From a virus: a DNA stretch of 64,000 nucleotides. The translations under genes and the position numbers were made by a program. Shown piece by piece: positions 1 to 64,000 of the stretch (the first letter of the stretch is position 1; each line of letters begins with the position of its first letter). The stretch spans positions 117,261 through 181,260 of the IMG/VR virus record IMGVR_UViG_3300021963_009993, one strand, 5' to 3'. The notes beneath the pieces are model-generated. The model ran no database searches and was not told where the DNA came from. It saw only the letters and a program-made list of their open reading frames with translations.

Positions 1-226
1 CATCATCCCAATCATCTTCCTCATCGTCCCAATCGTCTTCGTCTTCGTCCTCATCGTCATCCCAACTATCCCAATCATCTTCATCGTCATCTTCATCATC
101 TTCATAAGATGTAGATAATTTAGGTTCAATAATTGTACAAAAACCAGAATCATTTAACGAAGAGAAAAAGCAATCAATATTTTCTTCATTTAATTTTGGA
201 TTGATGTTTCTTAAAAACCAACGCAT
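1..226 (-). CDS. Partial acidic protein with D/E/W-rich tail (MRWFLRNINPKLNEENIDCFF...YEDDEDDDEDDWDSWDD...), runs off window start
   Basis: Manual translation, not in ORF track; ATG 226-224 overlaps the TAA of the upstream protease (TAATG); AGGGGGT upstream; no stop before position 1. Confidence 0.75.
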   Translation of the reverse strand, partial: MRWFLRNINPKLNEENIDCFFSSLNDSGFCTIIEPKLSTSYEDDEDDDEDDWDSWDDDEDEDEDDWDDEEDDWDD

Positions 227-1869
227 TATTTAAACCCCCTGCAATTTGAAACATATGAAACACGACCGCATGATGTATGATAGCGTATATCACAATTATT
301 TTCAAATTTTGGTTCAGGAATTGGTGTAGTTCCTGCACAGCTTCCATATGTGCAACATCCTGTATTATTTTTAGGCTTCCAACACTTGCCATACTCTGGA
401 TTACCTTTAATCTTACAGTTGTTTGTAAAACAATCACATTGGAATATATTTCTTACAAGATTGTTCTCCTGATCTTTCGACCACACATCACCCTCTTTAT
501 CACCAAATACATTCTTTCCAAAAATGTATTCCATGAAATACTTGGCTGCATTTAAAGAATCATCGACACAACATGCCTCATTAACACCCGGAGCAAATCC
601 CTGCATTTGGTACATTTCATCTACAGGTATACAAACATTCATGTCCATTAAATTTTGAACACCCATAGATTCAACTGCGTCAGGAACGATGTGCTTAAGT
701 TGTACCTTTAAGCTAGCTTTCTTGATTTGCAAATCATTAAAGTGTGTAATCTTTGTGACATTTTTCTCGAAATTGTTCACATTGCTCATGCTCATGGCAC
801 GAACAGCAAAGACATTTCTATTATTGAAAACTTTGGTCAAAACATCAGCATGAGACTCAGGTCTTGCTGCATCCACTTGCTGCCATGTCTTACAGAATGT
901 TTCAAAGAAGTTAGATGCAGCTGGGGCTATTTTGCAAGCTTCAAGGAATGTATCTTTCAAATACTCTCTAGCCTTAACAATAGCTAATTTGTTGTTTCCA
1001 AACTTGTCAACCAAACCACAAAGAACATCATAGAAAATTCCTGTCATAACCCTTGAAAAAGAATGAGGTTCAGATGATAATTGATCATTCGGAGCATTGT
1101 GTGGCAATGTCTCAGGTTTGATGTAATTAAATGTGTTAAAAGCATTTCTCAAACCATGACTAAAACCAAGTTCAGCACCAAACTGTTCTGCCACTTCACT
1201 AATAATATTATTTTGTCTTAGATTACCGTTTGTTCTTTCCATAAGATAATTCAAAACAATATCATAATGTAATGTTGCTAATATAGCTGTTATGTCACCA
1301 AAAGCTTCATGGAAAGCCCAAATTTCCATAGAAGCCATGCTGAAAAACTCTGGTCTAATTGCATCCAACAAAGCATGACCTAATTCATGAGATACAATAT
1401 CAGCAGACAAACAGGTATAAACTGTTTCTTTACCCTTAGTGAAATAAAAGAACTTCAAAAATGACCTGTCATAATAGGCATTTGCCTGTTGACCAGCCAA
1501 AGGATTGACTTGAAGTGTGTCAACCATTGCCCACTTTGTTATATTCAATTTAGGATTCAAGAAGTTAATTGTATTAGCCAATACACCATAAGCATTTGCA
1601 GCTTTGCCACCATTTGTGTTAAAATCCATTTCATTAGGATTTAAATACATAACAGATATTTTTAATCTATCTGGTTTAACATCAGCTACACTTTCTGTTA
1701 GTGCTGGATATGCTGGATCATTTACATAAAATCTCATTTTGCCTCCAAATGGGTCTATTTTTTGAATAACAGGTGGTGTTGGAATCTTGTTGTTAATCTT
1801 AGGAGGTCTTCTCCATACTACATTAAATAAGTCCATTGCCTTATCATATAAATACTTGCAATTGAACAT
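226..1869 (-). CDS. Zinc metallopeptidase, thermolysin/fungalysin (M4/M36)-like, with Cys-rich C-terminal tail
   Basis: QQANAYYD, DIVSHELGH (HExxH), HEAFGD third ligand, EPHSFSRV; GGAGG RBS. Confidence 0.85.
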   Translation of the reverse strand: MFNCKYLYDKAMDLFNVVWRRPPKINNKIPTPPVIQKIDPFGGKMRFYVNDPAYPALTESVADVKPDRLKISVMYLNPNEMDFNTNGGKAANAYGVLANTINFLNPKLNITKWAMVDTLQVNPLAGQQANAYYDRSFLKFFYFTKGKETVYTCLSADIVSHELGHALLDAIRPEFFSMASMEIWAFHEAFGDITAILATLHYDIVLNYLMERTNGNLRQNNIISEVAEQFGAELGFSHGLRNAFNTFNYIKPETLPHNAPNDQLSSEPHSFSRVMTGIFYDVLCGLVDKFGNNKLAIVKAREYLKDTFLEACKIAPAASNFFETFCKTWQQVDAARPESHADVLTKVFNNRNVFAVRAMSMSNVNNFEKNVTKITHFNDLQIKKASLKVQLKHIVPDAVESMGVQNLMDMNVCIPVDEMYQMQGFAPGVNEACCVDDSLNAAKYFMEYIFGKNVFGDKEGDVWSKDQENNLVRNIFQCDCFTNNCKIKGNPEYGKCWKPKNNTGCCTYGSCAGTTPIPEPKFENNCDIRYHTSCGRVSYVSNCRGFK

Positions 1870-1891
1870 AATTCACCTCCAAAGGATATTT

Positions 1892-2410
1892 ATGAATATC
1901 GAAGAAAGAATTAGGGAACAAAGAACATCAGAAGCTACAAGAAAAAATTTTATGGGCATAGAAGGCAAAATATGCCTAATAGCAAGATTCCTAGGTAGCC
2001 AAATAATAAACCAAGGTTATTCACCAGAATACCTAGATTATGATAGTTTCTATACTACAGATCCAAATGAAATACCTACTTTTGATGATGAATTTTCTTC
2101 AAACGAAGTTGGATATTCATTTGATGGCCTTTCAAGAGGTATTCATATGAATATAACCTACATAGAATCACAAGCCATAATCAAACTATGGTATAAAGGG
2201 TATTTGACATACCATGAAGAGGAAGGAAACCTTCAAACTTACATACCAAATGATATTTGGGAAAACCAAATTGAAAATCTTTACAAGATAGTTGAATTGC
2301 AATTAAAGAAAAAAATAGAACAGTACAAAAAAGAAGAACCGGCAATTACTAAAGCAATTGAGAAAAGTGAATTACAAAAATTAAGAGACAGATGGGGCGA
2401 TATTATCTAA
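1892..2410 (+). CDS. Hypothetical protein
   Basis: Open frame; start MNIEER chosen for AAGGA RBS. Confidence 0.75.
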   Translation: MNIEERIREQRTSEATRKNFMGIEGKICLIARFLGSQIINQGYSPEYLDYDSFYTTDPNEIPTFDDEFSSNEVGYSFDGLSRGIHMNITYIESQAIIKLWYKGYLTYHEEEGNLQTYIPNDIWENQIENLYKIVELQLKKKIEQYKKEEPAITKAIEKSELQKLRDRWGDII

Positions 2411-2535
2411 CTGTTTGTTTTTGATTCGCAATTTAAACACTTGTAAACCTTAGTGCCATCACAATAATCATGTGAATCAACACAGACTGTTTTAAATCCA
2501 CACTCGTAACAGATTACTATTGATTCGTTTTCCAT
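2407..2535 (-). CDS. Small zinc-ribbon protein (42 aa, MENESIVICYECGF...YKCLNCESKTNS)
   Basis: Manual translation; two CxxC pairs; follows the 2541 gene in the same orientation. Confidence 0.55.
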   Translation of the reverse strand: MENESIVICYECGFKTVCVDSHDYCDGTKVYKCLNCESKTNS

Positions 2536-2540
2536 GATAA

Positions 2541-3365
2541 TTAGGGAGGGGTTACAAGGTCGGCTGAAGTAAGAACATATGGAGTTTCCATAATTGCTGT
2601 CAAGTTGCCAGCTGTATATGTGTAAAATGTTTTCTTTGCCAAATATCCCTCTGTGGCTCCAGCTGGATATTTAATTTCATAATCTAAAACGGTTCCCGTA
2701 TAGCTTCTCTTGTAAAACCAATAACCATCACTTGATCCAGCAAGTAATTGCCAATCTGGAGTAGGACTTGCTGGATTAAAACCAGCAGCTGTGATTACTG
2801 CTGCATCAACAGCACTTAAAGGATTCAACAAAACAAGTCTGTCAGGGCCAAGATTTGGATAATCAAATCTGTTTTCTAAGGCGTACTTTTCAAAAAGAGT
2901 CGGAAGTTCACCAACAGGTGCCTCATAATTGAATTTTAAAATAGATTCAGCAGCACCATTTGAAACATAAGCTCTAAAATTACCCTTACTTCTCTTAGCC
3001 TTAATCAAGATTTTATTTAGCGTAGTTGAACTTTTTCCACTTGAATACAATTGTGCAACAAATAGATCCGCAAATGTTGCATTTGCATTCAAACTGTTCA
3101 CAACTTCCAAAGCGGTCACAGATGCGATATTGGTAGCTGTTATTGTTATTGGTAAAGATGCATAGCCCAACAATGCTGGATCATATGCATAATTTAAAGT
3201 CAAAACGGTGTTACCAGTTAGATTGTAAGGCTCAACATTTCCACATAGCATGTAATCGCTACGATTGGTGTTTCCCTTTAACTTAAAGCCAGTTTGATAT
3301 TGTCTATCAGATCCTATTAAAGAAGGTCTAAATTCAAAATCAAACACATTTTGGAAAAATGGCAT
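2541..3365 (-). CDS. Hypothetical protein, possibly virion structural
   Basis: 274 aa ORF rich in A/T/N/G and low in Lys relative to neighbours. Confidence 0.7.
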   Translation of the reverse strand: MPFFQNVFDFEFRPSLIGSDRQYQTGFKLKGNTNRSDYMLCGNVEPYNLTGNTVLTLNYAYDPALLGYASLPITITATNIASVTALEVVNSLNANATFADLFVAQLYSSGKSSTTLNKILIKAKRSKGNFRAYVSNGAAESILKFNYEAPVGELPTLFEKYALENRFDYPNLGPDRLVLLNPLSAVDAAVITAAGFNPASPTPDWQLLAGSSDGYWFYKRSYTGTVLDYEIKYPAGATEGYLAKKTFYTYTAGNLTAIMETPYVLTSADLVTPP

Positions 3366-3399
3366 ATTAACCCCGTTTATAAATATATAAGCTATTTAT

Positions 3400-3903
3400 T
3401 TACAAGCCACGCAAAATCATTCTTAAATTATCAACATCATTTCTGCTTTTTTCAATTTGGGACTCATAAAAAATTTCCATCCATCTCTTGTCAGGTTCAT
3501 CAAGAAGGTTCAGATCAACGGAAATTCTCATGGCATAATTTTCCACAACCTCAGTTTCCATCTTCAAAGCATATTCCAAAAGTTCCTTAAGATCATATGA
3601 AACCATATAATCATTATGCTCTTTTACTTGTAAAGATGCTGTAACATCTGCTCCCAAACCAAGTATTGCATTTTGAAATTCATACACATGTTTCATTTCT
3701 TCACCAGCCTCATGAAGAAACATTTCTTTGTATTCTTCTCTATGAAGACCAGATACAGTTGAAGCAGCTGTCAAATAAAATAACATGTGCTTGCGCTCAT
3801 TCTTCAAATCATCAAGCATCAAATTGACAAAATGACAGTAATTTTCATTCTTCAGCATTTTAAACTCCATGTAATTACTCATTTTATTATAGTTAGAAAT
3901 CAT
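3400..3903 (-). CDS. Ferritin-like (bacterioferritin/rubrerythrin fold) protein
   Basis: Four-helix pattern with EEMKH di-iron motif, LKMETEVVENY, and final ExxD helix. Confidence 0.75.
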   Translation of the reverse strand: MISNYNKMSNYMEFKMLKNENYCHFVNLMLDDLKNERKHMLFYLTAASTVSGLHREEYKEMFLHEAGEEMKHVYEFQNAILGLGADVTASLQVKEHNDYMVSYDLKELLEYALKMETEVVENYAMRISVDLNLLDEPDKRWMEIFYESQIEKSRNDVDNLRMILRGL

Positions 3904-3939
3904 GTTTTGTTCAAAGGCATATATACACTTGAGGCCTAT

Positions 3940-5739
3940 ATGTCTAAAAGTTTATGGCGAAAAAAATATAAAACACTTAGAGAATACTACAAAAAAGAAT
4001 TCGACCCAGAATTCTATGATTTTGATGATTATGTTTTGGAAATAGATCCAGATGAAACATTTGATGAAATAAACAATTATTCTGTCGAAAGACAGAACGA
4101 AGAAATTGTAAAATGCGTCAATAGTTTTGGTTACTTCTGTCAGAAATACATCAGAATTCTTCATCCAACCAAAGGATTAATACCGTTCATTCTTTTCAAA
4201 TATCAAGTTAAATGTATACAAGAATATGAAAAACACAGATTCAGCATTATTTCTAAATTCCGGCAGGGAGGTCTGACAACAGTAACTTTGATATATGGTT
4301 TGTGGAAATGCATGTTCCAACTAGATCAACAAATCATGGCATTATCAAAGACTGACCGTGAAGCAACAAACATAGGCATGATGGTTGACCGTGCAGTAGA
4401 GAATATGCCATCTTGGCTATCGCCCAAAAAAGATGGCAAATGGAATGATCACTTAAAACAATTCAAAGATACTGGCGGGGCATTGCAGTTTTATAGCCCA
4501 GAAGCTGCTCGTGGTAAGTCAGTAACATTCCTCATTATCGATGAGGCAGCATTTATACCAGACATGGAAAACCATTGGAAAGCCATGTGGCCCGTGCTAT
4601 CAACAGGTGGTTCTTGTGTTTTGATTTCTACTGTTAATGGTCTTGGCAACTGGTATGAGGAGACTTATACCAAGGCTAAAGACGGCAAAAACATGTTTCA
4701 TGTAATTGATTTGGACTATTGGGAACATCCAGATTACAACGAAAAAAACCACCCCGGATGGGTTGAAGAACAAAAAGCCCAACTTGGTGAAAAAGGTTTC
4801 ATGCAAGAAGTCATGAGATCCTTTTTGGGATCGGGAGAAACTTATATACCGGCAGAAAAAATATCAGCATTAGACCAAGAATTAAGGAAGATAAATCCCA
4901 TAAAGAAACTTTTCCCTAGATTCGTAAACAAAGATAACACAGCGGAAGAATTTTATGACGAAATAAGCAAAGGTGCCCTATGGATCTGGCAAGAATCTAA
5001 ACCCGGACATGAATATGCACTTGGAGTTGACTGTGCCGAAGGAGTTGGAAGTGAGGGCGACAACTCTTGCATACAAATAATCGATGTAAACAGACTTGAA
5101 CAAGTAGCTGAATTTTACAGCAATACAATAACGCCACATGATTTGGCAAATGTTGTTTTTGAACTAGGAATTTTATACAACACGGGACTTATAATAGTAG
5201 AAGATATGGCAAGTGGTGGCATCGTCCTAGAAATGTTGCAGCATGATCTCAGTTATGAAAATCTTTTTGTGTCCCAGAAAAACGCAAGAAATATGAGGCC
5301 AGGCTTAAAGATAACAACAGCAAATCGTTCAAATGTTTTACAAGGATTTCAATCAAGAGTATTGAACAATTCACTCAGAATAAACAGCAGAAGGCTTTTG
5401 CGTGAAATGAAAACATTTGAATTTAACAACACTACAAAAAAAGCATCCGCTGCAAAGGGAAAACATGATGATGCGATAATGGCTATGGCTATCGCCTTGT
5501 ATGGAAGAGATCAAACCGTTCGTGATGTTCCTTTGGGAATTGATGGTTCTGATGCAAAGGGAAAATCACAAACCATGCTTGCTGATATCAAAGAAGAATT
5601 ACGAAAAGGATTACAAGAAAGCATTCTTGAAAAAGTCATAAATAGAGAAAAGAAAACAAATCTTGATGAAAGTGACCAAGAATTATTAATATCAATGTAT
5701 AGAAAAAAACACGATATATGCAAGGAGTTTAACTGGTAA
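3940..5739 (+). CDS. terL: Terminase large subunit (T4 gp17-like)
   Basis: SKFRQGGLTT Walker A-like, ARGKSVTFLIIDEAAFI Walker B, ISTVNG motif III, LGVDCAEG RNase H acid, HDDAIMA; start set at MSKSLW (GAGG RBS). Confidence 0.95.
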   Translation: MSKSLWRKKYKTLREYYKKEFDPEFYDFDDYVLEIDPDETFDEINNYSVERQNEEIVKCVNSFGYFCQKYIRILHPTKGLIPFILFKYQVKCIQEYEKHRFSIISKFRQGGLTTVTLIYGLWKCMFQLDQQIMALSKTDREATNIGMMVDRAVENMPSWLSPKKDGKWNDHLKQFKDTGGALQFYSPEAARGKSVTFLIIDEAAFIPDMENHWKAMWPVLSTGGSCVLISTVNGLGNWYEETYTKAKDGKNMFHVIDLDYWEHPDYNEKNHPGWVEEQKAQLGEKGFMQEVMRSFLGSGETYIPAEKISALDQELRKINPIKKLFPRFVNKDNTAEEFYDEISKGALWIWQESKPGHEYALGVDCAEGVGSEGDNSCIQIIDVNRLEQVAEFYSNTITPHDLANVVFELGILYNTGLIIVEDMASGGIVLEMLQHDLSYENLFVSQKNARNMRPGLKITTANRSNVLQGFQSRVLNNSLRINSRRLLREMKTFEFNNTTKKASAAKGKHDDAIMAMAIALYGRDQTVRDVPLGIDGSDAKGKSQTMLADIKEELRKGLQESILEKVINREKKTNLDESDQELLISMYRKKHDICKEFNW

Positions 5740-5740
5740 A

Positions 5741-6520
5741 ATGTACACGCCACAAATAACAATCAACATGGAGGAGTATAAAGAAGCAATCAAATCATCT
5801 TTGTACGATGAAAAATGGATTTATAATTTATACAAAAACAAGAATACAATATGTGAATTTTTAAAACCACACCTAAAAAACCCTAAGAAAGCTTTTGTTG
5901 AATTTTTGAAGACATCGGAACTTCAACCACTTTTAGAAGGTATGAAAACCACATGTTTGGATGAAAAAGCTGCAAGAATAATATTTGAAGCTGGTAAAAG
6001 CGAAACTACAATAATGATTATAGAAAACTTGATTGAAAAGACTGAGAATGATGCTCATATAGTCAAGCTATTACTTAATGAATACATGAACATTAATGGA
6101 AACTTTTTTGACGCAGAAATAAAACCTTTTCCAGAAAACATTGATGAAACAACAAGTTTCATTAGAACATTTAACATAAAAACAAACAATGACACTTTTT
6201 ATGTCAGAATTAAAGACACAGGATTAGACATAGCCAACAATACTGAAATAAATGAATACTTCGATTCAAGAACAAAAAATAAAGCTATTAAGAAAAGATA
6301 TGTTCATGAAAATGATATGACGAACCAAGAATACAGAAATATCGTGAGAAAATTAATCAGCTTAAAAGAAGCTGAAATACCTTGTCAAAAACTACACCTA
6401 AACTCAAATGATTGTCCATACAAGGTTGTATACAGGGGAAACCAAACAGTCATAGACGAAAATAAAGAAATTAAAATATGCAAGGAAAACATCAAAATAA
6501 GGATCATAAGTAAATCATGA
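5741..6520 (+). CDS. Hypothetical protein
   Basis: 259 aa ORF immediately after terminase. Confidence 0.75.
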   Translation: MYTPQITINMEEYKEAIKSSLYDEKWIYNLYKNKNTICEFLKPHLKNPKKAFVEFLKTSELQPLLEGMKTTCLDEKAARIIFEAGKSETTIMIIENLIEKTENDAHIVKLLLNEYMNINGNFFDAEIKPFPENIDETTSFIRTFNIKTNNDTFYVRIKDTGLDIANNTEINEYFDSRTKNKAIKKRYVHENDMTNQEYRNIVRKLISLKEAEIPCQKLHLNSNDCPYKVVYRGNQTVIDENKEIKICKENIKIRIISKS

Positions 6521-6843
6521 ACACAAATGAAAAAAAACTAAATGAACTTAAGATCCAGTTGGAAAAGATATACAGGCAATTCCCTGAACAATTCGCTGTC
6601 TCTAATGCAAAATCACATCTTAAGAAATGCATATTAGAAATAGAACAAACACAAGCAAAAAGAAATAAAAGAAAATTAAACGATATTCAAAATCAAAAAA
6701 CTATGCAATTTGCGTCATATGAGAACGCAAAAGCTGCATTGGAAATCCTAGACCAAATGCTTGAAGACCAACAGAAACAACTAGACAAACAAAATCAAGT
6801 AAAACAAAATACAAATCCACAAGATGAACTTTTCATGGGTTAA
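6517..6843 (+). CDS. Hypothetical coiled-coil protein
   Basis: ATGA overlap with previous gene; Q/K/E-rich helices. Confidence 0.75.
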   Translation: MNTNEKKLNELKIQLEKIYRQFPEQFAVSNAKSHLKKCILEIEQTQAKRNKRKLNDIQNQKTMQFASYENAKAALEILDQMLEDQQKQLDKQNQVKQNTNPQDELFMG

Positions 6844-7330
6844 AACTTTTTTTAAGACATAAAAACTCTTGAATTTTTTTAAAAAAATCATCCTTATCAA
6901 AATTCTTCTCTTCAAATACAAGACAATTTTTATATTTTTCTGATATAAACTTCAATCTTTTTAGCCTTTCTGACAAATAGTTTTGAACAAATCTCTTGTC
7001 TATCAAACCAAATTTTCTCAAATCTATTTTTAAAATATCTCCAAATATTACGATAAATTTTATATCAGAATAAATATTCTGGTATCCAACTTGGTGATTG
7101 TAAAATAAAATATCATACCAATAGGCATTTGCGAATTGCCATTTATGTGACAATGGTCTTATGTCATGGAAATTAGCATTTTCGTATATGTTATTGATTT
7201 CTGGAGAATAAACTGTTTGTATCTGTGGGTGAGATTCAAACAAATCGTTCCAGAATTTAACATCTATGCCTAAATGTGTATGAATTAGAAATGGTTTCAT
7301 TCGTTTGCCAAATAATATAATTAAGTGCAA
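6833..7330 (-). CDS. Hypothetical protein, weak resemblance to degenerate sulfotransferase-family proteins
   Basis: FLIHTHLG...DLFESHPQI recalls the sulfotransferase N-terminus but PAPS-binding residues are not evident; probable start MKPFLI. Confidence 0.5.
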   Translation of the reverse strand: MHLIILFGKRMKPFLIHTHLGIDVKFWNDLFESHPQIQTVYSPEINNIYENANFHDIRPLSHKWQFANAYWYDILFYNHQVGYQNIYSDIKFIVIFGDILKIDLRKFGLIDKRFVQNYLSERLKRLKFISEKYKNCLVFEEKNFDKDDFFKKIQEFLCLKKSFNP

Positions 7331-7382
7331 AATACTAAAATTTAACTATACATATAACAACGAAAGAATTTGAAGAGGTGCT

Positions 7383-9896
7383 ATGCCGACTCCAATATGG
7401 TCCGATTATTTTAAGACTTTTGATTTTGCTTTTACCAAAGATCCACTAAGTAGGACTTTAAACACCAAAAATATAGTTGGTGCCGGTATTGCACAACCAG
7501 ACTCCATACCCAGCCTAAGTCCAGATGGTAGCTTTTGGAGCGGAACTGATTCAAGATTAATTAGACTTCGTGAAACAAACGATTTTATTGACCTGTCAAC
7601 TGTAACAAACAGGCAAAGCAGATACAAGGAATACGAAAGACTTATTACCATTCCAGAAATCGAAATGGCATTGAATGTCTTCGCAGACGAAGCTTGTGTT
7701 GCTGGCAGAACAAAAGTCGCAACTCCATTCGGAATGATACCAATAGAAAAATTGGCAGAAACACATGCGAATGAAAAATTCTTGGTCTACTGCTATGATT
7801 TCAAAAAGAAAGATTACACACTTGGATGGGGGCATAGTCCACGAAAAACAAAAACTGAAAAAACAATAATCATAATTTTCACAGATGGTACTGATTTGGA
7901 ATGCACAGCAGATCATAAGATTCTTCTGAGAGATGGAACTTGGATTGCAGCAGGGGAAATAAGAGAAGAAATGGAAATCATGCCGTTTTATAGGTGTGAA
8001 CCAAGAAAATATATGTCAAAACTGAATGAAAAACAGTTTCCCAGAATATACACCCACACAAAAGGATGGATTCACGAAAGACAATTAGTCGATGAATGGA
8101 GAACAGGAAAAGAAAACGAAAGGCAACAACTCGTAAACAAGTTCTGTCGCCATGTTTGTGAAGGATTAACTGTAGCAAAATTGGAAGAAATATTAAATAC
8201 AAACTACATCACAATAACAAAAAACCTTAAAAAAGAAGGTTTTTGTATTGACGAATTAAGATGGCTTGGCAAAAAGAAAGATAGAAAAACAGTAAGATCA
8301 GTTATAGAAGGCAGAACAACAGATGTTTATGATTTGACTGTTGAAGAACACCACAATTTTTGCACAGATACAGTTGTCGTACATAATTGTCAAAAAGATG
8401 CTAACGGCAATATACTCAAAATTCATTGTGAAAACGATGATGTAAAAGAAGAACTTGAATTTCTGTTCTTCCATAGATCAATGATAAACATCAATAGAAG
8501 AGCATGGGCAGATTTCAAATCTCTTTTGCTTTATGGGGATCTTTTTTATGAAATAATAATCAATCTAGATAATCCTCAAGATGGTGTGTTAAGGCTGTTA
8601 AAACTACCACCAGAATCGATGTACAGAATTGAAACTACAAAAGGAAAAGTAGTTGAATTCCAACAATCTAAAGAAGGCCCAGATTACCAAAGCTTGACAA
8701 GGGCTCCAGTCACTCAAGCAACTGATCAAGAAATCATGATGGCAACAGCAATACGATTTGCTCCCGAACAGGTAATCCATGCCAGAATTGGTGATGATAG
8801 GAAAATGTTCTATCCATATGGCGTTTCGATGGTTGAAGCTGCCAGAGGGCCAGCACACCAATTAAGACTCATGGAAGATGCCATGTTGGTTTATAGACTT
8901 TCAAGAAGCCCTGAAAGAAGAGTTTTCTACATAGATGTCGGACAACTTCCACCATTCAAAGCAGAAGCATTTATAGAAAAAATGAAAGATCAATTCAGGA
9001 AGAAAAAAATATCCACAAATAGAACAGGTATGACTGGGCCTAATTCCGTTGAGGAAAGATACCATGCACCAGCGGTAGATGAGGATTACTGGTTGCCCAT
9101 AAGACCAAATTCCAACACAAAAATTGAAACACTTCCTGGTGCCCAAAATCTCGGTGAAATAGATGATGCAATCTATTTCAGAAACAGATTGTTTACAGCT
9201 TTGCAATTCCCCAAAAATTATTTCAATGTAGAAGATGCATCAGTAACAAAAATAACACTATCAGCCCAAGATGTTCGTGTTGCAAGACTTGTCGAAAGAC
9301 TACAAGCTCCTTTTGAGGATGCTATGTGGGAAGTTGCACACAGACATTTGCAACTTAGAGGTTTCCCACCAGACACATATACCGATCTGCAAGTAAGAAT
9401 GACTGCTCCATCTGAATGGCGTGAACTAAGCAGAGCAGAAGTTGTAAACACAAGAATTCAAAATGCCGGTGCTTTGAAAAGCGGAAACTTATTATCAGAT
9501 TATGACATCCTTACAAAATGGATGATGTATTCTGAAGATGAGGCAAAAACACTCATCGCAAGACTAAAGATGCAGAAAATTGAAGATGCCAAACTTCAAG
9601 TTCTTGCTCAAAATCCGGCACTTCTTGGCGTTGGAATACCAGCAGATGATGAATCACAGGAAGGCGAAGAAATTGGCGCAACACCAGAAGGACCAAGTCC
9701 ACAGCTTGCACCACCCGGAGAAGAGAACATACCACAAGAACCAAGTGGTTTTGAGGGACAACAAGCACCAAACACAAGCGTTGGTGGCGCACCCATTCCA
9801 TTCCCAAGCTCAAAGGATATTCAGAAATATGATATGGAAATCAATAATTATGCCAATGAAGAAGATTATGAAAGCCCGGATTTTGATGTTGAATAG
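7383..9896 (+). CDS. gp20: Portal protein (T4 gp20-like) containing an intein
   Basis: RYKEYERL..PEIEMAL..FADEA, MEDAMLVYRLSRSPERRVFYIDVGQLP, EDYWLPIR, IETLPGAQNLGEIDD. Confidence 0.95.
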   Translation: MPTPIWSDYFKTFDFAFTKDPLSRTLNTKNIVGAGIAQPDSIPSLSPDGSFWSGTDSRLIRLRETNDFIDLSTVTNRQSRYKEYERLITIPEIEMALNVFADEACVAGRTKVATPFGMIPIEKLAETHANEKFLVYCYDFKKKDYTLGWGHSPRKTKTEKTIIIIFTDGTDLECTADHKILLRDGTWIAAGEIREEMEIMPFYRCEPRKYMSKLNEKQFPRIYTHTKGWIHERQLVDEWRTGKENERQQLVNKFCRHVCEGLTVAKLEEILNTNYITITKNLKKEGFCIDELRWLGKKKDRKTVRSVIEGRTTDVYDLTVEEHHNFCTDTVVVHNCQKDANGNILKIHCENDDVKEELEFLFFHRSMININRRAWADFKSLLLYGDLFYEIIINLDNPQDGVLRLLKLPPESMYRIETTKGKVVEFQQSKEGPDYQSLTRAPVTQATDQEIMMATAIRFAPEQVIHARIGDDRKMFYPYGVSMVEAARGPAHQLRLMEDAMLVYRLSRSPERRVFYIDVGQLPPFKAEAFIEKMKDQFRKKKISTNRTGMTGPNSVEERYHAPAVDEDYWLPIRPNSNTKIETLPGAQNLGEIDDAIYFRNRLFTALQFPKNYFNVEDASVTKITLSAQDVRVARLVERLQAPFEDAMWEVAHRHLQLRGFPPDTYTDLQVRMTAPSEWRELSRAEVVNTRIQNAGALKSGNLLSDYDILTKWMMYSEDEAKTLIARLKMQKIEDAKLQVLAQNPALLGVGIPADDESQEGEEIGATPEGPSPQLAPPGEENIPQEPSGFEGQQAPNTSVGGAPIPFPSSKDIQKYDMEINNYANEEDYESPDFDVE
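7695..8387 (+). mobile_element. Intein in portal protein (231 aa)
   Basis: Begins CVAGRTKV after DEA; block B LECTADHKILL; block F VYDLTVEEHHNF; ends VVHN followed by Cys+1 (CQKD). Confidence 0.9.
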
Positions 9897-10195
9897 TTAA
9901 CCAATCCACGCTGACCACCATAACCTTTGACATATCCCAATCCAGATTCGACTGGATTTTCAATGAAGTCATCAGCGTCCGACATCAAATCGTTCATCAC
10001 ATTCTTAACAGCATCTTCCCTGTCGGCAAATGACTGAATGAAATCAAAACATTCAGTAGGATATTTTTGGACAAGTGTTTTAAACAATTCTACGGAACTA
10101 TCCGCAAGCTTTGCCTGCAAATCCACAGGAAGCTTGGAAATAATTATGCCAGAATTCTTGTCATTTTCTTCTAAATAATTTAAAAAAGATTTCAT
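9866..10195 (-). CDS. Hypothetical protein with capsid-targeting-like N-terminus (MKSFLNYLEE)
   Basis: 109 aa ORF; N-terminus resembles T4 internal-protein leader. Confidence 0.65.
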   Translation of the reverse strand: MKSFLNYLEENDKNSGIIISKLPVDLQAKLADSSVELFKTLVQKYPTECFDFIQSFADREDAVKNVMNDLMSDADDFIENPVESGLGYVKGYGGQRGLVNYSTSKSGLS

Positions 10196-10334
10196 GTTTC
10201 ACCAAAAATTATTTACTACTTAATACATATTTTTTAGTTAACAAATGTTTTTTCTTTATTTTTTAATCAAAGAATTAACATAATACCATATATAACCCTA
10301 GCGTTTTGTATTAAAACTTTTGTGGAGAGTTAGC

Positions 10335-12128
10335 ATGAAGAAAAAATTTATTGACTTCAACACTTTCAAGGCTCTTGAAAGCAATTCACTAACAGCTATT
10401 GAAAAAGAACTAAATGAGGCCTCCGAAATCTTGGCCAAAGTTCTAAATGAAAAAGTTCTCAGCGTTCATTGCCTAAACGAGAACGATGTCACATTTATCA
10501 ACGCTGACGGCAACTTGATTCATGCCGATATCAGCATGGACAAGAATAACTTGATCCTAGAGAACATCGAAGAATTGGTTATTGATGAATCCAGCTTCAA
10601 CAATGGCAGAAAAGAAATTGTCAACAAGATGGTAGAAAGCATTCTAGAAGACAATTTGGCAGAAGCTAGCATAAGATTCTCCGACTATTTCAACAACGCT
10701 ACTCTCAAAGCTAACTTGCGTGAAGGAATCATCTCCGAAGCAGAAGAAAAAGAAGAGAAAAAGAGCAAGAAGAAAGGCAAAATGCCTGAAGGTCTTCTCA
10801 AGTATTTTCAAGCCAAAGCAAAGAAAAAAGGCATGTCCAGCGACAAGATGATGAAGAGAAAAGCCAAGAAAGGCAAGTTCCACGGCAAGAGACTATCGAA
10901 GCTTGGCAAGATGGCTGGCGACAAGAAAATGCACGAGTGGAATGTAATTTCTACTAACATTCTTGAATTTGTTGATTTCAAGAACAGCGGAAATGTTTTC
11001 CAAAATGTTCGCAGCAATCGTGATGGAAACGGAAATGTAACCTCTTTGTCACTCCCAAGAACACATGTTAGAAACGAAGGCAAGATCCTAAGTTTCACAT
11101 GGAATGTTTGCAACGCTGCTGCTGAAAATGGCAGAAAAGATGCCAAGAAGATGGGAATGCATGAGTCCAACTGGGTTCGTGCTGTCAACGACATCAAGAG
11201 ACTAAATGCTCTAAATGAAACAGAATCACTAGAAACAGCTTTTGAAAACATCGCAGCTGCTTGGCCAAATGTAATTTATTTGACAGCTAGTGAATTATCT
11301 TCCAAAATCAACGAGACACTAGATGCTTCTGGTGCTGGTAACTATGATGATTCAACCTGTGATTTCCTTGCTGATGGAATTCTAAGAACAGCCCATAAGG
11401 CTTATGGCGATAAGGTAAACAAAGTTTACTCCATAGCTGGCAAGCAATTCAATTCTGATGATTTCGACGGATTCTCCGCTATCGCTGAATCTGTTTACAG
11501 AAATCTAGACGAGAACATCAAGACACAATATCAAGTATTCGCTGACCTATATCGTGGTTTGAGCGAAGCTTATAGAACAGCAGAAAGAATGGGCGACGAA
11601 GCCACAAAGGCCGAAACAGCTTCATTCATTCATGAGTGCGAATTGGTTCTAAACAAAAGAGCCGAACCATCCTTGGATTTGGCTGAAGACGCTGCACTTT
11701 ACCTACAGACCATCAGCGAAGGAAGTGATTTCGATAGCAAAGATTGGAATGTTGATGACATGGCTCATGTCAGCACAACATTAGACAATCCAGCTATCCA
11801 CAAATATGCCTCAATCGATGGCTCACCAGCCAAGAATGCAGGCAAATTTGATGGCAGTCCAATGTCTGATGGCAAGATGGTCAAAGTAGATGTTGAAGAT
11901 TATTACACAGGAATGAAGGGAGCAGACATGTTCCCCAGCGTCAGCAATCCTTATGCTCCAAAACCCGGCGAATTCAAGATTCACGGCGAAAAAGCTATCG
12001 ATGACGATGAAAATGATTTGGGAACTTATCAAGGTGGAGACACTTGGCCAAACCTCAAGAATCCCTACCTTCCAGATCATGGAATGACAATGAAGGATAC
12101 ATCAAAACTCCTTCATGGCAGCGAGTGA
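10335..12128 (+). CDS. Putative prohead core/internal head protein
   Basis: Between portal and protease as T4 gp67/68; many L/I-x-E sites; Lys-rich insert; C-rich highly-expressed-type codons; GGAGAG RBS before ATG 10335. Confidence 0.6.
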   Translation: MKKKFIDFNTFKALESNSLTAIEKELNEASEILAKVLNEKVLSVHCLNENDVTFINADGNLIHADISMDKNNLILENIEELVIDESSFNNGRKEIVNKMVESILEDNLAEASIRFSDYFNNATLKANLREGIISEAEEKEEKKSKKKGKMPEGLLKYFQAKAKKKGMSSDKMMKRKAKKGKFHGKRLSKLGKMAGDKKMHEWNVISTNILEFVDFKNSGNVFQNVRSNRDGNGNVTSLSLPRTHVRNEGKILSFTWNVCNAAAENGRKDAKKMGMHESNWVRAVNDIKRLNALNETESLETAFENIAAAWPNVIYLTASELSSKINETLDASGAGNYDDSTCDFLADGILRTAHKAYGDKVNKVYSIAGKQFNSDDFDGFSAIAESVYRNLDENIKTQYQVFADLYRGLSEAYRTAERMGDEATKAETASFIHECELVLNKRAEPSLDLAEDAALYLQTISEGSDFDSKDWNVDDMAHVSTTLDNPAIHKYASIDGSPAKNAGKFDGSPMSDGKMVKVDVEDYYTGMKGADMFPSVSNPYAPKPGEFKIHGEKAIDDDENDLGTYQGGDTWPNLKNPYLPDHGMTMKDTSKLLHGSE

Positions 12129-12160
12129 ATTAGTAAATCTAACAATAAATAGGAGTCGCT

Positions 12161-12832
12161 GTGAACGAAAGACTACTAATAGATTGCTGCATCGGTGGTG
12201 GTTTGACCCTCAATCTGAACGAAAGCTCAGATAGGGGTCTAACCCGTTTCAGAGGAAAATTCCAAGAAGCTGATGCTGTAAACAAAAACAAAAGAATGTA
12301 CACACATGGTGTACTAGATGAGAATGTAAAGAAATTACAAGAATGCATGAAAGCCAGAGGCCTAGTCGGTGAACTAGACCATCCAGAAGACTCCATCATT
12401 CACTTTGAGAAAGCAAGCCATGTCATCACAAAATTGTGGTGGGAAGGCAACACACTCATGGGAGAAGGTGAAATACTAAACACCCCTCATGGCAAAATTC
12501 TCAAAGCACTTATAAATGATGGCGTTAGGGTTGGTGTTAGCTCCCGTGGCGTTGGCAACGGAAAGGTGAATGAAAATGGCATCTTAGTGATTAACGAATC
12601 GTATAAGTTGATCACATTTGATGTTGTGGCTGATCCGTCAACATATGCTGCTTTTCAACAAAAAGTAGGTAGCACAAAAGAAAGTGCAGAATACCTACCT
12701 GAAAAAACTGAAAATTCTTCGATTAAAAACGAAGGCAGCAGCATACATAGAATTAACAAAGAAGCTCTAATAGCTTGCTTGGGCGGTATCGTTAAAGAAC
12801 AAACTAACAACATCCTAATGAGGTTGGGCTAA
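12161..12832 (+). CDS. gp21: Prohead protease (T4 gp21-like, peptidase S77)
   Basis: NKNKRMY, GELDHP, VGVSSRGVG (catalytic Ser), LITFDVVADPST. Confidence 0.93.
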   Translation: MNERLLIDCCIGGGLTLNLNESSDRGLTRFRGKFQEADAVNKNKRMYTHGVLDENVKKLQECMKARGLVGELDHPEDSIIHFEKASHVITKLWWEGNTLMGEGEILNTPHGKILKALINDGVRVGVSSRGVGNGKVNENGILVINESYKLITFDVVADPSTYAAFQQKVGSTKESAEYLPEKTENSSIKNEGSSIHRINKEALIACLGGIVKEQTNNILMRLG

Positions 12833-13737
12833 TGGAAAACAAAATTATCGAATCTTTGAAGAAATTAATTCCTTCTGACCAAATCAACGAGGTCGCTTCA
12901 GCCATCAACGAAATGCTGAATGATGCCAAAGAGGATATGGAAAAGGAATACAATAAGAACCTTGAGGAAGCTTATAGCCAGCTTTCCGCTGAACTAGGCG
13001 AATCCGAGAAAGTAGCCTACACAGGCTACCAAGAAGCATACGAAATCATCAATGATCTTCGTACTCGCTTGGAAGTCCAAAAGGAAGAATTCGAAAGAAC
13101 TCTCGAAGAAGGCTACGAAGAAGCTTATCAGATGCTTCTAGCCGAAAGAAACAATAAGTCCAAGGTCGAAGTTGACCTTTACGAGGAATACGATGGCAAG
13201 CTAGCTGAAATGAAGGCATACATCGTTGAGAAAGTTGATCAATTCCTACAGTTCAAGGGTGGAGAAATCTACGAACAAGCCCGTCAGGATTTGGTAAACG
13301 ATCCACGCATTCTTGAACACAAGGTTGCCTTGGACAAGATTGTAAATATCGCTTCTGGATATCTCTCCGACGAAGAGCGTAGCTTCGCTACCAGCACCAA
13401 GTTGGAAGAATCACGCAAGCAACTAGAAGAGTTGAAGGGCCAACTTCGTATCATGGAAGCCCGTAACATCAGACTCAGCACAGACAACACCCGTCTAACA
13501 GAGTCTGTTCGCAAGGCTTCAACAATGATCAACGAGAGCAAGGTTAACACCGCTGCTACCGTCAAGAAGGTAAAAACCCTAACCGAGCAGAAAGACAGAG
13601 TACAGAAAGCAAAGAACGCAAGCGGGAGAGGACATACCGACACCGAAAATGTTCAAGTTATTGCGGAATATAACTCAAACAACGGTGAATCAAACGAACT
13701 TTTGATTCTCTCAGGCGTGAAGAAGCCAAAAGCTTAA
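12832..13737 (+). CDS. Prohead scaffold protein (T4 gp22-like)
   Basis: Glu-rich coiled coil between protease and capsid; TAATG coupling. Confidence 0.8.
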   Translation: MENKIIESLKKLIPSDQINEVASAINEMLNDAKEDMEKEYNKNLEEAYSQLSAELGESEKVAYTGYQEAYEIINDLRTRLEVQKEEFERTLEEGYEEAYQMLLAERNNKSKVEVDLYEEYDGKLAEMKAYIVEKVDQFLQFKGGEIYEQARQDLVNDPRILEHKVALDKIVNIASGYLSDEERSFATSTKLEESRKQLEELKGQLRIMEARNIRLSTDNTRLTESVRKASTMINESKVNTAATVKKVKTLTEQKDRVQKAKNASGRGHTDTENVQVIAEYNSNNGESNELLILSGVKKPKA

Positions 13738-13771
13738 GGAATTAATCTTACTACTTTTTTAAGAGGTAAAA

Positions 13772-15214
13772 ATGAACGCAAATGCTAGATTTCTAAATGA
13801 AGCAAGAGAACTAGAAGGTCGTTGGTCAAAGACAGGCATCCTAAAGGGAATCGAAGATCCCTATGTCCGCTCTGCTACAGCTGTTCTCCTAGAGAACCAG
13901 AGATTGATCAATGAAACTTCTACCGATACAAGCGATGTCGCTCAGTTCAAGAGAATTTCTATTCCTCTTGTTCGCCGCATCTACCCCCAGTTGATCGCTA
14001 ACAAAATCGTCAGCGTTCAACCACTACTAGGCCCAACCGGCTTGGTATACTATCTCCGCTTCCGCTATTCCAGCAACAAGGGCAGCGTCCGTGGTGCTGA
14101 CAACAATGGTGGATTCCCCGGAGATGATGTAAACTCCCTACAACAGCTAGCCTCTGGCGATGCTAACCTAGACATCTTCTATAGCAGCCAGTTCGTTCAG
14201 AACGAAACAACCGCTACTGTACCAGCAGGTGCCAGCGCAGTTGTTAACTACGGTGCCGTAGAACACACACCAGTACTAGCCGGAACCATGACTGGCACCG
14301 CTTACTACAATAGCGCAGCAGTCGCAACTTTCGTTGTAAATTCCGCTGGCGCAGTAACCATCACCCCAATTACTGGTGCTGTTCTCCCAACAGCTGGCTC
14401 AATTGATCTAGCCACAGGCGTTCTAAGCTTGACTTGGAATGCTTCAGCAGCTGGCGCATCTTCCTATTGCGTAGTTTCCTACGAGTACAATATGGAATGC
14501 AACCAAGATCTTCCTGAGATCAATCTAGTAATTGAATCCGAAGAAATTGCTGCCAAGACCCGTAAGCTCAAAGCTGTATGGTCCTACGAAGCACAACAAG
14601 ACCTCCGCTCTCAGCACAACCTAGACGCTGAAGCTGAACTAACCGGAGTTCTTGCTCAGGAAATCAACCTCGAAATCGACCGTGAAGTAATTCAGGACTT
14701 GCGTAACAACGCCGGTACTGTCGCTGCATGGGATCTTGCCACCGCCCTAGGTGACACCATCAAGGAAAAATACGAAGCTCTCTATGTCAAGATCGTAGAA
14801 GTTTCCAATGTTATCCATCGTAAGACACTTCGTGGTGGAGCTAACTTCATCGTTACCTCTCCTGAAGTTGCCTCTATCTTCGAAACAGCAACAGCCGGTT
14901 TTGCTCCCGCTCCTAGCGAGACATTTACCAGCAGCCTAGGCATCCAGTATGTCGGCACCGTTGCTAACAGATGGAGACTATACAAAGATCCTCTATTCCC
15001 AACCAACCAGTTGTTGATGGGTTACAAGGGCGACAGCTACATGGACAGCGGATATTTCTACTGCCCATATGTACCACTAACACAAACTCCAGTTGTGCTA
15101 GATCCAGAGAGCTTCTGCCCCCGTAAGGGAATCCTTACTAGATACGGCAAGAAATTGCTAAGAGAAGGCGCAAAGTTCTATGCAAGGCTATCAATTGCTA
15201 ACTTTGTAGTATAA
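13772..15214 (+). CDS. gp23: Major capsid protein (T4 gp23-like)
   Basis: IPLVRRIYPQLIAN.IVSVQP..GPTGL, KTRKLKAVWSYEAQQDL...H.LDAEAEL, EINLEIDRE, YCPYVPL, P.KGILTRYG. Confidence 0.97.
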   Translation: MNANARFLNEARELEGRWSKTGILKGIEDPYVRSATAVLLENQRLINETSTDTSDVAQFKRISIPLVRRIYPQLIANKIVSVQPLLGPTGLVYYLRFRYSSNKGSVRGADNNGGFPGDDVNSLQQLASGDANLDIFYSSQFVQNETTATVPAGASAVVNYGAVEHTPVLAGTMTGTAYYNSAAVATFVVNSAGAVTITPITGAVLPTAGSIDLATGVLSLTWNASAAGASSYCVVSYEYNMECNQDLPEINLVIESEEIAAKTRKLKAVWSYEAQQDLRSQHNLDAEAELTGVLAQEINLEIDREVIQDLRNNAGTVAAWDLATALGDTIKEKYEALYVKIVEVSNVIHRKTLRGGANFIVTSPEVASIFETATAGFAPAPSETFTSSLGIQYVGTVANRWRLYKDPLFPTNQLLMGYKGDSYMDSGYFYCPYVPLTQTPVVLDPESFCPRKGILTRYGKKLLREGAKFYARLSIANFVV

Positions 15215-15247
15215 TAATAGCAACTGATATCAAACTGATATCTTTTT

Positions 15248-15285
15248 AGAGCCCCGGCTGGAAAGTCGGGGCTCTTTGTTTTTTC
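15248..15285 (+). terminator. Rho-independent terminator after major capsid gene
   Basis: AGAGCCCCGGCT-GGAA-AGTCGGGGCTCT stem followed by TTTGTTTTTT. Confidence 0.85.
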
Positions 15286-15388
15286 ATTTAAAAAATCAAT
15301 ATCAAACTAAATTTTGTGTTTTTACAATTTTATGACCTTGAAAAGGCTTTCTTACTGTGATAATATCTTAACAAGGAGAAAACACAAA

Positions 15389-16975
15389 ATGATTATCATT
15401 GATATTGCCGATGTAAATAATTACGATAAAAAAGATTGGCCAAACGATATTTTAATTTTTTCTGACGAATGGGAAAACAGGAATCATCAATGTCAAAATT
15501 TTATAAACGCACATAATAATATTCATTTAGAAAAAATTCATGGCAGAAAATGTGTTGTCAAAGAAATTAAATCAAGAAAAGGAAAAGATTTTTTATCAAC
15601 ACATCATATTCAAGGATCTAATAATCTTGGCGTAATTTTCTTTGGTTTATTTTATAAAAATGAACTAATTGGCGTTATGTCTCTTGGTAGACACAACAGA
15701 CAAATTGCAGATAATAGAATTGTTTTAGATAGATTTTGTATAGCTAATGGTATTCATGTTCAAGGAGGAGCAAGCAAACTTTTCAAGAGATGTATTGAAT
15801 GGGCTAAATTACATAAATACGATGAAATTGTCAGTTTCAGCGACAATCGTTTGACTAAAGGTCATATCTATGAAGTTTTAGGTTTTGAATTAGAAAAGAA
15901 TCATAAGCCAGATTATTGCTATGTTGATACTAACAATTCTTATAAAAGAATTAGCAAACAAAGTCAAAAAAAATCTTCATCAAAATGCCCAGAAGGAATG
16001 ACAGAATTCGAATGGGCTGATGTGCGTGGCTTGAAAAAATTATGGGATAAAGGTAAGAAAAGATGGGTATTCCCACTTGATCCTTCAAAAAAAACATGGA
16101 AACAAAAGCTATCACAAAAATGTGCTGAACAAAATAGAAGAGGGGATTTTAAACACTCCCATGTTAGAGGCTATTTTGCTTCAAAAAAATGCAAATGTGA
16201 TATTTATTATGGATCATCTTATGAATTGAGATGCCTTTATCTTTTAGAACAAGATAATAATGTATCGTGTTTTAAACGAGCAGATGTATTTATAGATAGC
16301 GAAGGTAGAAGTCGTAATCCAGATTTTCAAATTGATTATATTGATAATTCTAAAGAAATTGTAGAAGTAAAACCTGAATCTAGATTTCACAAAGAATCAG
16401 ATGTAAAAAAACAAATTTCAGAAACAAAAAAATATGCAGAATCTTCTGGATTTAAATTTTCTGTCTGGACAGAACGAAGTTCTGGTCTTGCTAATGATAG
16501 GTCGATAATAGAATGGGCAAAAAAGTATATTGCAGAAACAACAGGCAATACAGATTGGATTGAAAAACAGAAAGAAAACGATAAGAAAAAAGCCAAAAAA
16601 CATTATAATTTAAAAATAGCAAATGATAAAATAAAGTTTTTGTGTTCTTTCTGCAATTTAGAACATGAGGCTTTGCGTTTAACGCATGATCGCAACATAG
16701 CCAAAAACGGTCGTTATATTTGTGAAAAAGAAGGTGGACACATAGCAGGTAGCAGACCAAAAGACCATCTTAAAAAAGATAACCCATATGCATCTGAAAG
16801 AAAAAAACAATGTAATGAATGTAAAGATATCAAACTGTTTGAAGCATTTTCTCCTGACAAAAGCAAACGAGATGGTTATTCTACTCGTTGCAAAATATGC
16901 AGGGCTGCCAAGTATAAAGCAAAATATCAAGAAAAAAAGGGTAGCGATAGTCAATCGAGCATAGAATCTAAATAA
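15389..16975 (+). CDS. Composite putative homing nuclease: GNAT/Mom-like N-domain, TnsA-like PD-(D/E)XK domain and C-terminal Zn-binding module
   Basis: RFC...VQGGASKL, SFSDNRL..G.IY..LGF; YYGSSYEL...NPDF.I.Y...EIVEVKP; CNECK...RCKIC; AGGAG RBS before ATG 15389. Confidence 0.6.
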   Translation: MIIIDIADVNNYDKKDWPNDILIFSDEWENRNHQCQNFINAHNNIHLEKIHGRKCVVKEIKSRKGKDFLSTHHIQGSNNLGVIFFGLFYKNELIGVMSLGRHNRQIADNRIVLDRFCIANGIHVQGGASKLFKRCIEWAKLHKYDEIVSFSDNRLTKGHIYEVLGFELEKNHKPDYCYVDTNNSYKRISKQSQKKSSSKCPEGMTEFEWADVRGLKKLWDKGKKRWVFPLDPSKKTWKQKLSQKCAEQNRRGDFKHSHVRGYFASKKCKCDIYYGSSYELRCLYLLEQDNNVSCFKRADVFIDSEGRSRNPDFQIDYIDNSKEIVEVKPESRFHKESDVKKQISETKKYAESSGFKFSVWTERSSGLANDRSIIEWAKKYIAETTGNTDWIEKQKENDKKKAKKHYNLKIANDKIKFLCSFCNLEHEALRLTHDRNIAKNGRYICEKEGGHIAGSRPKDHLKKDNPYASERKKQCNECKDIKLFEAFSPDKSKRDGYSTRCKICRAAKYKAKYQEKKGSDSQSSIESK

Positions 16976-17072
16976 TAACAATCATATTTGTTATTATTTT
17001 TGCAAATGCAAGGGTGCTTACTGTAATAAGTTTATGCAGGATATGGATAAGTTATTCATATTCTGCATATTT

Positions 17073-17144
17073 GCGAGCGTGGCATATCGGCTGTGCGTTA
17101 GCCTTCCAAGCTAATTTAGGTGGGTTCGACTCCCATCGCTCGCT
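17073..17144 (+). tRNA. tRNA-Gly (anticodon TCC), no encoded CCA
   Basis: Acceptor GCGAGCG/CGCTCGC, anticodon arm TTAGC-CTTCCAA-GCTAA, T arm GTGGG-TTCGACT-CCCAT, U discriminator. Confidence 0.92.
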
Positions 17145-17544
17145 TTTCTCTCAACTCATAATGTAATTTTCTGTGGCAATTGCTACAAATTGGTATGCAT
17201 TTTTTAAGTTCTTCTAAACCTTTGTTAATAGCACCTTCATTGAAAAAAGCGGATACATCTTTTTCTTTATTATTTTCTGGATGGTGGAAATCTATGCAAG
17301 CTGGGTGTGATTCACCGCAAGCGCATTTAAATTGTTTTTTATAATCTTGCCACCAATCACGAATTTGTTTTTTCTTTTCGCTAGCAGCTGTGATATATTT
17401 TTCTGAGTTGTTTTTATAATGGTTATTGCTTGCAATTTTTTGACAATCTTTACATTTTGATTGTCTTGTTTGTTTGGAAATATTTTTGAAATTAAAATCA
17501 TCTATATTTTTTTCTGTTTTGCATGAATTGCAAAATTTATACAT
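17116..17544 (-). CDS. HNH endonuclease
   Basis: CNSCK...KCKDC N-terminal Zn module; CGESHPACIDFHH...KCIPICSNCHRKLH. Confidence 0.85.
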   Translation of the reverse strand: MYKFCNSCKTEKNIDDFNFKNISKQTRQSKCKDCQKIASNNHYKNNSEKYITAASEKKKQIRDWWQDYKKQFKCACGESHPACIDFHHPENNKEKDVSAFFNEGAINKGLEELKKCIPICSNCHRKLHYELREKRAMGVEPT

Positions 17545-17608
17545 AAAAAAATTATATGTTTAAAACATTTTAAAAACAAAATTTTCTATAATAATATTGA
17601 GGTGCAAA

Positions 17609-18070
17609 ATGGCTACATTAAAAGACTTATTGTTTGATTTGAAACAAGCTGATACAAACTGTTTAGTATCAATTTATAATCCAAGTGGCATGAGTGTACC
17701 TTCTCATTTTCATATTACTGAAATAGGTAGGACTATTAAAACATTTGTGGATTGTGGTGGGTACGAAAGGGAGAATAGTAATACTACTTTTCAAGTTTGG
17801 GTGGCAGATGATGTTGATCATCGAATGACAGTTGGTAAATTTTTGGATATTATTGCTGCTGGTAAAAACATTATTAATCAAGATGACGAGGTCATATTTG
17901 AATATGACAACAATCATACGATTGGCTTGTATGGTGTAGCTTTAATTCAAAGGCTTGAGCATTTCTTCAATATATTTTTAATGCAAAAAAGGACGAATTG
18001 TTTGGCACCAGATAAGTGTGGTGTTAAGTCTCAATCGGAATCCTGTTGTGGAAGCAAGGGTTGTTGCTAA
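17609..18070 (+). CDS. DUF6428-like protein (family associated with arsenic-resistance loci)
   Basis: VPSHFHITEIG..FVDCGG, QVWVADDVDHR, T.CLAPDKCG and CC-x4-CC tail. Confidence 0.7.
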   Translation: MATLKDLLFDLKQADTNCLVSIYNPSGMSVPSHFHITEIGRTIKTFVDCGGYERENSNTTFQVWVADDVDHRMTVGKFLDIIAAGKNIINQDDEVIFEYDNNHTIGLYGVALIQRLEHFFNIFLMQKRTNCLAPDKCGVKSQSESCCGSKGCC

Positions 18071-18804
18071 TGAATAGATATGATTTCATAAATGCATACA
18101 CTAGCTCTGGTGTTGACACATATGCCAACAGGGTTTATTTGTTGGATTGTTTTGATTTGGTCAGGGAGCATGTAACTTGTGCCCATTGTGAATCAGACGC
18201 ATATTACATGTCTGATTACATCTTAAGAAATCAAAACACAGACGGTTCGATTATTGAATTTGGTTGTTACAGCGGTGGCATGAGTTGCAAATTATCAAAA
18301 GTTTGTGAGTTGGTTGGTAAGAAATATATTATATTTGACACTTTTAGTGGCTTGCCTTATACGGAGGTTTATGAGACATATAGAGAAGAGGATGCTAATT
18401 TAGGAAATTTTCAAAAAGGAATGTTTTCTTGTGATTTAGAAAGTGTGAAAAAAAATATTGAGCAGTATGGAAGTATTAATAATTGTGTTTTTTATGAAGG
18501 TTTGATAGAGGATAGACTAAAGGAATTGAAGGAAAATCCATTAACAATATTTATTGATGTGGACTTGGTTGATACAGCGAGATTTGTAATTAAGAACATA
18601 TGGGACAGGGTGATAGGGGACAGGATATTTACGCATGAGGCGTGTGTTAAGGATTACATGGAAAGGATATTAGACAGACAATGGTGGCTTGATGAAATGA
18701 AAAGATTCCCGCCTTTTGTAAACGGGAATCTTTTTGAAAAATATCCTAATTTGCCGAACACCATGTGTTTGGCTTATTTAAACAAGTATCAGTCTTTGGG
18801 ATAG
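18070..18804 (+). CDS. TylF/MycF/NovP-like O-methyltransferase
   Basis: GSIIEFGCYSGG, IFDTFSGLP, IFIDVDL; TAATG coupling. Confidence 0.8.
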   Translation: MNRYDFINAYTSSGVDTYANRVYLLDCFDLVREHVTCAHCESDAYYMSDYILRNQNTDGSIIEFGCYSGGMSCKLSKVCELVGKKYIIFDTFSGLPYTEVYETYREEDANLGNFQKGMFSCDLESVKKNIEQYGSINNCVFYEGLIEDRLKELKENPLTIFIDVDLVDTARFVIKNIWDRVIGDRIFTHEACVKDYMERILDRQWWLDEMKRFPPFVNGNLFEKYPNLPNTMCLAYLNKYQSLG

Positions 18805-19049
18805 AAACTTCTCATATCTCTTTTTAGTTTTTTGGCTTGTGCGTGACTAAGGTTTATTTTCTTGATGATAGTTCTACCATTCTTGTCTACATCGACTTGT
18901 TCAAGACGCAATCCAGCGAATGGTTCAGGGTTGTATGAAAGTCTTATCTCTCCAAAGTCGAATTCAATGTAGCCATCTGGTGTATTGTATTTGGATACAT
19001 CTCTTTCGATCTTTGTTTTTTGAATTTTGTTTGACATGGCAGCCTCCAT
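18789..19049 (-). CDS. Hypothetical protein
   Basis: 86 aa ORF. Confidence 0.6.
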   Translation of the reverse strand: MEAAMSNKIQKTKIERDVSKYNTPDGYIEFDFGEIRLSYNPEPFAGLRLEQVDVDKNGRTIIKKINLSHAQAKKLKRDMRSFYPKD

Positions 19050-19079
19050 GATAATTATAGTAATTTGGAGACTAAAGTT

Positions 19080-19346
19080 CTATTTTTCAATATTACATTG
19101 TGCTATTTCTTTTGGTGTTTTTGATTCACCAATGATTGTTATTTCGGATTCGGTTTCTATCCAAACTCTTGCACCGCATCCTAGTGGTTTGTTTGGGCTA
19201 TAGATAATTTTTGATGGGCCATTGATGACAACTTCTTTTGCGTAAACATTATTTTTTGATGTTTTGATTGTTAGAACTGGGTCTTCTTGACCATTTTTTA
19301 AATTTCTACGAATAATATGTTGGTTAACATGAATTATTGTTTTCAT
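19080..19346 (-). CDS. Conserved-type phage hypothetical protein
   Basis: MKTIIHVNQH..., EVVINGPS.I.YSP.KPL.CGARVWIET; GGAG RBS before ATG 19346. Confidence 0.75.
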   Translation of the reverse strand: MKTIIHVNQHIIRRNLKNGQEDPVLTIKTSKNNVYAKEVVINGPSKIIYSPNKPLGCGARVWIETESEITIIGESKTPKEIAQCNIEK

Positions 19347-19504
19347 AATTGATTCTCCCTTTGATCTATCACAAAAGCATTTGCAAACCAAGTTTGGTTG
19401 AAGGAATCGTAAAATTTATTTATGGTGTTACCCCAACCAAATGAATCGGTTATATTTTTTGACCAGCAGCAGCATTGGGGTATGCTTTTTTTGATAATAG
19501 TCAT
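19343..19504 (-). CDS. Small hypothetical protein (53 aa, MTIIKKSIPQCCCWSK...)
   Basis: Manual translation; ATGA overlaps at both ends fill the gap exactly. Confidence 0.45.
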   Translation of the reverse strand: MTIIKKSIPQCCCWSKNITDSFGWGNTINKFYDSFNQTWFANAFVIDQRENQL

Positions 19505-19905
19505 TTTGAATTCTTCTTCAGTTTTTGAATGGTTTTTAAAGCCTCTAGTGCATTTTTTGGATTACCTAGTTCAGCCATAATCAGATCATCTAATTTCAAC
19601 TTTTTATTTTGGTATGCTGGCAGAATCAATCCGGTACTTACTTCGTTATTCGGTTCAAATCTTTCATCCTGTGTATCTTTATCAAAATCTCCATCTCTTG
19701 CATAAAGAGTTCCATCGCCAGTTGGGTTTAGTTGCACATCTAGTTCGATTAACTTAACTGTGGCATTGTTGACTATGGAGGGCGCAAATGTTCTACGCAT
19801 ATCTGCGTATCTTCTTGCCATCCAATGGAGGTCTTTGCATATTGATTTAAGGGTCGAATTTTCTTGTATAAGCCTGTTTATTTCTTTTTTTGACATGGAG
19901 GTCAC
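19501..19905 (-). CDS. Hypothetical protein
   Basis: 134 aa ORF (DLHWMARRYAD.R). Confidence 0.7.
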   Translation of the reverse strand: MTSMSKKEINRLIQENSTLKSICKDLHWMARRYADMRRTFAPSIVNNATVKLIELDVQLNPTGDGTLYARDGDFDKDTQDERFEPNNEVSTGLILPAYQNKKLKLDDLIMAELGNPKNALEALKTIQKLKKNSK

Positions 19906-19950
19906 CTTGTTTTAAACAAGCTATAAATTAAATTATAGGGCTTAAAAATG

Positions 19951-19994
19951 CAAACGAAAAAACCCTCTATTTTAAAAGAGGGTTTTTTCGTTTG
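19951..19994. terminator. Perfect 18-bp inverted repeat, likely (bidirectional) terminator
   Basis: CAAACGAAAAAACCCTCT-8 nt-AGAGGGTTTTTTCGTTTG. Confidence 0.75.
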
Positions 19995-20002
19995 TTAATC
20001 GA

Positions 20003-20701
20003 TTAATCTACACCAAGTATTTCCTTGACTGACTTCTTTTTGTTTGGTTCTGGCTTGTTATCAACTGGTTGGTTGATCTTTGGTTTTTGATTTGCAACCT
20101 TTTTGAAGTAGAGTTGCCACATTTCTGATGCTGTTGACTTGGATTCAGCCTCATCATCAAATGGGCCTAGATCAACTTCATCATTGAATTTGTCTTTGGC
20201 AATTTTGATGCAGCTATTTCTTGCCTCTTTAACGACCAAAGGATTTTCATCATTTAGTAGTTTGAACAAGCATTCGTTTGAATCATTTTTAAGACCAAAA
20301 TAGACAGCAGCAGCTGCTCTATTGGTTGGAGATTTGGCATGAACAGCAGCTTCTACCATGTTATTGTCATCGATTTTAAGCAAAGATTTTGCCATAGCCT
20401 TATATGGTGCATTGTTGTTTACAGTAAGGCTATTGCTTTGCTCTTTTTCTGGTATTGGTGGGAATAGGGTATTTGCGTAAGGGAATGAGTTTTTGCCTCT
20501 ATTTTCTGGCAAGGCATTAAAAGCTGGTGTGTCTGCACCAGTAAGTTTTTTCACAAGTGCTTTGAATTCAGGGCTTTCGGTGTTGTGGAATCCTTGACCA
20601 AGGACTTCTGGTACTGGAGCGTTTCAACCCGCAGCAGCTTTTTGGGTATAAACATTAAGATAAATTAATGATGCAACTACAGCAAATAGAATCTTTCGCA
20701 T
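20003..20701 (-). CDS. Exported HEAT-repeat-like protein with an in-frame TGA at codon 26 (recoded or pseudogene)
   Basis: GAGG RBS and ATG 20701 give MRKILFAVVASLIYLNVYTQKAAAG-TGA(20626-20624)-NAPVPEV..., in frame with the 20554 ORF; LLNDENPLVVKEA is HEAT-like. Confidence 0.65.
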
Positions 20702-20786
20702 TTGTGCCTCGTACTTTAATTTTTAATCGAACAGGGATATCCCCAAATACATACTACGCATTCCAATCTATAGTTCAAAAAATTTT

Positions 20787-21323
20787 TTAATTTTTTTTTG
20801 AAAAATCATGATATCTTTTGATATACATTGATGTCATGTCCATATCGATTTCATTACTACTTTTAAGGAGTAGTATTTTTTTATTTTCGTTTTCAAAATC
20901 TGGGCTGCAACTCCAAGTGGTTTTTTTGATTCCTACTGCGTCGATTAATTTTTGGCAGTTTTTACATGGTTTAGCTATGCGGAAATTTCCATGCCAATTG
21001 ATTCTGAGGCTGAGTATTTCTATTTGTCTATCTATATTTTCTGTTCCCAGTTTGATGATGAGATCGCTTTCTGCATGTAGGTATGGGAAATGAATCCACT
21101 TTTCGATTCCATATATTTTGGCGATTGAAAATACTTTGGATGAAGTTGTATCGGGTTTATTTTTTCCAATTTCTATGATTTTATTTTTTTTAATTGCGAA
21201 GGCGTAGTGGTAGTTTGGTCTGCTTTTGTTGTTGTTCCAATTTGTGTAAAGGATTTTTACACATTGTTGTATGACAGATTCTTTCATAACAAAATATTGT
21301 ATCTTTTTTATAGAAACTGTCAA
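20787..21323 (-). CDS. Cytidine/dCMP deaminase-like zinc protein
   Basis: LHAESD and AKPCKNC motifs. Confidence 0.8.
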   Translation of the reverse strand: MTVSIKKIQYFVMKESVIQQCVKILYTNWNNNKSRPNYHYAFAIKKNKIIEIGKNKPDTTSSKVFSIAKIYGIEKWIHFPYLHAESDLIIKLGTENIDRQIEILSLRINWHGNFRIAKPCKNCQKLIDAVGIKKTTWSCSPDFENENKKILLLKSSNEIDMDMTSMYIKRYHDFSKKN

Positions 21324-21365
21324 ATAGTTGTAACTAACTACCTTATATAAGTGAGGAGAAAAGCC

Positions 21366-21842
21366 ATGAGTAAAAAATTATGTTTCTTAAAATGGTGGCT
21401 TTTAAATATAGTTGTATTTATTTGCTTTATTATTTGTGCCAAGGTTGGTGTTATTACTGCAATTTATGAAAAGGATGCGAGTTTTCTTTGTTTTGTAATC
21501 ATGTTTATTTACATTTTGTGTAGTGCGTTCAATGGTTTTGTGGCTGACGATTTGGATAAGAATAAAACTTCTTCAACGGAAAAAAACCTTGAGTATGGTT
21601 GGTTTTTTTCTGAGTTTTGTCTTTCCTTGGGGATGATAGGCACAGTTGTCGGATTCATAATGATGCTTGCGGATTTTGCCAATGCTGATGCAAACAATTT
21701 ACAAAAATTGATTGGATCGATGAGTTATGGTATGAGTACTGCTTTGTATACGACATTGTGTGGTTTAATTTTTGGCAATTTGTTGAAGCTTCAATGTTTT
21801 GACATGCAAAAAACATTAGAAAAGAAGAATGATGAAACATAA
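21366..21842 (+). CDS. MotA/TolQ/ExbB-like proton-channel membrane protein
   Basis: Four hydrophobic segments; LGMIGTVVGF and GMSTALYTTLCGL. Confidence 0.8.
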   Translation: MSKKLCFLKWWLLNIVVFICFIICAKVGVITAIYEKDASFLCFVIMFIYILCSAFNGFVADDLDKNKTSSTEKNLEYGWFFSEFCLSLGMIGTVVGFIMMLADFANADANNLQKLIGSMSYGMSTALYTTLCGLIFGNLLKLQCFDMQKTLEKKNDET

Positions 21843-22440
21843 AAACTATAGTTCCCAGACTAGTTTTCTTGATTTATTATTTAATTCACTTTTGGCATTC
21901 GTTGCATTTTTTGCTTTGGCTATTTTGATGATCAAAAAACAGGATGTTGAAACGCCATCGAGTGTCAACAAAGTTGAGTATATGGTTAGTGCTGTTTGGC
22001 CACCGGATTTAAACAATGACATTGACCTGTATATGGCAGATCCTTTGGGAAATATAGTTTATTTTAATAGGCGTGAAGATGGATTAATGCATTTGGATAG
22101 AGATGATGTGGGTACGAAAAACGATGAGATTAGTTTGCCTGACGGTAGTAAGTTTGTTTACAAAGAAAATCGTGAAATAATAAACATTCGTGGAATAGTT
22201 CCCGGTGAATATATTGTCAACATTCATGTCTTTAGCATAAGGGACAAGGGTAAGCCAACTCCTGTTACTGTTAAATTGGAAAAAATGAATCCTTATAAAA
22301 CGGTCATGGTAAAAGAAATTGTTTTGAATGAGACTGGAGAAGAAAAGACTGTGTTTCGTTTTATTGTTGACAAGAATGGTAATATCACATCAATCAAGGA
22401 AGAACCGCAGAAGAATATGGTGGGAAAAATCAAAAGGTGA
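21829..22440 (+). CDS. Single-pass partner of the ExbB-like protein (ExbD-like N-terminus, YfaP-like beta domain)
   Basis: SFLDLLFNSLLAFV transmembrane segment with Asp; NDIDLY..DP.G...HLDRDD...PGEY.VNIH. Confidence 0.6.
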   Translation: MMKHKNYSSQTSFLDLLFNSLLAFVAFFALAILMIKKQDVETPSSVNKVEYMVSAVWPPDLNNDIDLYMADPLGNIVYFNRREDGLMHLDRDDVGTKNDEISLPDGSKFVYKENREIINIRGIVPGEYIVNIHVFSIRDKGKPTPVTVKLEKMNPYKTVMVKEIVLNETGEEKTVFRFIVDKNGNITSIKEEPQKNMVGKIKR

Positions 22441-22443
22441 TTA

Positions 22444-22977
22444 ATGTTTAGTACACTTTTGTTTCCGATGTTATTTCTAATAATTTCTGTGCTTTTGTTA
22501 TGGGTAATTTTGGGATGCAAAGGGCATTGGTCTTTGAAATATTGGATAATAAATTTCACGATATTATTTGTTTTATTTTTTTGGGAAAGTGTCAATTCAT
22601 ATACAGGTTGGGCTACTGAAAACAGGATGCCTAAACAAGCAAGATTTTTAAGTTTTTATCCAGATGAACCAAAATGGCTTTTTGTAATTTTGCAGAAGGA
22701 TTGGTCTAAAGAAAAAAGAACAAACATTTTTGATTTAGTTGGTGCTAGGTCTGGTGATGAACCAAGGCTGTACAAATTACCATATGACAGGGAAACGCAT
22801 GAAAAAATGGAAAAGGCTATGGATAAAGTTCGTAGCGGTCAATATGTGTTGATTTCTTCTGGACTTGATGAAAACGGCAAGGAGATCAAAAAGAAATCAA
22901 ATAATTCTATGACTAGAGATGATGTTCCAAATTTTTATGTTTTGCCACCAGAGAAGTTTATAAAGAAACCAGATTAG
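22444..22977 (+). CDS. Membrane protein, third gene of the ExbB-like trio
   Basis: Two N-terminal transmembrane helices; EPRLYKLPY. Confidence 0.65.
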   Translation: MFSTLLFPMLFLIISVLLLWVILGCKGHWSLKYWIINFTILFVLFFWESVNSYTGWATENRMPKQARFLSFYPDEPKWLFVILQKDWSKEKRTNIFDLVGARSGDEPRLYKLPYDRETHEKMEKAMDKVRSGQYVLISSGLDENGKEIKKKSNNSMTRDDVPNFYVLPPEKFIKKPD

Positions 22978-23141
22978 TTTTTCTTTTTTTCTTTTTCGCC
23001 AGTAATTAGTGGAATCTTGGGGTCTTTGTTTTTGCAACCTTTTGGTTTTGCTCCCCAAACTTGGAAATCTGGACCACCGCAAGATGGGCCAACTACGAAA
23101 GCTTCATTTTTTGATTCCAGCCATTCTGTAAATGTCTTCAT
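22974..23141 (-). CDS. Small protein with capsid-targeting-like N-terminus (55 aa, MKTFTEWLESKNEAFVVGPSCGG...)
   Basis: Manual translation; below ORF-track cutoff. Confidence 0.65.
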   Translation of the reverse strand: MKTFTEWLESKNEAFVVGPSCGGPDFQVWGAKPKGCKNKDPKIPLITGEKEKKKN

Positions 23142-23158
23142 GGAATTATATATAAATC

Positions 23159-23410
23159 ATGCTTAAATTAAGTTTCAAAGAATTCTTCTTGATGGAAGAT
23201 GGTGGTGTTGGGGGAAACCCTGGATCACCATTCACACTTCGACCAAGTTGGCTGAATGGTAAGAGTAAATTAGACAATAGTGGTTGTGGTGGAGGACCGG
23301 GTAAATGTCCCGAGATAAAATCAAAAGGATGTAGTGGTGGTCCCGGCCCTTGTCCAGCAGATGCTTCTTTGGGTGGTGGATCAGCAGCAGCCACTCCAGC
23401 TGCTAAATAG
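23159..23410 (+). CDS. Gly/Pro/Cys-rich small protein with capsid-targeting-like N-terminus (MLKLSFKEFFLMED)
   Basis: 83 aa ORF. Confidence 0.65.
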   Translation: MLKLSFKEFFLMEDGGVGGNPGSPFTLRPSWLNGKSKLDNSGCGGGPGKCPEIKSKGCSGGPGPCPADASLGGGSAAATPAAK

Positions 23411-23996
23411 TTGTAGAAAAACTCATGATAAATAACATTTCATTGCAACTTATAACTGAGTTTTCATCTTTATCAAATTGATAATTTGTAAAATAAGCAT
23501 TATCTATCTGTAATATCTCATGTATTCCATTTGCTGTTAGTGCAAGACTTGTTGACTGGTTGTTTTTCTGCATATCCAGACAATTGTCGTATATTTTTTT
23601 GAATTTATTTATATTTTCTTCATTTTTTTGGCAAATCGCAAACAACAAACCATTTTTTTTGTTTGTTTCATTATACACAGAAATGTTATTTACATAATAT
23701 GAGTGTTTTTGACTATTTAATCTGATATAAAGTTCCATATCTTTCATATCATCTAAATAGGCATTTTTATACCAAAATTCTACTATATTAAAGGGGGTGG
23801 CGACATAAATATTATGTGGTAATCCTTGCAGGGTGAACGACTCAGCATTTGCTGATGATTTTATTTTTCTATCTGGCTTGAATGATTGAGAGGTATAATT
23901 TGGCCAAGAATAGGGGAAGAAATCGTTTAAGTCAGATGTGATGTTATCATCCCAAGAATAAGTTAGATTGGGATAAATTCTTTCGGTTTTGAGCAT
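23403..23996 (-). CDS. Hypothetical protein
   Basis: 197 aa ORF. Confidence 0.65.
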   Translation of the reverse strand: MLKTERIYPNLTYSWDDNITSDLNDFFPYSWPNYTSQSFKPDRKIKSSANAESFTLQGLPHNIYVATPFNIVEFWYKNAYLDDMKDMELYIRLNSQKHSYYVNNISVYNETNKKNGLLFAICQKNEENINKFKKIYDNCLDMQKNNQSTSLALTANGIHEILQIDNAYFTNYQFDKDENSVISCNEMLFIMSFSTTI

Positions 23997-24020
23997 GAAT
24001 CACCTATTTAAGGGGGTAAA

Positions 24021-24581
24021 TTGGCAGATATTAAAAAAATCAAGCCAAATGCTATCAAAGTAATTTTACCCGAAGTTCAACAAAAAACCCACTTTTCTTG
24101 TGGTGCAGCTGTAGTACATTCCGTTTGTGCTTATTGGGGATTAGGACTCGATTCCCATTATGATTATTTTCCTTATCTGGAAACAGATGAAGCTTATGGC
24201 ACATTGCCTGACAAGATTGTTAGTTATTTAAAAGAAGTTGGTTTGAATTGCAACATTCAATACAACATGACAATTAAGAATTTATGTTTAGAGCTAGACA
24301 AGGGTCGTCCGGTGATTGTTGCTGTTCAGGCTTGGGGTAGCAGCAAAATGTATAGCAAATTTGGAAATGGTCATTATTTGGTTGCCATAGGTTATGACAA
24401 ACAAAATATATTTTTTGAAGATCCTTGGTTGAATTGTTCCAGAGGTTACATTTCAAAAAAAGATTTTCTGAAAAGGTGGCATGATATGGATTTCAAGTCA
24501 AAAATACATGAGAAAATGGGAATAGTAGTTTGGCATAGGAAGAATCCACTTTATAATTTTGCAGCAAAAAAGATTAAGTAG
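24021..24581 (+). CDS. C39-like cysteine peptidase
   Basis: QQKTHFSCGAA, GHYLVAIGYD, EDP triad pattern. Confidence 0.85.
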   Translation: MADIKKIKPNAIKVILPEVQQKTHFSCGAAVVHSVCAYWGLGLDSHYDYFPYLETDEAYGTLPDKIVSYLKEVGLNCNIQYNMTIKNLCLELDKGRPVIVAVQAWGSSKMYSKFGNGHYLVAIGYDKQNIFFEDPWLNCSRGYISKKDFLKRWHDMDFKSKIHEKMGIVVWHRKNPLYNFAAKKIK

Positions 24582-25173
24582 TTTTTCTCATGTATGCTGG
24601 CATACATGGTGATATTAATCTGATGAATTTATCTCTGCTTTTTTCTTCAAAATTTATTATTTTACTACCACCAAATTTTTTTATCACACAAGGCATATCA
24701 ATAATATTAAAATATTCTTTTATATTATCTATGGATTCTTGATTCAGCCTACTTATTCTTATTGAACAATATTTGTTGTTCAAAAAACCTTTGTCCATAA
24801 ACCAACATGTAATCCCATAATCTTGCAATTTATCCAACAGTTCTGGCTTTATTGTTTTATTATTATTTTCGTAGCACAAATTATAAAATTCTATGAAGCA
24901 TTCTGCCGAAATAGAATTCCATCTGTAGCTATTTGAATCTTTTATAAATGATTTTTTTCTGCTTAATCTTTTTAGTTCTTCTGCTTTGCATCTAATCCAA
25001 TTTCCACCTTTAGAAATGGATTCACGCATTTGAAAATGTGGGTTAAGTGATTTTGCTGGTTTTATGATACTTGAGTTTCCAAGTATAGAACCCAAGACAA
25101 CCTGTTTTTCTCTGTTGGTTAAAACAAGCTGTTTGGGTTCCTGATTATTGTTTTGCCAATCATCTATTTGCAT
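24574..25173 (-). CDS. LAGLIDADG-2-family protein with degenerate catalytic motifs
   Basis: LTNREKQVVLGSILGNSSI and CWFMDKGF (canonical LGDG / MDDG). Confidence 0.7.
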   Translation of the reverse strand: MQIDDWQNNNQEPKQLVLTNREKQVVLGSILGNSSIIKPAKSLNPHFQMRESISKGGNWIRCKAEELKRLSRKKSFIKDSNSYRWNSISAECFIEFYNLCYENNNKTIKPELLDKLQDYGITCWFMDKGFLNNKYCSIRISRLNQESIDNIKEYFNIIDMPCVIKKFGGSKIINFEEKSRDKFIRLISPCMPAYMRKTT

Positions 25174-26099
25174 TAAATTATCCAGCGCAACTTCCTCATT
25201 GGAAATCCTACTACTGTAGAAAATGCGAAGCTGTCTTTTTGTGAAAGCATTCTGTTAATGACTGATGCGTCTGCATAAAATCCTTCTGGTCCCGGTTCTC
25301 CCGGTCCTACTGGGCCGGAATGTGCATTTGCACCCCAAGAGTTGTCTATTCTACCATATTCTTTTCCATCTATTGTTGTAAAACCAGCTAGACACATGCA
25401 ATGCGCCCAAGAGCCGCTAGCTCTTGCTATGCCATTTTCTCCTCTTCGCATAGAAAATCCTTGGTCGCTGGAGATTGCTATTCCATAGCCTTGTGAGAGT
25501 GCTTTTTTAGCTTGTTCCCAGTTTATTACTGGAACTATATCTTGGACTGGATGTAATTTAATTTCTGGTTCTAAATCATTTGGAACACCGTTCCAACCCC
25601 AATCACGACACCTTGACTCTGAATATACTGACAAGTCATATTTTCCATGTATACCTCTATTAATTATTCCATATTTTTTAACCCAGTCGGCAGCCCAAGC
25701 ACCGATTGAACCATCGGATCTACCTAAACGCCTGCCACCAATTTCAACTCTGCTGCCTCCGTAAACCGATTCTTCGACAGTTTTTTTAAACTCTTCTACT
25801 GCACCTTCAACTATTTGAACACATAGAGTATACTCTATTGCTCTACTTGTGCCAAAAGAAACACAACTGCCAATTTGTCCTTGATTTTGTGGTGGCAAAA
25901 GATTGCCTGTCGCTTTCTTAGCATAATCCCACAAATAAAAATGATCTGGGACATCACCTTCAGCTAAGTTAAATGCAGGTGTTTCACCAAAACTTCTATA
26001 AGGTAGTGTTGATACTACTGCCTCAACTGCCTCTGGATCATTAACCCATCCAAAAGCAACATCAGGTGGCAAGCTTTCGTTTTCTTCGTAATTATCCAT
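25173..26099 (-). CDS. Papain-like (C1A) cysteine protease
   Basis: NQGQIGSCVSFG, WAHCM, DNSWG. Confidence 0.88.
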   Translation of the reverse strand: MDNYEENESLPPDVAFGWVNDPEAVEAVVSTLPYRSFGETPAFNLAEGDVPDHFYLWDYAKKATGNLLPPQNQGQIGSCVSFGTSRAIEYTLCVQIVEGAVEEFKKTVEESVYGGSRVEIGGRRLGRSDGSIGAWAADWVKKYGIINRGIHGKYDLSVYSESRCRDWGWNGVPNDLEPEIKLHPVQDIVPVINWEQAKKALSQGYGIAISSDQGFSMRRGENGIARASGSWAHCMCLAGFTTIDGKEYGRIDNSWGANAHSGPVGPGEPGPEGFYADASVINRMLSQKDSFAFSTVVGFPMRKLRWII

Positions 26100-26802
26100 T
26101 TAAACCTCCCAATACTTTAGTTACTCTTGCAAATGTATCTTTGCATTTTTTTCTTAATTCTGGCGTTAGTTGTGCGTTTGGATCAGTACCTAATACTTTG
26201 TCTAGTTCATCAGCCAAAACTTCACGCACGGGAAGAATTTTATCACCTTTCAATGATTGCACAGAAGCAGACCTGACTGCTTGATAAAGATCGCCAAGTG
26301 TTTTGTAACTAGTATTGTCTGACTCAATTACACCTAATTCATAAGCCTGTTTTAATCTTCTAACACTTTCAGCTTTGTCTGACTCTTGTAGACCACCATA
26401 AATACCTTTTACAGCATCAAACAATGGATCTACGACAGGTGGATTTGGGTCTGGATTTGGTGGTACTGGAACTGGAGGGTTTGGATTAGGGGCAGGATTC
26501 CCTACTATAATAGTTGTAAAAGCTGGTTGTGATGGGACATTATTCAAACAAGTATAAGCAAGGAGTCTGTATCTGCCTTCTTTGCTTGCTACAACAACAG
26601 TAGTTTTTTTGTCAACAAGTAAATTGCTTGGAAAAACATTTAAGCCGGGATCTAGTGAGACAAAAACTACTGTCTCACCTTTGGTTGTTGCTGTTACAGG
26701 AACAAATGCTGACACTTGAGCCTGAACTGTTTGTGGCAAAACAAGGTCTACTTGTTGATTTGTTACACAAATAATCAATCCAATAAAAAAACTTTTAAAC
26801 AT
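26092..26802 (-). CDS. Exported protein with Pro-rich linker
   Basis: Hydrophobic N-terminus; PAPNPNPPVPVPPNPDPNPP linker; overlaps the C1A gene start. Confidence 0.7.
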   Translation of the reverse strand: MFKSFFIGLIICVTNQQVDLVLPQTVQAQVSAFVPVTATTKGETVVFVSLDPGLNVFPSNLLVDKKTTVVVASKEGRYRLLAYTCLNNVPSQPAFTTIIVGNPAPNPNPPVPVPPNPDPNPPVVDPLFDAVKGIYGGLQESDKAESVRRLKQAYELGVIESDNTSYKTLGDLYQAVRSASVQSLKGDKILPVREVLADELDKVLGTDPNAQLTPELRKKCKDTFARVTKVLGGLNG

Positions 26803-26945
26803 GTTTTCACCTTTTAAGAGTATTCAAAATAATAGAATAATACTAACAAAATTATTTTTGGTATAAAATATTCCAAATGTATTAAAGTAATTAATTTGTG
26901 ACTATATCTAATAATAGTTCTTTTAATTTAACAAAGGAGATTTAC

Positions 26946-27287
26946 ATGGGAGCTACATCAGTAACAGGAAAAGGTCCAGGTTCCGCAGAAGGTCTAAATC
27001 GTGGCGCAGCTCGCCAGACATTGGGTGCTGGTCATCTAATTGGCGCACACATTGTTGCAGCTGGCTCAGTAGCTTTGGTTGCTGGTTCAGCCGTAGTTGC
27101 ACTTGGCGAACTAGTTGAAGGCGTTACCAATTATTCTTGCCATGTCACAAATAATAGTGACGCTGACGCTGTCTTTTGCTCTTTGGCAGCAGCAGTTTCT
27201 CCTAACACCGGAGTAGTTCTTACCATTACTGGTACTGCTACCGATACTGTTTCTTACATGGTTGTAAGAAACGGCGTAACCCTCTAA
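26946..27287 (+). CDS. Putative virion structural protein
   Basis: MGATSVTGKGPGSAEG; A/G/V/T-rich; AAGGAG RBS; followed by terminator. Confidence 0.65.
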   Translation: MGATSVTGKGPGSAEGLNRGAARQTLGAGHLIGAHIVAAGSVALVAGSAVVALGELVEGVTNYSCHVTNNSDADAVFCSLAAAVSPNTGVVLTITGTATDTVSYMVVRNGVTL

Positions 27288-27307
27288 TATCGTTACTAAA
27301 ATAAAGG

Positions 27308-27343
27308 AAGCGCACTTGTAGTAATTTGCAAGTGCGCTTTTTT
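27308..27343 (+). terminator. Rho-independent terminator
   Basis: AAGCGCACTTGTA-GTAATT-TGCAAGTGCGCTT followed by T run. Confidence 0.8.
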
Positions 27344-27348
27344 AATAT

Positions 27349-28440
27349 ATGCAGTATTTGATAATAGGTTCAGGCTTATATGGAAGTACGGTAGCTAGAA
27401 TTCTTGCTGATTTTGGCGAAAAAGTATTATTAATAGATAAAAGAAACCACATTGGTGGTAATTGTTATACGGAAAAAATAGATGGAATAGATGTCCATAA
27501 GTATGGACCGCATTGCTTTCATACAAATTCAGAAAAAGTTTGGCAGTTTTTAAATCGTTTCACAAAATTTAATGACTTTAAATTGCAAGTAAAAGTAAAT
27601 TACAATAATAAAATATATTCATTTCCCATAAACTTGTTCACTTTGAATCAGCTGTATAAGATACAAAATCCCAAGGAAGCAAAAGCCTTCTTTAAGAAGA
27701 AAAAAAAATTAAACATTCAAAACAATTTTGAAGAATATATTATCAGTAATTTAGGCGAGGAAATTTATCATTTATTTTACAAAGGTTATACCAAGAAACA
27801 ATGGGGTAAAGATCCAGCTGATCTGGATGTTTCATTGGCAAAAAGAATACCAATACGACTAGATTACAACGATTTTTATTTCACAGACAAATATCAAGGA
27901 GTGCCTGTAGATGGCTATACGAAAATGTTTGAAAACATGTTGGATCATCCAAACATAAAAGTTCAATTAGATTGCGATTATTTTGAAAATAAAAAAGATT
28001 TTATAAATCATAAAAAAGTTTATAGTGGTAAAATAGATGAATTTTTTGATTACAAACATGGATTTTTAGAATACAGATCATTAAAGTTTGATATTAAAAA
28101 GTTCAAGAAAACATATCAAGGAAATTCAATAATTAATTATTGCAATGAAAGTGTGCCATACACAAGGATTACAGAACACAAATACTTCTCGCAGTCAAAC
28201 AAGGAAAATACGGTTGTTTCATTTGAATATTCGGTGAATCATACAGATAAAAATATACCTTTTTATCCCATGATGGATCAAAAAAATAAGGAAAGTTTTC
28301 AGAAGTACTGGGATGATGCACGAAAAGAAAATGTTTTGTTTGGAGGAAGGTTGGGTAGATATACTTATTTAAATATGGATCAAGTTGTTGCTATGGCTAT
28401 GAAAGATTGTGAGGAAAAATTATGTCAGAGGAAAATTTAG
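27349..28440 (+). CDS. glf: UDP-galactopyranose mutase
   Basis: IIGSGLYG FAD motif, HKYGPHCFHT, YTKKQWG, YQGVP, TRITEHKYF, GRLGRY.Y.NMD. Confidence 0.93.
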   Translation: MQYLIIGSGLYGSTVARILADFGEKVLLIDKRNHIGGNCYTEKIDGIDVHKYGPHCFHTNSEKVWQFLNRFTKFNDFKLQVKVNYNNKIYSFPINLFTLNQLYKIQNPKEAKAFFKKKKKLNIQNNFEEYIISNLGEEIYHLFYKGYTKKQWGKDPADLDVSLAKRIPIRLDYNDFYFTDKYQGVPVDGYTKMFENMLDHPNIKVQLDCDYFENKKDFINHKKVYSGKIDEFFDYKHGFLEYRSLKFDIKKFKKTYQGNSIINYCNESVPYTRITEHKYFSQSNKENTVVSFEYSVNHTDKNIPFYPMMDQKNKESFQKYWDDARKENVLFGGRLGRYTYLNMDQVVAMAMKDCEEKLCQRKI

Positions 28441-28697
28441 GAAAAAAGAGATTTGAAACCAAGGTGGTTATGGGAAAAAATGGAATGCTTGAAAGACAGA
28501 TATTTATTGGTGGAGAACTACTTGACTGGGGTGTGGACTTATCCTCATTCATGGAAGCCAAGAAAATGGGACCGCAGTATATGAAAGCTATTCAGATGGA
28601 CATAGCCAAACATTTTGCTGCTAGTGTTTCTGAAGTGCTTGGCAGACATGTCAGTATGGAAGAGATTTCAGAAGCGACAAAAACTGGCTGGATTTAA
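28422..28697 (+). CDS. Hypothetical protein
   Basis: 91 aa ORF overlapping the glf end. Confidence 0.65.
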   Translation: MSEENLGKKRFETKVVMGKNGMLERQIFIGGELLDWGVDLSSFMEAKKMGPQYMKAIQMDIAKHFAASVSEVLGRHVSMEEISEATKTGWI

Positions 28698-29470
28698 TTT
28701 CCAAGCAAGTCAGACATTTCCAAATAATCTATTATGATTGATGGCTTTGTTTTCTTATCATCAAAAATAAAATCTAATTTTTCTTTATTTTGATTCAACA
28801 ATTTTTTGAATAATTTTATAGATTTAAATAAACTAATTGAATTTGCAGCATAAGATTTTCCCTCGATATCAAATTTTTTGATACCTTGAACTATGCCGAT
28901 TACTTTATTTTTATGAAACAAAGGGCCACCGGAATCTCCGGGCACAATAAATATTGATGTCCTATAGTTTTCAAGTTTCTGAATACTTTCGGAAATGCCA
29001 GTTATTTTTCCTTCTGCATATCTAGCTGGTTCACTTAACCCAAATCCAATTGAAAATACATTTTCATGTAAATCTGGGGTATGATCCCAATCCAACAAAA
29101 CTTCATTCATTTTTTTGTTTGAAAGATAAGCTAATATTGATATGTCATCATCTTTATCTTTTGCAAGTTCTATTGCTTTATTTTTTGTTTGATTTTTAGT
29201 ATACCACTTATCTTGATATTCAATTGAATTAATTTCAATACTATCAGCAGTTAATATGTGTTCACATGAAAATACTATATTAAGATATAAATTATCATTA
29301 TATTTTAATGATTTCACAATGAAACCTGTTCCAGATGATTTTTGATCAGAAACAACTAGGACTGTTGGATAATGGCATTTAGAAAGATATTCATCATCAG
29401 ATTGACAAAATGCGAAAGTTGAAATCAAGGTTGTGATTAAGATAATTATTTTTATTGTGTTTTTTATCAT
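28694..29470 (-). CDS. Trypsin-like (S1C) serine protease with signal peptide
   Basis: SGTGFIV, CEHIL (His), DDISIL (Asp), PGDSGGPL (Ser). Confidence 0.88.
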   Translation of the reverse strand: MIKNTIKIIILITTLISTFAFCQSDDEYLSKCHYPTVLVVSDQKSSGTGFIVKSLKYNDNLYLNIVFSCEHILTADSIEINSIEYQDKWYTKNQTKNKAIELAKDKDDDISILAYLSNKKMNEVLLDWDHTPDLHENVFSIGFGLSEPARYAEGKITGISESIQKLENYRTSIFIVPGDSGGPLFHKNKVIGIVQGIKKFDIEGKSYAANSISLFKSIKLFKKLLNQNKEKLDFIFDDKKTKPSIIIDYLEMSDLLGN

Positions 29471-29509
29471 TTTAATTCTTGTGTGTGAGTATTAACTATA
29501 TTAGATTGT

Positions 29510-29722
29510 ATGACAAAGAAAAATTGTTATTTTATAGTAGAAAAATCTGAAATTAATGGAAAAGAAAAGATGACACCGCTGTGTTTAAAATGCAGAGATG
29601 AGAAATTTCCAGATCGTGGGTGGTATTGGGAAGGCAAAAAAAATGGCTATGGTCCTTTTCTTATTAAATGCAAATATTGCCAAGAGATTATACATGATCC
29701 AAAATCAAAAGGTGAGTTATGA
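29510..29722 (+). CDS. Small zinc-finger protein
   Basis: CLKC...CKYC. Confidence 0.65.
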   Translation: MTKKNCYFIVEKSEINGKEKMTPLCLKCRDEKFPDRGWYWEGKKNGYGPFLIKCKYCQEIIHDPKSKGEL

Positions 29723-30387
29723 TAGATAGATTGCTTGAAAGTCACGATCTGAGAAAAATTAATATTGATGACAAGGGAAAGAAAGCTTTGCAAGAAGTTT
29801 TTGCAAATCAGGAAGAATACATTGAAATAATTGATGACAAAGTAAGTGTGCTAGGAATAAAACCTCCTAATTCCACAGAAATAATACATACTAGATGTCC
29901 TCAAAGCACAGCCTATCTTCGATTTCTTAGAGATGAAATTTTTAAATTAGACGAGCTTTTTAATAGCAGATATAGATCAAACAAACAGTTTCTCGGTTGT
30001 GTTAGCGAAACTATATTTGGAGATTACATACTTAGTAAATTAGGTGAAATAAATGTAAAAAGCTCAGTCTTCAAAAATAAGTTGAATTTATTAAGAGAAA
30101 AGTTTAAAAAGATAAGCAAAAGACTTCAGGGTGTGTTTATTTCTAATGAGGATATGAAAGAAATAATAAATGGATTTGATTCAAGAAAAAGTATTTTTGT
30201 CACAAAGCTTAAAAAGCAATTCGATGAACAGAGTCTGCAATGGGTTAAAGATGTAAAAAAAGCCAGCATTGTAGTATTTTGTCATGATTGCAAAACTACA
30301 TTTGATTTTTTGAAATCAAATCATTTTGACAAGATGAAAATTGGTCGTTCCAAAAACAAAAACATATGGATAAGAAATAGTCTTTAA
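29719..30387 (+). CDS. Hypothetical protein
   Basis: 222 aa ORF, ATGA coupling. Confidence 0.7.
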   Translation: MIDRLLESHDLRKINIDDKGKKALQEVFANQEEYIEIIDDKVSVLGIKPPNSTEIIHTRCPQSTAYLRFLRDEIFKLDELFNSRYRSNKQFLGCVSETIFGDYILSKLGEINVKSSVFKNKLNLLREKFKKISKRLQGVFISNEDMKEIINGFDSRKSIFVTKLKKQFDEQSLQWVKDVKKASIVVFCHDCKTTFDFLKSNHFDKMKIGRSKNKNIWIRNSL

Positions 30388-30401
30388 ATTATAAATAGAG
30401 T

Positions 30402-30620
30402 ATGGTTAGTTTTTTAAAATGGCTTATGGAAGACAATGGTGCTGTTGCTGGTACTTATCAAAATGATGAGTTGCTTCAAAGCAGGGTAAACAGCAAATAT
30501 CTTGCAGTTGTCAACAAAAAAGACATGGTTGATAAAACAGCTGAATGTCTATTTGCTGGCATGTGTGAGAAGAAGCCAAAGAAAAAATTCACATATATGC
30601 GGGTTGCTGAAGAATTATGA
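30402..30620 (+). CDS. Small protein with capsid-targeting-like N-terminus (MVSFLKWLMED)
   Basis: 72 aa ORF; TATAAATA just upstream. Confidence 0.65.
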   Translation: MVSFLKWLMEDNGAVAGTYQNDELLQSRVNSKYLAVVNKKDMVDKTAECLFAGMCEKKPKKKFTYMRVAEEL

Positions 30621-30931
30621 TTACATTTTCAAGTCTAAATGAGAATATGGATTATAATAAAAAGCTTGCCAGACAGCAAGATGATGGAAAATGTATTGAA
30701 TCTATAGCTCATGGTTTGAAAATAGATGAGGATTTTTGGAAAAAGTTTTTGATGTTAACAAGAAATCCAGAGTCAACAGCAAAGCTTTTAAATGTTTCAC
30801 CTGAAAAAGTTAAGTCTTGGCATTCAAGAATCAAAGAATATACTAGAAAATTTTATGAAAATGAAACAGAGATAGAAATAAACAAAAAAAGAAAATTGGT
30901 AAACACAGACGATTTTGAAAAGTTTTTTTAA
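30617..30931 (+). CDS. Hypothetical protein (MITFSSLNEN), possible HTH
   Basis: 104 aa ORF, ATGA coupling; TAKLLNVSPEKVKSW is HTH-like. Confidence 0.65.
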   Translation: MITFSSLNENMDYNKKLARQQDDGKCIESIAHGLKIDEDFWKKFLMLTRNPESTAKLLNVSPEKVKSWHSRIKEYTRKFYENETEIEINKKRKLVNTDDFEKFF

Positions 30932-30939
30932 GAGGAACA

Positions 30940-31272
30940 ATGATAAATTTTACTCAATGGCAAAAACAAAAGTTAAATGAAGATGTTGATTTAGCTGGTC
31001 CCTTGACTGCTACATCCAGTATGGTTTCTATCAAAAAATTACCATCGTCATTGCGAAAAGTTCTTGTAAAACTAAAAGATTCTGTTGACCGAGAAGGTGG
31101 TGTTGATAACAAGAGAGCATTTTTAGTTCAAGCTATTGAGGATGCAGGCTATCAAGATGAAGGTGTTAAGTCTGCTCTACAACAGTTAAAAGATGACTTC
31201 AGATGGATTTTATCACACTTAAAACAAGATAATTTTACCGATGAAGAACTAAATACTGAAGAACCAAAGTGA
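30940..31272 (+). CDS. Protein with capsid-targeting-like N-terminus (MINFTQWQKQKLNED)
   Basis: 110 aa ORF, GAGG RBS. Confidence 0.65.
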   Translation: MINFTQWQKQKLNEDVDLAGPLTATSSMVSIKKLPSSLRKVLVKLKDSVDREGGVDNKRAFLVQAIEDAGYQDEGVKSALQQLKDDFRWILSHLKQDNFTDEELNTEEPK

Positions 31273-31279
31273 GGATAAA

Positions 31280-31585
31280 ATGACACTAAGCAAATTCAAT
31301 TTATGGCGTGAGAGTAATGAAGTTGCCCCAGCTATGAATATGCAGCAACCACAAGTACCTGCACAAGGTGTAACTCCTGTTCAACCAGCTGACGATATGC
31401 CAAAATTTATAGAAAACTTAGCTGGAATCATTGAGAAGAAGCTTTCTTCAAAGAACTCCCTAAATCATCAAACAATAACAGACTTTTTAAATAAGATAAG
31501 CCAGACATTGATGAGCAAAGTTTCTGGTGGCAAATTAACTAGTAGTGATATAAGACAGGTTACAAATACATTAAAGGGAATGTAA
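31280..31585 (+). CDS. Protein with capsid-targeting-like N-terminus (MTLSKFNLWRESNE)
   Basis: 101 aa ORF, GAGG RBS. Confidence 0.65.
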   Translation: MTLSKFNLWRESNEVAPAMNMQQPQVPAQGVTPVQPADDMPKFIENLAGIIEKKLSSKNSLNHQTITDFLNKISQTLMSKVSGGKLTSSDIRQVTNTLKGM

Positions 31586-31588
31586 TTA

Positions 31589-32653
31589 ATGTCTTCACAA
31601 AGGATTGACAATACAAGACAAGAATTATCAGACATTAAAAAATGTTTGTTTGAATCTGCCAAAACCACAGTTGACAAAGTGAATGCTGCTATTGGCAACA
31701 ATAACAAAAATAAAATAGTTTTTAAATCAAGAAATCTTCCAACTGTAGAACACATGAGGAAGGCTCTTGAGTTAAACAAGCATAAAAAAACCATAAATGA
31801 AATTATTCAAAAAGTAATTGATACTGATCAAAATATTTATTTAAACTTTGGTGGTGTTGGAGATCTAATTCTCCTATTAGCAGAATGTTACAAAGACAAA
31901 AATTCTATAGTTGTATTTTTTTGCAACGGGCATTCAAAGACATTTGCAGAAGAAATACTTGAATTTTTTAACATTGATTATCATATTCATGACAATATCA
32001 TGGGTACAAGAATGGCAAATGTAGTTTATGATACATTCTATTCTACAGGTAGATTGAAACAATCAGCACATTTGTCGGAAGGATTGAATTTTAATGACTG
32101 GAAGGGTAGAGAAAACTTCTACCAACAGAATATGGTTTTAGAAACAGATTGGATTAATCATTTTGGAAGTATCTCTGAATTGAAAAACAAAAAGAATCTT
32201 GTAATTTGCCCCTGTGGCTCATTTAAATCAAGCCATACTCAAAGGTATATTAGTGCAGAAGAATATACCAGAATAGTAAACTGTTATCTTGAAAAAGGTT
32301 ATAACATCTTTGCTACAGGTGGTGAGAAGGAAAAACAGTCTTTTCCTCAATTGCCCAACAAATCTTGCTATTGGATGACTACTGAAAAAATATACGATTC
32401 TAATGGCAAAATCACTCCTATAACCATCTCTACATTTTTTAAATATATTAATTCCGCATCTGAAGTAATTTCTATGGACACATGGTTAAAAAGCTACAGC
32501 GCACTAGCTGGCATCCCTACAAAGGTAATATTAAGTAGGAGAAATGGCAGATATATGAATTATGGTGAGGCTGTCGATAATTACATGTTTTTAAACAAAA
32601 ATTTGTGGAAACATATGGATTTGGTAAAAGTAGAAGATTTATTGGTGGTTTAG
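31589..32653 (+). CDS. Glycosyltransferase family 9-like (GT-B) protein
   Basis: FGGVGDLILL, VICPCGS, VISMDTWLKSYSALAGIPT. Confidence 0.7.
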   Translation: MSSQRIDNTRQELSDIKKCLFESAKTTVDKVNAAIGNNNKNKIVFKSRNLPTVEHMRKALELNKHKKTINEIIQKVIDTDQNIYLNFGGVGDLILLLAECYKDKNSIVVFFCNGHSKTFAEEILEFFNIDYHIHDNIMGTRMANVVYDTFYSTGRLKQSAHLSEGLNFNDWKGRENFYQQNMVLETDWINHFGSISELKNKKNLVICPCGSFKSSHTQRYISAEEYTRIVNCYLEKGYNIFATGGEKEKQSFPQLPNKSCYWMTTEKIYDSNGKITPITISTFFKYINSASEVISMDTWLKSYSALAGIPTKVILSRRNGRYMNYGEAVDNYMFLNKNLWKHMDLVKVEDLLVV

Positions 32654-33051
32654 GGAGGCCAAGGATCACCCCATCTGTTGCAAGGTTTATTGGCTCTGAT
32701 TTTCCAATAAATTTGTCTTTCGTAATATTCTTTAGCGGTATTTAATGCTTCTATTTCTGTTAGAAGGTCATATTCGTTATACAAACCATTAAGTGTATCT
32801 TCATACAAAAATGTTACTTGATTTATTGTGTTGAGATTATTTACGACACGAACTCTTTTTATAACTACTTTTTCAAGCTTGCCTTTTTTGGCAGTCTGTT
32901 TTACAAAACAAACATCGCCTATTCTCCACCTATGATAGTATCTTGGTATCAACAAATACCAAGCACAACCACGAATAGTAATTGTTCCGCTTCCCGTGTA
33001 ACAGAAATTTGCAAGACAAGGTGCTGGAGTTGTTGTGGTTGTGGTTGACAT
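32650..33051 (-). CDS. Hypothetical protein with Thr-tract N-terminus
   Basis: MSTTTTTTPAP; NFCYTGSGTI motif shared with the next gene. Confidence 0.65.
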   Translation of the reverse strand: MSTTTTTTPAPCLANFCYTGSGTITIRGCAWYLLIPRYYHRWRIGDVCFVKQTAKKGKLEKVVIKRVRVVNNLNTINQVTFLYEDTLNGLYNEYDLLTEIEALNTAKEYYERQIYWKIRANKPCNRWGDPWPP

Positions 33052-33440
33052 TAGTTCACCCCAAATTTATTTGACAATAGATTGTTTATTTGATCTATCA
33101 TTGCCATGTCTTGCTGTATTGATTGTTGATTCTGTTCAAAAAATAGAATCTGTGCTTCTCCTATGGTTAACAATTCTGGTTCACTATAGATTTGTATAGT
33201 ATCAGTTGATGTTCTTACTGTATAGTAAACTCCTGTAGTATCGTTGGTAACTGTTTGTATTTGAACTGTCTCTCTGGTTGCTGCCACAACAACAAACTGA
33301 TTTATATAAAATTTTACATCTTGTACGCCGGAAAAATTGGTAGTTACTCCAGCCTGACCCCAAAGTAATATATTTCCCGAACCAGTATAGTTAAAACTGC
33401 GTCTTCTTCTTCTGGTCAGATAATATTGTGTAATTAACAT
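33051..33440 (-). CDS. Hypothetical protein, probable paralog of the 32650 gene
   Basis: SFNYTGSGNI motif; SEPELLT vs NEYDLLT. Confidence 0.65.
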   Translation of the reverse strand: MLITQYYLTRRRRRSFNYTGSGNILLWGQAGVTTNFSGVQDVKFYINQFVVVAATRETVQIQTVTNDTTGVYYTVRTSTDTIQIYSEPELLTIGEAQILFFEQNQQSIQQDMAMIDQINNLLSNKFGVN

Positions 33441-33480
33441 ATATCATTATTTATTTAGGATATTGCAAAAACACAAATAA

Positions 33481-34146
33481 TTAAGCATCTCCTTCAAATC
33501 CAAATATTGTAGCATGCATATTTACTGCTGTGGTTCCGCTTTGGGTTTGATGTATTCCTCTTACACCTATAGTTTCGCCTACTACAGCTGACAATATAGG
33601 ATTATTAAAATTTATGTGTACATTTGGATTATTTGGACTTCCGTTCAAATACATGATTGGCAAATTTTGTGTTCCATCATTTATGTATAATTCATATACA
33701 GTAGATCCACTATCAGCTTGGAAATAATTATTATTATAAGCATTACTGCTAGCTGAAAACCCAGTAATAAAATATTGTGTATTTGGTGAAACAACATGAC
33801 TTACTATGTCTGTTTGCGTGTTATAAGCGACACCACTCACCGTGCTACTTACATTGAAGTAACCTTCTGGCAAGACAGGCAGATTTCTTGTTATTAACCC
33901 GTATTCAGCACCATTAAGAAGCGTTGTGTTTTTAACACGCACAATTTCATCATAGTTTTGATCACCAGCTAATAAAATTCTTGTTCTGCGTACCAAATTA
34001 AAAGGAGGTGCAGGGGTTGTACCACCAGAAACTGGTGGTAATTCCATTAATGTTTCATCAAGCCTTGAGCCAAGCTCCTGACCTGCTGGTGGAACATAAT
34101 CAAGCTGGGTTGCTACATTTATTCTATTGTTTATTGGATCTGGCAT
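33481..34146 (-). CDS. Putative virion structural protein
   Basis: 221 aa, beta-rich, T/N/G-rich; GAGG RBS. Confidence 0.6.
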   Translation of the reverse strand: MPDPINNRINVATQLDYVPPAGQELGSRLDETLMELPPVSGGTTPAPPFNLVRRTRILLAGDQNYDEIVRVKNTTLLNGAEYGLITRNLPVLPEGYFNVSSTVSGVAYNTQTDIVSHVVSPNTQYFITGFSASSNAYNNNYFQADSGSTVYELYINDGTQNLPIMYLNGSPNNPNVHINFNNPILSAVVGETIGVRGIHQTQSGTTAVNMHATIFGFEGDA

Positions 34147-34178
34147 AATTACCTCTTATTATAATATATATTTATAAC

Positions 34179-35258
34179 ATGAGTGAAAATAACGATTTAT
34201 TCCATCTTCTTCCTTATACACAAGAAGATCTTTTAGTTGGTCAAAATGCCATGCAAACTATGGGATGGCATATAACAGCCTTTAATTTGCCAGAAGTATG
34301 GAAAATAACTCAAGGTGAGAATGTCACAGTTGCAATTATTGATACTGGATGTGATTTAACTCATCCAGACTTGGTAAGCAATTTAGTGGAAGGCAAGAAC
34401 TTTGTTGAACCAAATATGCCACCTGAAGATTCTTCAAATCATGGCACACATATAGCTGGTATTTTAGCAGCAAACAACGATGATTTTGGTGTTGTTGGAG
34501 TCTCTCCTAAAACCAAAATTATGCCATTAAAAGTTTTGAATTCGTATGGAATAGGTACACCCGATGCTATAGCCGAAGCGATACATTACGCTGTTGATAA
34601 TGGTGCAGATTTGATTTCAATGTCTTTGGGTGCAAGAAACCCAATTCAAAAAGTATATGATGCGATTGTTTATGCTAATTCAAAAAAAGTTACCTGCTTT
34701 GTTGCTGCTGGAAATGCTGGTTCAAGCAAACAACTTTTGTATCCAGCTGCATATTCGGAATGTATATCAATTGGTGCTGTGGATGAGAATTCCATGAGAG
34801 CGGATTTCAGTTGTACTGGCCCTAATTTGGATTTTGTTGCACCGGGAGTAAAAATATTCAGTTGTATTCCAAAATCAAGTTATGGATTTTTAAGTGGAAC
34901 AAGTATGTCTTGTCCTTTTGCTTTGGGAGTTGCAGCTTTAGTTTTAAGCCAGAAAAGACAAGAAGATCCCAACATTAGATTAGGAATAGATGATTTTAGA
35001 TCAATACTAAAACAAAATACATTATCCATAAAAAATCTAGATAGTAATTTAGACAAACAAGGTTCTAGATTCTGGCAAGGCATGGGAATAATCAATCCAA
35101 ATGAATTTCAAGAATGGGTGGAATATAGAACAGTAGATACTATAAAAAAAGACTTACTTTCCATAAGTGATAGAATAACATTGGTCAAAAATAAATATCT
35201 TTTAAAAGATCTAAACAAGTTTGTTCAACTAATAGCCTCAAAAATAGTCGTTAATTAA
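34179..35258 (+). CDS. Subtilisin-like (S8) serine protease
   Basis: VAIIDTG, NHGTHIAG, AAGN, SGTSMSCP. Confidence 0.93.
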   Translation: MSENNDLFHLLPYTQEDLLVGQNAMQTMGWHITAFNLPEVWKITQGENVTVAIIDTGCDLTHPDLVSNLVEGKNFVEPNMPPEDSSNHGTHIAGILAANNDDFGVVGVSPKTKIMPLKVLNSYGIGTPDAIAEAIHYAVDNGADLISMSLGARNPIQKVYDAIVYANSKKVTCFVAAGNAGSSKQLLYPAAYSECISIGAVDENSMRADFSCTGPNLDFVAPGVKIFSCIPKSSYGFLSGTSMSCPFALGVAALVLSQKRQEDPNIRLGIDDFRSILKQNTLSIKNLDSNLDKQGSRFWQGMGIINPNEFQEWVEYRTVDTIKKDLLSISDRITLVKNKYLLKDLNKFVQLIASKIVVN

Positions 35259-35657
35259 AAATTTGATTTTTTTCAAATCACTCTTTTCATCTGTATCTTT
35301 TTCAATTTCCTTATCAATTACATGATTAAGAAATTTTTGTAACAATGGAGATTCTACTGTAGGTCTTTTTCCTGTATGTTTTTCGGAATCTGCTTGAACT
35401 TTTTTAATTATCTTTTTAATTTTTTCACCGAAGAATAGGTAACAGAAATCGCATCCCATTCTTTCAGTTTTTGTCAAATCAGCTACTGATGAGTTACAGC
35501 AAGGGCAAAATTCTTGATCATTGTTAATCATGATATGTTTTTTGACTACAGGGCATTTTTTGCATAGCCATTTGATTGATGAATCCTCTGAATTCATTAG
35601 ATAAACTGGAATTGTTTTCTTTTCTTGGCAATTATCACCATAAGGACATCCATTCAT
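35238..35657 (-). CDS. McsA-like Cys-rich protein
   Basis: CPCC.SS..D..KTERMGCDFCY..F.E.I..II..VQ..S..H.GKRP matches the McsA middle segment. Confidence 0.7.
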   Translation of the reverse strand: MNGCPYGDNCQEKKTIPVYLMNSEDSSIKWLCKKCPVVKKHIMINNDQEFCPCCNSSVADLTKTERMGCDFCYLFFGEKIKKIIKKVQADSEKHTGKRPTVESPLLQKFLNHVIDKEIEKDTDEKSDLKKIKFLINDYF

Positions 35658-36118
35658 TTTATTTTCTCCAAAAAATTTTTATCTAATGGGTGAATTTCTT
35701 TTTCCCTATTATAAATATTATTTTTTATTTCATCAATATTAGTTTGTGTTTTTTTCTTCAATTCCTCTAATGTTTTTTTTTCATCTGCGTTCAAATCAAC
35801 ATTTAATTTGAATATAGAATCACAGGATTGCCTCAAGTTCAACAAAAATATTAATCTAATTACTGACTGTTTGTTTTTCGATAATTTTTCAAAAAAATCT
35901 TTTGTTTTATTTTTGTAATCAATATTTTTATAAAAATCTTCAACAAAATACTTTTGTTTTTCATAGTTGAATTGATCGAATCTATTTTGTGTAATTACTG
36001 TTTCTTTGTTTATTTCTTCTTCAATGATAGGTTTGCTTTTATTGATCCAGAAAAAAAGAATTAGTCCCATGAAGGTTAATGGAAATAATAATCCAAATAT
36101 TTTTTTCAAATTACACAA
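35654..36118 (-). CDS. Membrane-anchored hypothetical protein
   Basis: N-terminal transmembrane segment. Confidence 0.65.
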   Translation of the reverse strand: MCNLKKIFGLLFPLTFMGLILFFWINKSKPIIEEEINKETVITQNRFDQFNYEKQKYFVEDFYKNIDYKNKTKDFFEKLSKNKQSVIRLIFLLNLRQSCDSIFKLNVDLNADEKKTLEELKKKTQTNIDEIKNNIYNREKEIHPLDKNFLEKIK

Positions 36119-36947
36119 GTCCTTTTATTTTCAAAGTTGCACCAGAAAGAGAAGAAGGATCAGATTTTGCTGGAATAACTCTTCTAATCCAAAATGGAAA
36201 TCCAAAGTCTTCCCTCAAGTATCCTATCTTTAAGGTATCATCTTGTGATGTCACAAAAAAACTAACACCACTAGGAATTTGATTGGCAGCTGTAATTTTA
36301 GGGGCTGTAGTATTTATTGGACCTCCATCCACATCAGAAACTATGTTTATAGTTGGAGTTCCACCGGCTTGCAAAACAAGGTTATTTTGTGCTACACCCA
36401 ATAGTTCTTGGGCTCTGTTGCTAACCTGACTGATTGTGTTTACATTACCAAATATTACTTTATATGATAATAAAGATGGGCTATAACTGTATGAAACTTC
36501 TATTCCTTGATATCCAACCAAACTATTCAATGCTTCTTTAATGTTATTGCCAAATGTTACTGGATTTATATCAAAAAGTATTACAGGTGTATTTAAACCA
36601 CCAATTGTCAAAATAAAGTTACCGCCAACTACAGTTTGAGTGATGTTTATTGTTTGAACAGCTGCCTGTCTGAATACACCAAGAGACAATTCTGCTGGGT
36701 TGTCTAGTTGTTTCTCCAGATAAATTTCAACATTATATATGTTTTCTGAATCATTGAACAGGTACAAGCATCTGTAATCTGTATATCCAGTCAAAGCTCT
36801 TTCGGGAGTTGTGTTATCAAAAACATTAGATAATCCTTCTGGGACTTCTGTTCCTGAAGGTTGCCCACCAAGACTTGCGTTTGGATCTGTATTTGTTGTA
36901 CCACCGGAATAAACCAGAGATAAATCATTAGCTGTTATTTGTGGCAT
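36111..36947 (-). CDS. Putative virion structural (tail/baseplate-type) protein
   Basis: Start MPQITAND; YSGG..NTDPNASLGG, G.TDYRCLY. Confidence 0.6.
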   Translation of the reverse strand: MPQITANDLSLVYSGGTTNTDPNASLGGQPSGTEVPEGLSNVFDNTTPERALTGYTDYRCLYLFNDSENIYNVEIYLEKQLDNPAELSLGVFRQAAVQTINITQTVVGGNFILTIGGLNTPVILFDINPVTFGNNIKEALNSLVGYQGIEVSYSYSPSLLSYKVIFGNVNTISQVSNRAQELLGVAQNNLVLQAGGTPTINIVSDVDGGPINTTAPKITAANQIPSGVSFFVTSQDDTLKIGYLREDFGFPFWIRRVIPAKSDPSSLSGATLKIKGLV

Positions 36948-37049
36948 AGTTATATTATATTTATTAATTACCAATAATTTCAAAAATTTGTTTTTAAAAT
37001 AAATTAGATATAAAATATTTAATACGCTTTATTTTAACTAGGAGTTTTT

Positions 37050-37979
37050 ATGAAAATAGGTGCAGACCCAGAGTTTTTCATAGTTGACTCTTATAAAAAG
37101 ATAATAAATGCCGCTAAGGTTGTAAAGAATACTAATTCAAAACCTTTGTCAAAAGCAGATTTAAAAATTTATCATGACAATGTTTTAGTTGAATTTAGTT
37201 TTGATCCAGTTTTCAGCGAAATTGATTTTGTTAATAAAATCGGATTTGGTATTAATTCTATTTCAGATTTTATTAATCCCTACAAAATTTCCACACAAGC
37301 TTTTGCTGAACTTGATGAAGATGAATTAACACAAGAAAACGCAAGGGTGGTAGGATGCAATCCAGATTTGTGCGCTTATACATTAGCGCAAAATGAATTG
37401 CCAAAAAATTTCTTCACTAAGACAAATTTTAGAACTTCTGGCGGTCATATTCATATTGGTGGTGTTGGAAATGATCTAGTCCTTCATCCTTTCATGAAAC
37501 CTATTTTTGTATACATGCTTGACTTGTTCTTGGGCATACCAAGTGTTCTGATGGATAATGGTACTGATACCATGAAGCGTCGAACTATGTTTGGGAAAGC
37601 TGGTTGTCATAGAGACAAACCTTATGGCATAGAATACAGGGTTTTGTCGCCTTTTTGGCTTAGAAATCCAGCAACTGTTTCTTTAGTTTACAGGTTGACT
37701 CATTTTGTTTTCCAAAGTGTTAATGATGGTCTTCACAAAAAGTTCTGGCATTTTGAGCAAGAAAAACTTAAGACAAACAATCCACAAAATGCTTATGAAT
37801 GTTATGGATATGATGCAAATGAAGTCAGAAACGCAATAGATGAATGTGATGCAAATAAGGCTATGAAGATATTCAATTTCATATGTAATTTTATGCCAAA
37901 TCAACTAATAAAAATGATAGAAAATGAAATGAAGATATCTGATTACAAGATTGAAAAAAAATGGCTTAGGATTGCCTAA
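37050..37979 (+). CDS. phiEco32-like COOH-NH2 ligase type 2 (glutamine-synthetase fold)
   Basis: IGADPEFF, DNVLVEF, GCNPD, RTSGGHIHIG, GKAG.HR.KPYGIEYRVLS.FW. Confidence 0.88.
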   Translation: MKIGADPEFFIVDSYKKIINAAKVVKNTNSKPLSKADLKIYHDNVLVEFSFDPVFSEIDFVNKIGFGINSISDFINPYKISTQAFAELDEDELTQENARVVGCNPDLCAYTLAQNELPKNFFTKTNFRTSGGHIHIGGVGNDLVLHPFMKPIFVYMLDLFLGIPSVLMDNGTDTMKRRTMFGKAGCHRDKPYGIEYRVLSPFWLRNPATVSLVYRLTHFVFQSVNDGLHKKFWHFEQEKLKTNNPQNAYECYGYDANEVRNAIDECDANKAMKIFNFICNFMPNQLIKMIENEMKISDYKIEKKWLRIA

Positions 37980-38658
37980 TTTTTCTGACTTCTTGTCTAA
38001 TATCAAAAGTTCGGCATTTATTGCATGACCAAGGCAGATTGATTTTTGCCATAACAGCCAGTTCTAGGTCTAATCTTTTTTTGTGTAAAAATATTTCTTT
38101 ATTGCAGCAACAACATCTTGTAACTGTGTGTCCCTTTTTAATTAATGGTTTGTTTTTCTTGATTTTTGACAAAAAACTTAAAATTTTTGTTTGGAATTCT
38201 TTTGGAAGAACAGGTATGTCTCTTACATGGAATATTTCAGTAAGCCAATAATATTCAGTTCCATCACTATGTTTGCTGGGTGGCAAAACTGACTGGTGTT
38301 TTTTTGCACGATATTCTATCCCATCTCTTACAATTCTTGTGAAATCTAGACCCGGATTTAAAAAGAGATGATGTTGTGACTTAGATGATTGAAAGACAGG
38401 ATGATATATGTCTTTTAAATTTTCGTTTAGGAAGTTGTTGGATTCTACACAATCACCCTCAATGTCAATAATATCTCCAAGTAATAGGCCAAAATTCAAA
38501 GGTTGGTTGTTATGTCTTATAAATGTGCTGACTTGTTCTAAGTCATAATTGTACCAGTTTGAAAAGATTGGTTGCTTCCCTTTGTGAAGCAAAGGAATTA
38601 TTTTGTAGCCAAGATTGGCATAGAACTCAAAAAAATACATGTTTGTTTTAAATTTCAT
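37966..38658 (-). CDS. Bifunctional primase-polymerase N-terminal (prim-pol) domain protein with C-terminal Zn finger
   Basis: IIPL..KGKQP, NFGLLL..IIDIE, S.HHLF, SVLPPS.H; CCCC...CNKC. Confidence 0.78.
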   Translation of the reverse strand: MKFKTNMYFFEFYANLGYKIIPLLHKGKQPIFSNWYNYDLEQVSTFIRHNNQPLNFGLLLGDIIDIEGDCVESNNFLNENLKDIYHPVFQSSKSQHHLFLNPGLDFTRIVRDGIEYRAKKHQSVLPPSKHSDGTEYYWLTEIFHVRDIPVLPKEFQTKILSFLSKIKKNKPLIKKGHTVTRCCCCNKEIFLHKKRLDLELAVMAKINLPWSCNKCRTFDIRQEVRKIRQS

Positions 38659-38671
38659 TGCCTCAATTTAA

Positions 38672-38709
38672 AAGAAAAAGGGCAGAAAAGCAAATGCTTT
38701 TCTGCCCTT
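38672..38709 (-). terminator. Rho-independent terminator
   Basis: Perfect 14-bp stem AAGGGCAGAAAAGC/GCTTTTCTGCCCTT with T run on the minus strand. Confidence 0.8.
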
Positions 38710-38731
38710 AAGATTTGAAGTTATTTTAAAC

Positions 38732-39658
38732 TTATTTCTTGCCTTGTGTGTAATCACTAACAACTTGCTTGAACAAATCTTTTAGATTTTGCTTGGTCAT
38801 AGTTGTGTTGTATTTTAAGATATGATCAATTAATTCGTTTAGCAAAGCTTTTACTTTGGTTTTGCTGATGTTTTTAACATCATTTTCCTTGAGAACATTT
38901 TCAAAACGACTAACAGCTTGTCCTGCCTTTCCTGATACCATAGGCTTTTTTTCATCTTTCATTTCAGGCATGACTTTTTTGTCTTCGCTTATAATTTTGC
39001 CGTTGGGAGCCATGTGGCCAATCATGGAATTAACGCTTTCCCACCATGCCTTCTCAGATAACATAGCCCCTTTTGTTTTCTTTGATTCTTCAACATCCAT
39101 ATCAAATTCCATATCCATTACTTCATCATCGCCCATCTCATCATCGTCTTCGCCATCGCTCATGCCATATTCGGCATCTTCGATTTCTTCATCATCCATA
39201 TCATCTTTTTCATCATCCATATCATCATCTTCTTCGTCATCTTCTTCATCATCCATATCTTCTTCGTCATCCATCATTTCATCATCCATATCCTCTTCGT
39301 CATCCATCATTTCATCGTCCATATCCTCTTCATCGTCCATCATTTCATCATCCATATCCTCTTCATCATCCATCATTTCATCGTCCATATCTTCTTCGTC
39401 GTCCATCATTTCATCATCTACATGGTGATGGTGATGGTGATGGTGTTTGTGGTGATGATGATCATCATCTTCTGATTCATATTCCATGTCTTCGTCTTCG
39501 TCTTCGTCTGATTCGTCTTCCATGTCTTCGTCTTCTGCTAACACTTCTGGCTGAGAAAATTGGGCACCTGTAATACCAAGTGATTTGGGAGATGAAATTC
39601 CCAAAGTTGTAGGACCAAGTGTCTCATTTAGCTTTTTCCACTTCTCGTAATTCAACAT
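38732..39658 (-). CDS. Highly acidic repeat protein with His tract and capsid-targeting-like N-terminus (MLNYEKWKKLNE)
   Basis: HHHHKHHHHHHH followed by (DDEMMDDEEDM)n; GGAG RBS. Confidence 0.8.
   Translation of the reverse strand: MLNYEKWKKLNETLGPTTLGISSPKSLGITGAQFSQPEVLAEDEDMEDESDEDEDEDMEYESEDDDHHHHKHHHHHHHHVDDEMMDDEEDMDDEMMDDEEDMDDEMMDDEEDMDDEMMDDEEDMDDEMMDDEEDMDDEEDDEEDDDMDDEKDDMDDEEIEDAEYGMSDGEDDDEMGDDEVMDMEFDMDVEESKKTKGAMLSEKAWWESVNSMIGHMAPNGKIISEDKKVMPEMKDEKKPMVSGKAGQAVSRFENVLKENDVKNISKTKVKALLNELIDHILKYNTTMTKQNLKDLFKQVVSDYTQGKK
39250..39420 (-). repeat. About five tandem 33-nt coding repeats (DDEMMDDEEDM)
   Basis: Recurring TCATCCATCATTTCATC.TCCATATC.TCTTC on the + strand. Confidence 0.85.
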
Positions 39659-39733
39659 TTTTATCTCCTTGATATTTTGCCCAAATATGGATATATCTAA
39701 AGTATCTACTATTTATGCACAAACAGATGATTT

Positions 39734-39994
39734 TTATACTTTACCAAGTGCATTTTTAACTGCTTCTCGTCTTAATCGTTCAATTCTAAGTCTTTCAGGA
39801 TTCATCACCTTGTTCTCTATAGCTTGTGGTGAAAGATTTAATGCTTGTATTCTATTATTATTGGATGTAATAGTAGATTCGACTCTAGCTGTTGAAGCAG
39901 GTGTTTGTACTGGTACAACAGGTCGTTGAGCAAATGGAATTTGAGGAGGATTCCTACTTAAATCCGGTGTTCTATTTCTGCATCCGCATCCCAT
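39734..39994 (-). CDS. Small hypothetical protein (MGCGCRNR...)
   Basis: 86 aa; GGAGG RBS. Confidence 0.7.
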   Translation of the reverse strand: MGCGCRNRTPDLSRNPPQIPFAQRPVVPVQTPASTARVESTITSNNNRIQALNLSPQAIENKVMNPERLRIERLRREAVKNALGKV

Positions 39995-40026
39995 AAAAAC
40001 CTCCTTATAAAGGTTATAATATATTT

Positions 40027-41493
40027 ATGAATATAGACAGCAATTTGATAAAAGATTTAATTTCGCAAACAATAAAGAAGACATATCAATACTTTTCAAT
40101 AGGGAATTACATAGATGCAGAGATTCTATTGGAACAGGCTCTGAAAATTGATTATTCATTGGAAATCAGACAGCTTTTGACTGTATGTAAAATGAATTTG
40201 AAAAAGTATGATGAAGCCAAAGTTATATGCTTGGAAACTGTTAAAGAGTCTAATTCAGCAGAAGATTACAACAATCTTGGTTTAATAGAAAAGCTACAAG
40301 GAAATTGCAGAAAAGCTCTTGTTTTTTACAAGAAGGCTATGAGTATAAATTCAAATAAACCATCAATATTAGCTAATTATGCATCTTTTTTATATGAAAA
40401 AAAGAAAACAAAAAAGGCACATGAACTTATTGATAAGGCAATAGAATTAAGTCCAAAACACGAGGTTTTTAAACTGAACAAAACAAGCATGTACATGGCT
40501 TTATGCAAGTATAAAATGGCATCTGTTTACTTACAGAGCATTATGGGAGAAATAGATAAAAACAGTTATTTAAATGTGGAATATTTTTATTGTATGGCTG
40601 CACAAGGAAAATATTCACAAGCGTGGAATCATTTTGAAGCAAGATATTCATCCGTACAACCTATCAAGAAAACACTAGAAAGATATAAAAAACCATTATT
40701 GAAAGAAAAGAAAAATTTTTACGAAGAAAAAATATGCATAGTACAGGAACAAGGTGCTGGCGATAATATGATGTTTTTAAGATTTATACCAGAATTTTTG
40801 AAAATAGCTCCAAATTCTTATTTTGAAAGCGGAAGACTTTTTGGAAGTTATTGTGACAAAATAGGAATTAATCACCAAGAAACAATTAGTGAAGATGCGA
40901 CACATATAATAGGATTGATGAGTTTGCCTTATTTGCTTGATGTCAAAAAAGCATCAATCCCTCTTAATCCATTTGCTTATGAAAAAAAATCAAATGATAA
41001 AATAAAAATAGGTCTATGTTGGGCTGGATCACCTTTGCATCCTATGGACTACCAAAGAAGCACTTTTTTAAGATCTTATGACGAACTGCTTAAAAATGAC
41101 AAGTTTGAAATTTACAGTTTTCAAAAAGACAGAAGGCCAAGAAAATACATAAACAACGATAAAATATATGATTTTTCTGACGGTTTTGATGAATACAGAT
41201 TGACTGATCTTTCAGAAAAGCTTGTTGATGTTTATTCAACTGCGAGACTGATGTTAGACATGGATTATATGGTTAGTGTTGACACATTTCCAGCACACAT
41301 TGCTGCAACATGTGGAATTCCAACCATGTTGATTTTAAGTGATAAGCCAGATTGGAGATGGGGATTTAGAAAAAAAAAGACAGAGTGGTATCCAAGCATT
41401 GAAATTTTTAGATGTCACAAGAATACAAAGCTTGAAAATATAGTTTCGCAAATCGCTGATAAAATAGAAAAAGGGTGCCAGAATAATTTCTGA
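40027..41493 (+). CDS. TPR-repeat glycosyltransferase (GT9-like C-terminus)
   Basis: TPR helices (AEDYNNLG); EQGAGDNMMFLRF, IGLCWAGSP, VSVDTFPAHIAATCG, DWRWG, WYPS. Confidence 0.85.
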   Translation: MNIDSNLIKDLISQTIKKTYQYFSIGNYIDAEILLEQALKIDYSLEIRQLLTVCKMNLKKYDEAKVICLETVKESNSAEDYNNLGLIEKLQGNCRKALVFYKKAMSINSNKPSILANYASFLYEKKKTKKAHELIDKAIELSPKHEVFKLNKTSMYMALCKYKMASVYLQSIMGEIDKNSYLNVEYFYCMAAQGKYSQAWNHFEARYSSVQPIKKTLERYKKPLLKEKKNFYEEKICIVQEQGAGDNMMFLRFIPEFLKIAPNSYFESGRLFGSYCDKIGINHQETISEDATHIIGLMSLPYLLDVKKASIPLNPFAYEKKSNDKIKIGLCWAGSPLHPMDYQRSTFLRSYDELLKNDKFEIYSFQKDRRPRKYINNDKIYDFSDGFDEYRLTDLSEKLVDVYSTARLMLDMDYMVSVDTFPAHIAATCGIPTMLILSDKPDWRWGFRKKKTEWYPSIEIFRCHKNTKLENIVSQIADKIEKGCQNNF

Positions 41494-41501
41494 CACCCTT
41501 T
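41470..41501. terminator. Terminator hairpin between convergent genes
   Basis: AAAGGGTGCCAGAA-TAAT-TTCTGACACCCTTT, one mismatch. Confidence 0.7.
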
Positions 41502-41518
41502 CAATTAATTTCAATAGA

Positions 41519-41803
41519 TCAATTCGCAGCAACGCTCTTGGTTGCACGGGTAGTCTTTGCAGTTGGTACTGGAGCAACTTCAGCTGTGTAACCCAGAGCC
41601 AATGCCCTGCGCTTGCAAGCCTTGAGTGCAGCAGAGCGGGTGGGGAAATAAATGCCACCTTCTGCATGAAGAACAGCAGTAGTCCTGAAACCGGGAATGG
41701 TTGCATTTGCTTGGTAAACCGTGTTTCCATCAACGGTTCTTTCGTTGATAGTAAAACGGATAGCTCTTTCAGTAATCGTCGTTCTAGCGGTAGAATTGCT
41801 CAT
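41519..41803 (-). CDS. Small basic Ala/Thr/Arg-rich protein
   Basis: Start MSNSTART with GGAG RBS; flanked by hairpins. Confidence 0.7.
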   Translation of the reverse strand: MSNSTARTTITERAIRFTINERTVDGNTVYQANATIPGFRTTAVLHAEGGIYFPTRSAALKACKRRALALGYTAEVAPVPTAKTTRATKSVAAN

Positions 41804-41844
41804 GTTTAAACTCCAATACACAGCGTGACTTTGCACACATTTAC

Positions 41845-41871
41845 AAAAAAAAGGCGAAATACGAATCGCCT
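41845..41871 (-). terminator. Probable terminator
   Basis: AGGCGA/TCGCCT stem with T8 run on the minus strand. Confidence 0.6.
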
Positions 41872-41883
41872 ACATTTAAAATT

Positions 41884-42498
41884 CTATTCATTTACACGAA
41901 AGAAATTCAAGCTATCTGTAAAAATTTTTTCGATGTTCTTTCTATTCAGCGATAAAAAGTTTATTTTTTGAATGTTCATTGGAGAACTCAAAACTATTGT
42001 GGGTGGCTTAAAGTTTCTTTCTTGATAGAAATTTTGAACTTTTTGAGTCAAATAAAGCTTGGAATGTTCTATTACAAGTGAATTAAATGTTAAATTTTCC
42101 AAGGTTCTTTCGACTATCTTATTTAAAGTGTCACAAGTATCTTCTATTTTTTTATTTTCAAATTCTACATCCACATACCAATTCATATTAAAAAAATCAT
42201 AACTAAATGATGGGTTGAGATTTGATTGTTGAAATGAGTTTTCTTCTATTTTGCAAAATTGATGTTTAGACAAATGAGAATCTTTTCTCATGGCTATTTC
42301 ACAATAAAAATTCTTAAATGTGAATAAAAAAGCATCTTCGGGTCTGATGTAATTAAAATATTTTTTGCAAAAAATACAACAGTCTGACAAGTACATATCT
42401 TTAGACAAAACATGGCAGAATTTGCAACGATTTATGAATCTTAAATCGTCTAATTTTGTTTCTGTTTTTTCAAGCAGTATTTCGTTATACATTATCAA
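41884..42498 (-). CDS. Hypothetical protein with CxxC pairs
   Basis: CKFC...CCIFC. Confidence 0.65.
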   Translation of the reverse strand: MIMYNEILLEKTETKLDDLRFINRCKFCHVLSKDMYLSDCCIFCKKYFNYIRPEDAFLFTFKNFYCEIAMRKDSHLSKHQFCKIEENSFQQSNLNPSFSYDFFNMNWYVDVEFENKKIEDTCDTLNKIVERTLENLTFNSLVIEHSKLYLTQKVQNFYQERNFKPPTIVLSSPMNIQKINFLSLNRKNIEKIFTDSLNFFRVNE

Positions 42499-42568
42499 AA
42501 ATAATTTAAAGATGAACTATATATAATTGTAGCATTTTTGTATGCATATTCCAATTGTGAGGATTTAA

Positions 42569-42814
42569 ATGAAATCATTTAAACAATGGGCTGAAAACAA
42601 GAACCTTGAACTTCCCGCTCTAAATGAAAAAACAGCCAGAGCAGGTATCGCACATTGGGCTTATCCAGATGGTTATATTCGTAGCCATTATCCCGGCAGC
42701 TATTTTATGCCTATAGCAGCCGATGCCCTTCAGAAGATGGGTGATAACGCCGATGACGAGAGCAAGGTTGATCATGGTCAAATGAAATACAAGCACCACG
42801 ACAAACTTGATTAA
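42569..42814 (+). CDS. Small protein with capsid-targeting-like N-terminus (MKSFKQWAENKNLELPALNE)
   Basis: 81 aa; GAGG RBS; own terminator. Confidence 0.75.
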   Translation: MKSFKQWAENKNLELPALNEKTARAGIAHWAYPDGYIRSHYPGSYFMPIAADALQKMGDNADDESKVDHGQMKYKHHDKLD

Positions 42815-42841
42815 TCTTAAATAAAAACGGTCACAACCATC

Positions 42842-42875
42842 AAGGCTAGTCTGCATATGCAGGCTAGCCTTTTTT
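42842..42875 (+). terminator. Rho-independent terminator
   Basis: AAGGCTAGTCTGC-ATAT-GCAGGCTAGCCTT followed by T run. Confidence 0.8.
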
Positions 42876-43203
42876 AATCGTCATCAGAAGAATCTTTCAA
42901 TCTATTTTCATAATCTTCTTGCTTAATGCTTTTTTTATCTTTGTTAAGCATTTCTGGCACATTGACCCAATATCCCCATTGGTCTTCATTCTTTGGATTT
43001 TGAAAAATCATTCCTTTTTTAAAATATTTGAATATTATTTCTTCGACTCTTTCTTTGCTTAACCCTGTTTCTTTTGCGATTGCACTAACGCTTCTCCAAT
43101 TCCATTGGCTATTTCTCGCTAATGCTTTGAAAACTTTTTGTTCTTCATCACCATCTTTTGTTCCTTGGGGATAGATATCATACCAATTAGGAGGATTTTT
43201 CAT
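42874..43203 (-). CDS. Hypothetical protein, HTH-like
   Basis: WRSVSAIAKETGLSKERVEEII. Confidence 0.7.
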   Translation of the reverse strand: MKNPPNWYDIYPQGTKDGDEEQKVFKALARNSQWNWRSVSAIAKETGLSKERVEEIIFKYFKKGMIFQNPKNEDQWGYWVNVPEMLNKDKKSIKQEDYENRLKDSSDDD

Positions 43204-43349
43204 TTTACACCAATGGAAATATATTTAAAATTTTAATCATACAAATCAAATAGATTCAAGTTATATTTTAAATTTTGAAAAAAACAGTTAAATAAAATTT
43301 AATATACTATCTTATTATTGGCATATAACAATTCAAAGAAGGACAACTC

Positions 43350-43832
43350 ATGAAACAGAGTCGTGCGGAACAACTACAAGAAAGACTAGGAAAGCTTTCG
43401 GCCCATAATAGAATTATGAATGGCGACACATTATATATCTTTGAAAACCATAAGAGGCATGATTTAGTGCTTCCGCAAAAATCGAATTGTGGAAAGAAAA
43501 TCATTCCTCCCGGTCATAAATTTGAAGGAGATGCATATTTTTTGAATTTGATGAAGGCTGGTGAAGTTCGCCTTGTTAGTTCAAGAAAGATTGAATCACC
43601 CCAAGAGACACCACCTGAAACACAAATAAATGAAGGGACAAGCAACATGGAAAAGCTTATTTTAGATCAACCAGACAAGGTTACACAGCATGGCAAAACA
43701 GAACATGTCGTTGTTGATAACACTAAAGCTCATCAAACTCAAAACAATGTGAAGAAGGAATCAAATGTTTTTGAAAACGATATTCTTTTAAATGAAAATC
43801 CCATGTCTGGGATTGATATTATCAACGGTTAA
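43350..43832 (+). CDS. Hypothetical protein
   Basis: 160 aa; AAGGA RBS. Confidence 0.7.
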   Translation: MKQSRAEQLQERLGKLSAHNRIMNGDTLYIFENHKRHDLVLPQKSNCGKKIIPPGHKFEGDAYFLNLMKAGEVRLVSSRKIESPQETPPETQINEGTSNMEKLILDQPDKVTQHGKTEHVVVDNTKAHQTQNNVKKESNVFENDILLNENPMSGIDIING

Positions 43833-44214
43833 AGAACCAATCAGTTTTTTCTTTTAGTATATTTTCTTTCAGATATTCAATAGCCCCCGCAACTTTTCTA
43901 TGAATTTTGCGGGGCAACTTATTTATATTAAACCATTTATATCCATCATGTTCTTTGCTTAATTTGCATTTAAACTTATCTTTGACCTTGGCAAAAAAAA
44001 TTTTATATTCTTTATCGTGATCCTTCCTAAAATAAAATCCTATTTTTTCAAATTTGGGCAGATGACCTATTTCTTCTTTTGTTTCTCTTTTGGCAGTCTG
44101 CAAATATTTTTCGCCTTCGTCTTTTGTACCGCCGGGAATTTCCCATTGATCATCTTTTTTAAGCAAAAGTATTTTATCATCATTTATGAATATAAAACCA
44201 GCACCAAGCTTCAT
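43822..44214 (-). CDS. Nudix hydrolase
   Basis: WEIPGG...GE...TAKRETKEEIG Nudix box. Confidence 0.9.
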   Translation of the reverse strand: MKLGAGFIFINDDKILLLKKDDQWEIPGGTKDEGEKYLQTAKRETKEEIGHLPKFEKIGFYFRKDHDKEYKIFFAKVKDKFKCKLSKEHDGYKWFNINKLPRKIHRKVAGAIEYLKENILKEKTDWFFNR

Positions 44215-44747
44215 GATTTTGGCCCACGCTTGTGACTTACATGTATTGTATCTTTCTTTTTGTCTGGCAGACTTTTTAGTTCTTGCATTTTTTTATAAAG
44301 CTTGTTGGACATTTCTTCTGCTGATATCTTGCCTTCTACTTTTTCTTTTTCTGTAACGATAACAGACTTTTTCATCTTGTTGTAATGTCCTTTAGACAAG
44401 ACAAAGCAATCAAGTTCATTGTTGTAGGAAATCATTCCAACCCATTCTCCATCATCCCAATTTCTTGATGATACTATTACTCTAAGTGGCTTTTCTGAGA
44501 AAACAAGTTTGACATGATAATTCATTTTCTTGAGTGCTGCACTTACATAACCCAAAGCAATCTTGGCAAAACCATGATTCATTTCATCTACTGTTGTTCT
44601 GTAATTAACTTCAACAGCATAACGACTGCTCTCAACCTTTTCATTTAGAAGACTGTATCTCTTCTCATAATATTCAGCGAATATTTGAGCTAATTCTTCT
44701 GGTTGAGCAAGGATTATTTCCTTAACATTTTCGAGTGGATTTATCAT
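44211..44747 (-). CDS. Hypothetical protein
   Basis: 178 aa ORF. Confidence 0.7.
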   Translation of the reverse strand: MINPLENVKEIILAQPEELAQIFAEYYEKRYSLLNEKVESSRYAVEVNYRTTVDEMNHGFAKIALGYVSAALKKMNYHVKLVFSEKPLRVIVSSRNWDDGEWVGMISYNNELDCFVLSKGHYNKMKKSVIVTEKEKVEGKISAEEMSNKLYKKMQELKSLPDKKKDTIHVSHKRGPKS

Positions 44748-44826
44748 ATTACTATATATGCTTGCTAAAAAGGAACCTTAAACTATTTTACACTAACTAT
44801 AATAAATTTACTAAACAAGGATTTTT

Positions 44827-45537
44827 ATGAAACCACTAGAAATAAAACCACATTTTATTAAAAGTTTTTATGCAAATGAATCACTAATAAGAATGTTTTT
44901 GAGTTACGACATGCTTTTGCCAAAGTTATCCGATATTTATACTGTAGATGGCAAAACATTAAATATTGGTATGATTTCATCCATGCATTGGTCTAGAACT
45001 TATGAATATTCTTGGTCTTACGATGTTGCAAAACTAGAAAAAAATCATTTGGTTTTAGACGCTGGTTGTGGCTATAGTGTTATAAAATACCCGATAGCTA
45101 AAAATTGTAGAAAAGTTGTCGGAATAGATTTAGATGAAAAATCGCTAACTCAAACTAAAGAGCATTGCAATATGCTTGGAATAGACAATATTGAACTATA
45201 CAAGTCTAATATTTCAGAATTTAAATATAATGAATTATTTGACAGAATTTTTTGTATAAGTGTTTTAGAACATGATGAAAGTAGAGAAAATAGAATTAAT
45301 TGCATAAAGAATATGATTGAACAATTAAAACCAGGAGGTTTATTTATATTTACTTATGATTTTTTTATTAGTGGCATTAGAAGAGATTTTCATATAGATG
45401 AAAAAGAATCAAATTTAATACTTGATTATTTTGGATTTGAAAATTTATATTTTAAAGATGAAACAGATGTTTTAGTAGCAGATGTGGATGGATCTGTTTT
45501 ATCTTGTGTTTGTTTAGTATATCAAAAATCTTACTAA
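44827..45537 (+). CDS. Class I SAM-dependent methyltransferase
   Basis: VLDAGCG, VVGIDL, FDRIFCISVLEH, LKPGG. Confidence 0.88.
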   Translation: MKPLEIKPHFIKSFYANESLIRMFLSYDMLLPKLSDIYTVDGKTLNIGMISSMHWSRTYEYSWSYDVAKLEKNHLVLDAGCGYSVIKYPIAKNCRKVVGIDLDEKSLTQTKEHCNMLGIDNIELYKSNISEFKYNELFDRIFCISVLEHDESRENRINCIKNMIEQLKPGGLFIFTYDFFISGIRRDFHIDEKESNLILDYFGFENLYFKDETDVLVADVDGSVLSCVCLVYQKSY

Positions 45538-47180
45538 TCTTTGAACATTTCAACAATAAGACTTAGCTCTGGAAGATTATCCATAGTTTCAGCAATTATT
45601 TGTGGGTGTCCTTGATTGAATTCTCTTTTTTCAACTCTAAAACCCACTTGTTCTCCTATACTTTTTAATCCATTAAAATCGTATGCAATACTATGTCCAT
45701 TAAATAGTAATGTCCACAACTTGCCACTCTGAAAAGAAAAAGACTCGCATTCATTATTAATTTCATCAAAGATTTGAAGTTTATTGTTTTGATATAGATT
45801 TATTATTTTTTCTAGGTCTGGGACAAGGATTCTAAAAGCTCCACCCTTTTTTAGAAGCCTGTAACATTCTTGCAAAAACAAAATACCTTCATCTCTTGTA
45901 AGATGTTCAAGCATATGACTGCTGTACATCAAATCTATTTTCTCATTTTCTATATTAATTTTTTTCCTAGCATCAAATTGTAAAAATTTATATTGATTAA
46001 CTTGTGCAAATTGATTTAAATCATGAATATCAAGATTTATCCATCCATTATGAAACATGTTTATAAAACTACCAAAATTCAGTTTTAATTTTCCATCTCC
46101 TGATGGTATGCTTAGGGACAAACTTCCTTTCTCAAGTGTTTCCTTATCTACTGGAACTTGTGTTTTTGGCATTCTTTCAAGCCACCAATTTTCATCATGA
46201 AGAGAGCAATGTGTTTTATCAAACCCATCATCATTTTCTCCATAATCAATTCCATGTATTCCTCTATTGCTAACACGATCTATTTCGTCCATAATTTTTG
46301 GCAATAACTTCTCTGGTATGTGTTCCATTACAGCTACAGAAAAACAAACATCAAATTCTTTATCTTTGAAAGGCCAAGGAGTTTCACATACATCAAATTC
46401 AACAACTGAATTAGTGACTCTTGTCAAATAGCAATGTTTAGAAATTTCCAAGCCTTTTGCTTTAATTCCATTGCTTTCAAATCTTTTTACCAAATAACCT
46501 CTAGCACAACCAATTTCTAAAACAGATTTAGGATTAAGTTCCATAATTTTATCAAAAGTTACCCAATGAACAGGATAATCCCAATAACCTTCTCGTGCAT
46601 AACCTCCAACTTTATGACCACCATTGAAATAATTTTTATCAAACAAAGATTTTCTCTCTGTTGAATTTAAGTCTTCAATATTTTGTTCCGGTTTCGTGGC
46701 TTCTATAATCATGTCTGTCCCCAATTCACCATGTGGTAAAATTATGATGTTTTCAAATCCTGTTTCAGATAAAAGCTTTATGGCATATTTTGGATTCAAG
46801 CTGTTTTTGTGTGTGTTATCAGAGTAATCTTGATCTCCAAATATTATGCAAGAACAATTATCATTCCATTCATCATGGTCTAATACCCATTTCATTTGTA
46901 TTTCTGTATTAGCTGTTACAAAAACAGCTTTAGAACTTGGTTTAAGTATTCTGTAGACTTCATTTAGAAAACCTTTTACTTTTCTCCATGAAATATGTTC
47001 TATGCAATAATGACTAAAAACACCATTATATTGGTTATCATTTATGGGCAATGGTTCATTAAAATCTGCAACTATATCAACATTTTCTTCTTTTCTTATA
47101 TCTAAATTAGGCCTAAAAAAGGGTCTGTTACCGCCACCTAATTCTATTACATTTTCTTTGAAAGGGAATGTATAACTCAT
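45534..47180 (-). CDS. Triple-domain SAM-dependent methyltransferase-like protein
   Basis: IELGGG...SHYCIEH...RILKP; VLEIGCARG...VAVMEH; LNFGS...SSHMLEH...RLLKKGG. Confidence 0.85.
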   Translation of the reverse strand: MSYTFPFKENVIELGGGNRPFFRPNLDIRKEENVDIVADFNEPLPINDNQYNGVFSHYCIEHISWRKVKGFLNEVYRILKPSSKAVFVTANTEIQMKWVLDHDEWNDNCSCIIFGDQDYSDNTHKNSLNPKYAIKLLSETGFENIIILPHGELGTDMIIEATKPEQNIEDLNSTERKSLFDKNYFNGGHKVGGYAREGYWDYPVHWVTFDKIMELNPKSVLEIGCARGYLVKRFESNGIKAKGLEISKHCYLTRVTNSVVEFDVCETPWPFKDKEFDVCFSVAVMEHIPEKLLPKIMDEIDRVSNRGIHGIDYGENDDGFDKTHCSLHDENWWLERMPKTQVPVDKETLEKGSLSLSIPSGDGKLKLNFGSFINMFHNGWINLDIHDLNQFAQVNQYKFLQFDARKKINIENEKIDLMYSSHMLEHLTRDEGILFLQECYRLLKKGGAFRILVPDLEKIINLYQNNKLQIFDEINNECESFSFQSGKLWTLLFNGHSIAYDFNGLKSIGEQVGFRVEKREFNQGHPQIIAETMDNLPELSLIVEMFKD

Positions 47181-47206
47181 AATTTTATCATAGTATTAAA
47201 TTACAA

Positions 47207-48217
47207 TTATGAATTTAATATTAATGATATTTCCTTTCTATAAGATTCTTTAATTTTATCCCATGTGTATTTTTCCGCTTGTTTTTGACACTCTTCTATT
47301 GTTGTAAAATTATTATTTTTATTATAATCTATAACTTCCATAAGTTTTTTTATTGATTTTTTTTCAACAACAAATCCGCAATCACCAACACAATCAGCTG
47401 CACCTGCTCCATCAGAAACAATAACTGGTCTTCCGCATGCCAGAGATTCCAAGACTTCTATGCCAAAACCTTCTGTAACACTTGGTTGAACATAAATGTT
47501 TATTTGATTATAAAAGTCTTCAATATTTTTAACGAAACCTAAGATATTAAAGTTGCCTTTGCCTAATTGTCTTATAATATGGATTAAACTTGTTGTTTGG
47601 GAACCAGCTAATGTTAGAACTGCATCTTTGTAATTAAGATTGGCCCACGCTTTTAATAAATATATTAAGCCTTTATCTGGCCCAATTTGACCTAGATATC
47701 CAACTGTGAATCTAGAAGGCTTGGCTTTTGCTTTCATGATATGTGTTCCGTGTGGCACAACAACTACATTTTTGCAGCCAAATTTTTCCATTATTTTTTT
47801 TGAGTGTTGTGAAGGACAAATTACTAAGTCTGCCAATAAATAACCATCAACATATTCCTTGAATAAACTAGCATCAGTAAGATGAGGAGCATTAAAATTC
47901 AAACCAAGACTCTCAAACTCTTTTTTACTTAAATCTACATCATGAGCAGCTGCTGTATAAATTATTTTTGACCCTTGTTTCTTTAGCTTTCTTATCGTTT
48001 TTGAAAATGTGCCAGAATAAAAATATGCCAGTTTTATATTTGAAAAATCTTCATTTATTATTTGATTTTCTGCCTCAAATGGTGATGCAGTTGGATTTGG
48101 ATTAAATACTTTTACTTCTCCTAAAGTAGTAAGAGCATCTAATTCATTTTTTGTGACTATGCCACCACCAGTCTGTGACCCTATCGCATCACATGTAAAA
48201 TAACCTAACATTACCAC
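47207..48217 (-). CDS. Glycosyltransferase family 4 (GT-B)
   Basis: GQIGPDKG, QPSVTEGFGIEVLESLACGRPVI. Confidence 0.9.
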   Translation of the reverse strand: MVMLGYFTCDAIGSQTGGGIVTKNELDALTTLGEVKVFNPNPTASPFEAENQIINEDFSNIKLAYFYSGTFSKTIRKLKKQGSKIIYTAAAHDVDLSKKEFESLGLNFNAPHLTDASLFKEYVDGYLLADLVICPSQHSKKIMEKFGCKNVVVVPHGTHIMKAKAKPSRFTVGYLGQIGPDKGLIYLLKAWANLNYKDAVLTLAGSQTTSLIHIIRQLGKGNFNILGFVKNIEDFYNQINIYVQPSVTEGFGIEVLESLACGRPVIVSDGAGAADCVGDCGFVVEKKSIKKLMEVIDYNKNNNFTTIEECQKQAEKYTWDKIKESYRKEISLILNS

Positions 48218-49230
48218 CCACCTGTTTCAACTGCTTCCAAACAAACTTTTTCATAATTTTCTACCATATTCTCATATGAAAATTGGGAAGCCCATTCTCT
48301 GCAATTTTCTGGCTTGATACTGGCAACAGCGTTTGATTTGACCAATTCATCTATTTCTTCTTTAGAAGTAACCAAGAATCCAGTTTCACCATGTTTAATG
48401 GTTTCTCGCATAGCTCCATTATCCCATGCTATAACTGGCATTCCACATAGTTGTGACTCAACTGGAGCTAGACCAAAAGGCTCTCTAAATTGTTGATTAG
48501 GATGTAATAAAGCTTTATTGCGATTAAACCATTCTACACATTCTGCTCTACTTTGTGGGCCAACATACCTCAAATTTGGATTCACATTACAAGCATTTTT
48601 TACTTCTGTAACTAATTGTGGTTCTCCAGTAAGAGTATCATCACCAACTAAATCCAAATTAACTCCGGTTGTAATTGCAACATTACAAGCTATGTGTGGG
48701 CCTTTTATTGTGCTAATTCTTGCAAGAAACAAATACCTATCATTTCTTTTCTTTTTTAAATTTTTATAAAAATCAACATCAACCCCGTTATAAACTGTTC
48801 TTGTTTCTAATTTCAAATGTTCTTTGCAAGCATCTCCTTGATCATTACTTATTGTAACAAAACAGGGCTTTTCAACAGGAGGAACTTCATTGTACATAGT
48901 GTGAATTGGAGCATGTAAAACACCTAGTACTGGGCATTTAATTACTCCTTGCATCTTTGCTACATATGACCACTTTTCCCAACTATGATCGATGATAACA
49001 TCAAATTCTTTTAGTTTTTCAACATAACCAAGATAAGCATATCTTTCTTTTTCTCCCAAAGTAGTTCCGTGCAACTCTGTTTCAGTTGTTGATTCTTTGG
49101 GAGCAATTAAGGTTACTTCATGTCCTTTTTTGTGAAGTCCATTAGCACATTGCCAGCTAATCATCTCTAAACCGGCATAACCATCTGGTGGACATTTAAT
49201 TACAGTTGTAGATATTACACAGATTTTCAT
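48211..49230 (-). CDS. Glycosyltransferase family 4 (GT-B)
   Basis: PPDGYAGLE, ARISTIKG, REPFGLAPVESQLCGMPVI. Confidence 0.9.
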   Translation of the reverse strand: MKICVISTTVIKCPPDGYAGLEMISWQCANGLHKKGHEVTLIAPKESTTETELHGTTLGEKERYAYLGYVEKLKEFDVIIDHSWEKWSYVAKMQGVIKCPVLGVLHAPIHTMYNEVPPVEKPCFVTISNDQGDACKEHLKLETRTVYNGVDVDFYKNLKKKRNDRYLFLARISTIKGPHIACNVAITTGVNLDLVGDDTLTGEPQLVTEVKNACNVNPNLRYVGPQSRAECVEWFNRNKALLHPNQQFREPFGLAPVESQLCGMPVIAWDNGAMRETIKHGETGFLVTSKEEIDELVKSNAVASIKPENCREWASQFSYENMVENYEKVCLEAVETGGW

Positions 49231-49883
49231 TAGATCACCGCCGGTTGATAAATATTTTCGCCACTTTCAGATAGACCCACATGTAGACACTTCACAGATG
49301 TGTCTACATAAATTTTAACACCTAAAGTTTTCTTGATATGCTTGCAAAATGCAAAATCTTCGCTGACTCTTTCTTTTGGGTCTAAGTCTGGTCTGTCACA
49401 TCTCCATTCAAACCATCTGCACTTTTCGCTTATTGGCGGGGTTGCAAGCAACAAATCTCTGTGAATCAACATGCAACCCGAACCAACCATATCCACTTCC
49501 ACTAATTCATTCTGTCTATATTCTGTTATCCATTTTGGCACACCATCTTCTTGCTCTTTGAGCATTACAGGATATAAAGGCAAGTTTCTCCTGTAGTAAA
49601 GACCACTCACTATAGGTAATTTATGATTCATCAATTTGAAAATTGCGTCATGTGGCAAAATCATGTCGTCATCTAAAAAGAATAACCATTCCCAATCAAG
49701 ATCTAAGAGTCTGTTGCATGCTGTGTTTCTTGCATGATCGAATGGCATTCCACTAAAAAAAGCAAATGTTCCGGGTATTTGCAAATTTCTAAAATTTGAT
49801 GCCCATTTGGTCGTAACCATTTCTCTGGTTAATATACAAGTAAGAACTCTGTTTTGTTTTATTATTTCCCATGATCCAGCCAT
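49230..49883 (-). CDS. Glycosyltransferase family 2-like (GT-A)
   Basis: DHARN, LFFLDDD (DxD), VGSGCMLI, SEDFAFC. Confidence 0.85.
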   Translation of the reverse strand: MAGSWEIIKQNRVLTCILTREMVTTKWASNFRNLQIPGTFAFFSGMPFDHARNTACNRLLDLDWEWLFFLDDDMILPHDAIFKLMNHKLPIVSGLYYRRNLPLYPVMLKEQEDGVPKWITEYRQNELVEVDMVGSGCMLIHRDLLLATPPISEKCRWFEWRCDRPDLDPKERVSEDFAFCKHIKKTLGVKIYVDTSVKCLHVGLSESGENIYQPAVI

Positions 49884-49955
49884 TTATTCACCATTTGTTG
49901 CTTGTTTTCAAAAATAAAATAGTAGATTTATTAAATTTTTAACTATAATTATTTT

Positions 49956-51329
49956 ATGCTAAAGAAAATTTTAAACGATGATTGGAAATGGTGGACTTGG
50001 GTTTTTTGGAAAAACAGCGGTGGCAACAAAGATGCTGTTTTTCAAGTTCTTCTAAATCATGGATTTGATTTTGATTCAATAAGCAAAGAATTGAATTACA
50101 CACCTACAAATGATTTTATTCTTAACAGAAAATCAACACAGTTAAACTTAAACAAAGAACCGAATGTAATAATTGGAGATCTTTGTAAAAATTTTGCAGA
50201 CAATCCAAACTTTATCAGAATAGACTCAAATGATTTGGAAATTTATTATTCTCCAGCTGTTTTAACACAGGAAGAATGTGACAAAATAATATCAGAAGTA
50301 CAATTAAACGAAGAAGGAATAAAGTATCCAAATTTTGAAAATTTTGAAGCCATGAAGGTTGCTAATTCTAAAATAAACCAAGCTTGCAAAATTACAGACA
50401 AGGATCATATTGATTTTGAATTTATAAAAATACCCAAGGACACACCCAATAATTGCAAAAACGATTGGGAAATAAATGCAAAAAGAACATGGACAATTTT
50501 AATTTTTCTACATGACACAGAAAATCCATGTTATGGATTTCCTTTTTTGCCTAAGTATTTCAAAGGTGTTAAAGGTGGAATACTAATTTGGAACAATTAT
50601 TTAGCTGATGATACAGCGAATGGTTTTTCAGAAAACTGCGTTTATAAATCAGAAATTGAAAATTGGTTTTCAATCAAAAAACACTTTTCTTTTTACAAAC
50701 CAGAACCAGAAGTTATTCCTGAATTTAATCAAAAATTAATTAACAATCCGATGTGTAAAAAAATTGATACATCGAAGTTGGAAATTTATGAAGTCGAAGA
50801 TTTTATGTCTGAATCCGAGTGCAATGAATTTTTGGAAAATATGGCTGATAAATTGTTGCCATCAACTGTAACAAATCCAGAAGCTGAAAAATCTGTTAGA
50901 ACAAGTTCTACAGCATATCTTAAAAGAAATGAGTTTTTAGAAAAATTAGACAAAAAATTTCATGATTTCATCGATGTCCCACAAGGATTTTCAGAGGAAT
51001 TTCAGGGACAAAGATATTTGGTTGGACAAGAATTCAAACAGCATAATGATTGGTTTGATGAAAATTCAACATACAATAAAGTTCATTTAAATATGGGACA
51101 AAGAACTTGGACTTTTATGGTTTATCTTAATGATGTTGAAGAAGGTGGAGAAACTGAATTTACAAAACTAAAATTATCAATCAAACCAAAGAAGGGTAAA
51201 GCTGTCATATGGCAAAACCTTTACGCTGACGGTCGTGGCAATCCATTTTCTGAACATGCTGGCAAACCTGTAATTAAGGGTGAAAAAAACATTGTTACTA
51301 AATGGTTTAGACAACGAAGTAGCACATAA
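49956..51329 (+). CDS. Prolyl 4-hydroxylase-like 2OG-Fe(II) oxygenase (degenerate domain plus intact domain)
   Basis: C-domain: RTSSTAYL, Q.QRY..GQEFKQHNDW (HxD), QRTWTFMVYLNDVEEGGET.F, SEHAG..V.KGEK...TKW. Confidence 0.88.
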   Translation: MLKKILNDDWKWWTWVFWKNSGGNKDAVFQVLLNHGFDFDSISKELNYTPTNDFILNRKSTQLNLNKEPNVIIGDLCKNFADNPNFIRIDSNDLEIYYSPAVLTQEECDKIISEVQLNEEGIKYPNFENFEAMKVANSKINQACKITDKDHIDFEFIKIPKDTPNNCKNDWEINAKRTWTILIFLHDTENPCYGFPFLPKYFKGVKGGILIWNNYLADDTANGFSENCVYKSEIENWFSIKKHFSFYKPEPEVIPEFNQKLINNPMCKKIDTSKLEIYEVEDFMSESECNEFLENMADKLLPSTVTNPEAEKSVRTSSTAYLKRNEFLEKLDKKFHDFIDVPQGFSEEFQGQRYLVGQEFKQHNDWFDENSTYNKVHLNMGQRTWTFMVYLNDVEEGGETEFTKLKLSIKPKKGKAVIWQNLYADGRGNPFSEHAGKPVIKGEKNIVTKWFRQRSST

Positions 51330-51331
51330 AA

Positions 51332-52294
51332 TCAAACAAGATTGTTTTCCTTTATGTATTTGGCAATTTCATCGTTTGCAAAACTATCTGTAACTTGTGA
51401 ATTCTTTACAGGAATATCCATAAAGAATTTCAAAACTTTCTTTATGGATTTTTTGTTCTTTATAAACTTGGCAAAATTTTCACCATTTTTAACATAAAGT
51501 TTCTGTAACCAAATCGGCCCTGTGCTAAACATCCATTCACGGAATTTAATCCAATCTCTGTTATCCACTCCGTATACTTCTCTAGCAACCCAACATGGTG
51601 TTGGTGGTGGACTTGGTGAAGGAGATGGTGAAGGTGGTGGACTTGGTGAAGGAGATGGTGAAGGTGGTGGACTTGGCGGTGGTGAAGGTGGAGGTGAAGG
51701 TGGTGTTGGTGGTGGACTCGGCGGTGGTGAAGGTGGTGCTGCCGTTGTGCTACTAGTTGTAGAAGTGGTTGTAGTAGTTGTTGTTGTTGTTGTAGTTGTT
51801 GTTGTCATTGTAGAAGCATTTTCAATATTTGATCCTGAATATGTATAGGTGCCACCATCTGCATAAACATAGGATGAATCTACAGCCGATGGTATTATGT
51901 TATCTGTAATTGTTAGTTCTACTGTATCTGTGCTATAGACTGTTCCTGTTATAGAATAATCTGCTGTCATATCTGTAGAACTGTATGAACTTAAAGATAT
52001 TGTTCTGGAAACAGTATTTACTTTAAATGTAAGCCCTGCTGCTGCCTGAGCCATAACATAATCATCAAAAGAAAAACCTGCTGGTATATTTACTGGCTGT
52101 GTAAAACCTACTTGCAATACAGTTCCAGCTGAAGTAATCTTGGGTTTTGGTCTAGGAGGTGGAGCATAAGGATTAGTTACAGGTTTAGTTGCTGTACCGG
52201 GATAAATTACGACTGGCAAGCCATTACCACCGCCAGCACAAGTGCCAACACCACCATTTGGTCTTCGTTTGCATCTTCTTGTAATTCCAGCCAT
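51332..52294 (-). CDS. Thr-/Ser-Pro-rich (extensin/mucin-like) protein with C-terminal CWVAREVYG domain
   Basis: Poly-Thr tract, PPSPPPSPPPTPPSPPP...SPSPSPPP; ATG 52294 overlaps the TAA of the giant fibre gene. Confidence 0.8.
   Translation of the reverse strand: MAGITRRCKRRPNGGVGTCAGGGNGLPVVIYPGTATKPVTNPYAPPPRPKPKITSAGTVLQVGFTQPVNIPAGFSFDDYVMAQAAAGLTFKVNTVSRTISLSSYSSTDMTADYSITGTVYSTDTVELTITDNIIPSAVDSSYVYADGGTYTYSGSNIENASTMTTTTTTTTTTTTTTSTTSSTTAAPPSPPPSPPPTPPSPPPSPPPSPPPSPSPSPSPPPSPSPSPSPPPTPCWVAREVYGVDNRDWIKFREWMFSTGPIWLQKLYVKNGENFAKFIKNKKSIKKVLKFFMDIPVKNSQVTDSFANDEIAKYIKENNLV
51603..51735 (-). repeat. Coding microsatellite-like Ser-Pro repeats including a 30-nt duplicated unit
   Basis: GGTGGTGGACTTGGTGAAGGAGATGGTGAA twice at 51603-51662. 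Confidence 0.8.
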
Positions 52295-55200
52295 TATGCC
52301 ACTCTCCATCCAGCAGAAGCAGAACCATTATTTGTTGAATCGTAAATTAATTCAGCATAATCATTCGGACCTAAAATTATATCTGTTCCTTGTATATTGA
52401 AAAATTTATTGCCTGCACTAGATGAAGCAGAATTATGGGTGAGTGTAATATTTGCTGTTCCAACATTATACAATTTTATAATTTCCCCATCAGAACCAGC
52501 TGTTATACCTGTAATTGATGAAGCGGTAGTGCAATTTACACGCAAGAAAGATCCTCCTCCGGGTGCCCAGTTATTCTGGCTAGCCGTGAGATTTACAGTA
52601 GTTGATGTAAATCTAACTCTTGAGCTAAATTGACCAGTAGTTCCAAAGACAGTACCACCAGACATATTTGTTGCCGTTGTTGCTGTAGTAGCATTACCAG
52701 CTAAAGCACCTGTAAGATTCGTTGCTGTTATTGCGGTTAGTCCAGATATAATAGAAGCTGTTGCACCAAGACTTACTGATGTAGAACCGATTGTTACTGA
52801 ACTGTTTGTAAGGCTTGCGTTTGCGATACTACCAGCAAGGATATGAGGGCTACCAATGACATTGGCACCGATTTGTCCAGAAAGAATACTGGCAGCAGCA
52901 TGATGATTAGTACCAACAGAGCCAGAAGCAATAAGACCACTAACAACACCAGCATTAGGTATGCTAAAAGTAACATTACCAGTACCGGCACTAACACTAA
53001 TGCCAGTACCAGCAGTAGCTTGTGTAACACCAGCGTTAGTAAGAGTAACACTTGAACCAAGAGATACTGCACCACCACCAGCAAGACCAGTACCAGCTGT
53101 TACTGTTACAGAAGAGTTTGCAAGTTTAGTGTTTGAAATAGTTGAGTTAGTAATATTAGCATCGTTAACAGCACTAGCACCAAGCATACCACTAGTAATG
53201 TTGCCACTAGTGATACTCCAAGTTTGAGCAGCAGAGCCATTGAAAGATGAACCAGTTAAACCAGCACCAGCACTATGACTATTAGTTGTATTTGCTGTTA
53301 TTGTAATATCAGCAGATCCATTGAAACTTGTGCCATTAATGTTTTTTGCGGTTTGAAGTGTAGTTGCAGTACTAGCATTGCCAGTTAAAGCACCAGTAAA
53401 TGTAGTAGCAGCAACACTAGTTAAGCCAGCCAAGGTTGTAGCAGTTGAACCTAAACTTACTGATGTAGAACCAATAGTTACTGAAGAGTTGGCAAGATTA
53501 GCGTTTGCGATAGTACTTGCAGCTATTTTGGCACCAGTAATCTGACCAGAAGCTATGTTTCCAGTAACGATAGCATTGTCACCAAGATCACCAGAGACAA
53601 CAGCACCTGAAGCTAATTGAGTTCCAGTAATACTACCACTAGCAATACTAAAAGTAACATTGCCAGTACCAGCACTAACACTAATGCCAGTACCAGCGGT
53701 AGCTTGAGTGACACCAGTATTTGTAAAAGTAACACTACCAGTACCAGCACTAACACTAATGCCAGTACCAGCGGTAGCTTGAGTAACACCTGCATTAGTA
53801 AGAGTAACGCTTGAACCAAGAGATACTGCACCACCACCAGTAAGACCAGTACCAGCTGTTACTGTTACAGAAGAGTTTGCAAGATTTGTATTCGCAATAG
53901 TACTTGCAGCTATATGGCTTCCTCCTATTTGACCAGAAGCAATATTGCCACTTGTTACTGCGTTGTTTCCAATGTTTCCACTAACAATTGTTCCGCTAGA
54001 TAAAGTTGGAGAAGATATGTTTGTTGAAGAAGCATTACCACCAGCTGTTATGTCTAAGTAAAATCCTCTTGCCAAACCACCTTGTTCAAAAAATCTTAAT
54101 TTGTTTTGATAAACATCGATTACTACACCAGTTCCAGATATTGTAGTGTTTGTAACAGGTTTTGCAAGTTGTATTTCACCACCTTCATCACCAACAGAAT
54201 TTGTAGACTTAATATATGTTGCAGATAAATTAGTTCCATCCCATGTTAAATTTGATGTTGAACCAAATGAATTTCCATTATTAAATTGAATTTGACCAGA
54301 AGAACCGTTTGGAATCGCACTTGCAAGTACACCACTTGCCAAATGATTTAAACCTATTTGACCAGAAGCAATACTTCCACTTATTACAGCACTAGCACCA
54401 AGCATGCCACTAGTAATGTTACCACTAGTGATACTCCAAGTTTGAGCAGAAGATCCGTTGAATGAAGATCCGGTAATACCAGCACCAGCACTATGAATAT
54501 TAGTTGTGTTTGCTGTTATTGTAATATCAGCAGATCCATTGAAACTTGTACCGTTGATACTTCTTGCTGTTTGAAGTGTAGTTGCAGTACTAGCATTGCC
54601 AGTTAAAGCACCAGTAAATGTAGTAGCAGCAACACTAGTTAAGCCAGCCAAGGTTGTAGCAGTTGAACCTAGGCTTACTGATGTAGAACCGATTGTTACT
54701 GAACTGTTTGTAAGGCTTGCGTTTGCGATACTACCAGCAAGTATATGAGGACTACCAATGACATTAGCACCGATTTGTCCAGAAAGAATACTGGAAGCAG
54801 CATGATGATTAGTACCAACAGAGCCAGAAGCAATAAGACCACTAACAACACCAGCATTAGGTATGCTAAAAGTAACATTTCCAGTACCGGCACTAACACT
54901 AATGCCAGTACCAGCAGTAGCTTGTGTAACACCAGCGTTAGTAAGAGTAACGCTTGAACCGAGAGATACTGCACCACCACCAGTAAGACCAGTACCAGCT
55001 GTTACTGTTACAGAAGAGTTTGCAAGTTTAGCGTTTGAAATAGTTGAGTTAGTAATATTAGCATCATTGACAGCACTAGCACCAAGCATCCCACTAGTAA
55101 TGTTGCCACTAGTGATACTCCAAGTTTGAGCAGCAGAGCCATTGAAAGATGAACCAGTTAAACCAGCACCAGCACTATGGCTATTAGTTGTGTTTGCTGT

Positions 55201-58200
55201 TATTGTAATATCAGCAGATCCATTAAAACTTGTACCGTTGATACTTCTTGCGGTTTGAAGTGTAGTTGCAGTACTAGCATTACCAGTTAAAGCACCAGTA
55301 AATGTAGTAGCAGCAACACTAGTTAAGCCAGCCAAGGTTGTAGCAGTTGAACCTAGGCTTACTGATGTAGAACCGATTGTTACTGAACTATTGGCAAGGT
55401 TAGCGTTTGCAATAGTACTTGCAGCTATTTTGGCACCAGTAACTTGACCGGAAGCGATGGCATTTGTTGAAACGCTATTATCACCTAACAGTCCACTAAC
55501 GATGGCACCAGAACCAACAGCAATAGTGACAGCACCAGAGCCATTATAAGACCCACCAGTAAGACCAGTACCAATTGTTAATGCTGCATTATTGTAAGAA
55601 GCACCTAGTGCAGTACTGGCACCATTAATTGTTACTGTAGAGTTTGCAAGGCTTGCGTTTGCGATACTACCAGCAAGTATATGAGGACTACCGATGACAT
55701 TGGCACCGATTTGTCCAGAAAGAATACTGGCAGCAGCATGATGATTAGTACCAACAGAGCCAGAAGCAATTTTACCACTAGTTACAGCATTGTCAGCAAC
55801 ATCAGCATTTATAACGGCCCCGGAAGCTATGTGTTCAGCCGTAATACTTCCACTAGCAATCTTGACACCAGTAACCTGACCAGAGGCGATGGCGTTCGTT
55901 GAAACGCTATTGTCACCTAAAAGTCCACTAACGATAGCACCAGAACCAACAGCAATAGTGATAGCACCAGAACCATTGTAAGAACCACCAGTAAGGCCAG
56001 TACCAATAGTTAATGCTGCGTTGTTATAAGATGCACCTAGTGCAGTACTTGCACCATTGATTGTTACTGAAGAGTTTACAAGATTTGCATTAGCAATAGT
56101 ACTTGCAGCTATTTTGGCACCAGTAACTTGACCGGAAGCGATGCTGCCTGTAACTACAGCATTGTCACCAAGATCACCAGAGACAACAGCACCTGAAGCT
56201 AATTGGGTTCCAGTAATACTTCCACTAGCTATACTAAAAGTAACATTTCCAGTACCGGCACTAACATTAATGCCAGTACCAGCAGTAGCTTGAGTAACAC
56301 CAGTATTTGTTAGTGTTACTCCACCAGTAGTTGCAGTTGCACTAATTCCAGTACTACCACTTATACTTGTAACACCAGCGTTAGTAAGAGTAACGCTTGA
56401 ACCGAGAGATACTGCACCACCACCAGTAAGACCAGTACCAGCTGTTACTGTTACAGAAGAGTTTGCAAGTTTAGCGTTTGAAATAGTTGAGTTAGTAATA
56501 TTAGCATCATTGACAGCACTAGCACCAAGCATCCCACTAGTAATGTTGCCACTAGTGATACTCCAAGTTTGAGCAGCAGAGCCATTGAAAGATGAACCAG
56601 TTAAACCAGCACCAGCACTATGGCTATTAGTTGTGTTTGCTGTTATTGTAATATCAGCAGATCCATTAAAACTTGTACCATTGATGCTTCTTGCAGTTTG
56701 AAGTGTAGTTGCAGTACTAGCATTACCAGTTAAAGCACCAGTAAATGTAGTAGCAGCAACACTAGTTAAGCCAGCCAAGGTTGTAGCAGTTGAACCTAGG
56801 CTTACTGATGTGGAGCCAATCGTTACCGAAGAATTGGCAAGGTTAGCGTTTGCAATAGTACTTGCAGCTATTTTGGCACCAGTAACTTGACCGGAAGCGA
56901 TGGCATTTGTTGAAACGCTATTATCACCTAGCAGTCCACTAACGATGGCACCAGAACCGATGGCAATAGTGACAGCACCAGAACCATTGTAAGACCCGCC
57001 AGTTAATCCAGTACCGATTGTTAATGCTGCATTGTTATAAGAAGCACCTAGTGCAGTACTTGCACCATTAATTGTTACTGAACTATTGGCAAGGTTTGCA
57101 TTTGCAACACTACTTGCAGCTATATGGTTTCCTCCTATTTGACCAGAAGCAATGTTGCCACTTGTTACAGAAGAATTTGCCAAAAATGAATTTATTATAG
57201 ATCCACTACCAATATTAATTGTTGTATTATTTGCACCATTAAATGAACCGGCTGCAAATCCAGAGCCAAATGTAAGCGTACCAGAAATTGTTGCACTTAC
57301 TGAACCAGAACCACCTAATGATATTGAATTTCCATTAATCATAATAGAACTATTTTGTAAATTCGCATTTGTAATTGCTGAAGCAGCAATATGACTTGTG
57401 CCAATTTGGCCAGAAGCAATATTCCCACTCATGATAGAACTTGCTGCTATATTTCCGCTAGATACAGAACCAGATCCCAAACTACCAGCAGGTATTGGAG
57501 TTGTTGTTGTTGCTGGAGGAGAGGTTGTGGGTGTTTGATAAATAGTGTATGCTGTTAAACTATAATTTATAAAATTTGAAGTATTATACCAAGACATATG
57601 TTCAAAAATTGATGTGGGACTTGATAATCCAGCATTTGTGACAGCCTCAACAGTAAAAGATTCGGTGTTTATTATCGTTATTGTGTTATCACCTATATTA
57701 TTTGGTGTGAAAATACTCACATCAAAATCAACATTTGCTTTGGTGCTGTTTGTCCATGTTGTTCTAGGATAACCAACAATATCATATTCATTTCCAGATT
57801 CTAATAGTTTAAACCTTAATGTTACTGAAGTTTTTGTTGTTCCACTAAACTGTTTGAGTTTTAACGATAGGGTTTTCAACGAACCCATAGAACTATTGGC
57901 AGTTCTGAAAACAAAACCTTGATAAGTCGCAAGACTTACAGAAGAAATATCTGCAACTTCAAGGCAATTTAATACTAAAGGATTGTTTACAGCTAAAGCT
58001 TGAGTTACTGTTGTTGCGCTAGTAACAGCCATATTACCACTAGATAAAGCTTGCTTGGCATAACTATCAGCATTTGTTACATTTAAATATAAATTTGTTA
58101 AATTAGAAAAAGATAAATTTTGTTGTAATCCACTTGAGTCTGTTACCGGATATGGCGACAATCCAAATTGCGCTCTATCTTTTGATAAAGAATATGTACT

Positions 58201-58500
58201 TGATAAATCAGATATTGACTCATCATTTAAAGGATAAAAATAACCAGAAAATGTATTATAATTTGAATTTTTGAATGTATAGTATCCTGATGATAATTCA
58301 ATTAATTTGTTGCTCATAGCAACATAAAGATCTCGTCCACTTGATATAAGTTGGGTTGCTGAGTTAATTTGCCCAGAAGTCGTTGTTGGGGCGTAATTTA
58401 TGGAATAATTACCACTTCCCGTATGAGACATAGTTAAAAGAGGAGCTATTTGATTTACTTTATACATCAAATAACCAAAATTATCATAATTTAAAGCCAT
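52294..58500 (-). CDS. Giant repetitive tail-fibre/adhesin-like protein (2068 aa)
   Basis: S/T/G/A/N/I-rich, few charged residues; GNASTATTLQTARSING fibre motif; repeated modules; compact C-terminal tip domain. Confidence 0.8.
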   Translation of the reverse strand: MALNYDNFGYLMYKVNQIAPLLTMSHTGSGNYSINYAPTTTSGQINSATQLISSGRDLYVAMSNKLIELSSGYYTFKNSNYNTFSGYFYPLNDESISDLSSTYSLSKDRAQFGLSPYPVTDSSGLQQNLSFSNLTNLYLNVTNADSYAKQALSSGNMAVTSATTVTQALAVNNPLVLNCLEVADISSVSLATYQGFVFRTANSSMGSLKTLSLKLKQFSGTTKTSVTLRFKLLESGNEYDIVGYPRTTWTNSTKANVDFDVSIFTPNNIGDNTITIINTESFTVEAVTNAGLSSPTSIFEHMSWYNTSNFINYSLTAYTIYQTPTTSPPATTTTPIPAGSLGSGSVSSGNIAASSIMSGNIASGQIGTSHIAASAITNANLQNSSIMINGNSISLGGSGSVSATISGTLTFGSGFAAGSFNGANNTTINIGSGSIINSFLANSSVTSGNIASGQIGGNHIAASSVANANLANSSVTINGASTALGASYNNAALTIGTGLTGGSYNGSGAVTIAIGSGAIVSGLLGDNSVSTNAIASGQVTGAKIAASTIANANLANSSVTIGSTSVSLGSTATTLAGLTSVAATTFTGALTGNASTATTLQTARSINGTSFNGSADITITANTTNSHSAGAGLTGSSFNGSAAQTWSITSGNITSGMLGASAVNDANITNSTISNAKLANSSVTVTAGTGLTGGGAVSLGSSVTLTNAGVTSISGSTGISATATTGGVTLTNTGVTQATAGTGINVSAGTGNVTFSIASGSITGTQLASGAVVSGDLGDNAVVTGSIASGQVTGAKIAASTIANANLVNSSVTINGASTALGASYNNAALTIGTGLTGGSYNGSGAITIAVGSGAIVSGLLGDNSVSTNAIASGQVTGVKIASGSITAEHIASGAVINADVADNAVTSGKIASGSVGTNHHAAASILSGQIGANVIGSPHILAGSIANASLANSTVTINGASTALGASYNNAALTIGTGLTGGSYNGSGAVTIAVGSGAIVSGLLGDNSVSTNAIASGQVTGAKIAASTIANANLANSSVTIGSTSVSLGSTATTLAGLTSVAATTFTGALTGNASTATTLQTARSINGTSFNGSADITITANTTNSHSAGAGLTGSSFNGSAAQTWSITSGNITSGMLGASAVNDANITNSTISNAKLANSSVTVTAGTGLTGGGAVSLGSSVTLTNAGVTQATAGTGISVSAGTGNVTFSIPNAGVVSGLIASGSVGTNHHAASSILSGQIGANVIGSPHILAGSIANASLTNSSVTIGSTSVSLGSTATTLAGLTSVAATTFTGALTGNASTATTLQTARSINGTSFNGSADITITANTTNIHSAGAGITGSSFNGSSAQTWSITSGNITSGMLGASAVISGSIASGQIGLNHLASGVLASAIPNGSSGQIQFNNGNSFGSTSNLTWDGTNLSATYIKSTNSVGDEGGEIQLAKPVTNTTISGTGVVIDVYQNKLRFFEQGGLARGFYLDITAGGNASSTNISSPTLSSGTIVSGNIGNNAVTSGNIASGQIGGSHIAASTIANTNLANSSVTVTAGTGLTGGGAVSLGSSVTLTNAGVTQATAGTGISVSAGTGSVTFTNTGVTQATAGTGISVSAGTGNVTFSIASGSITGTQLASGAVVSGDLGDNAIVTGNIASGQITGAKIAASTIANANLANSSVTIGSTSVSLGSTATTLAGLTSVAATTFTGALTGNASTATTLQTAKNINGTSFNGSADITITANTTNSHSAGAGLTGSSFNGSAAQTWSITSGNITSGMLGASAVNDANITNSTISNTKLANSSVTVTAGTGLAGGGAVSLGSSVTLTNAGVTQATAGTGISVSAGTGNVTFSIPNAGVVSGLIASGSVGTNHHAAASILSGQIGANVIGSPHILAGSIANASLTNSSVTIGSTSVSLGATASIISGLTAITATNLTGALAGNATTATTATNMSGGTVFGTTGQFSSRVRFTSTTVNLTASQNNWAPGGGSFLRVNCTTASSITGITAGSDGEIIKLYNVGTANITLTHNSASSSAGNKFFNIQGTDIILGPNDYAELIYDSTNNGSASAGWRVA
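52790..57130 (-). repeat. Interspersed long direct repeats (about 0.2-0.5 kb modules) inside the fibre gene
   Basis: For example 52794-53227 vs 54696-55129; 53024-53500, 54928-55400 and 56370-56840; inspected differences are mostly synonymous. Confidence 0.9.
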
Positions 58501-58533
58501 TTTTTCACCTTTGTCTTATTTATCCATTCAATT

Positions 58534-60534
58534 TTAAACATAAATAGTTCCAGCAATATATTTTTGATAAATTGAATAATTTACCGCAGAAGCCGCAGCA
58601 AAAACTCTGTAGTATTGTGAAGTAAGTCCTATAGAAGGCTTATAAGATATTGTTGAAAGATTGCAATAAAAGTTAGTTGTCGTAAACCAGTCTTGTCCAG
58701 CCTGTACTGGCACAGGTTGATAATAACCACTAATATTAGCAAAGCCAGATACTACGATTGGATAGATCGATCCGGCGACACTTCCAGCAGCTTGTGGGCC
58801 AATAGCAGTATAACCACCAAATGTTACTGGTTGTGTATCCAAGCCTTGCACATAGTATATTGAACTTTCGGCATGCCACGGATAAAATGTATTTGCTGTT
58901 TGACCATTTGGAATTGGATTGAATCTGTTGTAATTAAATGGAAGCGTGTTTACATTATACAACAATCTTCTATCTAAAGTGTTGACTAGGTTATTGTTTA
59001 CACCAAGATGGGATGGGTATGTTGTACCCGAAAGAGTGCCACCACTCCAAACCCCATATCCACTAGATGGCAAAATAGCAGCTGTTCCCAAATATCTTCT
59101 TGAAAAATCACCAGATTGAACATAAACACCATTTAATACATTTAATATACCAGTTGTTGGTCTTGTTGCATAGTTTGTCCAAGGTGGACCCCAGTCCATA
59201 GCAACTCTTCCAGATGTAACACCACCAGATATTGCATATGCAAATATGTCCCTGACAGTTCCAGCTAAAAAGCCTCCACCAGATGCAGCACTTGCTGCAA
59301 GCGATGTTGAGCCAGAAATTGTATATATTTGCCATGCACCAGTAACATTGTTGTATAAAGATACTTGGTTTCCTTCATATTGTTCCAAGAAAACATTAGC
59401 ACTTCCACTTATGTCAACATTTTGTACTGGTGAACCGCTTTGCAATGTCAATCTTGTATTATTAGGATATTTGTATCCTACTGTGTCTAATGTTCCAGAG
59501 GCAAACTTATCTACAGTTAAAACACCTTGACCAATAACATTCGGACCAATAGCTCCAGATGCTATATTTCCTGAAACTATACCTGCGTTTCCAGTTACAC
59601 CACTTTGTATAAATCCAGAACTTACGGAAAATCTGTTAACCGCACCGCTTGCTATTTTTCCACTTACTACTGCATTATTAGCAAGCATCAAACTAATTAT
59701 TCCACCGCTAGCAACACTTGCAGTTTTTGCAACAGAACCATCAAAAGAATCAAGAGAATATGATAAACCAGAACCAAAAATGAGAGCTTGAGGAGTATTT
59801 GCAGTTATGGTTATATTTGCACTACCATCAAAAGAACCACTATTAATTAATCTTGGTGTAATCAACCTTGTTGCTGTTGTGGCATCTCCAGACAAAGTTC
59901 CTCTGAAATAAGTTGACTGAACAGACACCATGCCACTTATAAATGTGACACCAGAGCCAAGTCTTACATCTGTGCTTCCCAAGGTGATGTTTGGTGTTTG
60001 TAACATGCCAACTGTAATTCCAGATTGTGCAATGTTTAAAATTCCAGATGTTGTTCCATCATATGAAATTGCTTGAATTCCAGAACCTGCTATCAAAGGG
60101 AAATATAATGCTGATTTAATTGTGATATCTGAGGTTCCATCAAAAGAACCACTATTAATCAATCTTGCTGTTTGCAATCTTGTTGCTGTAGAGGCGTTTC
60201 CTGTGAAAGATCCACTAGAAGTTATTGTCGCAATAACATTGCTGTTGTTGTCCCTAAACTGTATTAAATCTGGATTTATTCCTCCACCAAAAACACTTAG
60301 TGCTGTTCTTCCAGATGCAGCAAATATATTTACTTGGGCACCAGATGTTACATTTCCAGATCCCATGACCAAAAGTCCAGATGATTGAATTTGAAAATTA
60401 AGACCATCTGGTGAAGTGAATTTTAAACTGCCATCTGCTTCTGCACTTAAAGTAACAGGATTAGAAGCTCCAGAACCATTAAATTGAATTGTTGGTGGTA
60501 CTGCTTGTGGGTTTATTTTTATATTTTGTGGCAT
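58534..60534 (-). CDS. Tail-fibre-like protein (paralog A)
   Basis: GNASTATRLQTARLINSGSFDG; YPNNTRLTLQSG.P domain. Confidence 0.75.
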   Translation of the reverse strand: MPQNIKINPQAVPPTIQFNGSGASNPVTLSAEADGSLKFTSPDGLNFQIQSSGLLVMGSGNVTSGAQVNIFAASGRTALSVFGGGINPDLIQFRDNNSNVIATITSSGSFTGNASTATRLQTARLINSGSFDGTSDITIKSALYFPLIAGSGIQAISYDGTTSGILNIAQSGITVGMLQTPNITLGSTDVRLGSGVTFISGMVSVQSTYFRGTLSGDATTATRLITPRLINSGSFDGSANITITANTPQALIFGSGLSYSLDSFDGSVAKTASVASGGIISLMLANNAVVSGKIASGAVNRFSVSSGFIQSGVTGNAGIVSGNIASGAIGPNVIGQGVLTVDKFASGTLDTVGYKYPNNTRLTLQSGSPVQNVDISGSANVFLEQYEGNQVSLYNNVTGAWQIYTISGSTSLAASAASGGGFLAGTVRDIFAYAISGGVTSGRVAMDWGPPWTNYATRPTTGILNVLNGVYVQSGDFSRRYLGTAAILPSSGYGVWSGGTLSGTTYPSHLGVNNNLVNTLDRRLLYNVNTLPFNYNRFNPIPNGQTANTFYPWHAESSIYYVQGLDTQPVTFGGYTAIGPQAAGSVAGSIYPIVVSGFANISGYYQPVPVQAGQDWFTTTNFYCNLSTISYKPSIGLTSQYYRVFAAASAVNYSIYQKYIAGTIYV

Positions 60535-60544
60535 GTATCCCTCT

Positions 60545-62554
60545 TTACATATTAAATGTTCCAGTTACAGTATTTCCCGATCCAACACCAACTGTTTGCG
60601 ACCCAGTAGGAGTTGGATTTCCACAGTTCACATATGGTTGATAAATATTTACTCCAGCTAGAGTTCTTTGCTCCTGTGTATTTAAATTAGCATATCTGCT
60701 AGTGCTTCTAACGATATCCTCTTGTGATGAGTTATTGTAAACTACACCAACCGCAACCGCTGTACCGCTGGTTGTTCTTATGCTGGTATATGGTTGAAGG
60801 CTGTATGCAAAAGGACAATCCCCATATATAAATTTAATATACATAGAATAATTAACAGGAAGATTTGCAAAAGGTGACAAAATTTCTACCGTTGGACTAG
60901 TAGTTGTAGGATTGGGAGATGCGACAACCAATACAGCTTGTGAAAGACCACTTACTGTATTTGACAAAACTCTTGGAACTTGATTGTAAGCACTATATAC
61001 ATGTCTTTTTGCAGCAGAGTCTTCAACTCTCACATAACCCGGAGATATGGTTTCTTGTGTTGCAAAACTCCCAACATATCTGTATTGAGGGAAACCGTTG
61101 TAAACAAGTATTCCATCTCTATCTGCAACATTGCTTGCTGCACCTCTTCCGCTATTGTAAGTCCATTGTGATAAAAAAAGAGATAATCTGCCAGAAGAAG
61201 CACCAGTATAATTATAATAAACATAAATATCATTTATAGAATAAGGTGCCAGTATTCCACTTCCAAAAAGACCTGTTACTTGACCAGAAATGGGAAACAA
61301 TGACCATGTGCTTGTAGTTTGATCAAAAAGTGATATTTGACCTCCCGCTGTGGGAACCAAATAAACGCCACCCCCAGATGTTATGTCTTGTGTTGGTACA
61401 GAAACACCACTTTGAATAGATAATCTAAAATTGTTCGGATATCTAAATCCAGCGTAAGCTGCTACACCGGATGAGATATTTTGAGGTAAAATAGAAGCAC
61501 TACCTATCTCTATTGAACCAACAGCACCGGATGCAAGATTTCCAGAAACAACCGCTGCTGTGCCAAAATGACCGCTAAATGCTAGATTTTGAAGTGTGCT
61601 TTCAAAACCTATGGAACCACTTCCCAAAGAACCACTTGTTACAGAACCGCTTCCCAAAAGAAAGCTCGATATGTTTCCACTTGTAATACTCAAAGTTTTT
61701 GGAGTTGATCCGTTCCATGTATCGGTTTGAAATCCGCTACCAAAAGATAAATTATTATTTGTTGCTGCCGTGATGGTTATATTTTGATCGCCAATAAAAC
61801 TATTTCCATTTATAAGACCACCACCGACTAATAACGCTGCTCTTGAACAATCTCCACTTAAAATACCTGCAAAATATGTAGATTGTATGCCTAATAATCC
61901 AGATATATAGTTAGATCCACTAAACTGACCAAAATTAAGAATAGAATTCGTACTTCCAATTGTTACAGAATTTGCTTGTAATTTCTCATATCTTATGTCT
62001 GTAACATTAAACCTTTGTCCGCTTGTAGAACCATCAAATGTTTGAAAGGCGAGATCTAATCCATCAGCATAAAATGACGCATAAGGCAAAGATTTTACAA
62101 CAATATTTCCTGTTCCATCAAAACTTCCACTATTTATCAATCTTGAATTTTGAAAAGATGTTACAGTTTGTGCATTTCCAGAAAATGTTCCAGAACTATT
62201 GAATCCTGCAACAAAATTGTTTCCGCTATTTATAACTCTTAAAAAATCAGCAACAGCACCGGAAGCCCTGTTGATATTCAGGGCTGTACGGTTGGTTTGA
62301 GTTCTTATTGCAAATGTTGCATTTCCACCACTACCATAAACATAACCAGCATTGATTTCCCCAGAATTAAATATTTGTAGTTCAGTAATGCCACCAGCTG
62401 GTATGCCTGCTCTATCAAAAACTAATCCATTTACATCAACAGAAATATTTGTTTTTCCAACAACTACCCCGTGGTCTAATTCTATGTTTGGAAGACCTGA
62501 AGCATTAGGTGTGTATGTGCCTGAAGCAGCTGGAAATATTGTTATATTTGCCAT
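60545..62554 (-). CDS. Tail-fibre-like protein (paralog B)
   Basis: RLINSGSFDG; YPNNFRLSIQSG domain; same length and layout as paralog A. Confidence 0.75.
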   Translation of the reverse strand: MANITIFPAASGTYTPNASGLPNIELDHGVVVGKTNISVDVNGLVFDRAGIPAGGITELQIFNSGEINAGYVYGSGGNATFAIRTQTNRTALNINRASGAVADFLRVINSGNNFVAGFNSSGTFSGNAQTVTSFQNSRLINSGSFDGTGNIVVKSLPYASFYADGLDLAFQTFDGSTSGQRFNVTDIRYEKLQANSVTIGSTNSILNFGQFSGSNYISGLLGIQSTYFAGILSGDCSRAALLVGGGLINGNSFIGDQNITITAATNNNLSFGSGFQTDTWNGSTPKTLSITSGNISSFLLGSGSVTSGSLGSGSIGFESTLQNLAFSGHFGTAAVVSGNLASGAVGSIEIGSASILPQNISSGVAAYAGFRYPNNFRLSIQSGVSVPTQDITSGGGVYLVPTAGGQISLFDQTTSTWSLFPISGQVTGLFGSGILAPYSINDIYVYYNYTGASSGRLSLFLSQWTYNSGRGAASNVADRDGILVYNGFPQYRYVGSFATQETISPGYVRVEDSAAKRHVYSAYNQVPRVLSNTVSGLSQAVLVVASPNPTTTSPTVEILSPFANLPVNYSMYIKFIYGDCPFAYSLQPYTSIRTTSGTAVAVGVVYNNSSQEDIVRSTSRYANLNTQEQRTLAGVNIYQPYVNCGNPTPTGSQTVGVGSGNTVTGTFNM

Positions 62555-62561
62555 TTATGAT

Positions 62562-64000
62562 TTACTCCTCAACCACAACTTTGGGTATGTCTATTCTTTC
62601 TGCAAAAATAACATAGTTGTAAATAGGACTATCATCACCTTCTATGTAAACCATCATTTTATCTATATTTTTAACATAAATATTTTGTTGTTTTTCTACA
62701 GGTGTTAGCAATACTGTCAGACTGTCCATATCGACTAAATTTTCCCAATAACTTGGTAGTTCTATTGTTTTAGATGTTGATTTTCCTCTTATATAAACAT
62801 CAGCAGTAGGAGCTTCAACACAAACATGGCGAAGTTTCATTCCCGGTTTACTTGGGTGATCAATATAAAAACTCTTGCTAACAGCAGAGAAATTGCCATT
62901 TGCATCCATCGTCGCCAATGCTGTGCCTGCACTACTTTGCCATTCCTGCAAACTTCCAGTTTGTGATGCAACTCCTCTGGCAACCAAAGGAATATCAGTA
63001 GTACCAGCTGCTGTCGCTCTAAATATAGTTCCAGTAGGATTATAAGTTATTTGTGTCGCATTTGCTATCGAGGTTGAATTTCCTATCAACAAACCAGATA
63101 TTGTTGTAGAAATAGTGATTGCTGGTGTGGAAGATGCATTTGCAACAGTTCCAGCAAAACCGTTTGTGCTAGTAACACTTACTGTTGTAACGGTTCCGGC
63201 ATTTATCGCAGATACTTGAACATCATCTGTATTTGCTGTAACAGCTATACCAGCACCAGCGGTTATTCTCTTTACAATCTGACTAGCTGCTATGGCTCCA
63301 CTTTGAATTGCTCCCGAACCAAACATTGCTGTAACAAGACCGCCAGAAGCAATACCGATAGTTAAAGCACCGCTAGGATAAAATGTACCAGCCAACAAAC
63401 CTGAAGCTGTAGTTAATGCTTGTGCTGCCCAAGATCCACCTAGAGAAGTACTGCTACCGGCAATAGTTACTGTAGAGTTGGCAAGGCTTGCGTTTGCGAT
63501 ACTACCAGCAAGGATATGAGGACTACCGATGACATTCGCACCGATTTGTCCAGAAAGAATACTGGCAGCAGCAATACTATTAGTTCCAACCTGACCAGAT
63601 GCAATTGCACCACTAGTAACAGCACCAGAACCAAGCATTTGACTAACGATACCACCAGAAGCAATACCAATAGTGACAGCAGCAGAGCCATTGAATGGAC
63701 CACCCAGCAATCCACTAGCTGTAGATAGTGTGTTGTTCGTATTTGCATTTATGGTAGTTGATCCACCAAGAGAAACAAGGGCACCATTGATTGTTATTGA
63801 AGAGTTTGCAAGTTTATCGTTTGCAACAGTACCACTAGTAATATTCAAATTGTTAACTGCAAAGTTACCAATTAGTCCACTAACGATGGCACCAGAACCA
63901 ACAGCAATAGTAACAGCACCAGAACCATTGTAAGAACCGCCAGTAAGGCCAGTACCAATAGTTAGTGTTGCATTGTTATAAGAAGCACCTAGTGCAGTTG
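62562..64000 (-). CDS. Partial repetitive tail-fibre protein with C-terminal chaperone-like domain; starts beyond the window
   Basis: Frame is open to position 64000; shares modules with the 2068 aa gene; KSFYIDHPSKPGMKLRH.C.EAP..DVY.RG tail typical of fibre C-termini. Confidence 0.8.
   Translation of the reverse strand, partial: TALGASYNNATLTIGTGLTGGSYNGSGAVTIAVGSGAIVSGLIGNFAVNNLNITSGTVANDKLANSSITINGALVSLGGSTTINANTNNTLSTASGLLGGPFNGSAAVTIGIASGGIVSQMLGSGAVTSGAIASGQVGTNSIAAASILSGQIGANVIGSPHILAGSIANASLANSTVTIAGSSTSLGGSWAAQALTTASGLLAGTFYPSGALTIGIASGGLVTAMFGSGAIQSGAIAASQIVKRITAGAGIAVTANTDDVQVSAINAGTVTTVSVTSTNGFAGTVANASSTPAITISTTISGLLIGNSTSIANATQITYNPTGTIFRATAAGTTDIPLVARGVASQTGSLQEWQSSAGTALATMDANGNFSAVSKSFYIDHPSKPGMKLRHVCVEAPTADVYIRGKSTSKTIELPSYWENLVDMDSLTVLLTPVEKQQNIYVKNIDKMMVYIEGDDSPIYNYVIFAERIDIPKVVVEE

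Follow-up and report, generated by a model that had tools for sequence, protein, structure and literature searches.

On balance, the locus described here (Table 1) appears to be a module by which a huge, uncultured aquatic phage tailors its own virion proteins, and the evidence tilts towards its predicted prolyl 4-hydroxylase (P4H) hydroxylating a neighbouring protein that carries Ser-Pro-Pro-Pro units (the SPPP protein). As the P4H gene lies between the gene for this protein and a fibre-linked cassette of glycosyltransferase (GT) and methyltransferase (MT) genes, the phage probably adds both hydroxyl groups and sugars to a fibre-linked protein of its own. The original prediction of hydroxylation and glycosylation of the phage's own fibres thus holds in part: the class of the P4H, the fibre-linked cassette, the Pro-rich neighbours and parallels in other phages speak for it, while the lack of a hydroxyproline-specific GT and the insertion of the P4H gene in a single lineage speak against it.

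Table 1. Features of the locus within the window, the 64,000-nt stretch of DNA analysed (positions 117,261 to 181,260 of IMG/VR record IMGVR_UViG_3300021963_009993); coordinates are those of the window.
Feature	Coordinates	Strand	Description
MT1	44827..45537	+	single SAM-dependent methyltransferase domain
MT3x	45534..47180	-	548 aa, three methyltransferase domains; last cassette gene
GT4a	47207..48217	-	GT-B glycosyltransferase, family 4
GT4b	48211..49230	-	second GT4 glycosyltransferase
GT-A glycosyltransferase	49230..49883	-	217 aa; first cassette gene
Divergent intergenic region, GT-A gene/P4H gene	49884..49955		72 nt
P4H (oxygenase) gene	49956..51329	+	PF13640, 1.7e-16
P4H residues 1-65	49956..50150	+	helical head, common to single-domain phage P4Hs
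P4H residues about 75-250	50178..50705	+	inserted degenerate P4H-fold copy, catalytically dead
P4H residues 265-457	50748..51329	+	catalytic prolyl 4-hydroxylase domain
SPPP protein gene	51332-52309	-	convergent with P4H gene; start more likely 52294
SPPP protein C-terminal 'CWVAREVYG' module	51335..51598	-	residues 238-325
SPPP protein Ser/Thr-Pro repeat tract	51599..51739	-	residues 191-237; seven SPPP units and SP runs
SPPP protein poly-Thr/Ser tract	51740..51811	-	residues about 167-190
SPPP protein N-terminal part	51812..52294	-	basic/Pro head and ~110-residue probable beta-sandwich domain
Repetitive fibre	52294..58500	-	2068 aa, Ser/Thr/Asn/Gly-rich; directly upstream of SPPP protein
Three further fibre-module genes	58534-60534, 60545-62554, 62562-63848	-	same run as 2068-aa fibre

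The oxygenase is a prolyl 4-hydroxylase of the collagen/algal type, grouping with the collagen, algal and chlorovirus enzymes. All of its matches to PDB sequences at E<=1 are prolyl 4-hydroxylases (best 1e-32), with no TET/JBP or AlkB protein among them, which upholds the P4H assignment over those families; neither family occurs among the structural matches listed, where HIF-type prolyl hydroxylases rank far beneath the P4Hs. When the catalytic domain was compared with the PDB by phmmer, the best match was the Bacillus anthracis enzyme (1.4e-33; 34-37% identity over the domain; PDB 3itq, 5hv0, 5v7y), alongside human C-P4H alpha-2 (1.5e-22), Chlamydomonas P4H (1.3e-21) and the P4H of chlorovirus PBCV-1 (1e-13). 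The best structural match by Foldseek was Chlamydomonas reinhardtii P4H-1, in the form solved with (Ser-Pro)5 (3gze, 1e-17, TM 0.78). The Fe(II)/2-oxoglutarate site is complete, with H363, D365, H434 and K444 (+10) intact, invariant in the aligned homologues and forming the same tetrad as in the algal enzyme. Most of the residues that hold Ser-Pro in the latter are also present, R315/S317, E347, R383 and W450 matching those that we take to be peptide-binding in Cr-P4H. The phage enzyme differs in having Phe, as does its phage clade, in place of the Tyr found three residues before the catalytic His in all solved P4Hs aligned, and in its extra dead domain.

This additional domain is 27% identical to the enzyme's own catalytic domain (BLASTP, E 2e-10), has Lys in place of the HxD His and Asn in place of the distal His, is modelled with low confidence, and was found in none of the 35 aligned homologues. 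The helical head that precedes it is confidently modelled (pLDDT 86-96) and shares about 50% identity with the N-terminal ends of 285-aa homologues. The B. anthracis enzyme, reported in PDB titles to act on collagen-like peptides and EF-Tu (the latter in 5v7y), is by contrast a soluble, single-domain protein with neither the head nor the duplicate.

The gene converging on that of the P4H does encode the poly-Thr tract and the SPPP and SP repeats originally read from it. The DNA of the SPPP repeats consists of imperfect tandem repeats with a period of 12/24/30, while that of the poly-Thr/Ser tract is a GTT-type repeat on the plus strand, and the ortholog at L123:8742-9236 has an equivalent of the poly-Thr tract. 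The coding frame is real, since tblastn confirmed over 580 relatives of the 88 C-terminal residues in IMG/VR contigs and an ortholog exists in the closest related contig. In every case read, this C-terminal 'CWVAREVYG' module ends a protein of 350-1370 aa, and at L047, the single locus that was read completely, the gene lies among structural genes; homologues of the module weakly match the whole of the NF041770 CFI_box_CTERM profile, under its cut-off (E 0.0026 and 0.045). The N-terminal domain is probably an Ig-like beta-sandwich, on the weak evidence of just three matches in 1.8 billion representatives: each is to a repeat unit in a large protein, and two of these proteins have Ig/cadherin or Calx-beta repeats. 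From synteny alone, the SPPP protein is a candidate component of the virion.

On the minus strand the genes run in the order fibres, SPPP protein, GT-A, GT4b, GT4a and MT3x, with the P4H gene antisense between the second and third, and MT1 and MT3x converge with a 4-nt overlap. The P4H stop ends at 51329 and the SPPP gene at 51332, so that 2 nt separate the two, much as first described. The probable ATG of the SPPP gene shares a base with the TAA that ends the 2068-aa fibre gene (TAATG) and has GGAGAG upstream, which fits the translational coupling to the giant fibre that had been proposed. This fibre gene matches phrog tail-fibre families (3e-24 to 4e-6), as do the fibre-module genes at 58534-60534 and 62562-63848, and homologues of pieces of the fibre-module genes (58534..63848) border the cassette in relatives. 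Within the 181-kb record, the P4H gene is the sole PF13640 gene, and the SPPP protein has the richest Pro tract and carries 8 of the PPP runs. Chance alone would place the two genes side by side with a probability of about 2 in some 250, the number of gene junctions, a figure weakened by the variability of this slot in relatives; because the slot is a hot spot of gene turnover, the adjacency is not as improbable as 1%. It arose in one evolutionary event. A -10-like motif (AACTATAAT) lies 7 nt ahead of the P4H ATG and recurs upstream of MT1; it is shared with a nuclease gene, not with structural genes.

The two MT genes together encode the four domains initially counted. MT1 (PF13847 2.9e-17, PF08241 2.8e-12) has homologues, 36-39% identical, inside the cassette in many relatives, and MT3x matches Methyltransf_11 in three stretches (4e-28) and, weakly, the NCBIfam sugar O-methylases MftM and Pse-associated methylase, being 51-70% identical in most related contigs and 40% in the most distant. 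Both GT4 assignments hold (PF00534; 2.3e-28 for GT4a and 2.8e-19 for GT4b). GT4a, conserved in relatives, matches generic GT4 families in NCBIfam at scores far under the cut-offs, the SdgA/SdgB and GtfA protein O-GTs included, and GT4b is 65-76% identical in 28 IMG/VR contigs. The label GT2 given to the remaining GT was imprecise, as it has no match in Pfam or NCBIfam; it is a small enzyme of the GT-A fold whose DDD motif (D71-D72-D73) is invariant, and it matches phrog_1574 and a 'glycosyltransferase' phrog. The best matches of its AF2 model (pLDDT 82.9) by Foldseek/VIA-align are STIV A197 (Z 19.5), human LH3 (17.4), mimivirus R699 (16.1) and COLGALT1, about 2-3 Z over generic GT-A enzymes.

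The same set of GT-A, two GT4 and MT genes is kept beside fibre genes in approximately 60 related contigs. Fibre genes border the cassette at all 21 assessable IMG/VR loci and at most metagenome loci with enough flank, and this linkage persists across at least four arrangements. A P4H gene is found in no relative of this lineage (~60 loci, five whole contigs); as the cassette works without one in these relatives, it is not a hydroxyproline-dependent system. In the closest relatives a Ser-Pro protein is immediately upstream of the cassette, which implies that the P4H gene is a lineage-specific insertion at that junction. Locus L123 has the same gene order without a P4H gene, with a terminator hairpin in the corresponding position, and the sequence upstream of its GT-A gene resembles that in the window. 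Pro/Ser/Thr-rich proteins precede the GT-A gene in L123, L164, L159, L162 and L172; the SPPP-unit stalk is found only in this phage, the relatives having SP repeats but no P4H. Across relatives, five different gene contents occur in the slot, and at least ten relatives have a second oxygenase family (PF13759, 1e-23) there, mostly with an extra GT-A gene.

Independent parallels to the arrangement are found in other phages. L195 and L196 encode a P4H that is 50% identical to that of this phage and has the same helical head; its gene converges on an operon 3 nt away, whose products are a protein of (TP)n/(SPVP)n repeats and a GT of the HPAT family (PF23452, scoring 31.6 bits where the cut-off is 23.9). 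At L226 and L256, fibre genes are accompanied by a Pro-rich protein, a P4H and a fusion of HPAT, O-FucT and GT60 (GT60-type, PF11397). GTs of the HPAT or GT60 type occur at 20 of 118 P4H loci and at none of 141 control loci. By a crude count, Pro-rich ORFs are no more frequent around P4H genes (7/77) than at control phage loci (6/80). Neither hydroxyproline-specific type, HPAT or GT60, is present in the window or in the 181-kb record.

The SPPP protein has the extensin/AGP-like Ser-Pro-Pro-Pro and Ser-Pro repeats of plant and algal hydroxyproline-rich glycoproteins. In the plant and algal pathway, P4H is followed by the HPAT of family GT95 and further arabinosyl- or galactosyltransferases. The phage setting is instead cytoplasmic, without a secretory pathway, its units are SPPP and never SPPPP, and the HPAT/GT95 homologue present in other phages is missing here. 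Chlorovirus PBCV-1 encodes its own glycosylation enzymes. Its P4H (vCPH, PDB 5c5t; Foldseek 5e-13) is likewise virus-encoded and of the same family, but distant in sequence, and PBCV-1 infects a eukaryotic alga whereas the present virus is a tailed phage; compared with the Pro-rich repeat proteins of PBCV-1, the candidate substrate here is the immediate neighbour, in the tail-fibre operon. The collagen system follows a similar logic, in which an oxygenase and then a GT-A enzyme act on a repetitive structural protein, and its hydroxylysine GTs (LH3, COLGALT1/GLT25D1), with mimivirus R699, are nearest to the phage GT-A after STIV A197 (Z 15-17, where generic GT-A enzymes score 13 or less). Sequence identity is only 12-15%, however, a shared fold being no proof of a shared acceptor; the match to LH3 spans residues 290-552, not the N-terminal GT domain, and collagen is hydroxylated in this system on lysine, not proline. 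In the Skp1 pathway of Dictyostelium and Toxoplasma (PhyA P4H and Gnt1 GT60), a cytoplasmic P4H is also followed by cytoplasmic GTs, but the target is a single proline rather than a repeat, PhyA belongs to the PHD type, which as a match to the phage enzyme comes far behind the collagen-type P4Hs, and the GT60-type genes that accompany P4Hs in L226 and L256 have no equivalent in this record.

Among phages, GTs encoded beside structural genes in mycobacteriophages are summarised as decorating virion proteins, at the C-termini of capsid and tail-tube subunits and with the chemistry shown (Freeman 2023 as cited in PMC12619734). As far as that summary goes, this system of another lineage and host has no hydroxylase and no MT array. 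Because virion glycosylation was thus already described, the statement that no phage equivalent is known is limited to prolyl hydroxylation, for which no published phage counterpart was found in the literature.

The genomic context of the nearest P4H homologues (57-60% identical) raises the question of whether the SPPP protein is the substrate. These have replication, translation and metabolic neighbours, adjoining genes for PrkA/SpoVR, DNA polymerase III, ribosomal protein S21 and peptide deformylase, with no Pro-rich neighbour, and the homologues in cultured phages Y3 and Mel-JY01 are likewise in non-structural contexts without one, that of Erwinia phage Y3 being among replication genes. Together with the EF-Tu title of the bacterial structure, the recombination-prone slot, the promoter-like motif held in common with a nuclease gene and the SP repeats of relatives that have no P4H, this would suit an accessory ('moron') enzyme acting on a host or other phage protein, such as part of the translation machinery, that landed here by chance beside an unmodified flexible linker. 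Such an origin seems unlikely given that the P4H gene was inserted precisely at the border with the record's one SPPP protein, that homologous P4Hs are paired with Pro-rich proteins and Hyp-type GTs in other phages, and that a second oxygenase family recurs in the slot.

It is possible, if doubtful, that hydroxylation of the SPPP stalk serves only to stiffen a polyproline-II rod, with the cassette glycosylating Ser/Thr of the fibres and poly-Thr tracts in a manner unrelated to hydroxyproline. This is a narrower version of the favoured explanation, and agrees with the conservation of the fibre-linked cassette where P4H is absent, with the lack of HPAT and GT60 genes, and with the plentiful acceptors offered by poly-Thr tracts and Ser-rich fibres. 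A hydroxyproline-linked glycan is nonetheless conceivable, since the proteins closest in fold to the GT-A enzyme add sugars to a residue that has been hydroxylated, the hydroxylysine of collagen. A non-virion acceptor for the cassette, whether host envelope, lipid-linked glycan or phage DNA, is quite improbable: although its GT4 and GT-A enzymes are generic, with curated family matches all far below cut-off, and modification of DNA or host serotype are alternative roles for phage GTs (PMC12619734), a cassette merely travelling with the fibre module would not readily account for its position beside fibre genes through repeated rearrangement, nor for the low-complexity Ser/Thr/Pro proteins recurring at its edge, and no flippase, polymerase, initiating transferase or base-hydroxymethylase adjoins it.

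In the favoured explanation, the cassette, which unites a GT-A and two GT4 enzymes with four MT domains and is inherited jointly with fibre genes, most likely makes a short O-methylated glycan in the cytoplasm, which would be put directly on the Ser/Thr-rich low-complexity stalks of fibre-associated proteins. The acceptor, here as in the two nearest relatives, would be the small protein encoded just upstream of the cassette, comprising a displayed beta-sandwich domain, a poly-Thr and Ser-Pro stalk of ~70 residues (roughly 20 nm if extended) and a C-terminal module, common at the ends of phage structural-module proteins, that is probably a virion anchor. For the P4H, the most likely action is to turn prolines in the SPPP tract into 4-hydroxyproline; this would make the polyproline-II stalk more rigid and may provide further O-glycosylation sites. 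More speculatively, the enzyme's inserted dead copy may help to hold the repetitive substrate.

In the same genome, a Thr/Pro-rich protein of 1329 aa is overlapped by an MptE/DUF115 (Maf-like) gene.

The window forms the final 64 kb of a 181,260-bp phage record in IMG/VR, the completeness of which is estimated by CheckV at about 38%, implying a genome of approximately half a megabase. Genes for the large terminase, the portal and the major head protein are all encoded within it, as is a series of minus-strand fibre genes, and a megablast comparison of the region with cultured phages returned no match. Every element listed in the original prediction, whether gene, domain, repeat or neighbouring fibre gene, is present, including four methyltransferase domains divided between two genes and a pair of GT4 glycosyltransferases. 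The prolyl 4-hydroxylase (P4H) gene ends 2 nt from the end of the convergent gene for the SPPP protein, such that the candidate Ser-(Pro)n substrate does adjoin the enzyme, as had been claimed, and the probable start of this second gene overlaps the TAA of a 2068-aa fibre gene. Scans for sigma-70 promoters and terminators detected sites no more numerous than in shuffled sequences.

Features of the P4H locus (window coordinates)
Feature	Position	Strand	Description
MT1	44827-45537	+	One methyltransferase domain
MT3x	45534-47180	-	Three methyltransferase domains
GT4a	47207-48217	-	PF00534 2e-28, 99.3 bits (curated cut-off 26.4)
GT4b	48211-49230	-	PF00534 3e-19, 69.7 bits (curated cut-off 26.4)
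GT-A gene	49230-49883	-	217 aa; fold from AlphaFold model, no Pfam or NCBIfam match
P4H	49956-51329	+	PF13640-family prolyl 4-hydroxylase; converges on the SPPP gene
SPPP protein gene	51332-52309, probable ATG at 52294	-	Poly-Thr tract, seven SPPP units, SP runs
CWVAREVYG module	51335-51598	-	No PHROG or Pfam family; relatives among loci L043-L122

The oxygenase belongs to the collagen and algal P4H family and has an intact active site. Its Fe(II) ligands (H363, D365 and H434) and the 2-oxoglutarate lysine (K444, ten residues after the distal histidine) are invariant in 36 aligned sequences and align with their counterparts in 3itq, 7zsc and 2jig, in a catalytic domain with a pLDDT mostly above 90. 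When residues 265-457 were compared with the PDB using phmmer, only P4H entries were matched at E <= 1 (B. anthracis, 1.4e-33; human collagen P4H alpha-2, 1.5e-22; Chlamydomonas, 1.3e-21; PBCV-1, 1e-13). The best Foldseek match of the model is the algal enzyme with a (Ser-Pro)5 peptide (3gze, 1e-17, TM 0.78); P4Hs range from 1e-17 to 5e-13, with PHD-type enzymes far lower at 5e-9 or weaker. As the sequence matches are to P4Hs only and P4Hs also lead by structure, assignment to the TET/JBP, AlkB or PHD types was rejected, and the P4H identity originally proposed in preference to TET/JBP and AlkB is upheld.

The algal enzyme reportedly binds its peptide through Arg93, Ser95, Glu127, Tyr140, Arg161, Trp243 and His245 (Koski et al. 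2009). Most, though not all, of these contacts are conserved in the phage enzyme, as R315, S317, E347, R383 and W450, which we take to be the equivalent residues; Tyr140, three residues before the catalytic histidine, is replaced by Phe360 and His245 by Arg452, and each replacement is fixed across the whole of this phage clade. Residues 1-65 constitute a confidently modelled helical head common to 285-aa phage homologues. Residues 75-250 are a degenerate duplicate of the P4H fold: they share 27% identity with the catalytic domain (E 2e-10) and have lost both histidine ligands. None of the 35 other aligned homologues contains such an insert, and no full-length match to the protein was returned from elsewhere in the protein database. 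The suggestion that the dead domain is a fused copy of a 182-aa protein encoded alongside related P4Hs was rejected, there being no similarity between them.

Neither the SPPP protein nor its C-terminal module has a match in PHROGs, Pfam or NCBIfam, and the ESM Atlas returned unnamed viral clusters only. The repeats of the protein sit on imperfect DNA repeats. A single-sequence IMG/VR scan with the N-terminal domain found nothing, and a search of 1.8 billion representatives yielded only three distant matches, each to repeat units within a large protein; Ig/cadherin or Calx-beta repeats occur in two of these proteins. More than 580 confirmed IMG/VR relatives exist for the last 88 residues (CWVAREVYG...W..FR.W...P.W...LY...GE.FA.FI), most of them on contigs no longer than about 45 kb. 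In every case read, this module forms the C-terminal end of a protein of 350-1370 aa and usually comes after a Gly/Ala-rich segment, and at L047, the one locus examined in full, the gene bearing it lies among structural genes. It is among the commonest unannotated phage protein endings met here. The module may be a distant relative of the CFI-box-CTERM domain (NF041770). The window's own copy does not match that profile; two phage homologues align weakly with the whole of it, below its cut-off of 40 bits (17.5 bits, E 0.0026; 13.6 bits, E 0.045). We picture the SPPP protein as a displayed domain carried by a poly-Thr/SPPP stalk, around 70 residues long, with a C-terminal anchoring module, and as a putative virion component. 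Collagen-like GXY repeats, an alternative P4H substrate, are absent from the 181-kb record, in which the P4H and the SPPP protein are each unique. Other short Pro-rich linkers (PNPNPPVPVPPNPDPNPP; PTPVPTPTPTPTPVPTPPPAP) are found in the window at 26092-26802 (-) and in the 181-kb record at G000:C1:78918-86396 (+), and the proteins containing them are possible further targets of the P4H or of glycosylation.

The GT-A, GT4b, GT4a and MT3x genes, with MT1, constitute a cassette on the other side of the P4H. Describing the 217-aa product as a GT2 enzyme was imprecise, as it matches neither the GT2 profile PF00535 nor any other Pfam or NCBIfam family at E <= 0.01. Its AlphaFold model (pLDDT 82.9) has a GT-A fold with an invariant D71-D72-D73, and the nearest solved folds are STIV A197 (Z 19.5), human LH3 (17.4), mimivirus R699 (16.1), Mnn9 (15.9) and a COLGALT1-like chain (15.2), with generic GT-A enzymes beginning at Z 13.2. 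A single-sequence IMG/VR scan with this gene found nothing, relatives being recovered only with an alignment, which identified 33 metagenome cassette loci in addition to the 28 IMG/VR contigs containing GT4b relatives of 65-76% identity. The order GT-A, GT4b, (MT1), GT4a, MT3x is retained in all relatives that are long enough. The cassette is conserved next to fibre genes: the GT-A side is flanked by fibre-like genes, in at least four arrangements, in all 21 IMG/VR loci with enough flank, and fibre genes are also found beside it in the metagenome loci with flank. It is likely that its products glycosylate virion proteins and methylate the sugars. The predicted linkage of the glycosyltransferases to virion genes holds in this respect. 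A hydroxyproline-specific transferase was not found: the cassette genes have no Pfam match to HPAT/GT95 (PF23452), GT60 (PF11397) or GT31, and a tblastn search of the 181-kb record, about 38% of the genome, with phage HPAT-like and GT60 genes found none.

The contents of the slot between the fibre genes and the GT-A gene vary among relatives, and consist of a PF13759 oxygenase with a 389-aa protein, a 165-aa protein, a 167-aa protein, or Pro/Ser/Thr-rich proteins (L123, L164, L159, L162 and L172). The PF13759 2OG oxygenase and the GT-A-like 389-aa protein occupy it in 10 and 13 IMG/VR loci, respectively. At L146, the genes of this pair lie at 7096-7683 (-) and 8062-9237 (-), with a PF13759 2OG-Fe(II) oxygenase match of 1e-23 and a 389-aa protein that is GT-A-like in its C-terminal half; the pair is also found at L130, L132, L135, L137, L140, L145, L147, L149, L150 and L165-L170, and represents a second pairing of an oxygenase with a transferase at the slot, unrelated to the P4H.

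L123 and L164, which rank closest by GT4b identity, both encode a true ortholog of the SPPP protein directly upstream of GT-A; it combines poly-Thr and (TP)/(SP)n with the C-terminal module of the window's protein. In L123 a terminator hairpin stands at the place of the window's P4H gene. No P4H was detected in cassette relatives, comprising the 28 IMG/VR loci, the 33 metagenome loci and five whole related contigs, all of these records being fragments, and the expected linkage of P4H to fibres across related genomes is therefore not observed. The lack of a P4H in relatives that have a Ser-Pro protein beside the cassette implies that the gene is a lineage-specific insertion at this junction, unique to the window's phage among the loci compared. 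The insertion coincides with a change in the repeats from (SP)n to SPPP, which constitutes one event and not a trend.

The closest homologues of the P4H (57-60% identical) are found on large phage contigs among genes for PrkA, SpoVR, DUF444, DNA polymerase III, S21 and peptide deformylase, and none of the 36 closest IMG/VR P4H loci, which were found with the single sequence, has GT, MT, fibre or SPPP homologues nearby. The homologues of Erwinia phage Y3 and Microcystis phage Mel-JY01 are likewise in non-structural regions. A wider set of P4H loci was gathered by a profile scan. L195 and L196 each have a P4H that shares 50% identity and the helical head with that of the window. It is convergent with an operon 3 nt away, the products of which are a long protein of (TP)n or (SPVP)n repeats, a transferase of the HPAT family (PF23452, 31.6 bits, above cut-off) and a protein of 182 aa, and L231 has a (TP)n protein and a GT32-like gene with the same pair. 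These convergent sets (L195:5977-9189, L196:5870-9115 and L231:6001-9808) are on uncultured contigs of 23-79 kb; the 182-aa protein has an HxD motif, and its homologues are also found beside the closest P4H relatives (L001-L010, L187-L194). In L226 and L256, the genes after the fibres encode a Pro-rich protein, a P4H of 430 aa and a protein that fuses HPAT, O-FucT and GT60 (PF11397) domains, from families that glycosylate proteins in eukaryotes; the sets span L226:4506-11262, with an additional GT60 gene, and L256:3637-11104. Of the 118 P4H loci, 20 (on about 17 distinct contigs) include homologues of these transferases, compared with 0/80 control phage loci and 0/61 cassette loci (0/141 controls in all). 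Strongly Pro-rich ORFs, by a crude count, are not enriched around P4H genes (7/77 against 6/80 control loci).

We lean towards reading these genes as a module for tailoring virion proteins, in which the P4H would act on the SPPP protein. This link is favoured by the precision of the insertion, by both partners being unique in the 181-kb record, by the recurrence of oxygenases in the slot and by the existence of independent sets of P4H, Pro-rich protein and hydroxyproline transferase in other phages. It is weakened by the insertion being a single event and by the slot being a hot spot. That the P4H is instead aimed at a host protein would be consistent with the non-structural context of its nearest homologues and with the precedent of EF-Tu for the B. 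anthracis enzyme (from the title of PDB 5v7y), both of which count against the SPPP protein as target. The absence of a hydroxyproline-specific transferase weakens the link further, and would suit a cassette unrelated to hydroxyproline.

Glycosylation of hydroxyproline itself appears unlikely. Equally doubtful is the more elaborate scheme in which the phage makes an extensin- or mucin-like glycoprotein: the P4H, with its dead copy serving as a substrate clamp, would generate hydroxyproline in the SPPP stalk, and the GT-A/GT4/MT set would place O-methylated sugars on hydroxyproline and Ser/Thr, resulting in a rigid, glycan-coated virion whisker. Were the scheme correct, the window's system would be one of a broader, unpublished group of hydroxyproline-glycoprotein systems in phages, with transferases differing by lineage.

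When repetitive structural proteins are hydroxylated on proline and then glycosylated, the modification is considered eukaryotic (collagen, the cell walls of plants and algae, Skp1), with a few giant viruses that infect eukaryotes as additional examples. The tailoring module proposed here would work in a similar manner to the plant and algal hydroxyproline-rich glycoprotein pathway, yet without its defining hydroxyproline-specific transferase, and to the protein tailoring of chloroviruses and mimiviruses. The linkage of transferase genes to structural genes is shared with mycobacteriophages, in which virion glycosylation is already known (PMC12619734, in a passage citing Freeman 2023). Compared with the sets of P4H, Pro-rich protein and transferase in other phages, that of the window has a different transferase set and a tandem dead-plus-live hydroxylase. 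A literature search turned up no account of a phage hydroxylating prolines of a virion protein, aquatic-phage P4H genes being listed only as auxiliary genes. If tailed phages do modify their own fibre-linked proteins in this way, the chemistry is far more widespread than has been assumed, the particles of phages in oxygenated waters may bear glycan coats influencing adsorption, stability and recognition, and a concrete role, open to testing, would be available for the many P4H genes that are annotated in aquatic viromes as auxiliary metabolic genes. For such tests the window provides a compact set of one enzyme and one neighbouring 320-aa candidate substrate, with natural controls in the relatives that have the substrate and cassette without the hydroxylase.

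Some further features of this genome were observed. Four genes, namely those for the P4H, MT1, a 160-aa protein and a PD-(D/E)XK nuclease, are closely preceded by the sequence AACTATAAT (window 49942-49950, 44796-44804 and 3886-3894 (-); G000:C1:115108). The motif is absent upstream of the structural genes read and may mark a class of promoter. Directly after the major head gene, a 553-aa protein (15314-16975 (+)) has HNH/homing-endonuclease and Mom-like DNA-modification phrog matches and an endonuclease VII-like end. Just upstream of the window, in L151 (G000:C1:100000-116000), a 1329-aa Thr/Pro-rich protein (1962-5951) is overlapped by an MptE-like/DUF115 (Maf-type) gene (5948-6844; PF01973 1.8e-5, below cut-off), followed by genes for a GT9 and then a volactin (PF25216, 1.8e-63), at 9663-10616 and 10865-11923.
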